Part shown: positions 1 to 47,882 of the stretch, piece after piece
Layout of the letters: each line of letters starts with the position of its first letter
Numbering within the stretch: position 1 is the stretch's first letter
Made by a program: the position numbers and the translations under genes
The notes under the pieces: generated by a model
Database searches by the model: none
What the model was told of the DNA's origin: nothing
Seen by the model: only the letters and a program-made list of their open reading frames with translations
Source of the DNA: a virus
Virus record (IMG/VR): IMGVR_UViG_3300029585_000017
Length of the DNA: 47,882 bases
Reading direction: 5' to 3' (one strand)

Positions 1-99
1 TTTTTTTTTGGAGAAAATAAAAAATGGTAGATATCCAACACGAATCGCTTCCAGACAGCCGTCTCCACGAATGTAAAGGAGCAGCATCTGCCACCGTAG
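1..99. repeat. Terminal overlap copy 1: identical to nt 47784-47882 (circular closure / assembly overlap or short direct terminal repeat)
   Basis: Base-by-base comparison of window start (T9-GGAGAAAATAAAAAATGG...CCACCGTAG) with window end. Confidence 0.95.
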
Positions 100-647
100 G
101 TCAGGTGCTGACAGCAGTTGGAGATGGAACAGCCACTTTCCAAAATCCGGCACTTCTACCTAGAGAATTTATTACAGAAGATGCATTATCAAGTAGTTCC
201 TTCACCGCTCAAACTGTAGCCTCTACAGGTGATGAAAAACAAATTGTTTATGGAGCTCCAGCAGCAAGTCCGGGTAATACAATGTCTATAGACGCTTCTG
301 GCAATATCATATTTAATATTGCAGGAACATATCATCTAACTGGTTTTGTTTCAGCGGGCAGAAGTACAAATACTGGTGTTACAGAATTAGCTTTCTCTCT
401 AAGATACAATGGTACTCAGGTTGGCGCTACAGAAATTGCTAAGATTGATGATAACTCTCAATCTTTAAGTGTCTTATCAGGGAGCGGTATCTTCACTGTC
501 GCAGCAGGAGATATTATCTCTTTACATATGTTGATGGTAGACGATGCTGGGGGAGTCGCAGGGGTATACCCTACAACCGTCCCAAATACAGGTTGGAGTG
601 ATAGCCCGTCCACTAGAATTGCGATAAGTAAATTAGGTGTAGCATAA
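24..647 (+). CDS. Virion-associated protein, C-terminal C1q/TNF-like jelly-roll suspected (fibre or decoration protein)
   Basis: 207-aa ORF, GGAG upstream of the ATG, in structural operon after capsid terminator. Motifs FNIAGTYHLTGFVS and AAGDIISLHM resemble C1q-type GxYxF / GDxVxL strands. Confidence 0.6.
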   Translation: MVDIQHESLPDSRLHECKGAASATVGQVLTAVGDGTATFQNPALLPREFITEDALSSSSFTAQTVASTGDEKQIVYGAPAASPGNTMSIDASGNIIFNIAGTYHLTGFVSAGRSTNTGVTELAFSLRYNGTQVGATEIAKIDDNSQSLSVLSGSGIFTVAAGDIISLHMLMVDDAGGVAGVYPTTVPNTGWSDSPSTRIAISKLGVA

Positions 648-1441
648 TGAAGATGAAGCTAATTGAAATGGTTCAAGATATTCATAACGATTTGGACCTA
701 GACTTAGTTAACAGTATTGACGACACAATTGAATCCCAACAAGTAGCACAGATTATCAAGACAACATATTTTGCTATGATGTCTAACCGTAACTGGCCTC
801 ACCTACGTGAATCAATTTCCCTTGTTCCTTTCTCAAACGCTTCTCTCCCTACTCACATGTCAGTGCCAGAAGGGATGAAGGAACTAGACTTCGTCAACTA
901 TAACGCACAAAAGAAAGATGAGACACGTCTGCGTTATAAAGCTATTAAATGGCTAGAGCCCGATAGCTTCTTACGTAAACAGAATGCTCTCAATACAGAT
1001 GCTGATAATACGTTAGTTGTGACAGACCCTACGGGTGTTCAATTGATGGTTAAAACTGATAAGGCTCCTGAGTTCTTTACATCCTTCGATGATACTACTT
1101 TAGTCTTTGATAGTTACAACAGCGCTGTGGATGATTCTCTGCAAGAATCTAAGTGCCAATGTATGGCATATATGATGCCATCGTGGTCTCAGACAGATGA
1201 CTTTATACCTGACCTTCCTTCGGAAGCTTTTATTTCTCTTCTAGAAGAAGCTAAGAGTAAAGCTTCTCTTAAACTTAAACAGTCTGCTGACAATAAAGCA
1301 GAGCAAGAAGCAGTTCGTCAACGGAATTGGTTGTCACGAAAAGCACGACGTATCGCTGGTGGCATTCATTATCCAAATTATGGACGCAATAGTCATAAGT
1401 ACCGTCGAGATATTACTTTCCAAGAAGGGCGTAATAACTAA
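647..1441 (+). CDS. Head-tail adaptor / tail tubular protein A-like (by position)
   Basis: 264-aa ORF, TAATG coupling to upstream gene, position equivalent to T7 gp11 before the large tube protein. Confidence 0.55.
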   Translation: MKMKLIEMVQDIHNDLDLDLVNSIDDTIESQQVAQIIKTTYFAMMSNRNWPHLRESISLVPFSNASLPTHMSVPEGMKELDFVNYNAQKKDETRLRYKAIKWLEPDSFLRKQNALNTDADNTLVVTDPTGVQLMVKTDKAPEFFTSFDDTTLVFDSYNSAVDDSLQESKCQCMAYMMPSWSQTDDFIPDLPSEAFISLLEEAKSKASLKLKQSADNKAEQEAVRQRNWLSRKARRIAGGIHYPNYGRNSHKYRRDITFQEGRNN

Positions 1442-1638
1442 TGGAATATAAAGGTTTTAAAATCGAAGCTGATGGCACGATGGGTTACCACCATATTAAA
1501 CAACCGGGAAGCGGTGCTGTACCATCAGCTTTAAAAGGGCGTTATACAACAGCTAAGTTTGCAACTGAAGCTATTGACGCGTACCAACCTAAACGGGGAG
1601 CTAAGAAGAAAGATGGCGAGGTCATTACAACAGCTTAA
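1441..1638 (+). CDS. Small hypothetical virion-module protein
   Basis: 65-aa ORF, TAATG start overlap with upstream stop. Confidence 0.5.
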   Translation: MEYKGFKIEADGTMGYHHIKQPGSGAVPSALKGRYTTAKFATEAIDAYQPKRGAKKKDGEVITTA

Positions 1639-4294
1639 TTATGCCTCCTTTTCAGGAGGTTTAATCACAGAAGCTTCTCCTCTAACGTTTCCAGACGGAG
1701 CGTCTATAGATGAGAACAACTTCGAATTAACCAAACAAGGATTCCGTCGTAGACGTTTAGGTCTAAACGCTGTCTCTAATGAAGTACTATTAGAGAGCCG
1801 TGTGTCTAATCCAAAAGATATTACAACATTCTTATGGGATAACAACGGAAGTACAGGTCAGGAATTTCTTGTAGTAACATTAAAAAATGAAATACTAATT
1901 TACGATGTAACGGATGCAGTACCCGGTGATAAGCTTGTTTACAAAACATCTGTATCTGGGAACACTTCATCATTGTCAATTACCTCTCATGCTGGCCAGT
2001 TGATTATCGCCAATGGTGAAGCAGATATTACGATATTAACCTCTTTAGGTAATAATCTCTTTTCTGAACGTAAAGAGCGTTTGAAAATACGAGATAGAGT
2101 AGGTATCCCAGATTATTCTCGTGATACCGATTTAGATAGGAAGGTAAGCCTGCTGAATGCAGCTAAGTCCTCCTACCGTCCTTCAAGTAATGAACTTTAT
2201 TTAGACCCGGGTTATCCTTATTTAATCACCCCTCCGTCTGTAACTCCGGCTATAGATGTTCGTTATGATTTCGTAGGCACTCGATTAATAAGTGATGAAA
2301 CCACAGACGGAAACCGTACACTTCGTACCGAGTTAACTAGTTCGGTAGAGTATGAAGAGTTCCAAGGATACCCTATTGAGAGTTTTGTATTAACACGTCG
2401 TTTCTCGTCTGGGGTCCCTTATGAGCTCAGTGTAGTATTCCAAGATGGTTTTTACAATAATACTATTGCAACTCCATTCCTGAGTGGGGGGAGTCTCAGT
2501 GTAGTAACTGGTATTGAGTATACGATAAACTTGACAGAAGGGGAGTATAACAATTTCTTTAATCTCTCAACACCATTATGGTTAAGTGAATCTAATTACA
2601 CCAATCATCCGCATATCTATAACTTGTGGAATCAAGGATGGGGTGAGCGCAGAATGACACCCGGAAATACTACAACCTTGATACCCCCTATTGATGAGTT
2701 CCACGCGGTGACTAATCTCCTCCCAGCAAACTCCGATAATATCAATTCTGTACTTTACGCTAACAATCAGAATGATAGTAACAGAACTGCTGACCGTTTC
2801 CACCCTCAAGATTTAGAAGCTAATCCTCAAGGCTCTAGCGTTTCCCCTCAAGGGCGTTATATTATTGACGCACTCGATAGAGGAAACTCAAGAGCTAGCG
2901 CTTTTAATAAAGATCTTCTTGAGAAAGGAGAGGTTGAACGTGCGCAGAAATCTAAGCTGAGTTACGAAGATACCCTTGGAGGTGCTACTACAGTCGCTGA
3001 GTATGCAGGACGTGTGTGGTATGCTGGCTTCTCAGGGGACTCCGCAGGAAGTACGCTTAAACTTTCCAATAAGATATTGTATAGCCAAACTGGTGATGAT
3101 AACCTGTTGTCTTGTTATCAAGAAGCAGATCCCACCTCGAACACCGACAGTAACCTTGTTGACACTGACGGTGGATGGGTGAGTATTGATGCTATTGATG
3201 AAGTAATAAAACTCGTACCTACAGACACAGCGTTGATTGTATTCGCTACTAATGGTGTGTGGGCTGTAGCAGGTATCGATGGTAATACATTTAAACCTAC
3301 GAGTTCAATGGTTCTCAAGGTAACAGATAAAGGTTCAGTAAATCCACAGAACATCGTTCAAGTTGATGCTGACATTTTCTTCTGGGCTAAAGATGGTTTA
3401 TATCAACTTAAGTCTAATGGTTACGCAACATTTGAACTTGTGCCTATGACTAAACTAACTATAAACAGTTTGGTACTAGATCTCTCCCAAGAAGATTTCG
3501 AAGGGATGTCTGGAGCATATGACGAACGTTTGGATAGAATAGTGTGGATTATTACAGGGGGGTCAGGTGTTTCAGAGAGACGAGAGTTAATTTACCATCT
3601 AGCTTTCCAAAGCTTTACTATCAACACTTTCTACAGAGGCGCAGGTGACAATGATTTTGTTGAGGCATTGGCAGTTGTTAAGACACCACAGTTCGTATCA
3701 AAATCTACCCCCACTAGCGTTGTAGCGGGTTTGGACAATGTTGTAGCTGGCAGTGACAATGTTGTAGTAGATACTTCTGAAAGAGACGGGAGCCCTTCAA
3801 GAGTTGCATACGTATCTTTACGTAACGCTCAAGACGGTGACTATTTATTCTTCTCTGATTTAGTAAGAGATGACTATAAAGATTGGGGAGTTGTGGACGC
3901 ACCAGCCCTATTACTCACAGGTTATGTAACAGGTGGAGATACTTCGCGTATGAAGCAAGTCCCCTATCTTACATTACATTGTAACAGGACTGAGACAGAT
4001 GCTACTATGACAGGTGTTCAGAATGAATCAAGCTGTCTTGTGCAAAGTCAATGGGAGTGGACTAATGATCCATTCGCTAACAAGTGGAGCCCTAAGTTCC
4101 AAGGTTATCGTTTACAGCGTCCTCAGATTCGAGGTATCGGTCAACCTGTAGCTGAAGGTATCGAAGTGGTTACCACTAAGAATAAGCTACGAGGCAGAGG
4201 GCGTACTGTTAGTCTGTTATTCTCAACAGAGCCTGAGAAGGATTGTCAAATCCTCGGTTGGAGTATGATTGCAGGAGCAAGTGGAAATGTCTAG
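1613..4294 (+). CDS. Tail tubular protein B-like / nozzle protein (by size and position)
   Basis: Long ORF. I prefer the ATG at 1613 (MARSLQQLNYASF) over the track start 1559. Position matches T7 gp12. Confidence 0.6.
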   Translation: MARSLQQLNYASFSGGLITEASPLTFPDGASIDENNFELTKQGFRRRRLGLNAVSNEVLLESRVSNPKDITTFLWDNNGSTGQEFLVVTLKNEILIYDVTDAVPGDKLVYKTSVSGNTSSLSITSHAGQLIIANGEADITILTSLGNNLFSERKERLKIRDRVGIPDYSRDTDLDRKVSLLNAAKSSYRPSSNELYLDPGYPYLITPPSVTPAIDVRYDFVGTRLISDETTDGNRTLRTELTSSVEYEEFQGYPIESFVLTRRFSSGVPYELSVVFQDGFYNNTIATPFLSGGSLSVVTGIEYTINLTEGEYNNFFNLSTPLWLSESNYTNHPHIYNLWNQGWGERRMTPGNTTTLIPPIDEFHAVTNLLPANSDNINSVLYANNQNDSNRTADRFHPQDLEANPQGSSVSPQGRYIIDALDRGNSRASAFNKDLLEKGEVERAQKSKLSYEDTLGGATTVAEYAGRVWYAGFSGDSAGSTLKLSNKILYSQTGDDNLLSCYQEADPTSNTDSNLVDTDGGWVSIDAIDEVIKLVPTDTALIVFATNGVWAVAGIDGNTFKPTSSMVLKVTDKGSVNPQNIVQVDADIFFWAKDGLYQLKSNGYATFELVPMTKLTINSLVLDLSQEDFEGMSGAYDERLDRIVWIITGGSGVSERRELIYHLAFQSFTINTFYRGAGDNDFVEALAVVKTPQFVSKSTPTSVVAGLDNVVAGSDNVVVDTSERDGSPSRVAYVSLRNAQDGDYLFFSDLVRDDYKDWGVVDAPALLLTGYVTGGDTSRMKQVPYLTLHCNRTETDATMTGVQNESSCLVQSQWEWTNDPFANKWSPKFQGYRLQRPQIRGIGQPVAEGIEVVTTKNKLRGRGRTVSLLFSTEPEKDCQILGWSMIAGASGNV

Positions 4295-4586
4295 AGAAAC
4301 TATTATTGATAATAATGACTACACAGTTGATTTACAATATTCAGAGGGTCTTGTATTTCTTCACTGCGATGTTCATAACTTCAACAAGACTGTGTATAAA
4401 AACATGATTCGTGATTGGCTAGACATGGAAGAGGCCCTGTATGATCAGGGTCTTGACAAAGTCTACGCTGTTCCTTTAGAAGAGAAAGGTTTCATTGAAC
4501 GTACTGGTTGGGAATATCTAACATCCTTTGACCACTACGGAACAGAAAGAGAGGTATATGTATGGGAGTTGTCGAAGCAGTGCTAG
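4287..4586 (+). CDS. Hypothetical virion-module protein
   Basis: ORF in operon. ATG at 4287 (MSRETIID) overlaps the upstream stop by 8 nt; the track start 4269 is also possible. Confidence 0.55.
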   Translation: MSRETIIDNNDYTVDLQYSEGLVFLHCDVHNFNKTVYKNMIRDWLDMEEALYDQGLDKVYAVPLEEKGFIERTGWEYLTSFDHYGTEREVYVWELSKQC

Positions 4587-5029
4587 TCGTTTCTGCTCTT
4601 GTTGGCGCAGCATCTGCGGTATCCAGTGCTCAAGCTGCTGGTGATGCGGCAGATGCACAGAAAGAACAATCGGCCCAACAACAAGCCGCTAACACGGCTG
4701 AAGCTGCACGTAGTCGTCGAGAGAACCTACGTAGACAGCGTTTACAACAAGCTGAGATTGAAGCAGCAGGCGCAGCTCAAGGCACAGCAGGAAGTTCAGC
4801 ACAACTTGGCGTAGCCGATAGCCTAGCAGCTGGTACAGCAGCACAGACAGCAGCTACAAGCCAACGTGTCACTAATTTAAATAACCAAGCGCAACAGCAA
4901 AATTTAATTGCAGATGCTCAAGCTCGTCAACAAACATTCCAAGCTATTGGAGGCTTTGCATCTTCTACGTTTAATGTTGCAGCTGGTACATCTGGCGGAC
5001 AAGCAGCGCTAGCTAAAACATTCAGTTAA
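4562..5029 (+). CDS. Ala/Gln-rich internal virion protein with N-terminal hydrophobic segment
   Basis: 155-aa ORF, GAGG 8 nt before the ATG, N-terminus VVEAVLVVSALVGAASAV, position like T7 gp13/14. Confidence 0.6.
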   Translation: MGVVEAVLVVSALVGAASAVSSAQAAGDAADAQKEQSAQQQAANTAEAARSRRENLRRQRLQQAEIEAAGAAQGTAGSSAQLGVADSLAAGTAAQTAATSQRVTNLNNQAQQQNLIADAQARQQTFQAIGGFASSTFNVAAGTSGGQAALAKTFS

Positions 5030-5038
5030 GGAGAGAGT

Positions 5039-8000
5039 ATGTTATCTACAGGTGCGGCTAGCACATTGGCTAGTCAATCTAATGTCACTCCTCGTGACCC
5101 AGCAGCACAATCAGTGCAAGCTGGTTACACCAGCCTAATGGCTGAAGGCGTTCCTACAGGTCAAACATACTACAACGTTATACAAGAGAATGAAGAAGTA
5201 GGGTATAGCCCTACAACACAAGCTGTTAATGACATCTTGTATCAAGAAGAAGGTCAGCGTATGACTGACCTACTTCCTGACATTCTTCTAGATGAGAATC
5301 TTACTGACGAACAGAAGAGAGAGATGCTTGGCTTAACAGTTGACCGTCCTGAGAATGACCTTTCATATCAGTACGCTCGTGACAATCTTGAGTCTCCTGA
5401 ACTTCTCGAAGTAAACAAGGAATATCGAAACAGTAAAGAAGCAGCTCTTGCTTCTCTTAAAACCGTTAATGATTACAACACAGCTATAGATGCTGCTGAA
5501 GACCAAGCGAACATGTCAGATAATCCAAGTTTTGTAAACAATGCTGTGGATTTTGGTATGTTAATGGTTCCTTATTGGGAACAGACAACCATCGCTGAGT
5601 TGTCTAACCTTCTTGGTGGAGATGCTACAGACGTAGCTAAAGCTTTCGTTCTAATGGGGGAGAGTAAACAAGACCTTCGTGAAGCATTTACTAAAATGCC
5701 TCTTGAGGAGCGTGCCCAAGCAGCACAGTTTTTTGTCAATGCTATTGTAGAAGCTAACTCTAATAGCTTCATGACCAATGAACTCAGCACTCGTGGTTTG
5801 ATTGATGCAGTATTGCATGGTGATTACGCAGAGTGGGAATCTTGGTTGGATAATGTTGTTTCCCTAGCAGACCTTTCTATTGTAGGTAAGCCTATAAAGT
5901 GGGGTAGCGATTATCTACGTGGTTTGAATAAAGCCCGTAAGGTAAAGAGTGCAGTAAGATCTTCATCACCTCATCGCATGGCTAATGAGACTAATGCTTC
6001 AGAAGCTAGACGTCAAGTTGCAGAGATGATTGATGATGGTACAGGTGAGACAGCAAGCGCATTGACAGGAGCCTCGCGAGAGGACGCTATACTGGATACA
6101 GTGTTACCAGAAATGGGTGTTGGTGGAGAACTTGCAGGTATTCGTGATAAGGTAGGACGTAGCACTGCCACATATGAGAAGACTCTGATCAGCAATGCTA
6201 ATATTGACGAAGCTTTGAACGACAGTGCTATTGGGGCTCTTACAAGAAAAGAGGTCGAAGCAGCTAATGCCCGTGTTGTAAACAGATTACAAAGCGCTAA
6301 AGGTGTTACTTCTCGTAAAGAGATGTTTGATTTTAAAGAGACAGAGACGGGTGCTAAAATCAGGGGTGTATACGGACCTGAAGAAGGTGGGTGGTCTAGT
6401 GCCAAAGAAGCTAGAGAATTAACAGCTATTGCTCTACGTCCTGAAGGTATTGACTCTAGTGCTATCACTATTCTTAAGAAAGGTGACGATGGAGAGTTCC
6501 GTCCAGTAAAAGGTTTACCAGAAGAAGAAGGTCAATATCTAGCGTCTTTCGACTATGACTATGAGACTAACTTCTCTGACGTTATTGGCAATTGGGAACG
6601 TTTCGATGTTAAGCGTAACTTCTTAGACCGAGCTTCACTCTCAGCTAAAGCTAAAGTGAACCGTCATGTGTTTGATCCCGCATCTACATTAGACTCTCAC
6701 ATTGTGTTTGGAGCTAATGCAGCGGTAGATAAAGCAGCTCGTGTAACTAAACTTATGCTTGAAGACGCTAAGAATTTCTCTGACAAGCTTAATGTGATGG
6801 ATAGTCAAAAGCAACAAGACATCCTGTCATATATTAAAGAAGCTAATGAAAAGGGATGGAAGTTCAATAAAGAAATGGCTCGTGCAGAGTGGAACTTCAA
6901 CGATGACCAACTCGATGCGTTACAATCATTTCGTAATTATTGGGATGATGTGTGGGCTATTCGTAACCGTACTGATGCTAAAGCTATGGCAGATGAAGGT
7001 TACCTAGTGATGGAAGACTTTGCTACTGATACACGTTTCTTCGGCAGACCTCGTCGTTCACAGAACGTAGATACTAACAAAGCTGTGTTCGATCCTGTAA
7101 AAGGTGAGACAACTTCGATTACTCGTGAAGAGTTGAAGCTTCTTGAAGAACAAGGTGGAGGTATTATTCAACTACGTCGCCCTATGGATTACGATGGGGT
7201 CGTTACTGATTATGTCTTAACAACAAAAGCTGGACAAACTCGTGGTGTTACTAAGTCTGATATTGTTTACCCGTATCGTGAAGGGTACTATGAAGTAAAT
7301 TATACACAGCCTCACTTTATTGTGAAAGAAGTTACGGATGGTACACGTACGTATCAGAAAGCAGTAGCTACAGCTGAGACATTCGAAGACGCGCAGTTAT
7401 ACATTCAACGTCTCGCTAAGACAGACCCTGATGGTGTATACACACGTCGTGGGGATATTAAAGACCGTAATGAATTGGCTGGCTTTGAACAAGACATGTA
7501 TGAGTCTTACGGACACGGTAGACAACGTGCTCGTGGCAAGCGTCTAGAGGATGCTACAGCTGTTGTTCGTAATACAGAGCAGGATAATATCAAAGGTCCT
7601 GTGGATGCAATGATTGACACATCGCGTTTGATGGGCAACAGAGTAGCTATGACGGATTACATGAATGCCACAAAGCAGCGTTTCATGGAAACTTATGCCG
7701 ATGTCCTTCCTAAGAAGAATGGGATGACTCAGTTCCCATCTCGTCTAGAAGATATTGGAGATGCTTCAAACGCAACATCGCGTCAAGTCTCAGATGCTCG
7801 TACAACTTTTGAATACATTGCATATCTAGAACATGGGTATATTAACGGTATGTCTGAAGTGAGTAAGTCTGCCCTCCGTACAGCGGCAGATGCTTTAGGC
7901 GCTCGTGGTTTTGGTAAGTTGGAGAAGCTAGCTCGTAAAGCTTCAGAAGCTTCTTTAACAGATACAGCAAAAAGTGCAGCATTCCAACTGTACATTGCTC

Positions 8001-9574
8001 TTAACCCTTTGCGTCAAGGTCTGCTTAATGCTCACCAATCTGCATTGCTTCTAGCTAACTTTCCAAGTTATGCTTTGAACCCTCGCGGTATGACTGCTGA
8101 TTTTACAGCAATGGCTGACTTGGCATTATCTGGGGGTAAGAACCTAAAAGTATTAGCTAAGGCAACTAACCGTTCTGAAGAAGAACTTCGATTCATGTAT
8201 AGAGAGTTCCAGAAATCTGGTCTTGAAGATAGTATTGATGTTCAGAATATGGTACGGGGCACTCTAACAGAGTTCGCTGAGGGGACACGTTTCTCTCAAT
8301 CTACTGCTAGAAAAGTGGTGGGAGCTTCAGTAGGAGGTGTTCGTAAAGTAGGTTTCGATTCTGGTGAATGGGTAAATATGGCGACATCGTGGCTAGCTCA
8401 TTATAACAGAGCGTCTGAAGGGGCTAAGGCTCTTACTAAGACAGACTTACATAAAGTTGGTGCTGAGGCTCGTAACTACACGTTCAATATGAACCGTGCT
8501 GGGGATATGCCTTATAACCAAAACTCTTTTGGACTTCTTGCTCAGTTTTTCCAAGTGCCTCATAAAGCACTGCTTCAACTGACCAACCGTGGGCTGTCTC
8601 GTAACGAGAGAGCTAGACTTGGTTTGTATAATGCGTTAGCTTATAGCTTACCAGCAGGGGCTATGTACTCAATTTTTGGAGATATTCTCCCTGACTATGA
8701 GAAGAACCCAGAGGTTCATAACGCTATTGTACAGGGGTTAGAGTTCTACATGTGGAACAAGATGATAGAAGGTATGACAGGGCTTGATTCTGAAATTGAT
8801 TTCAGTTCTTTGTCTCCGTCTGACCCTTACGGAATCTGGGAAGTGATTCATGGAATATTCACTACAGAGACAGGTTCTTTATTATCAGCTTCTCCAGCAG
8901 GTAGTTTGATATTTGGTAATAATCCACGTATAACAAACCTAGCTAAAACAGCAGCTCGTTTCTTCAATGTTACTGAAGATTTTAAAGGAGACCCTACAAC
9001 GATGTCTCATGTCTTTAACGACATGGCTCACCTATCATCTGGCTACTCAAACTACTATAGAGCTAAGATGGCAGTGGAACACGGGAAACTATATAGCTCT
9101 CGTGGGGAAGTGGTAGACCCAAGTGTCTCCACACCAGAGGCTATTGCTTTAGCTTTTGGATTCCCTACTATGGACGCAGCTCGTGAGTATGCTCTTAATA
9201 ATAAGATATACAAAACTAAAGAAGCTGCACGTAAAGATGTAGACAAGTGGTATAACGAGTACACGACTCGCCTTAACCGTGAAGGGATTACAGCAAAAGA
9301 GATTGATTACACTGTGAAAGTGATGTCACAAGGTATGCTGGCATTTGCTGACAGCCCTTATGCTATGGACAGAATACGTTATAGACTGGAACGTGCTATA
9401 GAGCGTGGTGACAGCTCTATCTATAACGCTGTCTTGAAACTTGCTGGTGAATTGCCACCAGAAGAAGCAGCTAAGTTGATGCGCTCAGTCCCTAACTATG
9501 ATCCAGTTAAGAGACAACAATTGATTGATACAATTGAGAACATCAGAACGTATGATTTTAATGGAGAAGATTAA
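5039..9574 (+). CDS. Giant internal virion / DNA-ejection protein (T7 gp16-like by size and position)
   Basis: 1511-aa ORF, AAGGAG RBS, follows small internal proteins in a podovirus structural operon. Confidence 0.75.
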   Translation: MLSTGAASTLASQSNVTPRDPAAQSVQAGYTSLMAEGVPTGQTYYNVIQENEEVGYSPTTQAVNDILYQEEGQRMTDLLPDILLDENLTDEQKREMLGLTVDRPENDLSYQYARDNLESPELLEVNKEYRNSKEAALASLKTVNDYNTAIDAAEDQANMSDNPSFVNNAVDFGMLMVPYWEQTTIAELSNLLGGDATDVAKAFVLMGESKQDLREAFTKMPLEERAQAAQFFVNAIVEANSNSFMTNELSTRGLIDAVLHGDYAEWESWLDNVVSLADLSIVGKPIKWGSDYLRGLNKARKVKSAVRSSSPHRMANETNASEARRQVAEMIDDGTGETASALTGASREDAILDTVLPEMGVGGELAGIRDKVGRSTATYEKTLISNANIDEALNDSAIGALTRKEVEAANARVVNRLQSAKGVTSRKEMFDFKETETGAKIRGVYGPEEGGWSSAKEARELTAIALRPEGIDSSAITILKKGDDGEFRPVKGLPEEEGQYLASFDYDYETNFSDVIGNWERFDVKRNFLDRASLSAKAKVNRHVFDPASTLDSHIVFGANAAVDKAARVTKLMLEDAKNFSDKLNVMDSQKQQDILSYIKEANEKGWKFNKEMARAEWNFNDDQLDALQSFRNYWDDVWAIRNRTDAKAMADEGYLVMEDFATDTRFFGRPRRSQNVDTNKAVFDPVKGETTSITREELKLLEEQGGGIIQLRRPMDYDGVVTDYVLTTKAGQTRGVTKSDIVYPYREGYYEVNYTQPHFIVKEVTDGTRTYQKAVATAETFEDAQLYIQRLAKTDPDGVYTRRGDIKDRNELAGFEQDMYESYGHGRQRARGKRLEDATAVVRNTEQDNIKGPVDAMIDTSRLMGNRVAMTDYMNATKQRFMETYADVLPKKNGMTQFPSRLEDIGDASNATSRQVSDARTTFEYIAYLEHGYINGMSEVSKSALRTAADALGARGFGKLEKLARKASEASLTDTAKSAAFQLYIALNPLRQGLLNAHQSALLLANFPSYALNPRGMTADFTAMADLALSGGKNLKVLAKATNRSEEELRFMYREFQKSGLEDSIDVQNMVRGTLTEFAEGTRFSQSTARKVVGASVGGVRKVGFDSGEWVNMATSWLAHYNRASEGAKALTKTDLHKVGAEARNYTFNMNRAGDMPYNQNSFGLLAQFFQVPHKALLQLTNRGLSRNERARLGLYNALAYSLPAGAMYSIFGDILPDYEKNPEVHNAIVQGLEFYMWNKMIEGMTGLDSEIDFSSLSPSDPYGIWEVIHGIFTTETGSLLSASPAGSLIFGNNPRITNLAKTAARFFNVTEDFKGDPTTMSHVFNDMAHLSSGYSNYYRAKMAVEHGKLYSSRGEVVDPSVSTPEAIALAFGFPTMDAAREYALNNKIYKTKEAARKDVDKWYNEYTTRLNREGITAKEIDYTVKVMSQGMLAFADSPYAMDRIRYRLERAIERGDSSIYNAVLKLAGELPPEEAAKLMRSVPNYDPVKRQQLIDTIENIRTYDFNGED

Positions 9575-11433
9575 TGACGGACTTGAGAAAATTTCAAGAC
9601 AGGTCACAAACGCAAGCTAACTTAGGTGCTGTTCCAGCTGCTCCTCCTCCTACAACTACAACACTTCAATCGCTAGGGAGCTTTGCACAAGGCATCGCTC
9701 CTTCAGTAGGTCGTGCTGTAGTTGCTGGGCAGAAAGCAGCAGCAGAAGAACGGGTAAATACTAAGCTTGGTGATTTTGCTAACAAGTTAGCTAATGCACA
9801 ACAGGCTGGTAAAACAGACCCTAACTTCAATTTGGAAAATGTACAACGTCAATTATACACAGAGTTTATTGCTCAGAACCCTGCACTAGCTGGGGATGGT
9901 ATTAAGATGTTTACAGACGCTACAGGTCTTAAGCCTTCAGGTCTCACTTTTGAACAGAAAGAAATGCAAGACTTGCAAGAGTCTGCATGGAGCGCTGGTT
10001 TTGGTGACCCTGCAGCTCCACCTAGCGAGAACGCGAAACAGCTTGACCTCTACCAATCTATCCAGCGTGAGTCCAAGATAATGGAACATAACGCTAAGGT
10101 GGATAGTTGGAACAAGTCTCAAAAGCTTACAGAGCTTCAAGGAAGTACAGCGAAACTTTCTACGTGGAAGACTGAGAGTCTTTATGCAACATTGCAGACA
10201 GACCTAGAGACTTTACGTAATGGGGGGGATCGTGCATCTTTGGCAGCTAAGTGGGCTAAGCTTTCTATCGACTGGTCAAACGAACTAGCACAATATGGTG
10301 AGTTTGCTAATGACCCTACAATCAAAGCTCAACTTTCTGGTATTCAGGACATGTTGAAGTTTGGTAAAGAGATGGTAGATGGTACAGTTGAATTGGACAA
10401 TTTGACTAAGCAGAGTGATATTGCTCTAGCTAAGCAGAAAGCCCTATTCACTTCCGACCCTAAAGGTGCAGAACTTATTGCCTTGTCTCAAGCGTTTGGG
10501 CATACCCCGGCAGCACAAGTAGGCACGTCTTTATACGTGAGTGAAGTTATTGCTAAGAAAGGTCCTTCAGACATTCGTGATATGAATGGAGAAGAGAAGA
10601 GTTTTACTCGTGAAACTATTAGCAATATGGCTGGCTCAGAAGAACCCTTGGCACGTGACGAAGCTACAGGTCAAGTGGTTCAAATTGCACAACATCTAGA
10701 CCGTAATGGTATGGATTATACAGATGAGAACATCTTAGAAGTATGTAGCGTATTGGCAGTTCCTAAAGCCTTTGACCAAATGTCATCAGGTGATAAAGAG
10801 CTTGTTAAAAACGCATGTGATACATACGCTGTAGATGTAGCTCAGAAGGCTATTCGTGATATTGAGAACAATGGAAGCATTGCATTCCCAACAGAGGTAA
10901 TCACACCTCGTGGGGATACTCGTCCGGGAGCTCCTAACGTAGTTCCTGTACAATCATTTGCTACTATTGTTGCCGATAACACGGGTCTTCGATACACGGC
11001 GCTTCCTGAGTTTAGAAACAATCGTCAGGTTCAGCGTCAGATTCAAAACCTTAACAGACAGCTTACTAAAGTTAATCCTGTGCTAGAAGTATATTCAGCA
11101 GCTACAGGAGAGACCCCAGCGTTTATTGCTAATGAGTTATGGGGGTTAGGTAACAATGCACGTTCTCAAGCTGACATTGCAGCAGAGCGCCCTGTAGAGG
11201 AACCTGCGCAACCAGAACAACCAGCACCAACGCAAGCAAGCCAAGACCAGTTTAAAGAGGAGTTCATCCAAGCCTCTATTGAAGCTGGTCAGTCACAAGA
11301 AGAAGCAGAAGCGCTGTGGGCACAAGTTAGTGCTCCAGTTGCAGACGCTCCAGCTAGTGATGTCGTTATGATCGGTGGTCAGGAGTTTACACGTGAACAA
11401 GCAAAAGCTGCTCTTAGCGTTCCTGTTCAGTAG
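9574..11433 (+). CDS. Internal virion / ejection-associated protein
   Basis: 619-aa ORF, TAATG coupling to the 1511-aa gene, Pro/Glu/Gln-rich C-terminal linker. Confidence 0.65.
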   Translation: MTDLRKFQDRSQTQANLGAVPAAPPPTTTTLQSLGSFAQGIAPSVGRAVVAGQKAAAEERVNTKLGDFANKLANAQQAGKTDPNFNLENVQRQLYTEFIAQNPALAGDGIKMFTDATGLKPSGLTFEQKEMQDLQESAWSAGFGDPAAPPSENAKQLDLYQSIQRESKIMEHNAKVDSWNKSQKLTELQGSTAKLSTWKTESLYATLQTDLETLRNGGDRASLAAKWAKLSIDWSNELAQYGEFANDPTIKAQLSGIQDMLKFGKEMVDGTVELDNLTKQSDIALAKQKALFTSDPKGAELIALSQAFGHTPAAQVGTSLYVSEVIAKKGPSDIRDMNGEEKSFTRETISNMAGSEEPLARDEATGQVVQIAQHLDRNGMDYTDENILEVCSVLAVPKAFDQMSSGDKELVKNACDTYAVDVAQKAIRDIENNGSIAFPTEVITPRGDTRPGAPNVVPVQSFATIVADNTGLRYTALPEFRNNRQVQRQIQNLNRQLTKVNPVLEVYSAATGETPAFIANELWGLGNNARSQADIAAERPVEEPAQPEQPAPTQASQDQFKEEFIQASIEAGQSQEEAEALWAQVSAPVADAPASDVVMIGGQEFTREQAKAALSVPVQ

Positions 11434-11704
11434 TTTACTTGTTGGCTGTGCCACAACAATGTCTCCAATTGATGTTCCTGTTGATATAGGCGTCAGTGGA
11501 GATGTTGGTGAGGTGAACACCAGCATAACTAATTCTGTACAAAATATTGTGAGTCAAATGGAAGTGTGGCAGATGGCTACTATTGTCTCTCTAGCTTGGC
11601 TAGTTGGGTGGCTATCTCCGGGACCTTTAGAAATTATCAGAGGTTTCTTCTCAGGGCTTACAGAGATTGTTACGGGGGTTAGTAGACTATTTAGGAGAAG
11701 TTAA
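11393..11704 (+). CDS. Lipoprotein with C-terminal TM segment: unimolecular spanin candidate
   Basis: GTG at 11393 lies 7 nt after AGGAG (11381-11385). Signal peptide is MNKQKLLLAFLFSSLLVG|C with lipobox LVGC. C-terminal hydrophobic stretch MATIVSLAWLVGWL. Confidence 0.55.
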   Translation: MNKQKLLLAFLFSSLLVGCATTMSPIDVPVDIGVSGDVGEVNTSITNSVQNIVSQMEVWQMATIVSLAWLVGWLSPGPLEIIRGFFSGLTEIVTGVSRLFRRS

Positions 11705-11707
11705 GCT

Positions 11708-12085
11708 ATGACATTAGAAGGAGAGACTCCGTTGTCTGTCAATGAAAGAGTAGGAATATTTCTGGCAGGGGTTGTTTCTTTCATCTCAATTATGTGTACT
11801 GTCTGGTATGCTGCTATTGCAGTTAATAACTTAACACACGCAATATCACAGGCGAACACAAACATTACAAGGATTGAACGCGTAGTAACTAATACAGCTT
11901 CAGATTTTCAAGAGATCAAAGTGAAAGTTGATTTAAATGCTCTTGAGATAACAAAGCTAAAGAGTTCTAGTACAGGGTTGTCATTCATCGGAGATAACTT
12001 TGTACTGCTAGAATCAGGTAATGGAGAGAAAGTAAAACTTGCTATCTATGTAACCGATGCAGAAGGAAAGAAAAAAGGTGGGTAA
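11708..12085 (+). CDS. Membrane protein (N-terminal TM, helical ectodomain): holin/spanin-like lysis accessory candidate
   Basis: 125-aa ORF, AGGAG RBS, TM segment VGIFLAGVVSFISIMCTVWYAAIAV. Confidence 0.5.
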   Translation: MTLEGETPLSVNERVGIFLAGVVSFISIMCTVWYAAIAVNNLTHAISQANTNITRIERVVTNTASDFQEIKVKVDLNALEITKLKSSSTGLSFIGDNFVLLESGNGEKVKLAIYVTDAEGKKKGG

Positions 12086-12329
12086 TATTCAATTAAGTAA
12101 GATAGATGTACCTAATTGGGTGATTGCTGTTGTAGTTGTAGGAGGTCTTCTCTGGAATGGTGGTAAGAAAGATGCTAATCTTGAGCAGGTTTTAGCTAAT
12201 CAAGGTGTTAAGGCTCAGCAGATTTCTACCATAGAAGGGTTGTTAACTGACAAGAATGTCGAGATTATTGTAATTAAGAAAGACTTAGAAGTTATAGATT
12301 ACAGAGTAAGTAAACTGGAAGATAAGTAA
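12057..12329 (+). CDS. Small membrane protein (single TM plus coiled coil)
   Basis: 90-aa ORF, TM segment NWVIAVVVVGGLLW. Alternative GTG start at 12078 has an AAGGA RBS. Confidence 0.5.
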   Translation: MQKERKKVGNIQLSKIDVPNWVIAVVVVGGLLWNGGKKDANLEQVLANQGVKAQQISTIEGLLTDKNVEIIVIKKDLEVIDYRVSKLEDK

Positions 12330-12330
12330 T

Positions 12331-12537
12331 ATGAATTGGAATGATAAGGTCAAGAAAGAACTTGTTGATAGGGTGTTATGGACAGGTGATATGAATGGAT
12401 CTATTATTGAATGGATGGATTTATATACAGCTAGAGCCCCTTTCAACGATATGTTTGCGAAAAGAGCCTCTCAAATAGGTGTATCGAAAGAACGATTGTT
12501 TCGTGACTTAGACTTCTACATTGACAGTGGTTTGTAA
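12331..12537 (+). CDS. Hypothetical protein, last gene of the + strand arm
   Basis: 68-aa ORF, TAA-T-ATG junction with the upstream gene, followed by a terminator. Confidence 0.5.
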   Translation: MNWNDKVKKELVDRVLWTGDMNGSIIEWMDLYTARAPFNDMFAKRASQIGVSKERLFRDLDFYIDSGL

Positions 12538-12548
12538 AAACCCAAACG

Positions 12549-12601
12549 CAAAAAGGGCGAACCCTCTAGAACTTAATCTATTGGGAACGCCCTTTCTTTT
12601 T
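12549..12601. terminator. Bidirectional intrinsic terminator between the convergent arms
   Basis: AAGGGCG..CCC-loop-GGG..CGCCCTT stem, flanked by an A-run upstream and TTTCTTTTT downstream. Sits between the stops of the + and - arms. Confidence 0.65.
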
Positions 12602-12833
12602 ATGCATACTCTACAGAGCTGCGGATGTCATAGTGATGCTCCAATAAGAACTGTGCATAGTGTACTACTTTCTTCAAGTCTTCACTACCATTCTTATCTT
12701 TATAACGTGTGATATACTTCACAATATTCCCTTCACAAAACGGTAAGTTATTCGCTAGAGAATATTGAAGAGGTTGAATACCTCTGTCTTTGTAGTGATC
12801 ACCACCATACTGGATGTCGAATTGACTCTCCAT
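12600..12833 (-). CDS. DUF3310-family protein
   Basis: Motifs GGDHY, CEGNIVKYITRYKDKNGSEDLKK and HYAQFLL match the DUF3310 pattern as I remember it. Confidence 0.65.
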   Translation of the reverse strand: MESQFDIQYGGDHYKDRGIQPLQYSLANNLPFCEGNIVKYITRYKDKNGSEDLKKVVHYAQFLLEHHYDIRSSVEYA

Positions 12834-12836
12834 AAG

Positions 12837-13085
12837 CTAGTCCTTATACTCCGCAGTGTCATCAACGAATGTTAGTTCTTCATTGCGTTTACCTGCTTCA
12901 TGAGCCATACGGATAAGCTTAACAACATTGTGTACTTCTGAGAAGTTACGACCTAGTGAGTTATCTTCTGGTTCACCATCATGTACGCTCATCATTACCT
13001 TACCATCTATGGATACAGTAAGGAAGTCACGATAGTCATACTCGTCTAGATACTTCTCATCGCGTGTTAATGTAGTTACAATCAT
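12837..13085 (-). CDS. Hypothetical protein
   Basis: 82-aa ORF tightly packed in the - strand operon. Confidence 0.5.
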   Translation of the reverse strand: MIVTTLTRDEKYLDEYDYRDFLTVSIDGKVMMSVHDGEPEDNSLGRNFSEVHNVVKLIRMAHEAGKRNEELTFVDDTAEYKD

Positions 13086-13336
13086 TATTCTACCTCTAGT
13101 TCAACACATTTATTAATCTGTTTCACAACAGCATCACGACCTAAGTCTTTAACCATCGCCATAAGCATCTCTACTTTCATACGAGCTACAGAGTCATAGC
13201 TTTGATGGTAAGCATCAGCGTCTTCACTACCTAGCTTGTCATTAATGTTAACAATAGTGTTAGCACGATTCCATGCTTGTAGTAAGTCATCCTGTACATC
13301 TGTGAACAGGTCATAGCCTTTGTATTCTTTAGGCAT
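13085..13336 (-). CDS. Hypothetical protein
   Basis: 83-aa ORF, start/stop overlap with neighbours. Confidence 0.5.
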   Translation of the reverse strand: MPKEYKGYDLFTDVQDDLLQAWNRANTIVNINDKLGSEDADAYHQSYDSVARMKVEMLMAMVKDLGRDAVVKQINKCVELEVE

Positions 13337-13617
13337 TACGCAACTCCCTTGTAATCTGTAACAGTACGTTTGAATGGAACAACTTCTGTTAGTTTAATAA
13401 CATCAGGTTCATATTCATACGGGGATTCATCTTGGCACTCTGTAGCACCTTTCGAGTACGAAGTTCTGTAGAACTTACTGGACTCTTTATGTTTCAATAC
13501 TTGACTGTAGTTTAAAGACCAACGAGACTCGCCTTCGAACTTATCTTGTACTACTTCAAAGTTCTCACTCTCACTCATCCAAGCAAGATCTTGTAATTCT
13601 TCTTTACGAACTTCCAT
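13336..13617 (-). CDS. Hypothetical protein
   Basis: 93-aa ORF, start/stop overlap with neighbours. Confidence 0.5.
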   Translation of the reverse strand: MEVRKEELQDLAWMSESENFEVVQDKFEGESRWSLNYSQVLKHKESSKFYRTSYSKGATECQDESPYEYEPDVIKLTEVVPFKRTVTDYKGVA

Positions 13618-13978
13618 GTTCTTCCTTTTTATAGTTAACTACACTTACGTGCAAGCCATTCTTCTTAGCAAGATTGATCATATGATTAGTTCCTTTAGAC
13701 TCCCCGTCCCAGAACGCTAACAGAGCGTCAGCATACTCAGCCATTTCCGCGTTACGGATGTAACCAGCAGCTTTGCCTTTCCCGTCCCAGTCAGCTGGGA
13801 ATCGCTTCACTGGGATACCATACTCTTCAGCAAAACGTTCACCTAACTTGTCAGCACCTCTTGCAGCCCCACTAACAATCTCTAACCCTTTTCGAGGGTA
13901 GTTCTTAATAACGGTTCTTTTTAAGAGTTCATAATCAACAAAATCTCTACCCCCTGCAAGGACTAGTTTAAGAGTCAT
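13604..13978 (-). CDS. SLOG-superfamily (DUF2493 / YspA-like) nucleotide-binding protein
   Basis: Motifs LVLAGGRD, VSGAARGADKLGERFA, FPADWDGKGKAAGYIRN and AFWDGESKGT match DUF2493. Confidence 0.65.
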   Translation of the reverse strand: MTLKLVLAGGRDFVDYELLKRTVIKNYPRKGLEIVSGAARGADKLGERFAEEYGIPVKRFPADWDGKGKAAGYIRNAEMAEYADALLAFWDGESKGTNHMINLAKKNGLHVSVVNYKKEEHGSS

Positions 13979-14108
13979 CAGAGTGTTCCTTTTTCTGGCG
14001 TTTATTAATGTTGTCGTAGTAAGCTTGCTTAGCGAACTTGACCTTATGAATAAGCCAATTGGTATTCTTACGAGCTTTAACTTTCTGTGAACAGTTAGTC
14101 TTTCCCAT
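13968..14108 (-). CDS. Small basic protein (46 aa), below the ORF-track threshold
   Basis: I translated it by hand: MGKTNCSQKVKARKNTNWLIHKVKFAKQAYYDNINKRQKKEHSDDS. AGGAG lies 6 nt before the ATG. It fills the 116-nt gap and overlaps both neighbours. Confidence 0.5.
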   Translation of the reverse strand: MGKTNCSQKVKARKNTNWLIHKVKFAKQAYYDNINKRQKKEHSDDS

Positions 14109-14265
14109 AGTCCACTCCTAAGTCAGCAGCCGCAATGAGCATCCAAGCCTCACGATAATCCTGTGAGCATTGCTTCCACATAAAGTGGTACAAGTCCCTG
14201 TCCAACTCCATATGCTTGTAGTATAAGGCTTTAGCACGATCTTTGATATCAGTTAGATGTACCAT
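14095..14265 (-). CDS. Hypothetical protein (56 aa)
   Basis: Internal ATG at 14265 (MVHLTDIK) lies 7 nt after AAGGAG (14278-14273). The track start 14340 would overlap the upstream ORF by 92 nt. Confidence 0.5.
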   Translation of the reverse strand: MVHLTDIKDRAKALYYKHMELDRDLYHFMWKQCSQDYREAWMLIAAADLGVDYGKD

Positions 14266-14452
14266 TAAAAGACTCCTTAACAGTTTTCCAGAAGTAGCCA
14301 TAGTTGCCCATGATAGGTCGGCGGTCAGCGTCACATTCATCTCTGGTATAGTAACCCGTCTCCCCTCTTAAAGAGAAAGTCAGAGTACTCTGTGTTCCAG
14401 TATCTAGGTCTCTGTGATGTAGAGGACCTCCGTGGCAAGTGAATTTACCCAT
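14249..14452 (-). CDS. Hypothetical protein (67 aa)
   Basis: ATG at 14452 (MGKFTCHGG) follows a GGGAG; 8-nt overlap with the end of the HNH gene. Confidence 0.45.
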   Translation of the reverse strand: MGKFTCHGGPLHHRDLDTGTQSTLTFSLRGETGYYTRDECDADRRPIMGNYGYFWKTVKESFNGTSN

Positions 14453-14858
14453 CAAGTTTCTCCCTACGTCTACGTTCTACAGCAATAGCACGTTCTTCGC
14501 CAGTCTTCTGGTCATGACATTTCTTACATAAGATTTGCCACCCACCTAACTCTACGAACATACGTTCTACAAATACATCCCACCCCTCATGACCTACAGC
14601 AGGGTCTACTATAGGCTCTATATGGTCTGCAATCTTGTTCTTAAAACGCTTCCCATCAATAACTGTGGAGGTAGGACATTCCTCTCCACACTCAGCACAC
14701 ATAAACCAACCTCTACGCGTACTAGCATTCTTGAGAGCTTGCTGCATAGGAGCCCACTTGCGTGAAGCTCCACGTAACGCTGAGATAATAAAGCTATTAA
14801 AACGTGCCTCAGTCCACTGCCCCGAACAGCGGGTCTTAGGTCCACTAGGTCTCGCCAT
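14445..14858 (-). CDS. HNH endonuclease
   Basis: CxxC...ADHIEPI...WQILCKKCHDQKT (His-Me finger with Zn cysteines). ATG at 14858 lies 6 nt after GGAGAG. Confidence 0.7.
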   Translation of the reverse strand: MARPSGPKTRCSGQWTEARFNSFIISALRGASRKWAPMQQALKNASTRRGWFMCAECGEECPTSTVIDGKRFKNKIADHIEPIVDPAVGHEGWDVFVERMFVELGGWQILCKKCHDQKTGEERAIAVERRRREKLDG

Positions 14859-15036
14859 CACTATCTCTCCATTTCTTAATGGATTCAATAGACAGCACTT
14901 TACAACGTGTTTTCTCTATCATATCAGAGAAGTGTTCAAACATAGCATCAACTGATTTACCTTCAAGTTCAGATATGTAATCACTTACTTCCTGTTTGTC
15001 GCAGGTAGTCCCACAACAGTTGTCTTGTTCCTTCAT
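14845..15036 (-). CDS. Hypothetical Cys-containing small protein (63 aa)
   Basis: ATG at 15036 (MKEQDNCCG) follows GGAGAT; TAA-T-ATG junction with the upstream gene. Confidence 0.5.
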   Translation of the reverse strand: MKEQDNCCGTTCDKQEVSDYISELEGKSVDAMFEHFSDMIEKTRCKVLSIESIKKWRDSDGET

Positions 15037-15037
15037 A

Positions 15038-15724
15038 TTAATCTCCAAACCAGAATGGTAGAGATACATTAGGACGGTCAACTTTGTCAGTGAGGTCTAA
15101 CCATTTCCCCACTAGGTTTCTAGGCTGAACTACTTCTGCACCTTCTAAGAAACGGTCTACACGGTAGGCGTATGCCTGTGTGCCCAATACTAGGCGATAG
15201 TCTGGGAATTTCTTCACCATCTTATCAATGTAGCGCATCTTGGGCGCATGGTCTTCGGACACACGAAGTGTACGAGTGGCGTGTGCAAGCAGGAATTCAA
15301 ACGTTGGGATGATATATTCACCTTTCCACCACACCTTGCTATTGTCCATACAGAAGTGGTCTACAACACATTCGAATGTAGGTCTGCTCATAACCATAAC
15401 TTGGACAGTCATGCCCATGTACTCGCCTTCAAAGACATAACGCAATTCTTTAAGGGCTGTGTATTCATGGTCAATCTCATCGTTGTCTTTACCTTCAATC
15501 ATACCTAAAGGTTTGACATCAAGTAGAGTTTTACTTAGGCGTTCTGTCCAAACACCTTGAGATAGGAAGTTAGCATCATACACATAGAAGTCTAAGTCAG
15601 ATGCTGGTTTGCCAAAGAACCAGTCACGTGGAGCCCCACCTGCTAGAATACAGAAAGGATCAATTACCTCTAACTCTTCTAGCACTTCTTTAGCAATTTC
15701 TTTTTGAATTTTTACTACGTCCAT
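15038..15724 (-). CDS. Pol-beta-superfamily nucleotidyltransferase (tRNA CCA-adding / poly(A) polymerase head-domain-like)
   Basis: N-terminal motif ILAGGAPRDWFFGKPASDLDFYV matches GGxxRDxxxGxxxxDxD. Confidence 0.6.
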   Translation of the reverse strand: MDVVKIQKEIAKEVLEELEVIDPFCILAGGAPRDWFFGKPASDLDFYVYDANFLSQGVWTERLSKTLLDVKPLGMIEGKDNDEIDHEYTALKELRYVFEGEYMGMTVQVMVMSRPTFECVVDHFCMDNSKVWWKGEYIIPTFEFLLAHATRTLRVSEDHAPKMRYIDKMVKKFPDYRLVLGTQAYAYRVDRFLEGAEVVQPRNLVGKWLDLTDKVDRPNVSLPFWFGD

Positions 15725-15915
15725 TATTCCAAGTTCCTTCTTCTCATAATGACGGCACGGTCGTGGCTGTTCTCAACGAACTCCCACCACTCCCCTTCTC
15801 TTTTTCTATAACTGATGAAGTCAGAGGCTTCTCTATCAGCATAACGCCCAGTGAACCTTTTGGTATTAGGCGTAATAGATTTAATAAGCCCAATAAACTT
15901 TTTACTCATCGTCAT
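15724..15915 (-). CDS. Hypothetical protein
   Basis: 63-aa ORF coupled to neighbours. Confidence 0.45.
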   Translation of the reverse strand: MTMSKKFIGLIKSITPNTKRFTGRYADREASDFISYRKREGEWWEFVENSHDRAVIMRRRNLE

Positions 15916-16093
15916 CCATACGTTTCAATACGCAAACCCAAGGTTTATAGTTAAGGAGACGTGCCGGGCGGTTGATAATCAAACCTGCCTCCCACTCTTC
16001 ACCATGGTTCTCGTAACGTTCACTAAGGAATTTATTAACATTCAGTTCTACTTCGCGTTCACTATAACCACGAATTACTTTGTCTTTAAACAT
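15902..16093 (-). CDS. Hypothetical protein (63 aa from the ATG; the track starts at a TTG at 16120)
   Basis: First ATG gives MFKDKVIRGY. Confidence 0.45.
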   Translation of the reverse strand: MFKDKVIRGYSEREVELNVNKFLSERYENHGEEWEAGLIINRPARLLNYKPWVCVLKRMDDDE

Positions 16094-16155
16094 ACTACAT
16101 TCCAAATGCAAGAATAGCAATAAACACTGCTAAGGTAAAACAGATTTTAAATTCA

Positions 16156-16968
16156 CTACTCATTTAATAACCACTCCGGTAGTGTGAATTGTACAGGCTC
16201 ACCGCCCTCTAATTCTCTACACATCCATAACAACTTCCCTTGTTCTACCATATGGTCAGCCCAAGAGCCCTCGTATTTAGCCTTGTAAGCCTCTCTAACG
16301 GCTTTTAACATATCAGGGATAGTTTCCTTCCCTTCTAATATTTCAGCTGCCTTAACAGGTCCTACGCGTGGTAAACCGGGGATGTTGTCAACGGTGTCGC
16401 CAGTAAGAAGCTGTGTGCAGAACCACTTAAAACCTTCTCTAGGCTGTACGACTCTAGGTCCATACTGATCCTGTTTTCCACACAACCATCCAAAGTGATT
16501 TCCCTCCACCATTCGGAGGTCTTTGTCACGGGTGCAGATAATAGTCTCTTCTCCGCTTCGGAGAGCATTAGTTTGGTATATTGCAAGTAGATCATCAGCT
16601 TCACATCCTTCTGCTACTACGCATGGATGACAGTTAATCATATACGCAGTGATGTTGTTGTAGTGTTTAGGCTTCTCCCCCTTACGTGTTCCTTTGTAAG
16701 GTTTCGTTACTGCTACTGCCTCACGAAAGTTAGCTTTAAACTCTACATTACCTTTACGATGTAAGATAGTATGCGTTCTCGGACAGGAGGTGAGGAACAG
16801 CTGGTACTCGTCAGCCCAGCACAGCTCACATATCTCTCTTATCTTCGCGTCTAAGAGCTCCTGTACGAAGTCCCAAGAACGCATCTCTATCTCACCCTCA
16901 TCGTTAGTCATTTGACCAACGCTTCCGATTTCCATCCTTAGAACATCGGCATCTATGAGGGCTTTCAT
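16156..16968 (-). CDS. 5'-3' exonuclease / flap endonuclease (FEN, PIN + H3TH)
   Basis: Motifs LIDADVL, GCEADDLLA, TRDKDL and LTGDTVDNIPGLPRVGPVKAAEIL. Confidence 0.85.
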   Translation of the reverse strand: MKALIDADVLRMEIGSVGQMTNDEGEIEMRSWDFVQELLDAKIREICELCWADEYQLFLTSCPRTHTILHRKGNVEFKANFREAVAVTKPYKGTRKGEKPKHYNNITAYMINCHPCVVAEGCEADDLLAIYQTNALRSGEETIICTRDKDLRMVEGNHFGWLCGKQDQYGPRVVQPREGFKWFCTQLLTGDTVDNIPGLPRVGPVKAAEILEGKETIPDMLKAVREAYKAKYEGSWADHMVEQGKLLWMCRELEGGEPVQFTLPEWLLNE

Positions 16969-16969
16969 A

Positions 16970-17191
16970 CTAAGCTACGCCAAGGTAGCCTAGAACTTCT
17001 ACATTTTCAAGCATCTCTTCTACTGGCATACCAATAGGAGACCACTCGTTGATTTTATGAAGCTCGTATGCTTCAACACCATCTACAGTGTGACGGAAGG
17101 TACGAGACCATACGTCATCTGCAAATTTATATACTGCTACGAACTGACCCTCAGTAGGGCGTTCAGTTGTAAGGATTGTTGCGTTAGTCAT
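16970..17191 (-). CDS. Hypothetical protein (73 aa)
   Basis: ATG at 17191 (MTNATILT) follows AGGAA. The track start 17233 would overlap the upstream gene. Confidence 0.5.
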   Translation of the reverse strand: MTNATILTTERPTEGQFVAVYKFADDVWSRTFRHTVDGVEAYELHKINEWSPIGMPVEEMLENVEVLGYLGVA

Positions 17192-17195
17192 TATG

Positions 17196-17504
17196 CTATT
17201 CCTTTTCATGCATGTTAGTGAACGCTTGGACATCTTCCTTGTCCTGCGTTAGTACGTCTGAAAACTCCTCTGGAATCTCAGGGATGAGTTCTTCAAAACC
17301 CATCTCCATAGCTTCCTCTTCTGGAATTAATTCAAAACGGTCAATGTTCATAATGTAAATTTCAAACTCTGTGGATGGCATAAACCATACATAGGTTTTG
17401 TCTGCGTGAACTACTGTGTTCACTAGACCAACTGTACCTGCTGGAAGATGTTCGAAACCCTCTAGCAAACGAACTGCTGATCCTTTTGTGATTTTATTTT
17501 CCAT
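17196..17504 (-). CDS. Hypothetical acidic protein
   Basis: 102-aa ORF in operon. Confidence 0.5.
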   Translation of the reverse strand: MENKITKGSAVRLLEGFEHLPAGTVGLVNTVVHADKTYVWFMPSTEFEIYIMNIDRFELIPEEEAMEMGFEELIPEIPEEFSDVLTQDKEDVQAFTNMHEKE

Positions 17505-17881
17505 TACTTTAGGCGTCCTGCTTCTGTAATTGGTAGACCACTATCAGAGATAGGGACATAGATAAGTTTCACTGCACCATTCTGGACAGCTTCCCCCATT
17601 GCTTCATAGTACATAGCTTCACGATACTCTGGGAATTCTGCATAAGCAGCACCTACAATAGAGATAGCTTCAGCTTGTTTAGAAGCAGCGTCTAGTTCTG
17701 CTTGAGCCTTCTGTACTAGGACTTGTCGTTCATTCTCAGACTTAGCTAAGATAGCTTTACCTGTCATCTCGTACTTGTAGACTTTGTACTGAGGCATGCC
17801 CCACATCAGCCCACCGATAGCCCCAACAGGAATTGCTAGAATGATAGCTCCTGATAGGATGGTTGCTAAGATGTCTTTCAT
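17504..17881 (-). CDS. Membrane-anchored protein with an SPFH/HflC-like helical segment (tentative)
   Basis: N-terminal TM ILSGAIILAIPVGAIGGLMW, then AQAELDAASKQAEAISIVGAA. Confidence 0.45.
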   Translation of the reverse strand: MKDILATILSGAIILAIPVGAIGGLMWGMPQYKVYKYEMTGKAILAKSENERQVLVQKAQAELDAASKQAEAISIVGAAYAEFPEYREAMYYEAMGEAVQNGAVKLIYVPISDSGLPITEAGRLK

Positions 17882-17901
17882 AGAGAGTTTTCCTTAACTT
17901 A

Positions 17902-25893: not shown

Positions 25894-26520
25894 TTAAGCT
25901 GCATAAGCAAGCTGCGGAGTAGCCTGCTTAATATTTTCTAGTTCTTCTTGGGCTTCATCACGCTCAGCTTCATAGCTATGAGCGTAACTTCTCCAAGAGT
26001 TAGCTTCACTTTCCCAGTAATCACGATCACGTTCCATGCTATCAAACTCAGTCTGAATCTCATCACGTTGCGTTCTAACATCATCCAATTTCTCTTGGAA
26101 TTCATCACGCATGATGTCGAAACCAATACGAGTATCCGCAAGTTGCAGTTTCAACTCTTCGATTTCAGACTCTGATTCTTTAAGCCAATTTTGGAACAAA
26201 TCTTTCTCATCACGCTCATCGCCTAGCATTTCTTCAAGAAAATTAGCGTGTTGCGAGCGCTTCTCTAAGGCTTTCTCAGCCATTAGAGCACGATTTAGTA
26301 GGGTAGCAAAGATAAGCATCATGAAGATGCTCAGAGAGGTGTACAGGAGCTCTGAATGGTATGTAGATACAAACGCATCGGTAGTTGTGAAGAATTCAGT
26401 AAGTTTCATCTTCATAACGTCTGTAAATCCCACTCGTAGCTCATGGAATTCATTCATTAAGCGGTAGACCCACTCATTGACAGTAACATATGCACTATCA
26501 GCGGTCATTTCGTGTGACAT
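25894..26520 (-). CDS. Membrane-anchored acidic coiled-coil protein
   Basis: 208-aa ORF, TM LLYTSLSIFMMLIFATLL, then a long E/D/R-rich heptad region. GGAGAA RBS. Confidence 0.6.
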   Translation of the reverse strand: MSHEMTADSAYVTVNEWVYRLMNEFHELRVGFTDVMKMKLTEFFTTTDAFVSTYHSELLYTSLSIFMMLIFATLLNRALMAEKALEKRSQHANFLEEMLGDERDEKDLFQNWLKESESEIEELKLQLADTRIGFDIMRDEFQEKLDDVRTQRDEIQTEFDSMERDRDYWESEANSWRSYAHSYEAERDEAQEELENIKQATPQLAYAA

Positions 26521-26549
26521 AATTTATTCTCCATGTTACGGGAGGGAAA

Positions 26550-26565
26550 GAGGGCTTGCGCCCTC
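26550..26565 (-). promoter_or_regulatory. Intercistronic GC hairpin with GNRA (GCAA) tetraloop
   Basis: The - strand reads GAGGGC-GCAA-GCCCTC followed by TTTCCC. Weak terminator or stabiliser. Confidence 0.4.
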
Positions 26566-26568
26566 ATA

Positions 26569-27405
26569 TTACGCAGCTTGTAAAGTCTCAATAACTTCAC
26601 GAGCTTCTTTATAGCTTAGTTCACCTGCTTCTAGAGCAGCATGAGCAGCATCGGCAGCTTCACGTAGTGAGACTACATTAGACGCGGCTGCATTCAGCGC
26701 TTCTTCCGCATCAATTAGTTCTTGAGGTTTCACACGGTATGCAAAGTTCTCAGAAGGATCAAATGACATGTCATCAACCCAACCCCCACCCATCTTAGAT
26801 AGGAACTGGACAGTCTTACCTTCATGAGCGGCTAACAGGATAGCACCTTTCGCCACATCATCCATATCCTCAAACTCAGGATATTTAGGAGCTGTTGCTA
26901 CAGCTTCATCTAGGAAGACAGGGAACGGAACTACTTCAGCAGATGATTCAGAGCGATCGTATTCACGCTTCATAGCTGATAGATTCACGAACCAATAATC
27001 ACCGCCCCAACTGAAGAATTCTTCACCGTCCATACACTCAGCATGACCGAAGCAACCGCAACCTTCTAGCATTAGTGTATATAGACCGCCTACTTCTAGA
27101 CGATTATCTTCTTCATCGTTTTCACGAGTCGCTACAAGGATATCACCGTTACTTGAAGAAGAAGAAGAGATGATTTCTTCAAGCAACATACCACGATCAG
27201 CCAACATTGTCATGTTAGTAACAGGATTCCAGAACGGAGCTCCTTCTTCATCATCTAGGTTAACCCACTGATGACCACCCATTGGATCAAGCATCTCATG
27301 GATAGCAGTTACCACTCCAACGTGACCTGCTGTGTGTTTACCTTGGTAAGACCATTGAGCCTCATTGAGACGAACAACGTCGCCTACTTTTACTTTCATT
27401 GCCAT
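26569..27405 (-). CDS. Hypothetical protein; SH3/KOW-like N-terminus suspected, C-terminal paralog domain
   Basis: 278-aa ORF. See the shared block with 25099-25884. Confidence 0.6.
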   Translation of the reverse strand: MAMKVKVGDVVRLNEAQWSYQGKHTAGHVGVVTAIHEMLDPMGGHQWVNLDDEEGAPFWNPVTNMTMLADRGMLLEEIISSSSSSNGDILVATRENDEEDNRLEVGGLYTLMLEGCGCFGHAECMDGEEFFSWGGDYWFVNLSAMKREYDRSESSAEVVPFPVFLDEAVATAPKYPEFEDMDDVAKGAILLAAHEGKTVQFLSKMGGGWVDDMSFDPSENFAYRVKPQELIDAEEALNAAASNVVSLREAADAAHAALEAGELSYKEAREVIETLQAA

Positions 27406-27470
27406 TTTACTATTCCTTTTTGCGAGGTATTAATTTAATTGTTACCTAGTGTGGCGGCACTGAGGTTTTA

Positions 27471-27782
27471 CTACTTAGCTTTCGCTTTAGTTTTTGCTTC
27501 AAGATACTTATCTTTAGGAATACCAGCCGCCTTGGTTAAGGCTACGGCTTTCTTCGCTGTACGCATCGGACGCGATGCATCTAATGCTTCTTTGTGTTGT
27601 GCTTCTGTAGCTAACACACGGTCATACTCTTCAGCGTGAGCAATCAGTTTGTTAACCTTAGCGATAGCTTTTAGGTTGTTCGCAGCGGTGTGACGTTGAA
27701 GCACTACCGCTAATTCACCGCTCTCCAATTTCTTATGGAGCTTTTTAAGTTGACGTTTAGACGTCGGAAGTTTTGTTTTCAT
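27471..27782 (-). CDS. Lys/Ala-rich basic protein (possible nucleic-acid binding)
   Basis: 103-aa ORF, KTKAKAK tail and KKLHKKL segment. Confidence 0.5.
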   Translation of the reverse strand: MKTKLPTSKRQLKKLHKKLESGELAVVLQRHTAANNLKAIAKVNKLIAHAEEYDRVLATEAQHKEALDASRPMRTAKKAVALTKAAGIPKDKYLEAKTKAKAK

Positions 27783-27914
27783 TTTGAAAATCCTAATTTA
27801 CGGGGTGCTAGTACTCTCAGATTTTAGGACTGAGGAAACCTGCGAAAAATTTTGCAGCAAAAATGGGCATAATCGGGCATCGACAAACTCAGCCTTACCC
27901 ATTCTGCTGTGATG

Positions 27915-28382
27915 TTAACTTGTAAGCGTCGGGGTAAAGGAAGTAATCGCAGGCTGCTTATTGCCGCCATTGTTGTTATTACCTTTCTGCTTATTGTTGT
28001 TGTTATTGTTACCGTTGTTATTATTACCATTACCACGGTTGGTTGTCATAGGCTTACCTAATCCACCGTCAGCAAGGTTAATCATCTGTAACAATCGTTG
28101 TTGTTCTTCGTAAAGAACTTTGAACGCAGCTGAATGTTTACCCATATCAGCCTCTACCTTAGTCAGCCTCTTTACGTACTCAGGACGTTTCTTAAACGCG
28201 TCCATCTGTAATTTGGATGATTCATCAGCAGTGGAGAAATTAGGTTTCTTTTTCTTCGTGATGTTCTTAACACCAGCCCATAGCTTCATGCCTACCCATT
28301 TAAGAGCCTTGGCAATCAGGACTAATACAAACCAGAAGAATTCAGCAGTAGTACGTAAGATATAGAGAGTCCACTCTTTCAT
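27915..28382 (-). CDS. Membrane protein with Asn/Gly-rich low-complexity C-terminus
   Basis: TM FFWFVLVLIAKAL. C-terminal NRGNGNNNNGNNNNNNKQKGNNNNGGN. Confidence 0.55.
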   Translation of the reverse strand: MKEWTLYILRTTAEFFWFVLVLIAKALKWVGMKLWAGVKNITKKKKPNFSTADESSKLQMDAFKKRPEYVKRLTKVEADMGKHSAAFKVLYEEQQRLLQMINLADGGLGKPMTTNRGNGNNNNGNNNNNNKQKGNNNNGGNKQPAITSFTPTLTS

Positions 28383-28391
28383 AACTACTCC

Positions 28392-28652
28392 TTACGACGA
28401 GTCATGGATACCACGCATCTCATTGAGAATAACATCCACTTCATCGAACTTAACGTTGTGTTCACGTAAAGTCTCAGTCAATTGTTTAGTTAGTTTTTCT
28501 TCACGCATTAACTTGCGATCCATTTTACTTACTTCACATTCTACCTTATACAACTTTGAACGTAAACGCTTAATTGCCCATGATAATACCCAAGTACTAG
28601 CCCCGAATATTATCATAAACAGAATTAGCATATCATGAGAGATAGATTCCAT
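28392..28652 (-). CDS. Small membrane protein (TM plus coiled coil)
   Basis: 86-aa ORF, TM MLILFMIIFGASTWVLSWAI. Confidence 0.5.
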   Translation of the reverse strand: MESISHDMLILFMIIFGASTWVLSWAIKRLRSKLYKVECEVSKMDRKLMREEKLTKQLTETLREHNVKFDEVDVILNEMRGIHDSS

Positions 28653-28655
28653 AAC

Positions 28656-29414
28656 CTACTCCTTTTGAATATGACCACGGGTTACAGGCTCGTTCGCTAT
28701 AGCATTCGCTACACGTTCCATACGCTTGGCTACACCACTTCCAGCTCGCTTGGCTTCACGGTATTCACGATTGTTTAAGAACTCACGTGACGCTTCGTCA
28801 AAGCGACCTTGGTTAATAAGCATTCGGGTTTTAGGGCTGCCCGACATGCTGCCACGGTATGTAGAGGAGATAAGATTAGCTCTCAACTCTTCGCTGTATA
28901 GGTGTAACAAAGGGAACATAGTTCGGGCACGTTCTTCGTGAATAGCGAACGATTCCTTAAACGACATACCTTTGAACTTACCTGTTTGACCTACACCAGA
29001 GGCGTAAATCTCACCAACATCATGATACTCACCCATTACATATCCTTCATCGAGCACAACTCGAATCATTTCAGGGGTAAGATCACCTTCCATCTGTTCA
29101 ACTATAGAGATAGCTGCCTCACCAGAGTAAACTCGGTTAGGTTCGATGATGATGTCTGGCTTGTCTTTAATAACTTCCTCTATAGGTTTACAGAGGTAGT
29201 CATTGATTGCTTTCTTTTGCGTATCGCCAAGGGCTATAGTCGCAAGCTCATCGCTATTGAACATGTCTCTTGAAACGTCACACATTTCGATTTCTACTGG
29301 AGATGCCACATCTTTTATGTCGTGGACTTCGCTTGTTTCAGCAACAGCCAGCACTGCTACTATAGCTAATAGGAAGACATAAAAGCTGCCTATTATGCCT
29401 TTTACTTTTTTCAT
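28656..29414 (-). CDS. Membrane-anchored GH24 (T4-type) lysozyme-like protein, SAR-endolysin-like topology
   Basis: DEGYVMGEYHDVGEIYASGVGQT aligns with T4 lysozyme E11-x8-D20-x5-T26 ([23 protein letters not shown]). N-terminal anchor IIGSFYVFLLAIVAVLAVA. ATG at 29414 follows AGGTAC. Confidence 0.55.
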   Translation of the reverse strand: MKKVKGIIGSFYVFLLAIVAVLAVAETSEVHDIKDVASPVEIEMCDVSRDMFNSDELATIALGDTQKKAINDYLCKPIEEVIKDKPDIIIEPNRVYSGEAAISIVEQMEGDLTPEMIRVVLDEGYVMGEYHDVGEIYASGVGQTGKFKGMSFKESFAIHEERARTMFPLLHLYSEELRANLISSTYRGSMSGSPKTRMLINQGRFDEASREFLNNREYREAKRAGSGVAKRMERVANAIANEPVTRGHIQKE

Positions 29415-29510
29415 TGTCATGTACCTGTGTTGTTTAATTGATAGGGTAAAGGTGCATGCAGACACCTTAAAGATAGACGCTATAACTAACGCCTATGATT
29501 TAAGAGGTCT

Positions 29511-29621
29511 TTACTTTTTATCCACCTTAGTGAAACCTAATACACAGATCAGAATCAATAAGGCGATGTCTACAAAAATACCTAATGCATTGATGAAGAC
29601 TTGTAGATCGTGAGTAATCAT
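29511..29621 (-). CDS. 36-aa single-TM microprotein, below the ORF-track threshold
   Basis: I translated it by hand: MITHDLQVFINALGIFVDIALLILICVLGFTKVDKK. ATGA overlap with the upstream stop. It fills the 152-nt gap before the lysozyme-like gene. Confidence 0.4.
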   Translation of the reverse strand: MITHDLQVFINALGIFVDIALLILICVLGFTKVDKK

Positions 29622-29902
29622 ACTACAGTGTATCCTTGTTGACGCAGCTTATCAATCTTCCAGCGTTTGCAGAAGTTGAACGAGTGAGCGTTATTATAGT
29701 TTACACCAATATTTTCAGGGTCTACGAAATGTTCTTCAACATCCCAAACAGCCCCTTCTCTTTTGAAACACCCCAAATATGGGAGACAGTTGATAGAAGC
29801 GCGAGCATCTTTCTTAGCTGACTTAATTGGAAGATTGCATGCACCTTCTGGAAGTATATGAGCATGAGTATCACTTACAATAATTAGCAGTCTTTGTTTC
29901 AT
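29618..29902 (-). CDS. Hypothetical protein, paralog pair member (C-terminal RQQGYTVV)
   Basis: 94-aa ORF. Its C-terminus resembles that of 29914-30186 (TRQGFTVIQ). Confidence 0.5.
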   Translation of the reverse strand: MKQRLLIIVSDTHAHILPEGACNLPIKSAKKDARASINCLPYLGCFKREGAVWDVEEHFVDPENIGVNYNNAHSFNFCKRWKIDKLRQQGYTVV

Positions 29903-29913
29903 AATATAATTTC

Positions 29914-30186
29914 CTATTGGATTACAGTAAAACCTTGTCGGGTGAGTTGAGCAGACATCATACTTTTATATGAGTTCTTACTGCCCTTGTGTACCTTGTG
30001 CCAACGCATCTCCCATTCAACGTTACGGAAGATGTTCAGCAAAGGGATGCGGCGAGCCATCATACAGAACACCTTAGCATTCTTTCCTAGTGTACGTAGC
30101 TCAAAACGAGAGGACGCTGTAACCCAAGCGTATTTACCACACTTAGATGTTACAACGTATATGCGGGGTTTAACTTTGTTTCCCAT
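29914..30186 (-). CDS. Hypothetical basic protein, paralog pair member
   Basis: 90-aa ORF, GAAGGT RBS. Confidence 0.5.
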   Translation of the reverse strand: MGNKVKPRIYVVTSKCGKYAWVTASSRFELRTLGKNAKVFCMMARRIPLLNIFRNVEWEMRWHKVHKGSKNSYKSMMSAQLTRQGFTVIQ

Positions 30187-30207
30187 AATATACCTTCTTG
30201 GGTTGTT

Positions 30208-30251
30208 GTCTTAATGAAAGGTACTCACAATTGAATACCTTTGGTTAAGAC
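30208..30251 (-). promoter_or_regulatory. Long interrupted intercistronic hairpin (7+7 bp, 2x2 internal loop)
   Basis: GTCTTAA/TTAAGAC and AAAGGTA/TACCTTT arms with a 12-nt loop; counted directly. Confidence 0.5.
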
Positions 30252-30469
30252 TAATCAAAGTTTAGATGGTTGCACCATGAGTATGCCATATACCAACGAT
30301 TGATGACGAAAGTACGTAAATACTTAGCGTCATCCCCCATTGGGTTAGCAACTACCCACCAACCTTTGCGTCTTACAAGATGAGGTTTAACTACCACTGT
30401 CTCCACTCCCTTTGAGATTACCAACCACAATACCGCAATAGTTCTCACTAACCCATTGGTTAATGGCAC
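30251..30469 (-). CDS. Hypothetical protein, start uncertain
   Basis: The track ORF overlaps the upstream gene by 83 nt. A GTG near 30391 (MVVKPHLV, after GGGAG) would give about 48 aa. Confidence 0.3.
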   Translation of the reverse strand: MPLTNGLVRTIAVLWLVISKGVETVVVKPHLVRRKGWWVVANPMGDDAKYLRTFVINRWYMAYSWCNHLNFD

Positions 30470-30578
30470 TCATAGTTTGGATTGTAGGAGCATTCTCACA
30501 ATTGTCAACATGACTTTTGCGAGTATCAACAGTGTTACCATCATCGTCTTTAAGGACTAATGCTACTTCAAGTCTCAT
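30387..30578 (-). CDS. Hypothetical protein (63 aa)
   Basis: ATG at 30578 (MRLEVALV) lies 6 nt after AAGGAG (30590-30585). Confidence 0.5.
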   Translation of the reverse strand: MRLEVALVLKDDDGNTVDTRKSHVDNCENAPTIQTMSAINQWVSENYCGIVVGNLKGSGDSGS

Positions 30579-30758
30579 TACTTTCTCCTTGTTGTATCTT
30601 AATGATAGGCTCTCGAAAGAACCTATGGTTAAGACAGTCACCATTACGCTACACCCAACCAAGGCGGGGTTGTGAGCATGGAATCATCATCATGGTAACA
30701 CAGTAGATTCATACTGCCGAATATGATAGTGGCTAAAGTATATAATACAATAGGCTTA

Positions 30759-30971
30759 TCAAGGTCGAAAAGTCATTTGCTTACTAAGACGAAGACACTC
30801 GAAGAACGCATAATGATGTCTCTTAATTGTTCCGTCTTCAAATTGGCAAGTCAAATAACCAAGTCTAATATCTTCGGCAGCTTTCTTAATCACACAAGCC
30901 CTGCCGTCCAGCTTGTATAAGGCGTCATACATAACGCCAACCAGCATCGAGTTGTAAACACCAGTAAACAT
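30759..30971 (-). CDS. Hypothetical protein
   Basis: 70-aa ORF, GGAGATACCTTT-ATG RBS context. Confidence 0.5.
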   Translation of the reverse strand: MFTGVYNSMLVGVMYDALYKLDGRACVIKKAAEDIRLGYLTCQFEDGTIKRHHYAFFECLRLSKQMTFRP

Positions 30972-31119
30972 AAAGGTATCTCCGATAATCGTTATGAGGT
31001 ATCCATATCAATAGCTCAGGGTTAGCCATCATGTAATACAAGGCACAGGGAACACATCCTTCTGTTACTCCTTGATCTCATGAGGCGTCACCCTTCACTA
31101 TCTCAGGTACATTCTTTAC

Positions 31120-31464
31120 TTACTTCTTTTTACCCTGTTCGATAGCCTGACCAGCTGCCTTAATTCTTAATTTTAGGTTGGCAGCCACGTCGGTCAGACT
31201 ATACCCCGCAACCTTGATGGATGCATAAAAGATTGGGAGCACTAAGTAAGGAACTAAGGCAACACGTCTACCGATAGACCCCCATGCTTCAAGGTCGAAT
31301 CCCGTTACGAGGGGCGACCAGCTTAGGGAATCCCAGCAGGAAAGTAAGAGCACGCTGACATGAGCACCAAGCATCACAAGAAATGTGAATAAGAAAGTGC
31401 GTAGCCAGTTGCTAACCTTAGATGGAAGTGATGGAAGAGATGGTTTCTTTATACCAGAAGTCAT
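31120..31464 (-). CDS. Multi-pass membrane protein
   Basis: 114-aa ORF with hydrophobic segments, AGGTAC RBS. Confidence 0.55.
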   Translation of the reverse strand: MTSGIKKPSLPSLPSKVSNWLRTFLFTFLVMLGAHVSVLLLSCWDSLSWSPLVTGFDLEAWGSIGRRVALVPYLVLPIFYASIKVAGYSLTDVAANLKLRIKAAGQAIEQGKKK

Positions 31465-31492
31465 AACAGTACCTCTATAATTTAATTAGTAT

Positions 31493-31801
31493 TTACGGGA
31501 CGCTCCCATTAGCTAGGGATACCCCCGCCTCCCAGATAAGTAGCTTTCTCCACTTATCGGGAATCATAAGTTGTAGTTGATTAAGAAAGATGTCGAATGA
31601 TTCATCTCCTCGCTCTAAGAGGAGTTCGAGGTGTTCATTAGTTTCGTCTTTCTTGTCAAGCATTAAGTGTGTCACAATTGCATTGCTATGGTAATAAGTT
31701 CCTACGATTAACGCAGCAACTAGGATACCTAACTTAAATCGCCATTCAGCGAAAGACTTTCTTTTCTGTTTGAACCACCCCGCTATTGCGGGTATTATCA
31801 T
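31493..31801 (-). CDS. Membrane protein
   Basis: 102-aa ORF, TM LGILVAALIVGTYY. RBS cassette AGGTACATATT-ATG is identical to that of 32626-33192. Confidence 0.55.
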   Translation of the reverse strand: MIIPAIAGWFKQKRKSFAEWRFKLGILVAALIVGTYYHSNAIVTHLMLDKKDETNEHLELLLERGDESFDIFLNQLQLMIPDKWRKLLIWEAGVSLANGSVP

Positions 31802-32625
31802 AATATGTACCTGTATTATAGATGGATTTAATACTCAACAACTGTTAGCCACTATCATGTTGTATCATAGCGTTAGACTCCCGATGCTTTTCACACACCT
31901 GTCAATACTGTGAGGGATAGTTATTTACATGAGTACACTTCGATAGTTTCTATGCATGTTATCTATCTGGGACTTATATTACTCGTGTCTAGTCCTTACA
32001 AAGACACTGCCTTGGATTTGTTGTGCTCCATAGCTTATCCTTACTAACCATCTGCATATGAGTTCAGGGAGCTGAGAAGTCTATCACATATTTATACTGT
32101 CATCGATTGTAACAGTAACTAGCTTCGTTATATTCGCAGTGAGACTATTGATGAATAGTCCATACCCGCTCCGCTTTTACGCCGACACGGAGTAGCCGGA
32201 TACTTGCTAGTAATAGAAGGGACATTGTTTGATCAACTGCTACGAGTTGCAATCGCAGAGCCCATCATGCTATCGCTGGTCACGTTTCTTCACACCAACC
32301 CATCATGGCGCTACCCAATCAAACCACCAAGTGAAGAAGTATAGCTTAGTTTAACCACATACCAAGTGGCTTTTACTAACCTCATTTCCTATAACGTACT
32401 GAGGTGTTGCTCAGAATCACTTCAAGGGATTGTTTCTACCGCTGGTATTACCATACAGCACCCTATTTAGTTTTCATCTAAGTCTTTTACTTATTACACT
32501 AGTGCGCTAATAACTTTACACTCCCGATACGAGGGACGCACTATTTACTTCCGGACATTTTTCCAATGATACCAATTCGTACCACCATACCATGAGGAGT
32601 ACATTAGATTGTAATGTCATGATGC

Positions 32626-33192
32626 TTATGCTTCATCAAACTGTGCTGCAAGCTCACACAAGGTCATCAACTGACGCATGTCAGTATCTCGTGCTCGCAA
32701 TACATTGACCAAGTCTTTCATTTCGAAGAGGGGTTCACCTTCTTCATCTTTGGCGTTGAATGCCTTATCCAGTGCATTACCTACAGTTTTCTTGTAGTCA
32801 GTAGGTTTCTTTTCTGGCTTTTTACCATTTTCTTCGAACCAATCCCAGACCGACTTATCAGAGTCATAGAACTCTTTAGCCTTAGCCTTTTTACTGTCAT
32901 GGTTCTTTTTCTTAGCGTGCTTTTTACCGAACGCTTCTTCAGTAGAGTCCCAATCCCATCCCACAAACTTAGGGAAGAATTGCATAGCGACTTTCTTATA
33001 CGCAGGTTTTAGACCAGCGATAAAGGAATTGATTGAAGACACATCATTACAGCGGTTGGTCTCTGCCCAATCGTCATAAACATACGTTAATAGATTTTTA
33101 CAGACAGTTGAGAACTCAGTGTCAGTAATCGCTGCTGCTTTGTGGAACTTGCTGATTTGCTGCGCTATCGCAGACTTAGTAAATTTAGCCAT
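32626..33192 (-). CDS. Hypothetical protein with Lys-rich central region; the only >60-aa ORF inside the coding-poor island
   Basis: 188-aa ORF, AGGTACATATT-ATG cassette, segment GKKHAKKKNHDSKKAKAKE. Confidence 0.6.
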   Translation of the reverse strand: MAKFTKSAIAQQISKFHKAAAITDTEFSTVCKNLLTYVYDDWAETNRCNDVSSINSFIAGLKPAYKKVAMQFFPKFVGWDWDSTEEAFGKKHAKKKNHDSKKAKAKEFYDSDKSVWDWFEENGKKPEKKPTDYKKTVGNALDKAFNAKDEEGEPLFEMKDLVNVLRARDTDMRQLMTLCELAAQFDEA

Positions 33193-33294
33193 AATATGTA
33201 CCTACTATAAATTGCATTGAATATTATCCTCGTAAGAGGTGGAAAGATTTGGAAAGTTGCATGGTTTGATGCGTACCACACTCACGCTTTAGTT

Positions 33295-33309
33295 TTGAGT
33301 GAGCAAGAA
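33295..33309. repeat. Left arm of a perfect 15-bp inverted repeat (TTGAGTGAGCAAGAA)
   Basis: Reverse complement of 34633-34647, verified base by base. Confidence 0.9.
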
Positions 33310-33468
33310 TAACCTATAGGCATATCCTCACTACCAGAACCAATCGAGTGTGTCCTTTCATAAGCATATCTCCTATAGGAAGTTGTGTGTTTATTGCGGT
33401 TGTTCAGCCACTCCCCACACTGAACTATTGACCTAACGACTTGGGGCGTTAGTTTCGGTCGTGTCGTC

Positions 33469-33483
33469 GGATGTAATACATCC
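33469..33483. promoter_or_regulatory. Palindrome GGATGTA-A-TACATCC containing the iteron core
   Basis: TCGGATGTA at 33467-33475 equals the iteron motif of 21541-21626, here as an inverted pair. Confidence 0.5.
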
Positions 33484-33872
33484 ACTTATCTACTGTTACC
33501 TGACTTCTTTTGATTCGCTCATAGTTACACGAATGGGACTACCTTTCTTTTGCCAAGTGGTGGAAGTTACGCCACTAGTTCGCGGTAACTGCTTTGGACA
33601 CAGCCCACTAGTCGAGCATTTGAGTTCTTTCGTGCTGCCCTCAGTTCTAGCACGTTTGGGATTTAGTTGCTACTTGCTACAGCTTGCTACACTGTAGAGG
33701 GGCTACAACATTTACACTACACGTTAACACCTCAGAAAATTTTCTCGCAATAATCCTACTATCGGCGCATCGCAAAACCTACCCCACTCAGTGGAGTTAA
33801 GCGTTACATGGTGATTTAGCTATCACTTCACGCTTATGTTTTGTCATAGTGTAGGCTTAACACTGATAGAGC

Positions 33873-33900
33873 ATATTCGTATCAGCTACATTATTGTCAA
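33873..33900 (-). promoter_or_regulatory. Weak sigma70-like promoter candidate (TTGACA-N16-GAATAT)
   Basis: Consensus -35, poor -10. Shares TGTAGCTGATA with the promoter at 34707. Confidence 0.3.
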
Positions 33901-34445
33901 ATCTTATTAAGTATCAATAACCTAATAAGCACTTGTCACACGTTTAACATTAACATTTAAGTTAATGTCTATTTGACCTATCACATTGCTTATAGACAAA
34001 ATTAATTTATATAGCGGCACACACAAGACTACTAATCTGCGTACTCTAAGGAATCCCACGGCAAACCCACGTCCATTGATAGGGAGATTCTGTCTCACGA
34101 CGTTAACCTATATCTCTGTCAGACGCACACGTTTATCTAGTGTTATCCGCTTCTGTTATCCTAATAGGGCGCGGTAGTAAAGACACACGGCGCATTATAC
34201 CTATTAAGCAAAGAGTTACTTGCACTAACTCACTAACCCAACCATAGCCTATCAATCAAAGCGGATTACGCACTAATCAAAGCTATGCTCTATAATATTA
34301 CGAGCTTTCCCTACTCAATTTCAGTATGGATAAGAGTCTATACACTTGCATCATTGACCAAGTACCTTGCCATATCTTGTATGTGTAGCCGTGGCTAACC
34401 AAGACAGCGAACAAACCACATGACCTAGCTCAATCTCTATTATCA

Positions 34446-34460
34446 CAATGTGATAGTAAA
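34446..34460 (-). promoter_or_regulatory. Operator-like 15-mer TTTACTATCACATTG, overlapping the perfect palindrome TATCACA-A-TGTGATA (34441-34455)
   Basis: Identical to 23872-23886 (-). Confidence 0.45.
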
Positions 34461-34590
34461 GCGTGACGTTAAGACAACAAATCTAACATTCACCAAGTCG
34501 CCTATCTTTCTTTTAAGTGTGGATAGATTCACACCATGTTTTCGTTATTAAGCGTTATCTCGCTTTGTCAGGGTAATCACTTCCCTATCG

Positions 34591-34618
34591 ATTATACGTG
34601 AACCTATCACAAAGTCAA
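34591..34618 (-). promoter_or_regulatory. Sigma70-type early promoter (TTGACT-N16-TATAAT)
   Basis: The - strand reads CCTTGACTTTGTGATAGGTTCACGTATAATCG, with an A/T-rich upstream element. The spacer contains TGTGATAG. Confidence 0.65.
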
Positions 34619-34632
34619 GGTTTATTTTAACT

Positions 34633-34647
34633 TTCTTGCTCACTCAA
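34633..34647. repeat. Right arm of the perfect 15-bp inverted repeat
   Basis: The + strand TTCTTGCTCACTCAA is the reverse complement of 33295-33309. Confidence 0.9.
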
Positions 34648-34706
34648 GGCGAGCTATCAAGATGCTTTCCACGTCACCTTAATTGCTTTCCTTTTAGTAT
34701 GTAGCC

Positions 34707-34735
34707 ATTCTATCAGCTACATATTGAAAGGTCAA
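34707..34735 (-). promoter_or_regulatory. Sigma70-type early promoter (TTGACC-N17-TAGAAT) with an A-rich UP-like element
   Basis: The - strand reads AAAATAATGCTTGACCTTTCAATATGTAGCTGATAGAATGG. Confidence 0.65.
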
Positions 34736-34738
34736 GCA

Positions 34739-34879
34739 TTATTTTCTACGCAACCAATTTAAACAATCTTCTTTTATATGAGGGTAATGTTCTTCTATGT
34801 GCTCCACTACCTCCTCCCATTTGGCAGCCCTTACAACGAGATGCTGATAATCTGATTTAAAATCATCAAGGGTTAACAT
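34739..34879 (-). CDS. 46-aa early protein, below the ORF-track threshold
   Basis: I translated it by hand: MLTLDDFKSDYQHLVVRAAKWEEVVEHIEEHYPHIKEDCLNWLRRK. AAGAGGTAC RBS; downstream of the promoter at 34918. Confidence 0.55.
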   Translation of the reverse strand: MLTLDDFKSDYQHLVVRAAKWEEVVEHIEEHYPHIKEDCLNWLRRK

Positions 34880-34917
34880 ATTGTACCTCTTTCACTTTCC
34901 TATTAGATAGCTCACTC

Positions 34918-34946
34918 ATTATAAGAGAGCTAGATTAAAAGGTCAA
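34918..34946 (-). promoter_or_regulatory. Near-consensus sigma70-type early promoter (TTGACC-N17-TATAAT) with an A-tract UP element
   Basis: The - strand reads AAAAATATAAAAAAAGCTTGACCTTTTAATCTAGCTCTCTTATAATGAG. Confidence 0.75.
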
Positions 34947-34961
34947 GCTTTTTTTATATTT

Positions 34962-35081
34962 TTAATTCCCTTTAGGGAAGTCACGGATTAAACAACGCAT
35001 CGCGTATAAATAAGCTATGTTATGTTTATCATCCATACAGCCAATTAATATAAAACGTTTCTCGTAGTCTGCTACACTCAT
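34962..35081 (-). CDS. 39-aa early protein, below the ORF-track threshold
   Basis: I translated it by hand: MSVADYEKRFILIGCMDDKHNIAYLYAMRCLIRDFPKGN. TAA-T-ATG junction with the upstream gene. Confidence 0.4.
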   Translation of the reverse strand: MSVADYEKRFILIGCMDDKHNIAYLYAMRCLIRDFPKGN

Positions 35082-35082
35082 A

Positions 35083-35916
35083 TTAAGCCGCCAGTTTATT
35101 GTGAATGGATGCCCACGTTTTCTTTCTAAATCCGCTAGGCTTTTCTGCCTTGCTAGGGATATTGTCCAACGTTATCCCGAACTTGTCAAGCTCTTTTTGT
35201 TCAGTCTTTGAGAGCTTAATCACATTTTCACTACCAGTATTATCACTGCTAGGCTTAGGCTCATCCACCATGCTAAAAGGCACATCATTATCGCTAGCTT
35301 CTTGCATAGCTTTTGAACTCTCTTCGTACTTTTGGTCAATGATAGCACGTGCGTCTTGAGTTTGCCAACTTTCCTCCACCGTGTTATCAATGACGTCTTC
35401 AAACTCTTCTTTAAGTGTGCCGTCGGGATTGGCGCAATTACCCCCGTACAACTTGTCATGGTCAAGGTTTGAGGGAGGCATACTCCCCCACACTTCACCC
35501 CCTATGCGCTTAATACCGTCGTCACAAATCCGGTATGTAGCCCCACTCAAAGTAAATTGGGGTTCTTTCATTGGTCGAATTTTATACGCTGCTAACTTGT
35601 GACCATCAATAACTATTTCAGTATCGATTGGCTCGAATGGTTCTACATCCTTGCCAAGTAAACAGCGATGAATATCAGAAAGGATCTTGTTCATCCATTC
35701 GTCTAGCACTCGCTTGTCACCTTTAACGCTGTTATTAATGCGCTTGTCACACATATTATAAAACTCTGACAAGTACATCAATTCACTAAACGTACTAGCA
35801 CGCCACACACGGACACCCCCTTTACGGGTACGCTGCATGTAGTTTGTCCAACTTACAGCTAATACAGGATCTGTGTCTAACTCCGGAAAAGCGAGTTTAA
35901 ACTTATCAACTTTCAT
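35083..35916 (-). CDS. Early protein of unknown function (277 aa)
   Basis: ATG at 35916 (MKVDKFKLAF) follows GGAGAT and lies just downstream of the promoter at 35950. Confidence 0.65.
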   Translation of the reverse strand: MKVDKFKLAFPELDTDPVLAVSWTNYMQRTRKGGVRVWRASTFSELMYLSEFYNMCDKRINNSVKGDKRVLDEWMNKILSDIHRCLLGKDVEPFEPIDTEIVIDGHKLAAYKIRPMKEPQFTLSGATYRICDDGIKRIGGEVWGSMPPSNLDHDKLYGGNCANPDGTLKEEFEDVIDNTVEESWQTQDARAIIDQKYEESSKAMQEASDNDVPFSMVDEPKPSSDNTGSENVIKLSKTEQKELDKFGITLDNIPSKAEKPSGFRKKTWASIHNKLAA

Positions 35917-35949
35917 AAAGTATCTCCAATTGTCAATGAACATGTGTAT

Positions 35950-35978
35950 ATTGTACACATACAAATGGTCACTGTCAA
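35950..35978 (-). promoter_or_regulatory. Near-consensus sigma70-type early promoter (TTGACA-N17-TACAAT)
   Basis: The - strand reads GCTGTTGACAGTGACCATTTGTATGTGTACAATATAC. The palindrome ATGTGTA-N5-TACACAT overlaps the -10 and start site. Confidence 0.7.
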
Positions 35979-36033
35979 CAGCTTGGCGCAAAATATTTTC
36001 TAGCCTAAATTGCGCCTCTGCCGCATTGCAAAA

Positions 36034-36261
36034 CTACCCCCTTTGCATTTCCTTATATGTCCGTACTATCCAGTTAGTCAATGCTAACTCACAATAAGTT
36101 ATTCCAAATAGAATCATTGCCACTATTACTACAAACATTGTTCTTAACGTATCACCTAACATTCCAGTATAGAAGTTAAACCAAAATATTAGAAACAAAG
36201 CGATCATTAAGTTCTTTAAAAAGAGAACTAAACACATTGCACTACTCATATTCGCTCTCAT
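36034..36261 (-). CDS. Small multi-pass membrane protein
   Basis: 75-aa very hydrophobic ORF. Alternative ATG at 36249. Confidence 0.5.
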   Translation of the reverse strand: MRANMSSAMCLVLFLKNLMIALFLIFWFNFYTGMLGDTLRTMFVVIVAMILFGITYCELALTNWIVRTYKEMQRG

Positions 36262-36604
36262 AATATACCCCCTTATCCTGATAGAGTTCGTACACTAGGT
36301 CACACTCTAACCATTCATACATCAATGTGTGAGACTTGATAGATATTTTCTTTGACTCTATCATATAGCTTACCGCTTCGTAATATGCAGTATCTTGCTC
36401 AAACTCTTCCCTAGCTACATCTTGCAACTCAAGTAAGCTAGATACTGTGAGTCTGTCTGCCATTGTGAAAGTTACTACATCGTTACAAGTTTCGAGCATA
36501 TTATTTGGATCTGTTATAATAATCCCATCCGATTCATATGCTTTAGTGCATGTAGTTACAGCAATAGCTGACAAGCACATAGCCACTACAATTTTCTTAT
36601 TCAT
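36242..36604 (-). CDS. Secreted or lipoprotein-like early protein
   Basis: Signal-like N-terminus MNKKIVVAMCLSAIAVTTC. Confidence 0.5.
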   Translation of the reverse strand: MNKKIVVAMCLSAIAVTTCTKAYESDGIIITDPNNMLETCNDVVTFTMADRLTVSSLLELQDVAREEFEQDTAYYEAVSYMIESKKISIKSHTLMYEWLECDLVYELYQDKGVYYESEYE

Positions 36605-36797
36605 AAGTTTGCTCTAACTCCCTTTCAAGTTGTCTAAGTTCAGTAGAGTCTACCACTACACAGTTAACACCTTTAACAGACCATGTACACTCTATTTGTT
36701 CAGGTATGGACGGTTCACTATTAGCGCATCCCCCTAGTGCTAATGTCCATACCCCTACTAATAATAACACACTAAGATTACGCTCGCAACTATTCAT
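36597..36797 (-). CDS. Small lipoprotein
   Basis: Signal peptide plus lipobox: LLLVGVWTLALGG|C. Confidence 0.55.
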   Translation of the reverse strand: MNSCERNLSVLLLVGVWTLALGGCANSEPSIPEQIECTWSVKGVNCVVVDSTELRQLERELEQTYE

Positions 36798-36803
36798 CGC
36801 TGT

Positions 36804-37049
36804 TTATAAACCCCATAAAGAGAGTTCAATACCATTAAGCAATTGTTGTTTACTCTCACAGTAATATTGAAGCATATTATCTCTACCACTGTTATACAAG
36901 TTAACTTCGTAACCATTACCGTCGAAACACACATCAATCTTACAATTAGCCGTGACAATTGTCAAGAATTCTTTGCTTGCAAACACTGCTTTGTGATTAC
37001 CTTCCACTGCCATTGCAGCAACTTTAACAAGTGTTCTATTGATACCCAT
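36804..37049 (-). CDS. Hypothetical early protein
   Basis: 81-aa ORF in operon. Confidence 0.5.
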   Translation of the reverse strand: MGINRTLVKVAAMAVEGNHKAVFASKEFLTIVTANCKIDVCFDGNGYEVNLYNSGRDNMLQYYCESKQQLLNGIELSLWGL

Positions 37050-37489
37050 TATGCAGCCCTCTTACTTACAATGGTAGCACTACTAGCAGCATCCGTCCAT
37101 GATACCCCTTTGTGGTTAGACTTCACCTTATAGATTAGTCCATTGGCTACCACTTCACACACTACTCTGTGCCAACCTGCACTAGACTTGAGCTTATCCA
37201 CCGCTGCCACTATAATTTGAGTCATTGACTGCTTGCCTTCTAGTTCTATCCTTAAGAACTCGCTTGGCTTAGACTGTACTTTAGCACGCTTAGTCGCACT
37301 TGTCAAGACTATTTTAACACCGCGTCTTCTGTCTTGAACAGTCGCTTTGTTCATGCGACCTAACTCACTAAGTGAGTCATTCACTAGCCCACTTGACACA
37401 TACTTAGATAGTATGTCACGTGCTACACCTTGAGATTTAACAGATGGTCTACGTTCACCATCAAAGAACACAGAGTAATTAACTTTCAT
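37049..37489 (-). CDS. Hypothetical early protein (basic)
   Basis: 146-aa ORF, AAGGT RBS; first sizeable gene of the - arm. Confidence 0.55.
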   Translation of the reverse strand: MKVNYSVFFDGERRPSVKSQGVARDILSKYVSSGLVNDSLSELGRMNKATVQDRRRGVKIVLTSATKRAKVQSKPSEFLRIELEGKQSMTQIIVAAVDKLKSSAGWHRVVCEVVANGLIYKVKSNHKGVSWTDAASSATIVSKRAA

Positions 37490-37517
37490 AAGTTTACCTT
37501 AATCAATATAAATGGTC

Positions 37518-37573
37518 GGGAAGATATGGAGAGTTGGAAGCGCCCTCAACAATGGCTGCTCTCCACTCTTCCC
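37518..37573 (-). promoter_or_regulatory. Long interrupted hairpin (7+7 bp) in the early leader
   Basis: GGGAAGA/TCTTCCC and TGGAGAG/CTCTCCA arms, 25-nt loop, small asymmetric bulge. Lies between the 35-aa ORF and the 146-aa gene. Confidence 0.55.
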
Positions 37574-37580
37574 GTTAATA

Positions 37581-37688
37581 CTAGTTAGCTAATGTATACA
37601 CCAATGCATACATGAACCACATTGGAGGCGACATTAATGCAAGTGTTGTACACGCTATGCAATACACTAACTCTTTGAATGTTTCCAT
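37581..37688 (-). CDS. 35-aa hydrophobic microprotein candidate
   Basis: I translated it by hand: METFKELVYCIACTTLALMSPPMWFMYALVYTLAN. GGAGG lies 6 nt before the ATG, but this SD abuts the -10 of the promoter at 37700, so it would be absent from that transcript. Confidence 0.35.
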   Translation of the reverse strand: METFKELVYCIACTTLALMSPPMWFMYALVYTLAN

Positions 37689-37699
37689 GCTGTGCCTCC

Positions 37700-37729
37700 A
37701 TTATAACCTAGTTTGTTTCAAGTTGTCAA
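37700..37729 (-). promoter_or_regulatory. Consensus sigma70-type promoter (TTGACA-N18-TATAAT), leftmost-firing early promoter
   Basis: The - strand reads TTGACAACTTGAAACAAACTAGGTTATAAT. Confidence 0.7.
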
Positions 37730-38135
37730 GTGTTTGTTTCTTTGTCCTAACATATCAAAGCTAACAATGACTTACATGATATGAACAGAGCTTTGCGCTA
37801 GGGTTTTAACGTCTTTATCCTTGACTTGCCGCTTGCTCTATTGACGATGTGAATCATCTCATAAGGTTCATCACTTGTCAAACACTTTGTTCTATTCTTT
37901 TCGACTTGGTAAGCATACTCTTTGCTATATAACTATCACTGCATCACTGCATAGGTAGTAAGCATTGTTTGGTAACGCTTGCCGTTTCGATGGATTAACA
38001 ATAAGCCTTTACGCATAGGATTACAAGCGCTAATTTAAACTATATACAATAGTGTGACCTACATCACATACCACTGTTTACCCTAAAGAGTAGACAGTCT
38101 GATGTACCACAACAAACAAATAAATAAAGAGGCAT

Positions 38136-38179
38136 ATGTCACGTTTTAGACGTTATGGAGGTATATATAAATATAACTA
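38136..38179 (+). promoter_or_regulatory. Phage-specific promoter-like element, copy A (TGTCAC-N19-TATATA), upstream of the tailspike operon
   Basis: ATGTCACGTTTTAGACGTTATGGAGGTATATATAAATATAACTA. It shares an identical 12-mer and an identical 20-mer with copy B. Confidence 0.6.
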
Positions 38180-38560
38180 CTAAGAACTGTAACTAATATA
38201 GTAATAAGTAATAATAAACACATACTATTAACATACTATATACATATACATAACAATGCGTTACTGGTAACACTCGCTTGCGTTCGCTTAAACCCCCTCA
38301 ATCCCTTGGTATATAAGGGCTGAGCTAATATTTAACATTGTTGTAACAAGGAAAATATGTTAATGGGGTGTAAAGCAACTGTTAACTATCTGTTACAAGA
38401 ATGTTACGAGCGTTTTGCTAGATATTGGGAAGGGGTGCATCGGGGGTACGCCCCCTTGGTATATTAATGCATTGAACCTTAAAATTTTCTCACAGAAAAT
38501 ATGAGTATACCCTTTCTTAGTGATAATTATTATTAGGCCAAATAATAGGAAAAGAAGTAA

Positions 38561-40294
38561 ATGACTACAAAAGTTAATAATAGAATGATTGATGGTGAAA
38601 CACTGAACATTCTAGATTTTGGAGCTATTGGGGATGGAGTTACAGATAATACAACTGCATTTCAAACAGCTTTTAGCAAATTGAGCGAAAACTCAACATT
38701 ATACATTCCAGATGGTATTTATAATCTAGCACCGGGTACTGTACTTAAAACTACAGGTGATGGTCAGAATATTGTCGGAAGCAGTAAGAACAAAGCCATC
38801 TTGGTATTTGGTACAATTCACTTAGCTCATTCAGTATGTAGTGTACAGAGTTTAAGAATGTATGGGACAGATACTTATGGTATTCTAGTAGATGATGATA
38901 GAACAGAAGCTGAAAGACAAGCAAGCTATTCTACACGTGCTAGAAGTTGGATTAGTGATGTAGACATTGGTAATAAGACTTATGGTATTGCGTTGACAGA
39001 TACAGGTTTCTTCACACGTATTACAGGTAGCCACCTCTCAGGAAATGAAACAGGTATTTGGCTAGCTAATGACCAAAGCGTAACTACTCCACTATTTAAC
39101 GCATCTTGGGATAGAGGTGATACTTTCATCTCAGATTGTACTATTGCGTCAAACTCCCAATATGGTATTTATGCAAAAAACCATGGTACAGCTCTTATTA
39201 GCAATAATAAGATAATTGGTAATGGTATTAACTTCTACGCTAACCCGGATAGAAGTGGTGGACGTGATGAGCGTGTTATGCAGATGTTTATGTCTAATAA
39301 CTCTCTTGAGAATGCTACTTCAGTAAGAAATGTAAACATTATCAGTGTTGCAGATAATGGAAGCGGCAGAACTCGATACACAACAGATGTTCCTCATCAA
39401 CTACCACAATCGCATGTCTATCGTGGTGATATTAGCGGGACAACTAATTATGATGGTGAAGTAAAAACTTTCTACATCTCTCCAACAGTATTTGATACAG
39501 AGCAATCTTTTGTTGCTAATGAAACAGGTACCCTGTCTCTAGGCGGTTGGGACTTATTTGTAGAACCCGGTGAATCTGGAAGCTGTGCTTACTGGAATCT
39601 TACTGGCGGTGATATTAACCAATATAATATCGAGACAGGTGCAAACTTCAATATTCATAATGTTAATGTAAAATATCAAAGACGTTATGGCTCAGGTATT
39701 GATAGTTTTTCAGATGTTGGTTTAATTAACGGTACTGATAGAACTTCTACAAATGCAGCTATTAATATCTTCCCTAGTGGTGATTTTAATGATGGAGATT
39801 TGTTTACACATCATATTCAACTAGATGGTATGCAAAGACTTTCTTCAGGACTATTCATTGCTAAAAAAGAAGTAGATGCAACTGGCGTAAATCAGAAACC
39901 AATCATTCCTGACTTAGATGGAAACGTCTTTAGTGGGAGTTACATCCCATCACAAGTAGGCTCGAACAGTAATGTAGCCAATGTCATCCATGCAACTGGA
40001 GCGTATACCCGTGTAGGTAACACAGTGAGTGTTTCAGGGTCTTTCGATATTATCCCATCTACTGCGGGAGATACTTATACAGCGTTACGCTTTAATCTTC
40101 CAGTAGCTAGTGATATTGCAGACTCCGCAACGTTAAGTGGCACAGCTGTTTGTAGTTCTGTGGCATATGCAGGAGATATTAGCGCAGCAATTCAAGGAGA
40201 TAATGGTAACAATTGTGCGTTCCTCTCTTTTAAAACGCCTACTACTGATCAGTTGAAATTCCGCTATACTCTTTCATATAGAGTTCTAAGTTAA
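38561..40294 (+). CDS. Tailspike with pectate-lyase-like right-handed beta-helix (depolymerase candidate)
   Basis: N-terminal LNILDFGAIGDGVTDNTTAFQTAF is the hallmark of the Pectate_lyase_3-type domain. Repeated NN/GI beta-helix rungs. Confidence 0.75.
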   Translation: MTTKVNNRMIDGETLNILDFGAIGDGVTDNTTAFQTAFSKLSENSTLYIPDGIYNLAPGTVLKTTGDGQNIVGSSKNKAILVFGTIHLAHSVCSVQSLRMYGTDTYGILVDDDRTEAERQASYSTRARSWISDVDIGNKTYGIALTDTGFFTRITGSHLSGNETGIWLANDQSVTTPLFNASWDRGDTFISDCTIASNSQYGIYAKNHGTALISNNKIIGNGINFYANPDRSGGRDERVMQMFMSNNSLENATSVRNVNIISVADNGSGRTRYTTDVPHQLPQSHVYRGDISGTTNYDGEVKTFYISPTVFDTEQSFVANETGTLSLGGWDLFVEPGESGSCAYWNLTGGDINQYNIETGANFNIHNVNVKYQRRYGSGIDSFSDVGLINGTDRTSTNAAINIFPSGDFNDGDLFTHHIQLDGMQRLSSGLFIAKKEVDATGVNQKPIIPDLDGNVFSGSYIPSQVGSNSNVANVIHATGAYTRVGNTVSVSGSFDIIPSTAGDTYTALRFNLPVASDIADSATLSGTAVCSSVAYAGDISAAIQGDNGNNCAFLSFKTPTTDQLKFRYTLSYRVLS

Positions 40295-40322
40295 GAATCC
40301 TACGGTTATAAAGGAAAAATAA

Positions 40323-47882: not shown

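Follow-up and report, generated by a model that had tools for sequence, protein, structure and literature searches.

A conserved ORF-free spacer predicted to fold into an array of RNA elements in the early region of related Vibrio phages

The spacer and its genomic setting

The window analyzed here is a 47,882-nt stretch of viral DNA (IMG/VR record IMGVR_UViG_3300029585_000017). Its minus strand carries a 188-aa early gene with a lysine-rich product (32626-33192) and a 102-aa gene for a transmembrane (TM) protein (31493-31801), which lie upstream and downstream, respectively, of an 824-nt spacer (31802-32625) whose RNA sense is the minus strand. The initial annotation of this DNA had reported no ORF of 60 aa or more between 32626 and 31801, and the longest in any frame of the spacer is indeed 47 aa. 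Each sense frame holds 17-25 stops, with frequent use of all three stop codons, which rules out stop-codon recoding. No tRNA or tmRNA was detected in the whole window by ARAGORN. The proteins neighboring the spacer show no homology to known families (Pfam, PHROG); the 188-aa protein, besides being without a Pfam or PHROG match, has no PDB fold match, its predicted model reaches a pLDDT of 87, and its only relatives are uncharacterized phage proteins. A search of IMG/VR with this protein and its profile returned no relatives.

At the syntenic position, 16 of 16 related Zobellviridae-like Vibrio phages keep an ORF-free spacer of 822-1035 nt, and the 188-aa gene, the spacer and the genes for two small TM proteins follow one another in this order throughout (16/16). 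The spacer occurs in cultured lytic phages with Vibrio crassostreae, V. splendidus and V. harveyi as recorded hosts. It is retained even when identity in the flanking 188-aa protein falls to 38-40%, and it contains the near-invariant islands GGUAGAAACAAUC, CGUCAUAGGAA, ACGUGACCA, GAUUGCAACUC, GUAUAAAUAUGUG, CCUUGUAAGGACUGG and AAUAAGUCCC. Given the low identity of the neighboring protein, these islands point to conservation beyond the neutral level. The absence of coding capacity is likewise conserved across the relatives: an intact protein gene at the homologous position, which the initial annotation had regarded as the mark of a decayed pseudogene, is present in none of the 16, and no small ORF common to the close and distant groups of relatives was found in the spacer.

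The spacer had also been described as promoterless. Its minus strand contains no sigma-70-like site matching at 10 or more of 12 positions, the best being a 9/12 match at 32365-32338, and a pattern scan found no terminator-like site on that strand. Since it holds neither an internal promoter nor a terminator, the spacer is probably an internal part of a polycistronic early RNA. The nearest conserved upstream sigma-70-type promoter lies at 34591-34618 on the minus strand (TTGACT-16-TATAAT, 11/12 match), and its TTGAC -35 element aligns in 13 of the 13 relatives compared; its use is presumed here, and host RNA polymerase would then transcribe the spacer early, from a promoter upstream of the 188-aa gene. 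No transcriptome or expression data for any of these phages were found in the literature searched. A second structured ORF-free region, of ~1.3 kb, lies upstream of the spacer and is bracketed by a conserved, covarying long-range helix of 9-15 bp.

The translation initiation region of the TM gene, AGGUACAUAUU-AUG (31799-31812, minus strand), is the same as that of the 188-aa gene (33190-33203). A shared 14-nt cassette had been noted at these two places, and AGGTACATATTATG is exact at both. Within it, AAGGUACAU is kept in all relatives, and in Citrobacter phage CVT22 the initiation motif also stands ahead of the homologous gene. The pattern AGGTAC-N5-ATG occurs three times in the window, compared with 0.3 expected.

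Covarying elements of the spacer RNA

The initial annotation had proposed a large structured RNA and suggested a comparative alignment with a covariation test, which reveals strong compensatory covariation on the minus strand. Across 17 phages, five blocks covary: domain I/P3/P4, P5, P6/P7, PK1 and PK2. Between 83 and 100% of the cells are paired per block, against 16-74% (mostly 16-51%) in slid controls; doubly compensated pairs range from 4/10 to 20/27 per block, and the observed covariation score was reached by 0 of 500 shuffles in every block. Domain I/P3/P4 is 83% paired (31-51% slid) with 20/27 pairs doubly changed, PK1 is 100% paired (96/96 cells; 38-50% slid) with 4/10, and PK2 is 96.8% paired (19-48% slid) with 7/11. 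The corresponding values are 89% for P6/P7 (20-40% slid) and 90.4% for P5 (16-74% slid), the latter with a covariation of 0.551 versus at most 0.186 in slid controls. Cells with G.U outnumber those with A.C by 52:25 overall and by 11:1 in PK1 and PK2 together, and P2a contains invariant G.U and U.G pairs. Since conserved G.U pairs become A.C mismatches when the opposite strand is read, they fix the minus strand as that of the folded RNA. Compensatory pairing above controls and strand specificity, both used here to judge membership of structured non-coding RNAs, are thus both present.

The alignment contains only about nine clearly distinct lineages, in two groups, so part of the compensatory changes is inherited rather than independent. 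The folding energy of the whole spacer shows no excess over shuffled sequences (z = -0.06), and thermodynamic z-scores are close to 0 on both strands; what lies above chance in the spacer is conservation and covariation, not folding energy. RNAalifold run on the raw MAFFT alignment recovered the structure only in part because helices are misaligned there. The proposal of a large structured RNA is supported by the conservation and by the covariation in five blocks, and the spacer is best described as a conserved, non-coding, strand-specific region of ~0.8 kb whose RNA folds into at least ten separate elements.

These elements are described 5' to 3' on the RNA, with all coordinates on the minus strand. 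Domain I (32410-32482) comprises P1, P2 and P2a and has a conserved bulge, GAAACAAU. P1 pairs 32477-32482 with 32410-32415 (5/6 pairs doubly changed) and is followed by a UGA/GAU internal loop; P2 pairs its 5' strand at 32461-32464 with CCCU within 32425-32436 (100% paired, 3/4 doubly changed); and P2a, UGCUG/NGGUA, is topped by a variable apical hairpin (32437-32460). This P1/P2/P2a layout was recovered by independent MFE folds of about 9 of 14 sequences. Model R1 gave one match per phage, at 83-128 bits and E-values from 1e-16 to 1e-26. The P3 hairpin (32379-32405) combines a 5-8-bp stem that differs in nearly every lineage (7/7 pairs doubly changed) with a conserved loop of 15-18 nt, (A)GUA(A)CGUYAUAGGAA(A). 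The P4 hairpin (32353-32371; 5/6 pairs doubly changed) reads GCCAC-UUGGUAU-GUGGU in the window and ACGCUC...GAGCGU in distant relatives. The P5 domain (32286-32338) has an outer 8-bp helix, UUCUUCAC/GUGAAGAA, with 6/8 pairs doubly changed, and an inner hairpin that carries a GUAA tetraloop in one relative. The P6 mini-hairpin (32274-32284), CGU-GACCA-GCG, sits inside the near-invariant ACGUGACCA island and is 100% paired, its stem changing from CGU/GCG to CAU/AUG in two relatives. P7 (32230-32267) is an extended hairpin with 7/11 pairs doubly changed and with the palindrome UUGCAA in its apical loop, GAUUGCAACUC; in four relatives a GGUGAAAG-type, non-palindromic loop takes its place. The P7 loop UGCAACUCG resembles part of 16S rRNA, a likeness that found no Rfam SSU support and was treated as coincidence.

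Downstream of P7 lies PK1 (32169-32199), an H-type pseudoknot formed by S1 CCGGC/GUCGG and S2 CUCCG/CGGAG, with an A-rich loop 3, (C)GUAAAAG, in which UAAAAG is invariant; it is present in 13 of 17 spacers. It is followed by a variable hairpin, GACUAUU-CAUC-AAUAGUC (32143-32160), which is specific to the window and replaced by other inserts in relatives, and by a hairpin-plus-tail module, ACUGU-(loop)-ACAGU-AUAAAUAUGUGAUAG (32081-32116). The window has one copy of this module and its relatives have one to three, spaced 37 nt apart in tandem in relative L008, similarly in L010 and L014, and 87-89 nt apart in several others. The 20 listed copies fall into five stem types (ACUGU/ACAGU, ACUGGU/ACCAGU, ACUCGU/ACGAGU, ACACU/AGUGU and ACACC/GGUGU), all Watson-Crick paired by reading. 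PK2 (31970-32007), a second H-type pseudoknot, consists of S1 GUGUCU/AGACAC and S2 GGACU/AGUCC, in which GGACU belongs to the loop and AGUCC, further downstream, to the island AAUAAGUCCC; S2 switches among GGACU/AGUCC, GCAACU/AGUUGC and GGGCU/AGCCU. The 3' domain (31851-31921) is closed by ACUAUC/GAUAGU, the top-scoring helix in a column-pair scan, which becomes CUCAUC/GAUGAG, CCUAUU/AAUAGG, CCUACU/AGUAGG or CCUGUU/AACAGG in relatives. The same scan found no helix bracketing both ends of the 824-nt spacer.

Four stems had been pointed out from the single sequence, and the relatives' covariation validates two of them. The stem TTCTTCAC/GTGAAGAA (32331-32338 / 32286-32293) is the outer helix of P5, and GTGTCT/AGACAC (32002-32007 / 31985-31990) is S1 of PK2; both covary. 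The other two are present in the window and are not conserved features: GACTATT-CATC-AATAGTC (32143-32160) is the variable insert described above, and ACATTA/TAATGT (32612-32617 / 32601-32606) occurs only in close relatives. The 9-mer ACTCCCGAT was likewise located at both reported sites (31877-31885 and 32520-32528), where its copies are part of a 19-nt direct repeat with 84% identity; as a pair, it is not conserved.

The order of the blocks is itself variable. The block with PK1 lies 3' of P7 in the window and 5' of domain I in PS32B-type phages, four relatives have it swapped for another module, and P3 and P7 have alternative loops among relatives. From these rearrangements, the spacer appears to be a modular array whose blocks are moved or swapped between phages, not one fixed fold. 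The first proposal, a large structured RNA, is upheld, with the qualification that the region behaves as an array of independently folding modules.

Comparison with known RNA families and systems

A covariance-model scan against Rfam, which the initial annotation had suggested for large-RNA families, gave zero matches in the window at the gathering threshold: neither GOLLD, ROOL, OLE, HEARO or raiA nor any other of the 4227 Rfam families reached it. The 17 related loci yielded nothing relevant, their sole Rfam match being a tRNA in CW02, and at E ≤ 10 the only match in the interval 31400-35200 was to an lncRNA, fell within the 188-aa gene and was put down to chance. The spacer RNA is thus no relative of GOLLD, ROOL, HEARO or OLE. 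A group I or group II intron was rejected on the basis of no Rfam intron match and of the two flanking genes, each of which forms an intact ORF of its own, from start to stop codon, in all relatives. A PreQ1-I-type riboswitch was considered for PK1, which it resembles only in H-type topology and an A-rich loop 3, and rejected, with no Rfam match at E ≤ 10 and an unrelated genomic context. An exact-pattern scan with GGTAGAAACA-N25-50-CGTYATAGGAA over viral, genome and metagenome contigs matched 1, 5 and 10 contigs, respectively. All 16 were treated as chance: neither blastn nor tblastn showed any of them to resemble the spacers or the 188-aa protein, the match from a viral contig falls within a 1111-aa ORF, and none was a credible match to model R1 (best L021, 18.9 bits, E = 0.12). 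The spacer RNA matches no Rfam family and, in the collections searched, is found only in this Vibrio phage clade.

Among the large RNAs, GOLLD and ROOL are likewise several hundred nucleotides long, phage-borne and non-coding, with helices, pseudoknots and conserved loops backed by covariation. Both form homo-oligomers (PMC12286853). The palindromic UUGCAA loop of P7 is of a kind able to mediate loop-loop contacts and might allow a putative oligomerization of the spacer RNA; four relatives have lost it. Where GOLLD and ROOL lie near tRNAs, the spacer RNA has protein genes on both sides, in the early operon of a lytic podophage. It is also modular, its blocks differing in order among relatives, and matches neither Rfam model even at E ≤ 10.

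OLE is a structured RNA of ~600 nt encoded beside a small TM-protein gene, and forms a membrane-associated ribonucleoprotein with that protein. The spacer RNA similarly adjoins two small TM-helix protein genes in every relative, following the gene for a lysine-rich protein. However, it has no Rfam OLE match, its neighbors are without homology to known families, it occurs in Vibrio phages rather than Gram-positive extremophiles, and its link with its neighbors is positional only.

The ~1.3-kb upstream region, bracketed by a helix, recalls pre-rRNA processing stems and the RNase III sites of T7 and lambda early mRNAs. Both ORF-free regions would lie in a polycistronic early transcript, as in those systems, and processing would release or stabilize segments of it. 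In contrast to them, the 824-nt spacer has no bracketing helix, and what is enclosed does not resemble rRNA, Rfam giving no match.

Type III antitoxins are direct tandem repeats of about 34-45 nt placed just ahead of a ToxN/AbiQ-type toxin gene; in the ToxIN, CptIN and TenpIN systems the period is 36-45 nt and the cut sites are A-rich. There is precedent for a phage-encoded decoy of this kind. The spacer RNA resembles ToxI, CptI and TenpI in its small pseudoknotted units and A-rich single-stranded segments and, in some relatives only, in the ~37-nt tandem period of the hairpin-plus-tail module. It differs in having no adjacent toxin gene and in being non-repetitive over most of its length. A type III antitoxin array was rejected for the window, where module copies are single and the neighboring proteins have no Pfam or PHROG match.

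Proposed function and significance

We tentatively favor, at slightly less than even expectation, the reading that the spacer RNA is an early protein-binding scaffold or decoy that also serves as a leader for the downstream membrane-protein genes. Its modules would fold independently, like beads on a string, as suggested by the blocks transposed or swapped between phages, and would offer conserved single-stranded loops as binding surfaces. Through these, the RNA would bind and titrate proteins during host take-over; candidate partners are host factors for RNA binding, RNA decay or defense, the lysine-rich 188-aa product of the early gene just upstream, and the small membrane proteins from the genes that follow. 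An obligate pairing with the 188-aa protein is unlikely because that protein occurs in other Zobellviridae without the spacer RNA, where model R1 has no match. The compact fold would also protect the 824 untranslated nucleotides against Rho and RNases, and would present AAGGUACAU, a strong and accessible initiation site, to the following cistron.

This last role could be the only one. A purely cis-acting leader or intercistronic element controlling the membrane-protein genes, with no function in trans, would protect the RNA from Rho and RNases, stabilize the processed message at its 5' end, and time or boost translation from AAGGUACAU. The spacer always lies directly upstream of the same TM gene, and its conserved position would be explained equally well in this way. 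Within the window, the cassette AGGUACAUAUUAUG, which all relatives keep, is found solely behind the two structured ORF-free regions; ahead of the TM-gene start codon, the final 30-40 nt are pyrimidine/A-rich and unpaired; the G-rich, C-poor RNA strand is a poor Rho substrate; and it fits as well that the spacer has neither a promoter nor a terminator inside it. Nevertheless, at least ten elements, two pseudoknots and many conserved 8-18-nt loops exceed the needs of known bacterial leaders, the movement of modules to the far 5' end without loss argues against a geometry-dependent RBS switch, and other Zobellviridae express equivalent downstream genes across gaps of 0-500 nt without such an RNA. 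We regard a role in cis alone as possible but doubtful.

It is decidedly improbable that the spacer is an array of small RNAs or decoys against host systems, cut from the early transcript in the manner of pseudo-antitoxins against type III toxin-antitoxin abortive infection or repeat mimics that sequester CRISPR-Cas proteins. The hairpin-plus-UAUAAAYAWGUG module, with its one to three copies and its tandem arrangement in L008 and similar spacing in L010 and L014, would suit such an array, as would PK1, a ~31-nt pseudoknot with an invariant UAAAAG loop, and module gain, loss, swapping and transposition resemble arms-race turnover. Each module is, however, single-copy in the window, most of the spacer (domain I, P3-P7 and the 3' domain) is unique and non-repeated, no toxin or Cas gene is adjacent, and the segment between repeated modules is itself conserved, unlike CRISPR spacers.

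It is very improbable that the spacer works at the DNA level, whether as an origin of replication, as a signal for ejection or packaging, or as a cluster of promoters or operators. Its position in the early genome part, the -10-like hexamer of TATAAT type within the motif GUAUAAAUAUGUG and the enrichment of the 8-mer TGTGATAG in 32081-34611 speak for such a role. Against it, the conserved G.U pairs in helices would turn into A.C mismatches if the opposite strand were read, covariation extends to pseudoknots and long-range helices, and no iterons or AT-rich tract were found in the spacer. The TATAAAT motif was rejected as a sigma-70 or phage promoter (no -35 partner, a covarying upstream hairpin stem, a single copy in the window), as was TGTGATAG as an operator, its sites not being conserved and a different palindrome in one relative representing hairpin covariation.

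The probability of a decayed pseudogene or unannotated tiny protein genes is negligible: GenBank records of relatives do list several 30-60-aa 'hypothetical proteins' in the spacer, mostly on the opposite strand, and antisense ORFs reach 101-126 aa in three relatives, but none of these ORFs is common to close and distant relatives, between which matches of 19-24 aa exist at the nucleotide level only, the sense frames are full of stops with no relative holding an intact gene there, and substitutions follow compensatory pairing and are not codon-like. The spurious entries that fill the spacer in public records are an annotation problem in their own right.

Going beyond the favored scaffold or decoy with a leader role, the spacer and the ~1.3-kb upstream region might together represent an undescribed class of large ornate RNAs acting as a ribonucleoprotein effector at the start of infection, which we consider unlikely at present. 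If true, ornate RNAs would make up about 4-5% of a lytic vibriophage genome and, joined by the neighboring lysine-rich and small membrane proteins or by factors of the host, would build a machine needed for host take-over or for beating RNA-level defenses, an RNA-centered effector rather than a leader. Bacteria and phages have few large non-coding RNAs with intricate folds, and for those known to be linked to phages, GOLLD and ROOL, function has yet to be settled; the spacer RNA is similar to these in size and has unusually clean covariation. Because it occurs in cultured phages with recorded hosts, genetic, biochemical and structural study is feasible in principle. With its presumed expression in the first minutes of infection and the turnover of its modules, the spacer RNA could show how RNA-based take-over or counter-defense operates in these phages.

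The ORF-free spacer, its predicted transcription and its conservation

The window represents a podophage genome of ~48 kb, with structural genes on the + strand and, on the - strand, an early/replication operon that includes genes for a DNA polymerase I-type enzyme, a primase-helicase and an internal virion protein. Among database entries, it is closest to Vibrio phages classified in Zobellviridae (the PS32B series, 464E53-1, 468E53-1, 521E56-1, 1.264.O, VPMCC5 and an oyster-metagenome phage). The spacer (31802–32625) is bounded by the stop of a 188-aa gene (32626–33192, - strand) and the start of a 102-aa gene encoding a transmembrane (TM) helix (31493–31801, - strand). Its initial annotation as a promoterless, untranslated stretch without ORFs of 60 aa or more is confirmed: ORFs reach at most 47 aa in any frame, and no sigma-70-type match of at least 10/12 and no terminator-like site were found on its - strand. 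The four hairpins, the 9-mer repeat and the cassette AGGTACATATTATG shared by both flanking genes were likewise recovered, within 1–2 bases. Each of the three sense frames contains 17–25 stop codons, and because all three stop kinds occur in every one, recoding is excluded as a rescue for a spacer gene.

Upstream lie a sigma-70-type promoter, TTGACT-16-TATAAT (34618–34591, - strand), whose -35 element aligns in 13/13 relatives compared, and, further upstream, a perfect 12/12 sigma-70 promoter (37729–37700, - strand). Since no terminator was seen between these promoters and the spacer, the latter should be transcribed by read-through within the early polycistronic RNA, in agreement with its proposed status as an internal part of the early mRNA.

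Sixteen related loci were compared, from seven GenBank phage records and nine public assemblies retrieved via homologues of the 188-aa protein. All 16 carry an ORF-free spacer at the same position, measuring 822–1035 nt (after an uncalled TM gene was trimmed off in two loci), even VPMCC5 and T4S1, whose 188-aa protein is only 38–40% identical to that of the window. In the alignment, nearly invariant islands (GGUAGAAACAAUC, CGUCAUAGGAA, ACGUGACCA, GAUUGCAACUC, GUAUAAAUAUGUG, CCUUGUAAGGACUGG and AAUAAGUCCC) alternate with variable segments and hairpins differing in length. The initial annotation had named an intact gene in relatives as the sign of a decayed pseudogene; this test is inapplicable, because no ORF is common to the close and distant groups.

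In four relatives (L001–L004; OZ196822, OX241435, OX241559 and OX241436), GenBank places 4–5 short 'hypothetical protein' CDS across the spacer (31–62 aa, mostly on the opposite strand, not conserved between groups), which are most likely gene-caller artefacts on structured RNA. At the spacer 3' ends of two distant relatives, L006 (~5460–5560) and L012 (~5100–5200), an extra hydrophobic peptide ORF of 27–31 codons, with its own AAGG-type ribosome-binding site, is inserted immediately before the TM gene.

Covariation and modular architecture of the spacer RNA

The case for the predicted structure rests on comparative evidence and not on folding energy, which for the whole spacer is at the dinucleotide-shuffle level (z = -0.06). 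Covariation was tested one block at a time, with slid pairings as control; the counts of changes reported below include inherited ones, because the 17 sequences (window and relatives) form two groups with about nine clearly distinct lineages in all, and slid and shuffled controls address this only in part. Domain I (helices P1, P2 and P2a), P3 and P4 (32349–32484) were described by covariance model R1 (138 positions, 27 pairs, structure assigned by hand). After realignment of all 17 sequences, 83.3% of cells are paired versus 31–51% in slid controls, a figure depressed by the remaining misalignment of part of P3 in the close group; both sides changed in 20/27 pairs, and covariation is 0.454 versus 0.05–0.11. 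Model R1 matches once per phage at 83–128 bits, the observed covariation score was reached by 0/500 shuffles, and independent minimum-energy folds recover the domain I layout in most sequences (~9/14).

The H-type pseudoknot PK1 (32169–32199, alignment A7) is paired in 96/96 cells (100%) versus 38–50% when slid, with both sides changed in 4/10 pairs and a covariation of 0.418. A second, PK2 (31970–32007, alignment A8), reaches 96.8% versus 19–48% (7/11 pairs; 0.315), its loop-to-downstream helix occurring as GGACU/AGUCC, GCAACU/AGUUGC and GGGCU/AGCCU. Hairpins P6/P7 (32230–32284, alignment A10) show 89% versus 20–40% (8/14 pairs; 0.458). P5 (32286–32338, alignment A11), the previously noted stem TTCTTCAC/GTGAAGAA, shows 90.4% versus 16–74% (6/8 pairs; 0.551), one bulged A having been deleted by hand from the PS32B-type lineage (L001, L003 and L015, identical in P5) to hold register. 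A column-pair scan detected a covarying helix closing the 3' domain, and a hairpin-plus-tail module (32081–32116) has five stem versions, always Watson–Crick paired in the 20 listed copies, read by eye. Covariation is clean across most of the spacer's 824 nt, and the five tested blocks together with the 16 conserved spacers support the large structured RNA originally proposed.

The structure is assigned to the - strand transcript, which runs in the sense of the flanking genes, because within P2a a G.U pair is retained in 15/17 sequences and a U.G pair in all 17, and because G.U cells outnumber A.C cells (52 vs 25 over all modelled helices; 11 vs 1 in PK1 and PK2).

Its architecture is modular. 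The PK1 block, which also comprises a variable hairpin and UGCGAAUAUAACGAA, lies 3' of P7 in the window, L016 and part of the distant group, lies 5' of domain I in PS32B-type phages, and is replaced by a different module in four relatives. The hairpin-tail module is present in 1–3 copies, arranged in tandem with 37-nt spacing in L008 and 87–89 nt apart in several others. P3 comes with either of two loop types, as does P7. The column-pair scan gave no helix between the spacer's two ends, and the spacer resembles a chain of units that fold independently more than a single globular structure.

The upstream ORF-poor regions and the 188-aa protein

Upstream of the 188-aa gene, a second and larger region (33193–34700, - strand) is poor in ORFs, with ~1.5 kb conserved across 13 phages at a column identity of 0.45–0.89. 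Relatives have gaps of 1.5–1.9 kb at this position, which GenBank fills with tiny opposite-strand 'hypothetical proteins', and no Rfam family matches the region. It probably represents a further leader or large structured RNA, a larger candidate of the same sort as the spacer RNA. A perfect 15-bp long-range helix, UUGAGUGAGCAAGAA/UUCUUGCUCACUCAA (34633–34647 with 33295–33309, - strand RNA), spans 1323 nt and brackets the region, recalling the stem of an rRNA precursor or an RNase III site. Across the 13 phages that retain it, 87.6% of its cells are paired (32–46% when slid); it includes G.U pairs and is doubly changed in 6/15 pairs. The 5' arm precedes the conserved promoter (34618–34591).

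Within 33314–33374 (- strand), a strong AGGAGA Shine-Dalgarno sequence precedes a 15-codon ORF, MKGHTRLVLVVRICL (ATG 33359–33361, stop TAG 33314–33316), constant in length and varying in sequence in the window and 10/10 relatives alignable there; L005 and L010 have no AUG at this position. The stop lies within the palindrome CCUAUAGG, a few bases 5' of the long-range helix's 3' arm, and a second CCUAUAGG copy overlaps the Shine-Dalgarno sequence. This arrangement could act as a leader-peptide switch.

A window-specific insert missing from most relatives (34720–35082, - strand) carries two additional sigma-70-like promoters (34946–34918 and 34735–34707, - strand; 39-nt direct repeat, 72% identity) and a ~47-codon ORF from ~34879, preceded by AGGTACAAT. 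The 8-mer TGTGATAG occurs five times in the window, four of them within 2.5 kb (32081–34611), with one copy in the promoter spacer (34604–34611) and another in the 15-bp palindrome TATCACAATGTGATA (34441–34455); relatives do not conserve these sites, and covariation in the palindrome resembles that of an RNA hairpin. At the point where the - strand early operon and the + strand structural genes diverge, a third stretch poor in ORFs (37489–38561, ~1.07 kb) contains the 12/12 promoter.

The lysine-rich 188-aa protein is predicted to be mostly helical (confident model, pLDDT 87), has no PDB fold, Pfam or PHROG match, and its only relatives are uncharacterised proteins of other podophages. In many Zobellviridae-type podophages (L034–L039), the first early gene belongs to this family; its bearers include Salinivibrio CW02, Citrobacter CVT22, Klebsiella Klyazma and Asterion, and Vibrio 1.253.O and IME234. 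In 6/6 such phages examined, 0.5–1.8 kb without annotated genes precedes the homologue, and the initiation motif AAGGTACAT is retained even in CVT22.

Identity and possible function of the spacer RNA

The initial annotation had suggested a scan against the Rfam large-RNA families, and the covariance-model scan gave no match: Rfam returned zero families for the window at the gathering threshold, only one chance match, inside the 188-aa gene, at E ≤ 10 over 31400–35200, and nothing relevant on 17 related loci. No tRNA or tmRNA was found in the window. The RNA was not found beyond this Vibrio phage clade in the collections searched, and IMG/VR yielded no relatives. Searching viral, genome and metagenome collections with a strict two-island pattern returned 16 matches, every one judged to be due to chance. 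Model R1 had no match in CW02, CVT22, 1.253.O or a remote metagenomic relative, all Zobellviridae with the 188-aa protein family; the gap downstream of the 188-aa homologue is only 0–496 nt in CW02, CVT22, 1.253.O and three further such phages. Full-text literature searches turned up no report on non-coding RNA from these phages. The closest known counterparts are GOLLD and ROOL, by size, intricacy, phage association and unexplained function, and OLE, by an adjoining small TM protein; the spacer RNA belongs to none of the three, because the covariance-model test failed.

The modules may serve as a protein-binding scaffold or decoy and, in combination, as a leader for the downstream cistron, a role we propose tentatively. 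The main rival, in which the RNA acts solely in cis on the TM genes as a leader, stabiliser or anti-Rho element, is somewhat less probable. A narrower decoy reading, type III antitoxin or CRISPR-repeat mimicry, draws on the A-rich pseudoknot and on the repetition of the hairpin-tail module but fails its defining tests in the window, where modules are single-copy and there is no toxin gene. A DNA-level element, against which the strand-specific G.U pairs argue, and a pseudogene are contradicted by these pairs, the pseudoknot covariation and the absence of any conserved ORF.

The proposed scaffold or decoy with a leader role is directly testable because phages and hosts are in culture. We class the spacer RNA as a large ornate non-coding RNA that is no member of an existing family; such RNAs are rare, which makes this candidate notable.

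Follow-up and report, generated by a model that had tools for sequence, protein, structure and literature searches.

The stretch of DNA considered here, the window, is 47,882 nt long (IMG/VR virus record IMGVR_UViG_3300029585_000017). Within its early operon a gene for a 188-aa protein lies between two ORF-free segments, one of ~1.5 kb (33193-34738, RNA1) and one of 0.83 kb (RNA2), with a cluster of promoters at the head of the former and a 46-aa ORF beyond it (Table 1).

Table 1. Features of RNA1, its promoters and its neighbours (positions are those of the window)
Feature	Position	Strand	Remarks
Promoter P1, TTGACC-17-TATAAT	34918..34946	(-)	drives the 46-aa ORF
Promoter P2, TTGACC-17-TAGAAT	34707..34735	(-)	presumed start of the large RNA
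5' leader: AAAGGAAAGC motif and first hairpin (AAGGUG..loop ACGUGGAAAG..CAUCUU)	34646..34694	(-)	helix 3
Closing helix, 5' arm UUGAGUGAGCAAGAA	34633..34647	(-)	inverted repeat I2; A1 helix 5
Promoter P3, TTGACT-16-TATAAT	34591..34618	(-)	inside the closing helix
Two small conserved hairpins, UAGGGAAGUGAUUACCCU and AGCGAGAUAACGCU	34551..34587	(-)	directly downstream of P3; helices 8 and 9
Variable 5' domain	34245..34550	(-)	alignment columns about 290-655
Conserved multi-domain core	33310..34244	(-)	alignment, covariation, hold-out test
Invariant block AAGCAAUGUGAUAGGUC	33975-33991	(-)	core
Invariant block UGCGAUGCGC	33765-33774	(-)	core
Invariant block GUGUCCAAAGC	33591-33601	(-)	core
CCUAUAGG hairpin	33313-33379	(-)	core
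Closing helix, 3' arm UUCUUGCUCACUCAA	33295..33309	(-)	inverted repeat and A1 helix 5; kept in L016
3' tail: conserved GUGUGGUACGCAUC-AAACCAUGC hairpin and terminator-like hairpin CCUC-UUAC-GAGG	33228..33281	(-)	helices 56 and 58
188-aa protein gene	32626..33192	(-)	genuinely coding; flanked by both structured RNA segments
RNA2, second ORF-free structured segment, 0.83 kb	31802..32625	(-)	42/75 pairs compensatory

The RNA1 segment of this marine Vibrio phage is non-coding. Its minus strand holds only ORFs of 28-67 aa that start with GTG or TTG, none of which stays open across relatives, and no stop-free stretch of at least 50 codons is common to 80% of the 14 sequences compared on either strand. 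Indel lengths modulo 3 are distributed 455:1676:824 in the segment as against 117:0:0 in the adjacent 188-aa gene, and the lag-3 substitution periodicity of that gene is absent from RNA1. An earlier note, made from the letters of the window alone, had described 33193-34738 as ORF-free, and with no conserved frame, no periodicity and frame-shifting indels this is borne out; the conserved small ORFs that the note itself had named as speaking against it were looked for among the relatives and not found, nor was any coding signature. Could several very small genes (such as a 15-codon ORF at 33361..33314 or those in the GenBank records OX and OZ), or else a recoded gene, nevertheless be hidden here? 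Automated annotations do place 5-8 small hypothetical ORFs in the segment, mostly on the opposite strand, and the 15-codon ORF has GGAG 8 nt upstream and an equal length in 5 lineages. However, the annotated ORFs vary between records in position, strand and length, and Prodigal-type calling places no gene in the gap on Logan and JGI contigs. In VPMCC5 the 15-codon ORF has no ATG and carries a 1-nt deletion, its peptide shows charge reversals, and its length is constant because it is contained in a hairpin. Cryptic coding is highly improbable, and the small ‘hypothetical proteins’ that public records show across the region are very probably artefactual.

A gap of ~1.5 kb is present at the same locus in every relative retrieved (7 distinct GenBank lineages of Zobellviridae vibriophages and 8 Logan contigs), with the flanking genes intact in all of them. 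The extra sequences for comparison came from GenBank phages and Logan contigs, no further relatives being found by a protein scan or DNA-pattern scans of IMG/VR, by JGI metagenome scans or by a GTDB genome scan. Profile HMMs of RNA1 and RNA2 have no match in CVT22, CW02, Pecta, 1.253.O or KZY1, and a blastn search of the phage collection with the 1.67-kb gap of L017 gave no match. A covariance model of one sub-domain (R1) matches only the window and L016, missing L017-L020 and the phages with an alternative module, and elsewhere in the window no extra copy of RNA1 was found. As judged by the scans of IMG/VR, JGI, GTDB and the phage collection the RNA1 family is restricted to one vibriophage subclade, within which whole sub-domains appear to have been swapped between phages with the core retained.

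Tandem host-type promoters head the predicted early transcript. P1 duplicates the P2 promoter module at 72% identity (repeat family D1; nhmmer E = 1.1e-11). The -35 box of P2 is conserved in 11/11 full-length rows of A1 and its -10 box is bracketed by a covarying inverted repeat (A1 helices 1-2), while at the position of P3 relatives have one or two promoters. L016, L006 and L001 have two or three such promoters in tandem, with position conserved. The two strong leftward sigma70 promoters of the earlier note, P2 and P3, are confirmed. A weak promoter that it proposed at 33873-33900 was not: the -35 box there is not conserved and the sequence belongs to conserved hairpins, being part of A1 helices 33 (8/10 pairs covarying) and 35 (1/9).

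Conserved hairpins follow both P2 and P3. The one in the 5' leader (helix 3) is 95% paired and differs between lineages by compensatory changes. Stem-loops shortly downstream of early promoters, in a phage dependent on host RNA polymerase, recall HK022 putL and putR, a likeness by description. A put element is ~70 nt with two stem-loops and cannot account for a 1.35-kb core. Beyond these hairpins comes the variable 5' domain, of which the version in the window is common only to the Logan relatives L011 and L014; a hairpin within it, UAUCAC/GUGAUA, becomes CUCUCA/UGAGAG in lgn11, and other phages have a different module and an extra promoter at this place.

Taken together, promoter-like sites show only slight enrichment (29 against an expected 21.5 +/- 4.2), and the folding energy of RNA1 as a single sequence is ordinary, its z of -3.2 giving no separation from coding controls at -1.9 and -2.5; therefore the non-chance evidence comes from comparison with relatives. 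About 15 sequences from few lineages were available, and covariation is expressed as pair counts against slid or shuffled controls. The consensus fold across 14 sequences has 357 pairs and is 92.2% paired against 35-43% in slid controls, statistics that are inflated by the derivation of the consensus structure, with RNAalifold, from the same alignment that was scored. Pairs changed on both sides number 126, as against 38-48 with partners slid, and none of 500 shuffles reached the observed pairing values. In a hold-out test T4S1, VPMCC5 and L016 were excluded from the derivation of the structure; of 186 double changes in these three, 100 preserve pairing, as against about 50-56 with partners slid. 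This strand has a consensus energy of -409.5, compared with -328 when the alignment is reverse-complemented and -100 to -118 when its columns are shuffled, and G:U pairs outnumber A:C pairs 597 to 79 (7.6 times), from which it follows that the fold is that of RNA, and of the minus strand. The predicted base-pairing of RNA1 is strand-specific and covariation-supported, and it is highly likely that the segment is a selected RNA structure. This supports the view of the earlier note that the segment gives rise to a transcribed, untranslated, structure-rich RNA; a lack of covariation-supported helices, which would by its own account have told against it, is the opposite of what is seen.

The best-covarying helices of the core are 19-21, 33, 39-41, 44-45 and 50-51; in one sub-domain 8/16 pairs are compensatory, and the long-range helices 17 and 29 are invariant, or missing in distant relatives. 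Several elements picked out by eye in the earlier note can be placed in this fold. Its two-tier hairpin is real, at 33799-33835, and is the best-covarying element of all, with compensatory changes in 7/7 pairs of helix 39 and 4/5 of helix 40. Covariation likewise supports its CGTGCT/AGCACG stem, at 33631-33654, and its CATTAAC/GTTAATG stem (helix 32), while its CTAACG/CGTTAG stem gives way to an overlapping one, GACGAC/GUCGUU, which covaries instead (helix 50). The 12-bp palindrome AGAAAATTTTCT is present, at 33734-33745 and hence 3 nt from where it had been put; most sequences retain the whole 12-mer, and its AAAAUUU core never varies. CCTATAGG does occur twice, at 33313-33320 and 33372-33379, the two copies pairing with each other (helix 53), and the threefold heptamer of 33667-33690, GTAGCAA, falls in a poorly conserved linker. 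A role as a CsrA sponge was considered and rejected, GGA motifs being not enriched and only 4 of them conserved.

Might the selected feature instead be DNA, as a replication origin, a packaging site, a genome-entry region pulled by RNA polymerase or a dense protein-binding control region, with hairpins that form in DNA or are operator palindromes? The promoter cluster does resemble the arrangement at the left end of T7, the inverted repeat bracketing P2 could be an operator, and invariant palindromes are present. Such an element is very unlikely in view of the excess of G:U- over A:C-compatible changes, the better folding of the transcribed strand than of its complement and pairing partners as far as 1.3 kb apart. 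The segment contains neither iterons nor tandem repeats; its GC of 0.39-0.41 is near that of the remaining genome, and it is situated 3.3 kb inside the early operon and not at the divergent AT-rich region of 37490-38560. With the T7-type early leader (tandem A1/A2/A3 promoters, then an RNase III site) RNA1 shares two or three tandem strong host-type promoters, ~100-120 nt apart, heading an early unit, and processing of the early RNA at double-stranded sites would be plausible. The T7 leader, however, is a few hundred nt long and has no conserved multi-domain fold, whereas here the promoters are followed by 1.35 kb of covarying structure in a segment of ~1.35-1.5 kb, and the unit is well inside the early region.

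The ends of the core are predicted to pair with each other. The arms of a perfect 15-nt inverted repeat (15/15 complementary), for which chance expectation is an estimated 0.006 or so in 3.7 kb, are spaced 1323 nt apart and correspond to A1 helix 5; the earlier note had not mentioned this repeat. In 11 rows 95% of the helix is paired, and it shows U:G wobbles as well as 2 compensatory pairs; it is retained in 12/12 full-length relatives. The putative 15-nt helix closing a ~1.35-kb core is conserved. Since its 5' arm precedes P3 (and, in relatives, P4 as well), transcripts from those promoters could not form the closed state. A conserved helix pairing 5' and 3' flanks is a feature of rRNA-like precursor stalks, and the likeness to an rRNA operon precursor extends to the tandem strong promoters and to a long-range helix around a folded RNA of ~1.4 kb, comparable in size to 16S. 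RNA1 differs in having no rRNA similarity, a helix of 11-15 bp instead of 20 bp or more, and one promoter inside the stalk, and cleavage here is only putative.

The same 15-bp repeats, bounding ~1.35 kb, an IS-like size, bring to mind an IS or MITE with terminal inverted repeats, and the large multi-domain RNA structure an ORF-less group I/II intron. A mobile-element relic of either type is the most improbable of explanations. There is no Rfam intron or ribozyme match even at E <= 10, and no intron-encoded protein or split host gene; no transposase, reverse transcriptase or endonuclease ORF was found, and the flanking genes are intact. As read directly from the sequence the arms have no target-site duplication or other flanking direct repeat, every relative has the element at the identical locus instead of at a variable site, and the arms diverge by U:G-compatible changes.

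At the other end of RNA1 the terminator-like hairpin (33228-33239) is ~35 nt ahead of the ribosome-binding site of the 188-aa gene. The predicted promoter cluster and 3' hairpin are conserved, and a U-rich tail follows the hairpin in T4S1 and L016 (scanned) and VPMCC5 (by eye). No U-run was found after the window's own hairpin, nor after that of the PS32B-8 relative, so that RNA1 might be no more than a 5' UTR for the 188-aa gene. RNA1 would then be an exceptionally long structured 5' UTR acting in cis, with RNA2 a 3' UTR or spacer. The two together could keep Rho and RNases off 2.3 kb of untranslated RNA, undergo RNase III/E processing, form antitermination hairpins close to the promoters as HK022 put does, or control the timing and translation of the 188-aa gene and downstream middle genes. 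We consider this rather unlikely. In its favor, neither the window nor PS32B-8 has a strong terminator between RNA1 and the 188-aa gene, and there is no promoter in that interval or ahead of RNA2. No phage RNA polymerase or reverse transcriptase was recognisable among the larger ORFs scanned, and a phage dependent on host RNA polymerase needs a means of read-through. Small conserved hairpins come after each promoter. A Shine-Dalgarno-like GGAG and the 15-codon ORF are inside the CCUAUAGG hairpin, and in more distant Zobellviridae the homologous gene is behind non-coding leaders of 0.5-1.1 kb. Against a cis role, the ~350 predicted pairs, the invariant loops and the helix that encloses 1.35 kb go far beyond what the cis regulators known to us employ. 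The hairpins with U-tails in T4S1, L016 and apparently VPMCC5 would separate RNA from gene, and the swaps of sub-domains around a retained core resemble those of a modular functional RNA. Other Zobellviridae, phages 1.253.O and KZY1 among them, encode the homologue without large gaps alongside, and linkage of gene and RNA is therefore not universal.

The 188-aa protein is all-helical and Lys-rich, with no Pfam, PHROG or significant NCBIfam match and no PDB fold match. That it is an obligate partner of the RNA was rejected on the absence of a family or fold match and on those homologues that have no large gaps beside them. A 13-nt pairing of the RNA1 tail (33259-33271) with the end of the 188-aa ORF (I11) was also set aside, since by eye it is not kept in relatives. 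RNA2, on the far side of the gene and probably co-transcribed with it, is ORF-free by the shared-frame and periodicity tests, and its single-sequence folding z is +0.25; the earlier note had not picked out this second segment. RNA1 and RNA2 have no mutual similarity and are not taken to be paralogues.

The explanation we favor, at even chances, is that the RNA1 segment is a gene for a very large structured non-coding RNA, and the question of a discrete functional RNA rather than a leader we regard as evenly poised. Host sigma-70 RNA polymerase would start at the tandem early promoters P2 and P3 and transcribe leftward, and the transcript would fold into a multi-domain structure of ~350 predicted base pairs, an 11-15-bp helix closing the ~1.35-kb core, to be followed by the conserved tail and terminator-like hairpin. 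The closed core, delimited by this helix, would be a discrete and abundant early RNA, possibly excised at the closing helix by a double-strand RNase in the manner of rRNA precursors, and/or ended at a leaky terminator, with read-through proceeding into the 188-aa gene and RNA2. RNA1 would function at the RNA level, serving as a folded scaffold with invariant loops and junctions that engage in tertiary contacts or protein binding, in the setting of host takeover or defence evasion and analogous in kind to GOLLD and ROOL. We infer from the sequence its transcription start and end points, abundance and stability, as we do processing at the closing helix, action in trans and any biological role; any one specific role is at best doubtful.

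In kind RNA1 conforms to the large ornate RNAs, being a non-coding, multi-domain secondary structure of >500 nt that covariation supports. GOLLD and ROOL are phage- or prophage-encoded, often beside tRNA genes, and GOLLD has a variable 5' region and a conserved 3' region (PMC12286853). RNA1 is similarly phage-encoded and non-coding, with many covariation-supported helices and a variable 5' domain ahead of a conserved 3' core. It differs in that its core is ~1.35 kb as against ~800 nt for GOLLD, and it is not by tRNA genes, the phage having none (ARAGORN, whole window), but in an early operon directly behind tandem sigma-70 promoters. Rfam 15, which includes GOLLD, ROOL, OLE and introns, gives no gathering-score match in the whole window and at E <= 10 no relevant match in 31400-35100. 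Like RNA1, ROOL and OLE are large and ornate with conserved loops, and theirs engage in symmetric (palindromic) kissing contacts; by analogy the largely conserved palindromes of RNA1 (AGAAAAUUUUCU and the two CCUAUAGG copies) could serve as kissing contacts, which is offered as a lead only. RNA1 has no match to their models, and its size and host range are other than theirs. OLE works with the OapA/B/C proteins in the membranes of Firmicutes, and no OapA/B/C genes are present here. Tentatively, RNA1 may be an undescribed giant class of ornate RNA. It would fold into a particle of defined three-dimensional form, possibly a multimer or a scaffold for proteins, and be produced in large amounts within minutes of the start of infection, with sub-domains that phages appear to exchange as proteins exchange domains. 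A literature search found no description of it.

Very few classes of large structured RNA exist beyond rRNA, RNase P, introns and the ornate RNAs (OLE, GOLLD, ROOL, HEARO), and what GOLLD and ROOL do for phages is still an open question. RNA1 is bigger than GOLLD, has strong comparative support and is found behind textbook early promoters of a compact lytic phage. It exceeds every structured phage RNA that we know of, and its ~1.35-kb covarying core would, to our knowledge, be the largest structured non-ribosomal RNA reported from a bacterial virus. On the tentative reading of RNA1 as a giant ornate RNA, it and the unrelated 0.83-kb RNA2 would together take up ~5% of a 48-kb genome as structured non-coding RNA. 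Since RNA1 is present in cultured phage-host pairs (the Vibrio crassostreae PS32B phages, V. splendidus phage 1.264.O and V. harveyi VPMCC5), genetics, pull-down, probing and cryo-EM are directly feasible, and these cultured hosts could render the function of a giant phage RNA experimentally tractable.

The ORF-free segment at 33193-34738 is the site of a new, very large structured RNA on the minus strand (RNA1), accompanied by a second structured segment (RNA2). The window is the genome, about 48 kb, of a podophage with a family A DNA polymerase, primase-helicase, 5'-3' exonuclease, T7-like terminase, portal and capsid protein, and a scan of its larger ORFs found no recognisable RNA polymerase or reverse transcriptase. 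Closest to it are Zobellviridae vibriophages (the PS32B series, 464E53-1, 468E53-1, 521E56-1, 1.264.O, VPMCC5 and T4S1, the last from an oyster metagenome). Between about 37.5 and 13.3 kb the genes are read leftward, and the RNA1 segment lies 3.3 kb into this early region. Between the divergent early and structural operons, 1.07 kb (37490-38560) is without an ORF of at least 90 aa, has consensus promoters at or around it on both strands (e.g. 37729-37700, with 12/12 matches) and has its far end in a 38-39-kb interval where GC goes down to 0.345; this stretch may mark the genome end, or be where early expression is chiefly controlled. Early genes have, 5-8 nt upstream of ATG, an AGGTAC box that replaces the canonical GGAGG Shine-Dalgarno and is kept in relatives.

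That the segment is free of ORFs, as the earlier note had it, is borne out. Between the 46-aa ORF (ending at 34739) and the 188-aa gene (starting at 33192) the minus strand holds only GTG- or TTG-started ORFs of 28-67 aa, and across 14 aligned homologous segments neither strand has a stop-free run of 50 or more codons that the homologues share. Lag-3 periodicity is absent from the substitutions and indel lengths mod 3 (0, 1, 2) stand at 455:1676:824, while by the same measures the adjacent 188-aa gene has lag-3 and lag-6 peaks and in-frame indels only (117:0:0). Cryptic coding would make genuine the small 'hypothetical proteins' annotated across the gap (5-8 on RNA1 and 3-4 on RNA2 in GenBank OZ196823, OX241559, OX241435 and OX241436), yet their position, strand and length vary from record to record, most are on the non-transcribed strand, and independent gene callers left the RNA1 gap empty. 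Such coding is unlikely, and the annotations are very probably artefacts. A 15-codon ORF at 33314-33361 (minus strand), with GGAG 8 nt upstream and within a CCUAUAGG/CCUAUAGG hairpin, is of equal length in five lineages, with a poorly conserved peptide and, in VPMCC5, no ATG; it might serve as a ribosome decoy or encode a leader peptide.

A gap of 1.48-1.72 kb occupies the same place in 7/7 distinct GenBank lineages and all three full-length Logan contigs, and five further partial Logan contigs, one of them from the more distant L016, have no genes in the part covered. Relatives have 53-78% nucleotide identity to RNA1, with invariant blocks interspersed among variable stretches; L016 keeps the gap-gene-gap layout with a clearly homologous RNA1 (nhmmer E = 1.5e-94). 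A gene-free stretch could be taken for the relic of a mobile element, an unlikely origin for one so consistently placed. The 46.7-kb contig L017 (JGI 3300039110), from a distant relative, keeps gaps of similar size (1.67 + 0.75 kb), and its gene-free upstream gap (2333-4000, positioned as in the window) folds strongly, with energy far below shuffles (z = -6.3). This gap is barely alignable, having almost no sequence similarity to RNA1, and nothing in the phage collection matches it; a giant RNA that is either analogous to RNA1 or highly diverged from it could lie there. More distant Zobellviridae that carry the 188-aa protein are without recognisable RNA1 or RNA2, so that the two RNAs are a trait of one vibriophage subclade and the protein is not their obligate partner; 1.253.O and KZY1 are without large gaps adjoining the homologous gene, and in CVT22, CW02 and Pecta the DNA ahead of it is non-coding or sparsely annotated for 0.5-2.2 kb.

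The case for RNA is carried by covariation. For the 14-sequence alignment (1846 columns) the RNAalifold consensus has 357 pairs, with 92.2% of cells paired, against 35-43% when 3' partners are slid by 1-3 columns, and with 320 cells changed on both sides (56-69 when slid); 0/500 shuffles matched any observed pairing value. Covariation-supported helices, for which the earlier note looked to related phages, are abundant (126 pairs changed on both sides, against 38-48 when slid), and the pairs of helices 19, 20, 33, 39 and 40 of this fold covary almost completely. Because the fold was predicted from the same alignment on which it was scored, a hold-out test was run: with the fold taken from 12 closer sequences, pairing was kept in 36/58 double changes in T4S1, 33/69 in VPMCC5 and 31/59 in L016, about twice the rate of slid controls (15-21 of about 45-55 per sequence). 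In the cleanly alignable 108-nt sub-domain at 33522-33629, 8/16 pairs are compensatory. The two-tier hairpin (33799-33835) pairs as AAGCGU...ACGCUU in the window, AAGAGG...CCUCUU in PS32B-8 and AUAAUG...CAUUAU in 1.264.O around a constant internal loop, GAAG/CCAUGUA. Most hairpins listed in the earlier note exist to within a few bases, and in place of its stem CTAACG/CGTTAG an overlapping one, GACGAC/GUCGUU, covaries. Single-sequence folding energy is uninformative (z = -3.2, with coding controls scoring -1.9 and -2.5). The consensus fold has an energy of -409.5 for this strand; the reverse complement reaches -328, and alignments with shuffled columns reach -100 to -118. G:U cells number 597 against 79 A:C cells, so the selected structure lies on the strand transcribed from the promoters. 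Judged from these comparisons, it is highly probable that the segment encodes, on the early strand, an RNA whose structure is under selection.

Features of the RNA1 locus and early-gene AGGTAC boxes, in window coordinates
Feature	Position	Strand	Remark
P1 (promoter)	34918-34946	-	
P2 (promoter)	34735-34707	-	within covarying inverted repeat
GGAAAG motif and conserved hairpin	34694-34646	-	downstream of P2
Closing helix, 5' arm	34647-34633	-	
P3 (promoter)	34618-34591	-	one or two promoters here in relatives
Two small hairpins	34587-34551	-	after P3
Variable 5' domain, ~300 nt	34550-34245	-	window version common only to two Logan contigs
Conserved core, ~940 nt	34244-33310	-	several sub-domains and invariant blocks
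Closing helix, 3' arm	33309-33295	-	
Conserved tail hairpin	33281-33259	-	
Terminator-like hairpin	33239-33228	-	end of unit
AGGTAC boxes	33198-33203, 31807-31812, 34883-34888, 31469-31474	-	

Both promoters earlier called strong, P2 and P3, are found in the sequence; the weak one proposed at 33873-33900 shows no conservation as a promoter. P1 and P2 are two copies of a promoter module (72% identical); in each, an inverted repeat encloses the -10 box and GGAAAG lies 15-25 nt downstream. P3, and promoter P4 of relatives, are likewise followed by GGAAAG or GGGAAG. The repeat around P2 covaries, which makes it either an operator or a hairpin that forms when RNA reads through. Even with an operator there, a role of the segment as DNA is unlikely, its fold having the strand preference described. 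In the window the arms of the closing helix pair without mismatch over 15 bp (an estimated 0.006 or so such repeats expected by chance per 3.7 kb). Pairing is kept in 12/12 full-length relatives, and most of the changes are U:G-compatible on this strand. The 5' arm precedes P3, a placement that neither the discrete-RNA reading nor the leader reading accounts for and that suggests two isoforms, or pairing in trans by a short P2 RNA. A U-rich tail follows the terminator-like hairpin in T4S1 and L016 by scan and in VPMCC5 by eye. RNA1 is modular, since close relatives carry one or the other of two versions of one sub-domain (GUGUCCAAAGC type and GGAGUCCAAUCC type). Whole sub-domains (33522-33629 and 34245-34550, minus strand) are exchanged among relatives with flanking blocks still alignable.

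The 188-aa gene (32626-33192, minus strand) is truly coding. Its Lys-rich product, predicted to be all-helical (pLDDT 79.5), has no match in Pfam, PHROG, NCBIfam, PDB or annotated viral folds, and is one of a family that numbers at least 204 clusters (members of 170-240 aa). The family is widespread (Citrobacter CVT22, Salinivibrio CW02, Erwinia Pecta and Klebsiella phages), and several of these phages have the gene close to where the early operon begins. Between this gene and the next lies RNA2 (31802-32625, minus strand), 0.83 kb, ORF-free, lacking a coding signature and conserved in relatives, with 42/75 predicted pairs compensatory and with invariant blocks GGUAGAAACAAUCCC, CGU(C/U)AUAGGAA and CUUUGUAAGGACU. 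A module of about 130 nt is in its 5' part in PS32B-type phages and in its 3' part in the window type. RNA1 and RNA2 have no sequence relationship.

RNA1 follows tandem host promoters of consensus type, its ends pair and it has a 3' hairpin. Host polymerase would make it in quantity as infection begins; its closed core would be a discrete RNA, formed by processing at the stalk or by termination at a leaky terminator, and would act via its fold, with invariant loops and junctions as putative tertiary or protein contacts. That RNA1 is a discrete functional ncRNA we consider an evenly balanced proposition, and any particular role for it, be it in host takeover, in evading defences or as a scaffold, is doubtful at best. 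The main rival, a giant cis-acting leader and spacer that protects and regulates the early transcript of a phage dependent on host polymerase, is possible, if rather improbable.

No Rfam model matched RNA1, and a literature search found no paper describing it. Closest in kind are GOLLD and ROOL, ornate phage-associated RNAs, large and covariation-rich, with a variable 5' and conserved 3' region and of unknown function (PMC12286853), all of which architecture RNA1 has. Unlike them, it is larger, away from tRNA genes and in a distinct genomic setting, and these differences, with the lack of an Rfam match, rule out membership. The T7 early leader has tandem promoters in common with RNA1, and rRNA precursors a 5'/3' stalk, but RNA1 is unlike either of them in size, structure and sequence. 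The finding holds up and exceeds in interest what the earlier note described and, with RNA1 carried by cultivable marine phages, its function is open to direct testing.

Follow-up and report, generated by a model that had tools for sequence, protein, structure and literature searches.

Promoters read by ECF sigma factors are bipartite, with spacers of 15-17 nt, as in those of E. coli sigmaE (GGAACTT-N16-TCAAA) and B. subtilis sigmaW (TGAAAC-N16-CGTATA). In these promoters the -35 box is followed by a T-tract (tGAAACnTTTt), spacers range from 14 to 17 bp, and the -10 element is of the CGTA or CGTC type (PMC5758882; see also PMC1540707). In the structure of sigmaE4 bound to -35 DNA, the box GGAACTT occupies positions -35 to -29 and is followed by a T-rich region, R176 hydrogen-bonds G-35, and R171 hydrogen-bonds the G opposite C-31; across ECF sigmas, arginine or lysine at the R171 position correlates with C-31 (PMC1540707).

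Among phages, the podophages phiEco32 (sigma gp36) and 7-11 lack an RNA polymerase, express their early genes from host sigma70 promoters and use a small phage sigma for middle and late genes. In phage 7-11, a relative of phiEco32, a sigma-dependent promoter was predicted upstream of the sigma gene, and promoters of the phiEco32 type have as their consensus one box of 9 bp, TAATGTATA, near -10 (PMC4331800). The Zobellviridae have been stated to be without RNA polymerase and likened to the sigma-switching phiEco32 (PMC9960094), and in the literature searched no description of sigma-dependent promoters, or of any promoter class, was found for this family. The T4 late promoter is described as TATAAATA (PMC13627669). 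Late transcription in T4 proceeds without a -35 element, and sigma function is divided over gp55 and gp33 with the gp45 clamp, gp33 not being DNA-binding. T4 middle promoters have, in place of the -35 element of the host, an upstream box specific to the phage above a TATA-rich -10 region; this MotA box is centred near -30 and works via AsiA-remodelled sigma70.

The window analyzed here, by which the whole stretch of 47,882 nt (IMG/VR record IMGVR_UViG_3300029585_000017) is meant, contains three near-identical copies of a 44-nt element that probably represent the complete set of promoters served by host core RNA polymerase together with an ECF-type sigma of the phage's own. The elements share with ECF promoters the bipartite layout, a spacer within the above range, a T-tract directly after the -35 box and a short -10 element comparable to 'xGTATA'. 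The sigma has regions 2 and 4 only and is encoded downstream of one of its presumed promoters, and bases -31 and -35 of the box vary together with the residues that align with R171 and R176 of sigmaE. Unlike in ECF promoters, the -35 box lacks AAC (CAC in the window, GGG in its sister phages), the -10 element reads GGTATA, with ACTATA in relatives, and is not a clear CGT-type element, an extra GTTAT box occupies the spacer, the sigma is encoded in two overlapping ORFs, no anti-sigma was noted, and the regulon would consist of three phage operons.

As in the transcription programme of phiEco32 and 7-11, the window belongs to a podophage without recognisable RNA polymerase, with early genes probably on host sigma70 promoters and a small phage sigma presumably serving middle and late genes. 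A candidate sigma-specific promoter (copy C) lies upstream of the sigma gene, in line with the prediction for phage 7-11; unlike the single phiEco32 box, two or three boxes extend over ~30 bp. The likeness to the T4 late system lies in the presumed division of sigma function over two polypeptides, and the T4 late promoter sequence also occurs within all three copies. A T4-type late promoter was rejected, as that sequence is absent in most copies of relatives (TATAATAA, TATAGTTA, TATATTAA), where the upstream box is conserved; moreover, unlike in T4, there is a conserved -35 box, and in place of gp33 the second polypeptide is a genuine region 4 of a sigma and has an HTH. The phage-specific upstream box over a TATA-rich -10 region is also reminiscent of T4 middle promoters, from which the window differs in that its box stands at -35 distance and a complete pair of sigma regions 2 and 4 is encoded. 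Phage-encoded ECF-like sigmas with cognate middle and late promoters are thus a known kind of system; what is new here is the non-AAC -35 box re-targeted between sister phages, the extra spacer box and the sigma in two pieces.

The three elements and the genes they precede

The window is a complete podophage genome of ~48 kb from a Vibrio phage belonging to the Zobellviridae. Its portal protein is 82-93% identical to those of Vibrio phages PS32B, 521E56-1, 1.264.O, VPMCC5, T4S1 and 1.253.O, and 50-65% identical to those of Pseudomonas PA11/TC6, Citrobacter CVT22 and Vibrio ICP2; most records of these relatives are classed as Zobellviridae. The plus strand (38561-47744 and 24-12712) encodes the tailspike, large terminase, portal, scaffold-like protein, major capsid, tail tube proteins and a 1511-aa internal virion protein. 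On the minus strand, between 37489 and ~12600, early ORFs of unknown function are accompanied by genes for an AAA ATPase, a T7-type primase-helicase, a family A DNA polymerase and exonucleases. The ORFs scanned, among them every ORF >300 aa, showed no RNA polymerase domain, and neither Rfam families nor tRNAs were detected in the window. Accessory minus-strand ORFs included a DUF6847 protein, located between the primase-helicase and a conserved non-coding segment, as well as a YspA/SLOG-family protein and an HNH endonuclease (Table 1).

The motif TGTCAC-N9-GTTAT-N3-GGTATATA was present three times in the window at 0 mismatches, against 0.04 expected by chance (mean of 100 shuffles, none of which reached 3), and no match beyond copies A, B and C appeared when up to 3 mismatches were accepted. 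A relaxed scan (≤1 mismatch in each hexamer, spacer 16-18) yielded 13 matches including the three copies, compared to a shuffle mean of 7.5 and a maximum of 14; the extra matches are therefore at chance level, and the window has exactly three sites. These coincide with the coordinates given in a preliminary description of this DNA, which had also placed them in gaps between ORFs and oriented along the genes downstream, as was found for all three. The 12-mer and 20-mer that it ascribed to both copies A and B proved exact, ATGTCACGTTTT and GGTATATATAAATATAACTA being identical between the two. The 19-nt spacer it proposed is correct when counted from TGTCAC to TATATA, while the distance to GG is 17 nt; the position of the AAATATA tail varies, copy C having one TA less than A and B between GG and AAATATA. 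The exact motif had 0 matches in IMG/VR, and the core of copy C, CACACGTTAT-N5-TATA, matched 82 loci there, 0 of them encoding a relative (tblastn).

Copy A heads the plus-strand block, 380 nt ahead of the tailspike ORF. Copy B separates the portal gene and a 79-aa ORF from the scaffold and capsid genes, and copy C lies between the AAA ATPase and primase-helicase genes. Beyond the capsid genes, a terminator-like hairpin followed by T9, called by consensus scan only, is the probable end, or an attenuator, of the copy B unit. In the ORF-free leader 3' of copy A, the exact 12-mer CCCTTGGTATAT occurs twice, 150 nt apart; it includes GGTATAT and has no GTCAC box upstream.

Table 1. Coordinates of the elements, transcription units and other features of the window
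Feature	Coordinates	Strand	Remarks
Copy A	38136-38179	+	ATGTCACGTTTTAGACGTTATGGAGGTATATATAAATATAACTA
Copy A, boxes	TGTCAC (provisional -35) 38137-38142; T-tract 38144-38147; GTTAT 38152-38156; GGTATA 38160-38165	+	
Copy A, predicted start	~38173 ± 2	+	sigmaE numbering
Copy B	45591-45634	+	ATGTCACGTTTTCCTTGTTATCAAGGTATATATAAATATAACTA
Copy B, boxes	TGTCAC 45592-45597; GTTAT 45607-45611; GGTATA 45615-45620	+	
Copy B, predicted start	~45628 ± 2	+	sigmaE numbering
Copy C	23948-23911	-	TTGTCACTTTTCACACGTTATGACGGTATATAAATATA
Copy C, boxes	TGTCAC 23947-23942; GTTAT 23932-23928; GGTATA 23924-23919	-	
Copy C, predicted start	~23911 ± 2	-	sigmaE numbering
Copy A unit	tailspike 38561; terminase 41727; portal 43597	+	first late unit
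Copy B unit	scaffold 45681; major capsid 46450	+	
Copy C unit	primase-helicase 23841-22183; sigma2; sigma4; DNA polymerase	-	replication unit
Sigma region-2 ORF (sigma2)	21236-21493	-	85 aa; Pfam Sigma70_r2, 28.7 bits (gathering 24)
Sigma region-4 ORF (sigma4)	20934-21239	-	101 aa; Pfam Sigma70_r4_2, 32.2 bits (gathering 25.7)
Sigma70 matches of 11-12/12	37729; 35978; 34946; 34618; 30508	-	consensus scan
Terminator-like hairpin, T9	47769-47784	+	consensus scan only
12-mer CCCTTGGTATAT	38303-38314; 38453-38464	+	leader 3' of copy A
Non-coding segment	21494-21790	-	ORF-free, ~290 nt
DUF6847 ORF	21884-22183	-	
YspA/SLOG-family ORF	13604-13978	-	
HNH endonuclease ORF	14445-14888	-	
Motif AAAATTTTCT-N3-A(G/A)AAAT	23948-23966; 27846-27864; 33736-33754; 35992-36010; 38481-38499		given as + strand
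Block GGGGGTACGCCCCC..TTAATGCATTGAACCTTAAAATTTTCTCACAGAAAAT	38430-38500	+	between copy A and tailspike ORF
Regions without ORF ≥70 aa	33200-35080; 31800-32626		early region

Assignment of the boxes

The block [GA][GC]TATA was the only downstream one kept in all genomes, including those of phages with an unsplit sigma, which suggests GTCAC for positions -35 to -31 and GGTATA for the -10 element. Provisionally, then, and in answer to a point left undecided in the preliminary description, TGTCAC would be the -35 element and GGTATA the -10 element of a promoter with a 17-nt spacer. The arrangement TGTCAC-N17-GGTATA was found in all three copies and the same spacing at 17 sites of relatives, within the 14-17 bp of ECF promoters (PMC5758882). 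The box is followed by a T-tract both in the window (GTCACgTTTT in copies A and B, GTCACTTTT in copy C) and in relatives (GAGGGgTTT and TAGGGTTTTT), 1.253.O having AAAA instead. Of the AAC conserved in ECF -35 boxes, only the C, at -31, is present, and that in only three of five box classes. GGTATA agrees with the CGTATA of sigmaW in 5 of 6 bases, without the C, the corresponding blocks of relatives being ACTATA or GCTATA.

No TTGACA-like hexamer 16-18 nt upstream of a TATAAT-like one was detected at any of the three sites on their own strand (scan at ≥9/12); in copy A, the hexamer located by hand 17 nt upstream of TATAAA is GTTTTA (2/6). All matches of 11-12/12 to the sigma70 consensus fell between 30.5 and 37.7 kb, in the early region, and were on the minus strand; there were none between 12 and 30 kb. 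The view that the three elements do not fit the consensus sigma70 promoters of the early region was thereby upheld; the argument from an unusual 19-nt spacing is not needed, since 17 nt is a usual distance in ECF promoters. Hexamers resembling TATAAA or TATAAT occur in the -10 region, which is strongly AT-rich, and some activity with host sigma70 is possible.

GTTAT occupies a fixed spacer position throughout the clade with a split sigma, where some copies read ATTAT and one copy of VPMCC5 reads CTTAT, and is absent from 1.253.O, T2S2 and TC6. As this clade is a single lineage, the link between GTTAT and the split is only a correlation. The box is strongly conserved and yet not accounted for by a two-box model. 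GTTAT is not taken for a -10 element of the ECF 'GTT' kind, because a conserved box is missing 16-18 nt upstream of it and the phages with an unsplit sigma lack GTTAT and keep [GA][GC]TATA.

A two-ORF sigma and its co-variation with the box

The phage sigma presumed in the preliminary description was confirmed as two ORFs, matching sigma regions 2 and 4 above the Pfam gathering scores (Table 1), and the two sigma ORFs are already annotated as such in GenBank records. The start of the sigma4 ORF overlaps the stop of sigma2 as ATGA, and regions 2 and 4, which usually share one polypeptide in ECF sigmas, are thus separate in the window. Two sigma ORFs with a 4-nt overlap are also annotated in PS32B-12, 521E56-1, 1.264.O, VPMCC5 and T4S1. 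By contrast, 1.253.O has one sigma ORF of 161 aa that aligns with both halves (its N-terminal half with sigma2), and single unsplit ORFs are found in T2S2 (167 aa) and CVT22 (159 aa). The products of these three pass NCBIfam TIGR02937 (sigma70-ECF), while the single 167-aa ORF of TC6 is a sigma factor by annotation alone. The presence of a whole sigma in these four phages indicates that the sigma is ancestral to the family and that the split arose in the clade of the window. No canonical in-frame slippery heptamer was seen by eye at the overlap, which makes synthesis as two coupled polypeptides more likely than a frameshift fusion. The sigma4 ORF further carries an N-terminal extension of ~40 aa that has no counterpart in the unsplit proteins.

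Copy C is on the same strand as both ORFs, 2.4 kb upstream of them, and the scan revealed no minus-strand terminator-like site in between. Alignment of sigma4 against IMG/VR confirmed no relative. In metagenome contigs, sigma2 aligned at at least 9 loci, all distant and mostly short among the matches listed, and a protein search with sigma4, in an index without the window's own sigma4, yielded two short extra contigs, both without the promoters.

Directly upstream of the sigma2 ORF is a non-coding segment that is 86% identical to PS32B phages and 83% to 1.264.O, in genomes that otherwise share almost no megablast-level similarity; it was found in only 13 phage records. Its predicted RNA fold (-87.9 kcal/mol, z = -2.9) comprises a long-range closing helix and a hairpin with compensatory changes (CCGU/ACGG vs. 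CUUU/AAAG), and four ACAUCCGA repeats are present. Rfam gave no match to the segment even at E ≤ 1; the segment may be a structured RNA or serve as the leader of the sigma operon.

The six related Vibrio phages carry the element at the A, B and C places with the same orientation and spacing, each with an upstream pentamer of its own. The pentamer GTCAC of the window (3 copies) is replaced by GAGGG in PS32B-12, 521E56-1 and 1.264.O (3 copies each), by TAGGG in VPMCC5 (3 copies) and T4S1 (2 copies, a search for its A site having been negative) and by GACAC in 1.253.O (3 copies). When every genome was scanned for all four pentamers, its own was found at the syntenic sites, with only two strays, both intragenic. 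The more distant T2S2 has a single copy, at place B, with GACCC. The spacing and the [GA][GC]TATA element were kept in the copies of all relatives, and the window and PS32B copies at place B have nearly the same flanks around a replaced pentamer. Co-orientation with the downstream genes was strict at 20 sites in eight genomes. In TC6, CVT22 and T2S2, only the site upstream of the scaffold gene was recognisable. A short box that has changed in concert at all sites of a genome points to a reader that is phage-encoded and has changed with it, and a host factor is made less likely by the fact that the box differs between phages whose Vibrio hosts are closely related.

The window's sigma4 recognition helix, AAVRKTLSRVGKK, and those of the relatives were aligned with MAFFT to GTVRSRIFRAR of sigmaE, the contact columns having been fixed beforehand from the sigmaE4/DNA structure. 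The RpoE sequence used agrees in its length of 191 and in residues 149-178 with the numbering of PMC1540707. The helices of the window (AAVRKTLSRVG) and of 1.253.O (NSVRSIIKRYK) have R in the R171 column and C at base 5 of the box, together with R in the R176 column and G at base 1. PS32B and 1.264.O (KTVEGVLYRVG) combine E with G at base 5 and R with G at base 1, and T4S1 (KTVEKTLTKVG) and VPMCC5 (KTVEKTLNKVS) combine E with G at base 5 and K with T at base 1. T2S2 (EAVKSTVRRFK), which together with TC6 and CVT22 has a helix too diverged for the co-variation test, reads K with C at base 5 and R with G at base 1. Base 5 is thus C with R or K and G with E in the R171 column, and base 1 is G with R and T with K in the R176 column, in a sample of five specificity classes that probably reflects about two independent evolutionary changes. 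This pairing fits contacts of arginine or lysine with a template-strand G and of glutamate with a template-strand C. No simple residue rule emerged in the alignment for box positions 2-4 (-34 to -32). A genome-specific box that co-varies with the sigma4 helix is what a cognate sigma/promoter pair predicts. The scan of relatives that had been named as a check thus located the element at the same syntenic places with a genome-specific box, and its proposed role as cognate promoter of the phage sigma is supported by both synteny and co-variation.

These data bear on the strongest alternative, in which sigma70 of the host would use the TATA-rich -10 region of promoters that lack a -35 element, recruited by a phage activator bound at TGTCAC and/or GTTAT in the manner of MotA, possibly with the region-4 ORF as the activator rather than part of a sigma. 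The -10 region does hold TATAAA in the window and TATAAT in the PS32B copies, the region-4 ORF encodes a free-standing HTH protein, and GTTAT is an extra conserved box, superfluous to a two-box sigma model. Against this, the region-2 and region-4 ORFs are translationally coupled in six genomes and fused in four others, which argues for one sigma function; a 17-nt distance to the -10 element and a T-tract give the box ECF geometry rather than a position centred near -30; a TG extended -10 motif is absent; and the sites were not called in the sigma70 scan. We therefore regard an activated sigma70 promoter as unlikely.

Proposed transcription programme and alternative readings

Recognition by a phage sigma, the reading favored here, would involve binding of the region-4 polypeptide to (T)GTCAC as the -35 box, aided by the adjoining T-tract, and recognition and melting of GGTATA(TA), 17 nt downstream of that box, by the region-2 polypeptide, with transcription starting ~7-8 nt past GGTATA, within the AT-rich tail. 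The early minus-strand genes (37.5 to ~25 kb) would be transcribed from host sigma70 promoters, and read-through into the sigma ORFs may provide the first supply of sigma. This sigma would then activate copy C, and with it the replication genes and its own synthesis (positive feedback), as well as copies A and B, and with them the virion genes. Copies A-C are placed where the late and middle units need a promoter and where no good sigma70 match exists. Sigma dependence, box assignment, start sites and timing are all predictions from sequence.

A more far-reaching version can be put forward only tentatively, as a possible but doubtful extension. In it, the sigma would work as two polypeptides, the free sigma4 would have evolved distinct -35 specificities (GTCAC, GACAC, GACCC, GAGGG, TAGGG), and the promoter would be tripartite, GTTAT being read by the ~40-residue N-terminal extension of sigma4 or by another phage factor. 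If true, the phage would possess an ECF sigma that is naturally split, can be re-targeted and makes a third contact with its promoter; were the two ORFs to act as a split sigma, they would be a natural counterpart of engineered split sigmas and a closer sigma70-family analogue of T4 gp55/gp33. The favored reading provides a testable transcription map, with host sigma70 early units followed by three sigma-specific units, for a podophage family that is widespread, marine as well as clinical, and has no RNA polymerase of its own. The sister phages, in which one or two sigma4 helix residues go with defined -35 base changes, also form a natural specificity-swap series that is useful for understanding and engineering orthogonal ECF sigma/promoter pairs.

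That the elements are not promoters at all, and are instead sites for a regulator (a repressor, or a replication or packaging factor) lying at operon boundaries by chance, appears very improbable. Copy C adjoins a palindromic motif, AAAATTTTCT, that recurs through the early region, and copy A is near a block matching the start of the TC6 record, which speaks for such sites; the strict co-orientation with genes across genomes, the bipartite -35/-10 geometry and the placement exactly where late and middle units need a promoter and lack a good sigma70 match speak against it. Hardly any weight is given to promoters for an unrecognised phage-encoded or virion-borne RNA polymerase, since none of the ORFs scanned showed a domain of such an enzyme, the 1511-aa ORF gave matches to families of internal virion proteins, RNA polymerase is reported to be missing from the Zobellviridae (PMC9960094), and the co-variation of sigma4 residues would be left unexplained; a T7-type polymerase promoter was rejected accordingly, no polymerase having been found. 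In favor of a polymerase are the ~40-nt continuously conserved element ending in (C)ACTATA/GGTATA, which resembles the promoters of single-subunit polymerases of the T7 group, a portal, primase-helicase and DNA polymerase that place the phage in the T7-like supergroup, and two large ORFs (1511 and 619 aa) without a Pfam domain. In addition, copies of the PS32B type read GTTATCCCACTATATAAT, which recalls what we take to be the T7/SP6 promoter form ...CACTATAG.

Some further features of the early region and of the leader downstream of copy A were recorded. Two stretches of the early region have no ORF ≥70 aa, and neither tRNAs nor Rfam families were detected in them; the longer one contains several of the best minus-strand sigma70 matches (34946, 34618). 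The palindromic-core motif family (Table 1) is often followed in the early region, 10-12 nt further on, by a GCATCGCAAAAC-like box, and is also present in every Vibrio relative analyzed as well as in T2S2 and Pseudomonas phage TC6. One of its members abuts copy C on the other strand and a second is located immediately upstream of the 11/12 sigma70 match at 35978; possible roles of the motif are those of an operator, of a hairpin resembling a terminator or of a component of early promoters. Finally, blocks similar by eye to the one between copy A and the tailspike ORF precede the late genes of PS32B-12, 1.264.O, VPMCC5, 1.253.O, T2S2, CVT22 and TC6. The linear TC6 record begins with such a block, which may mark a genome terminus or packaging site, so that copy A may sit just upstream of the terminus.
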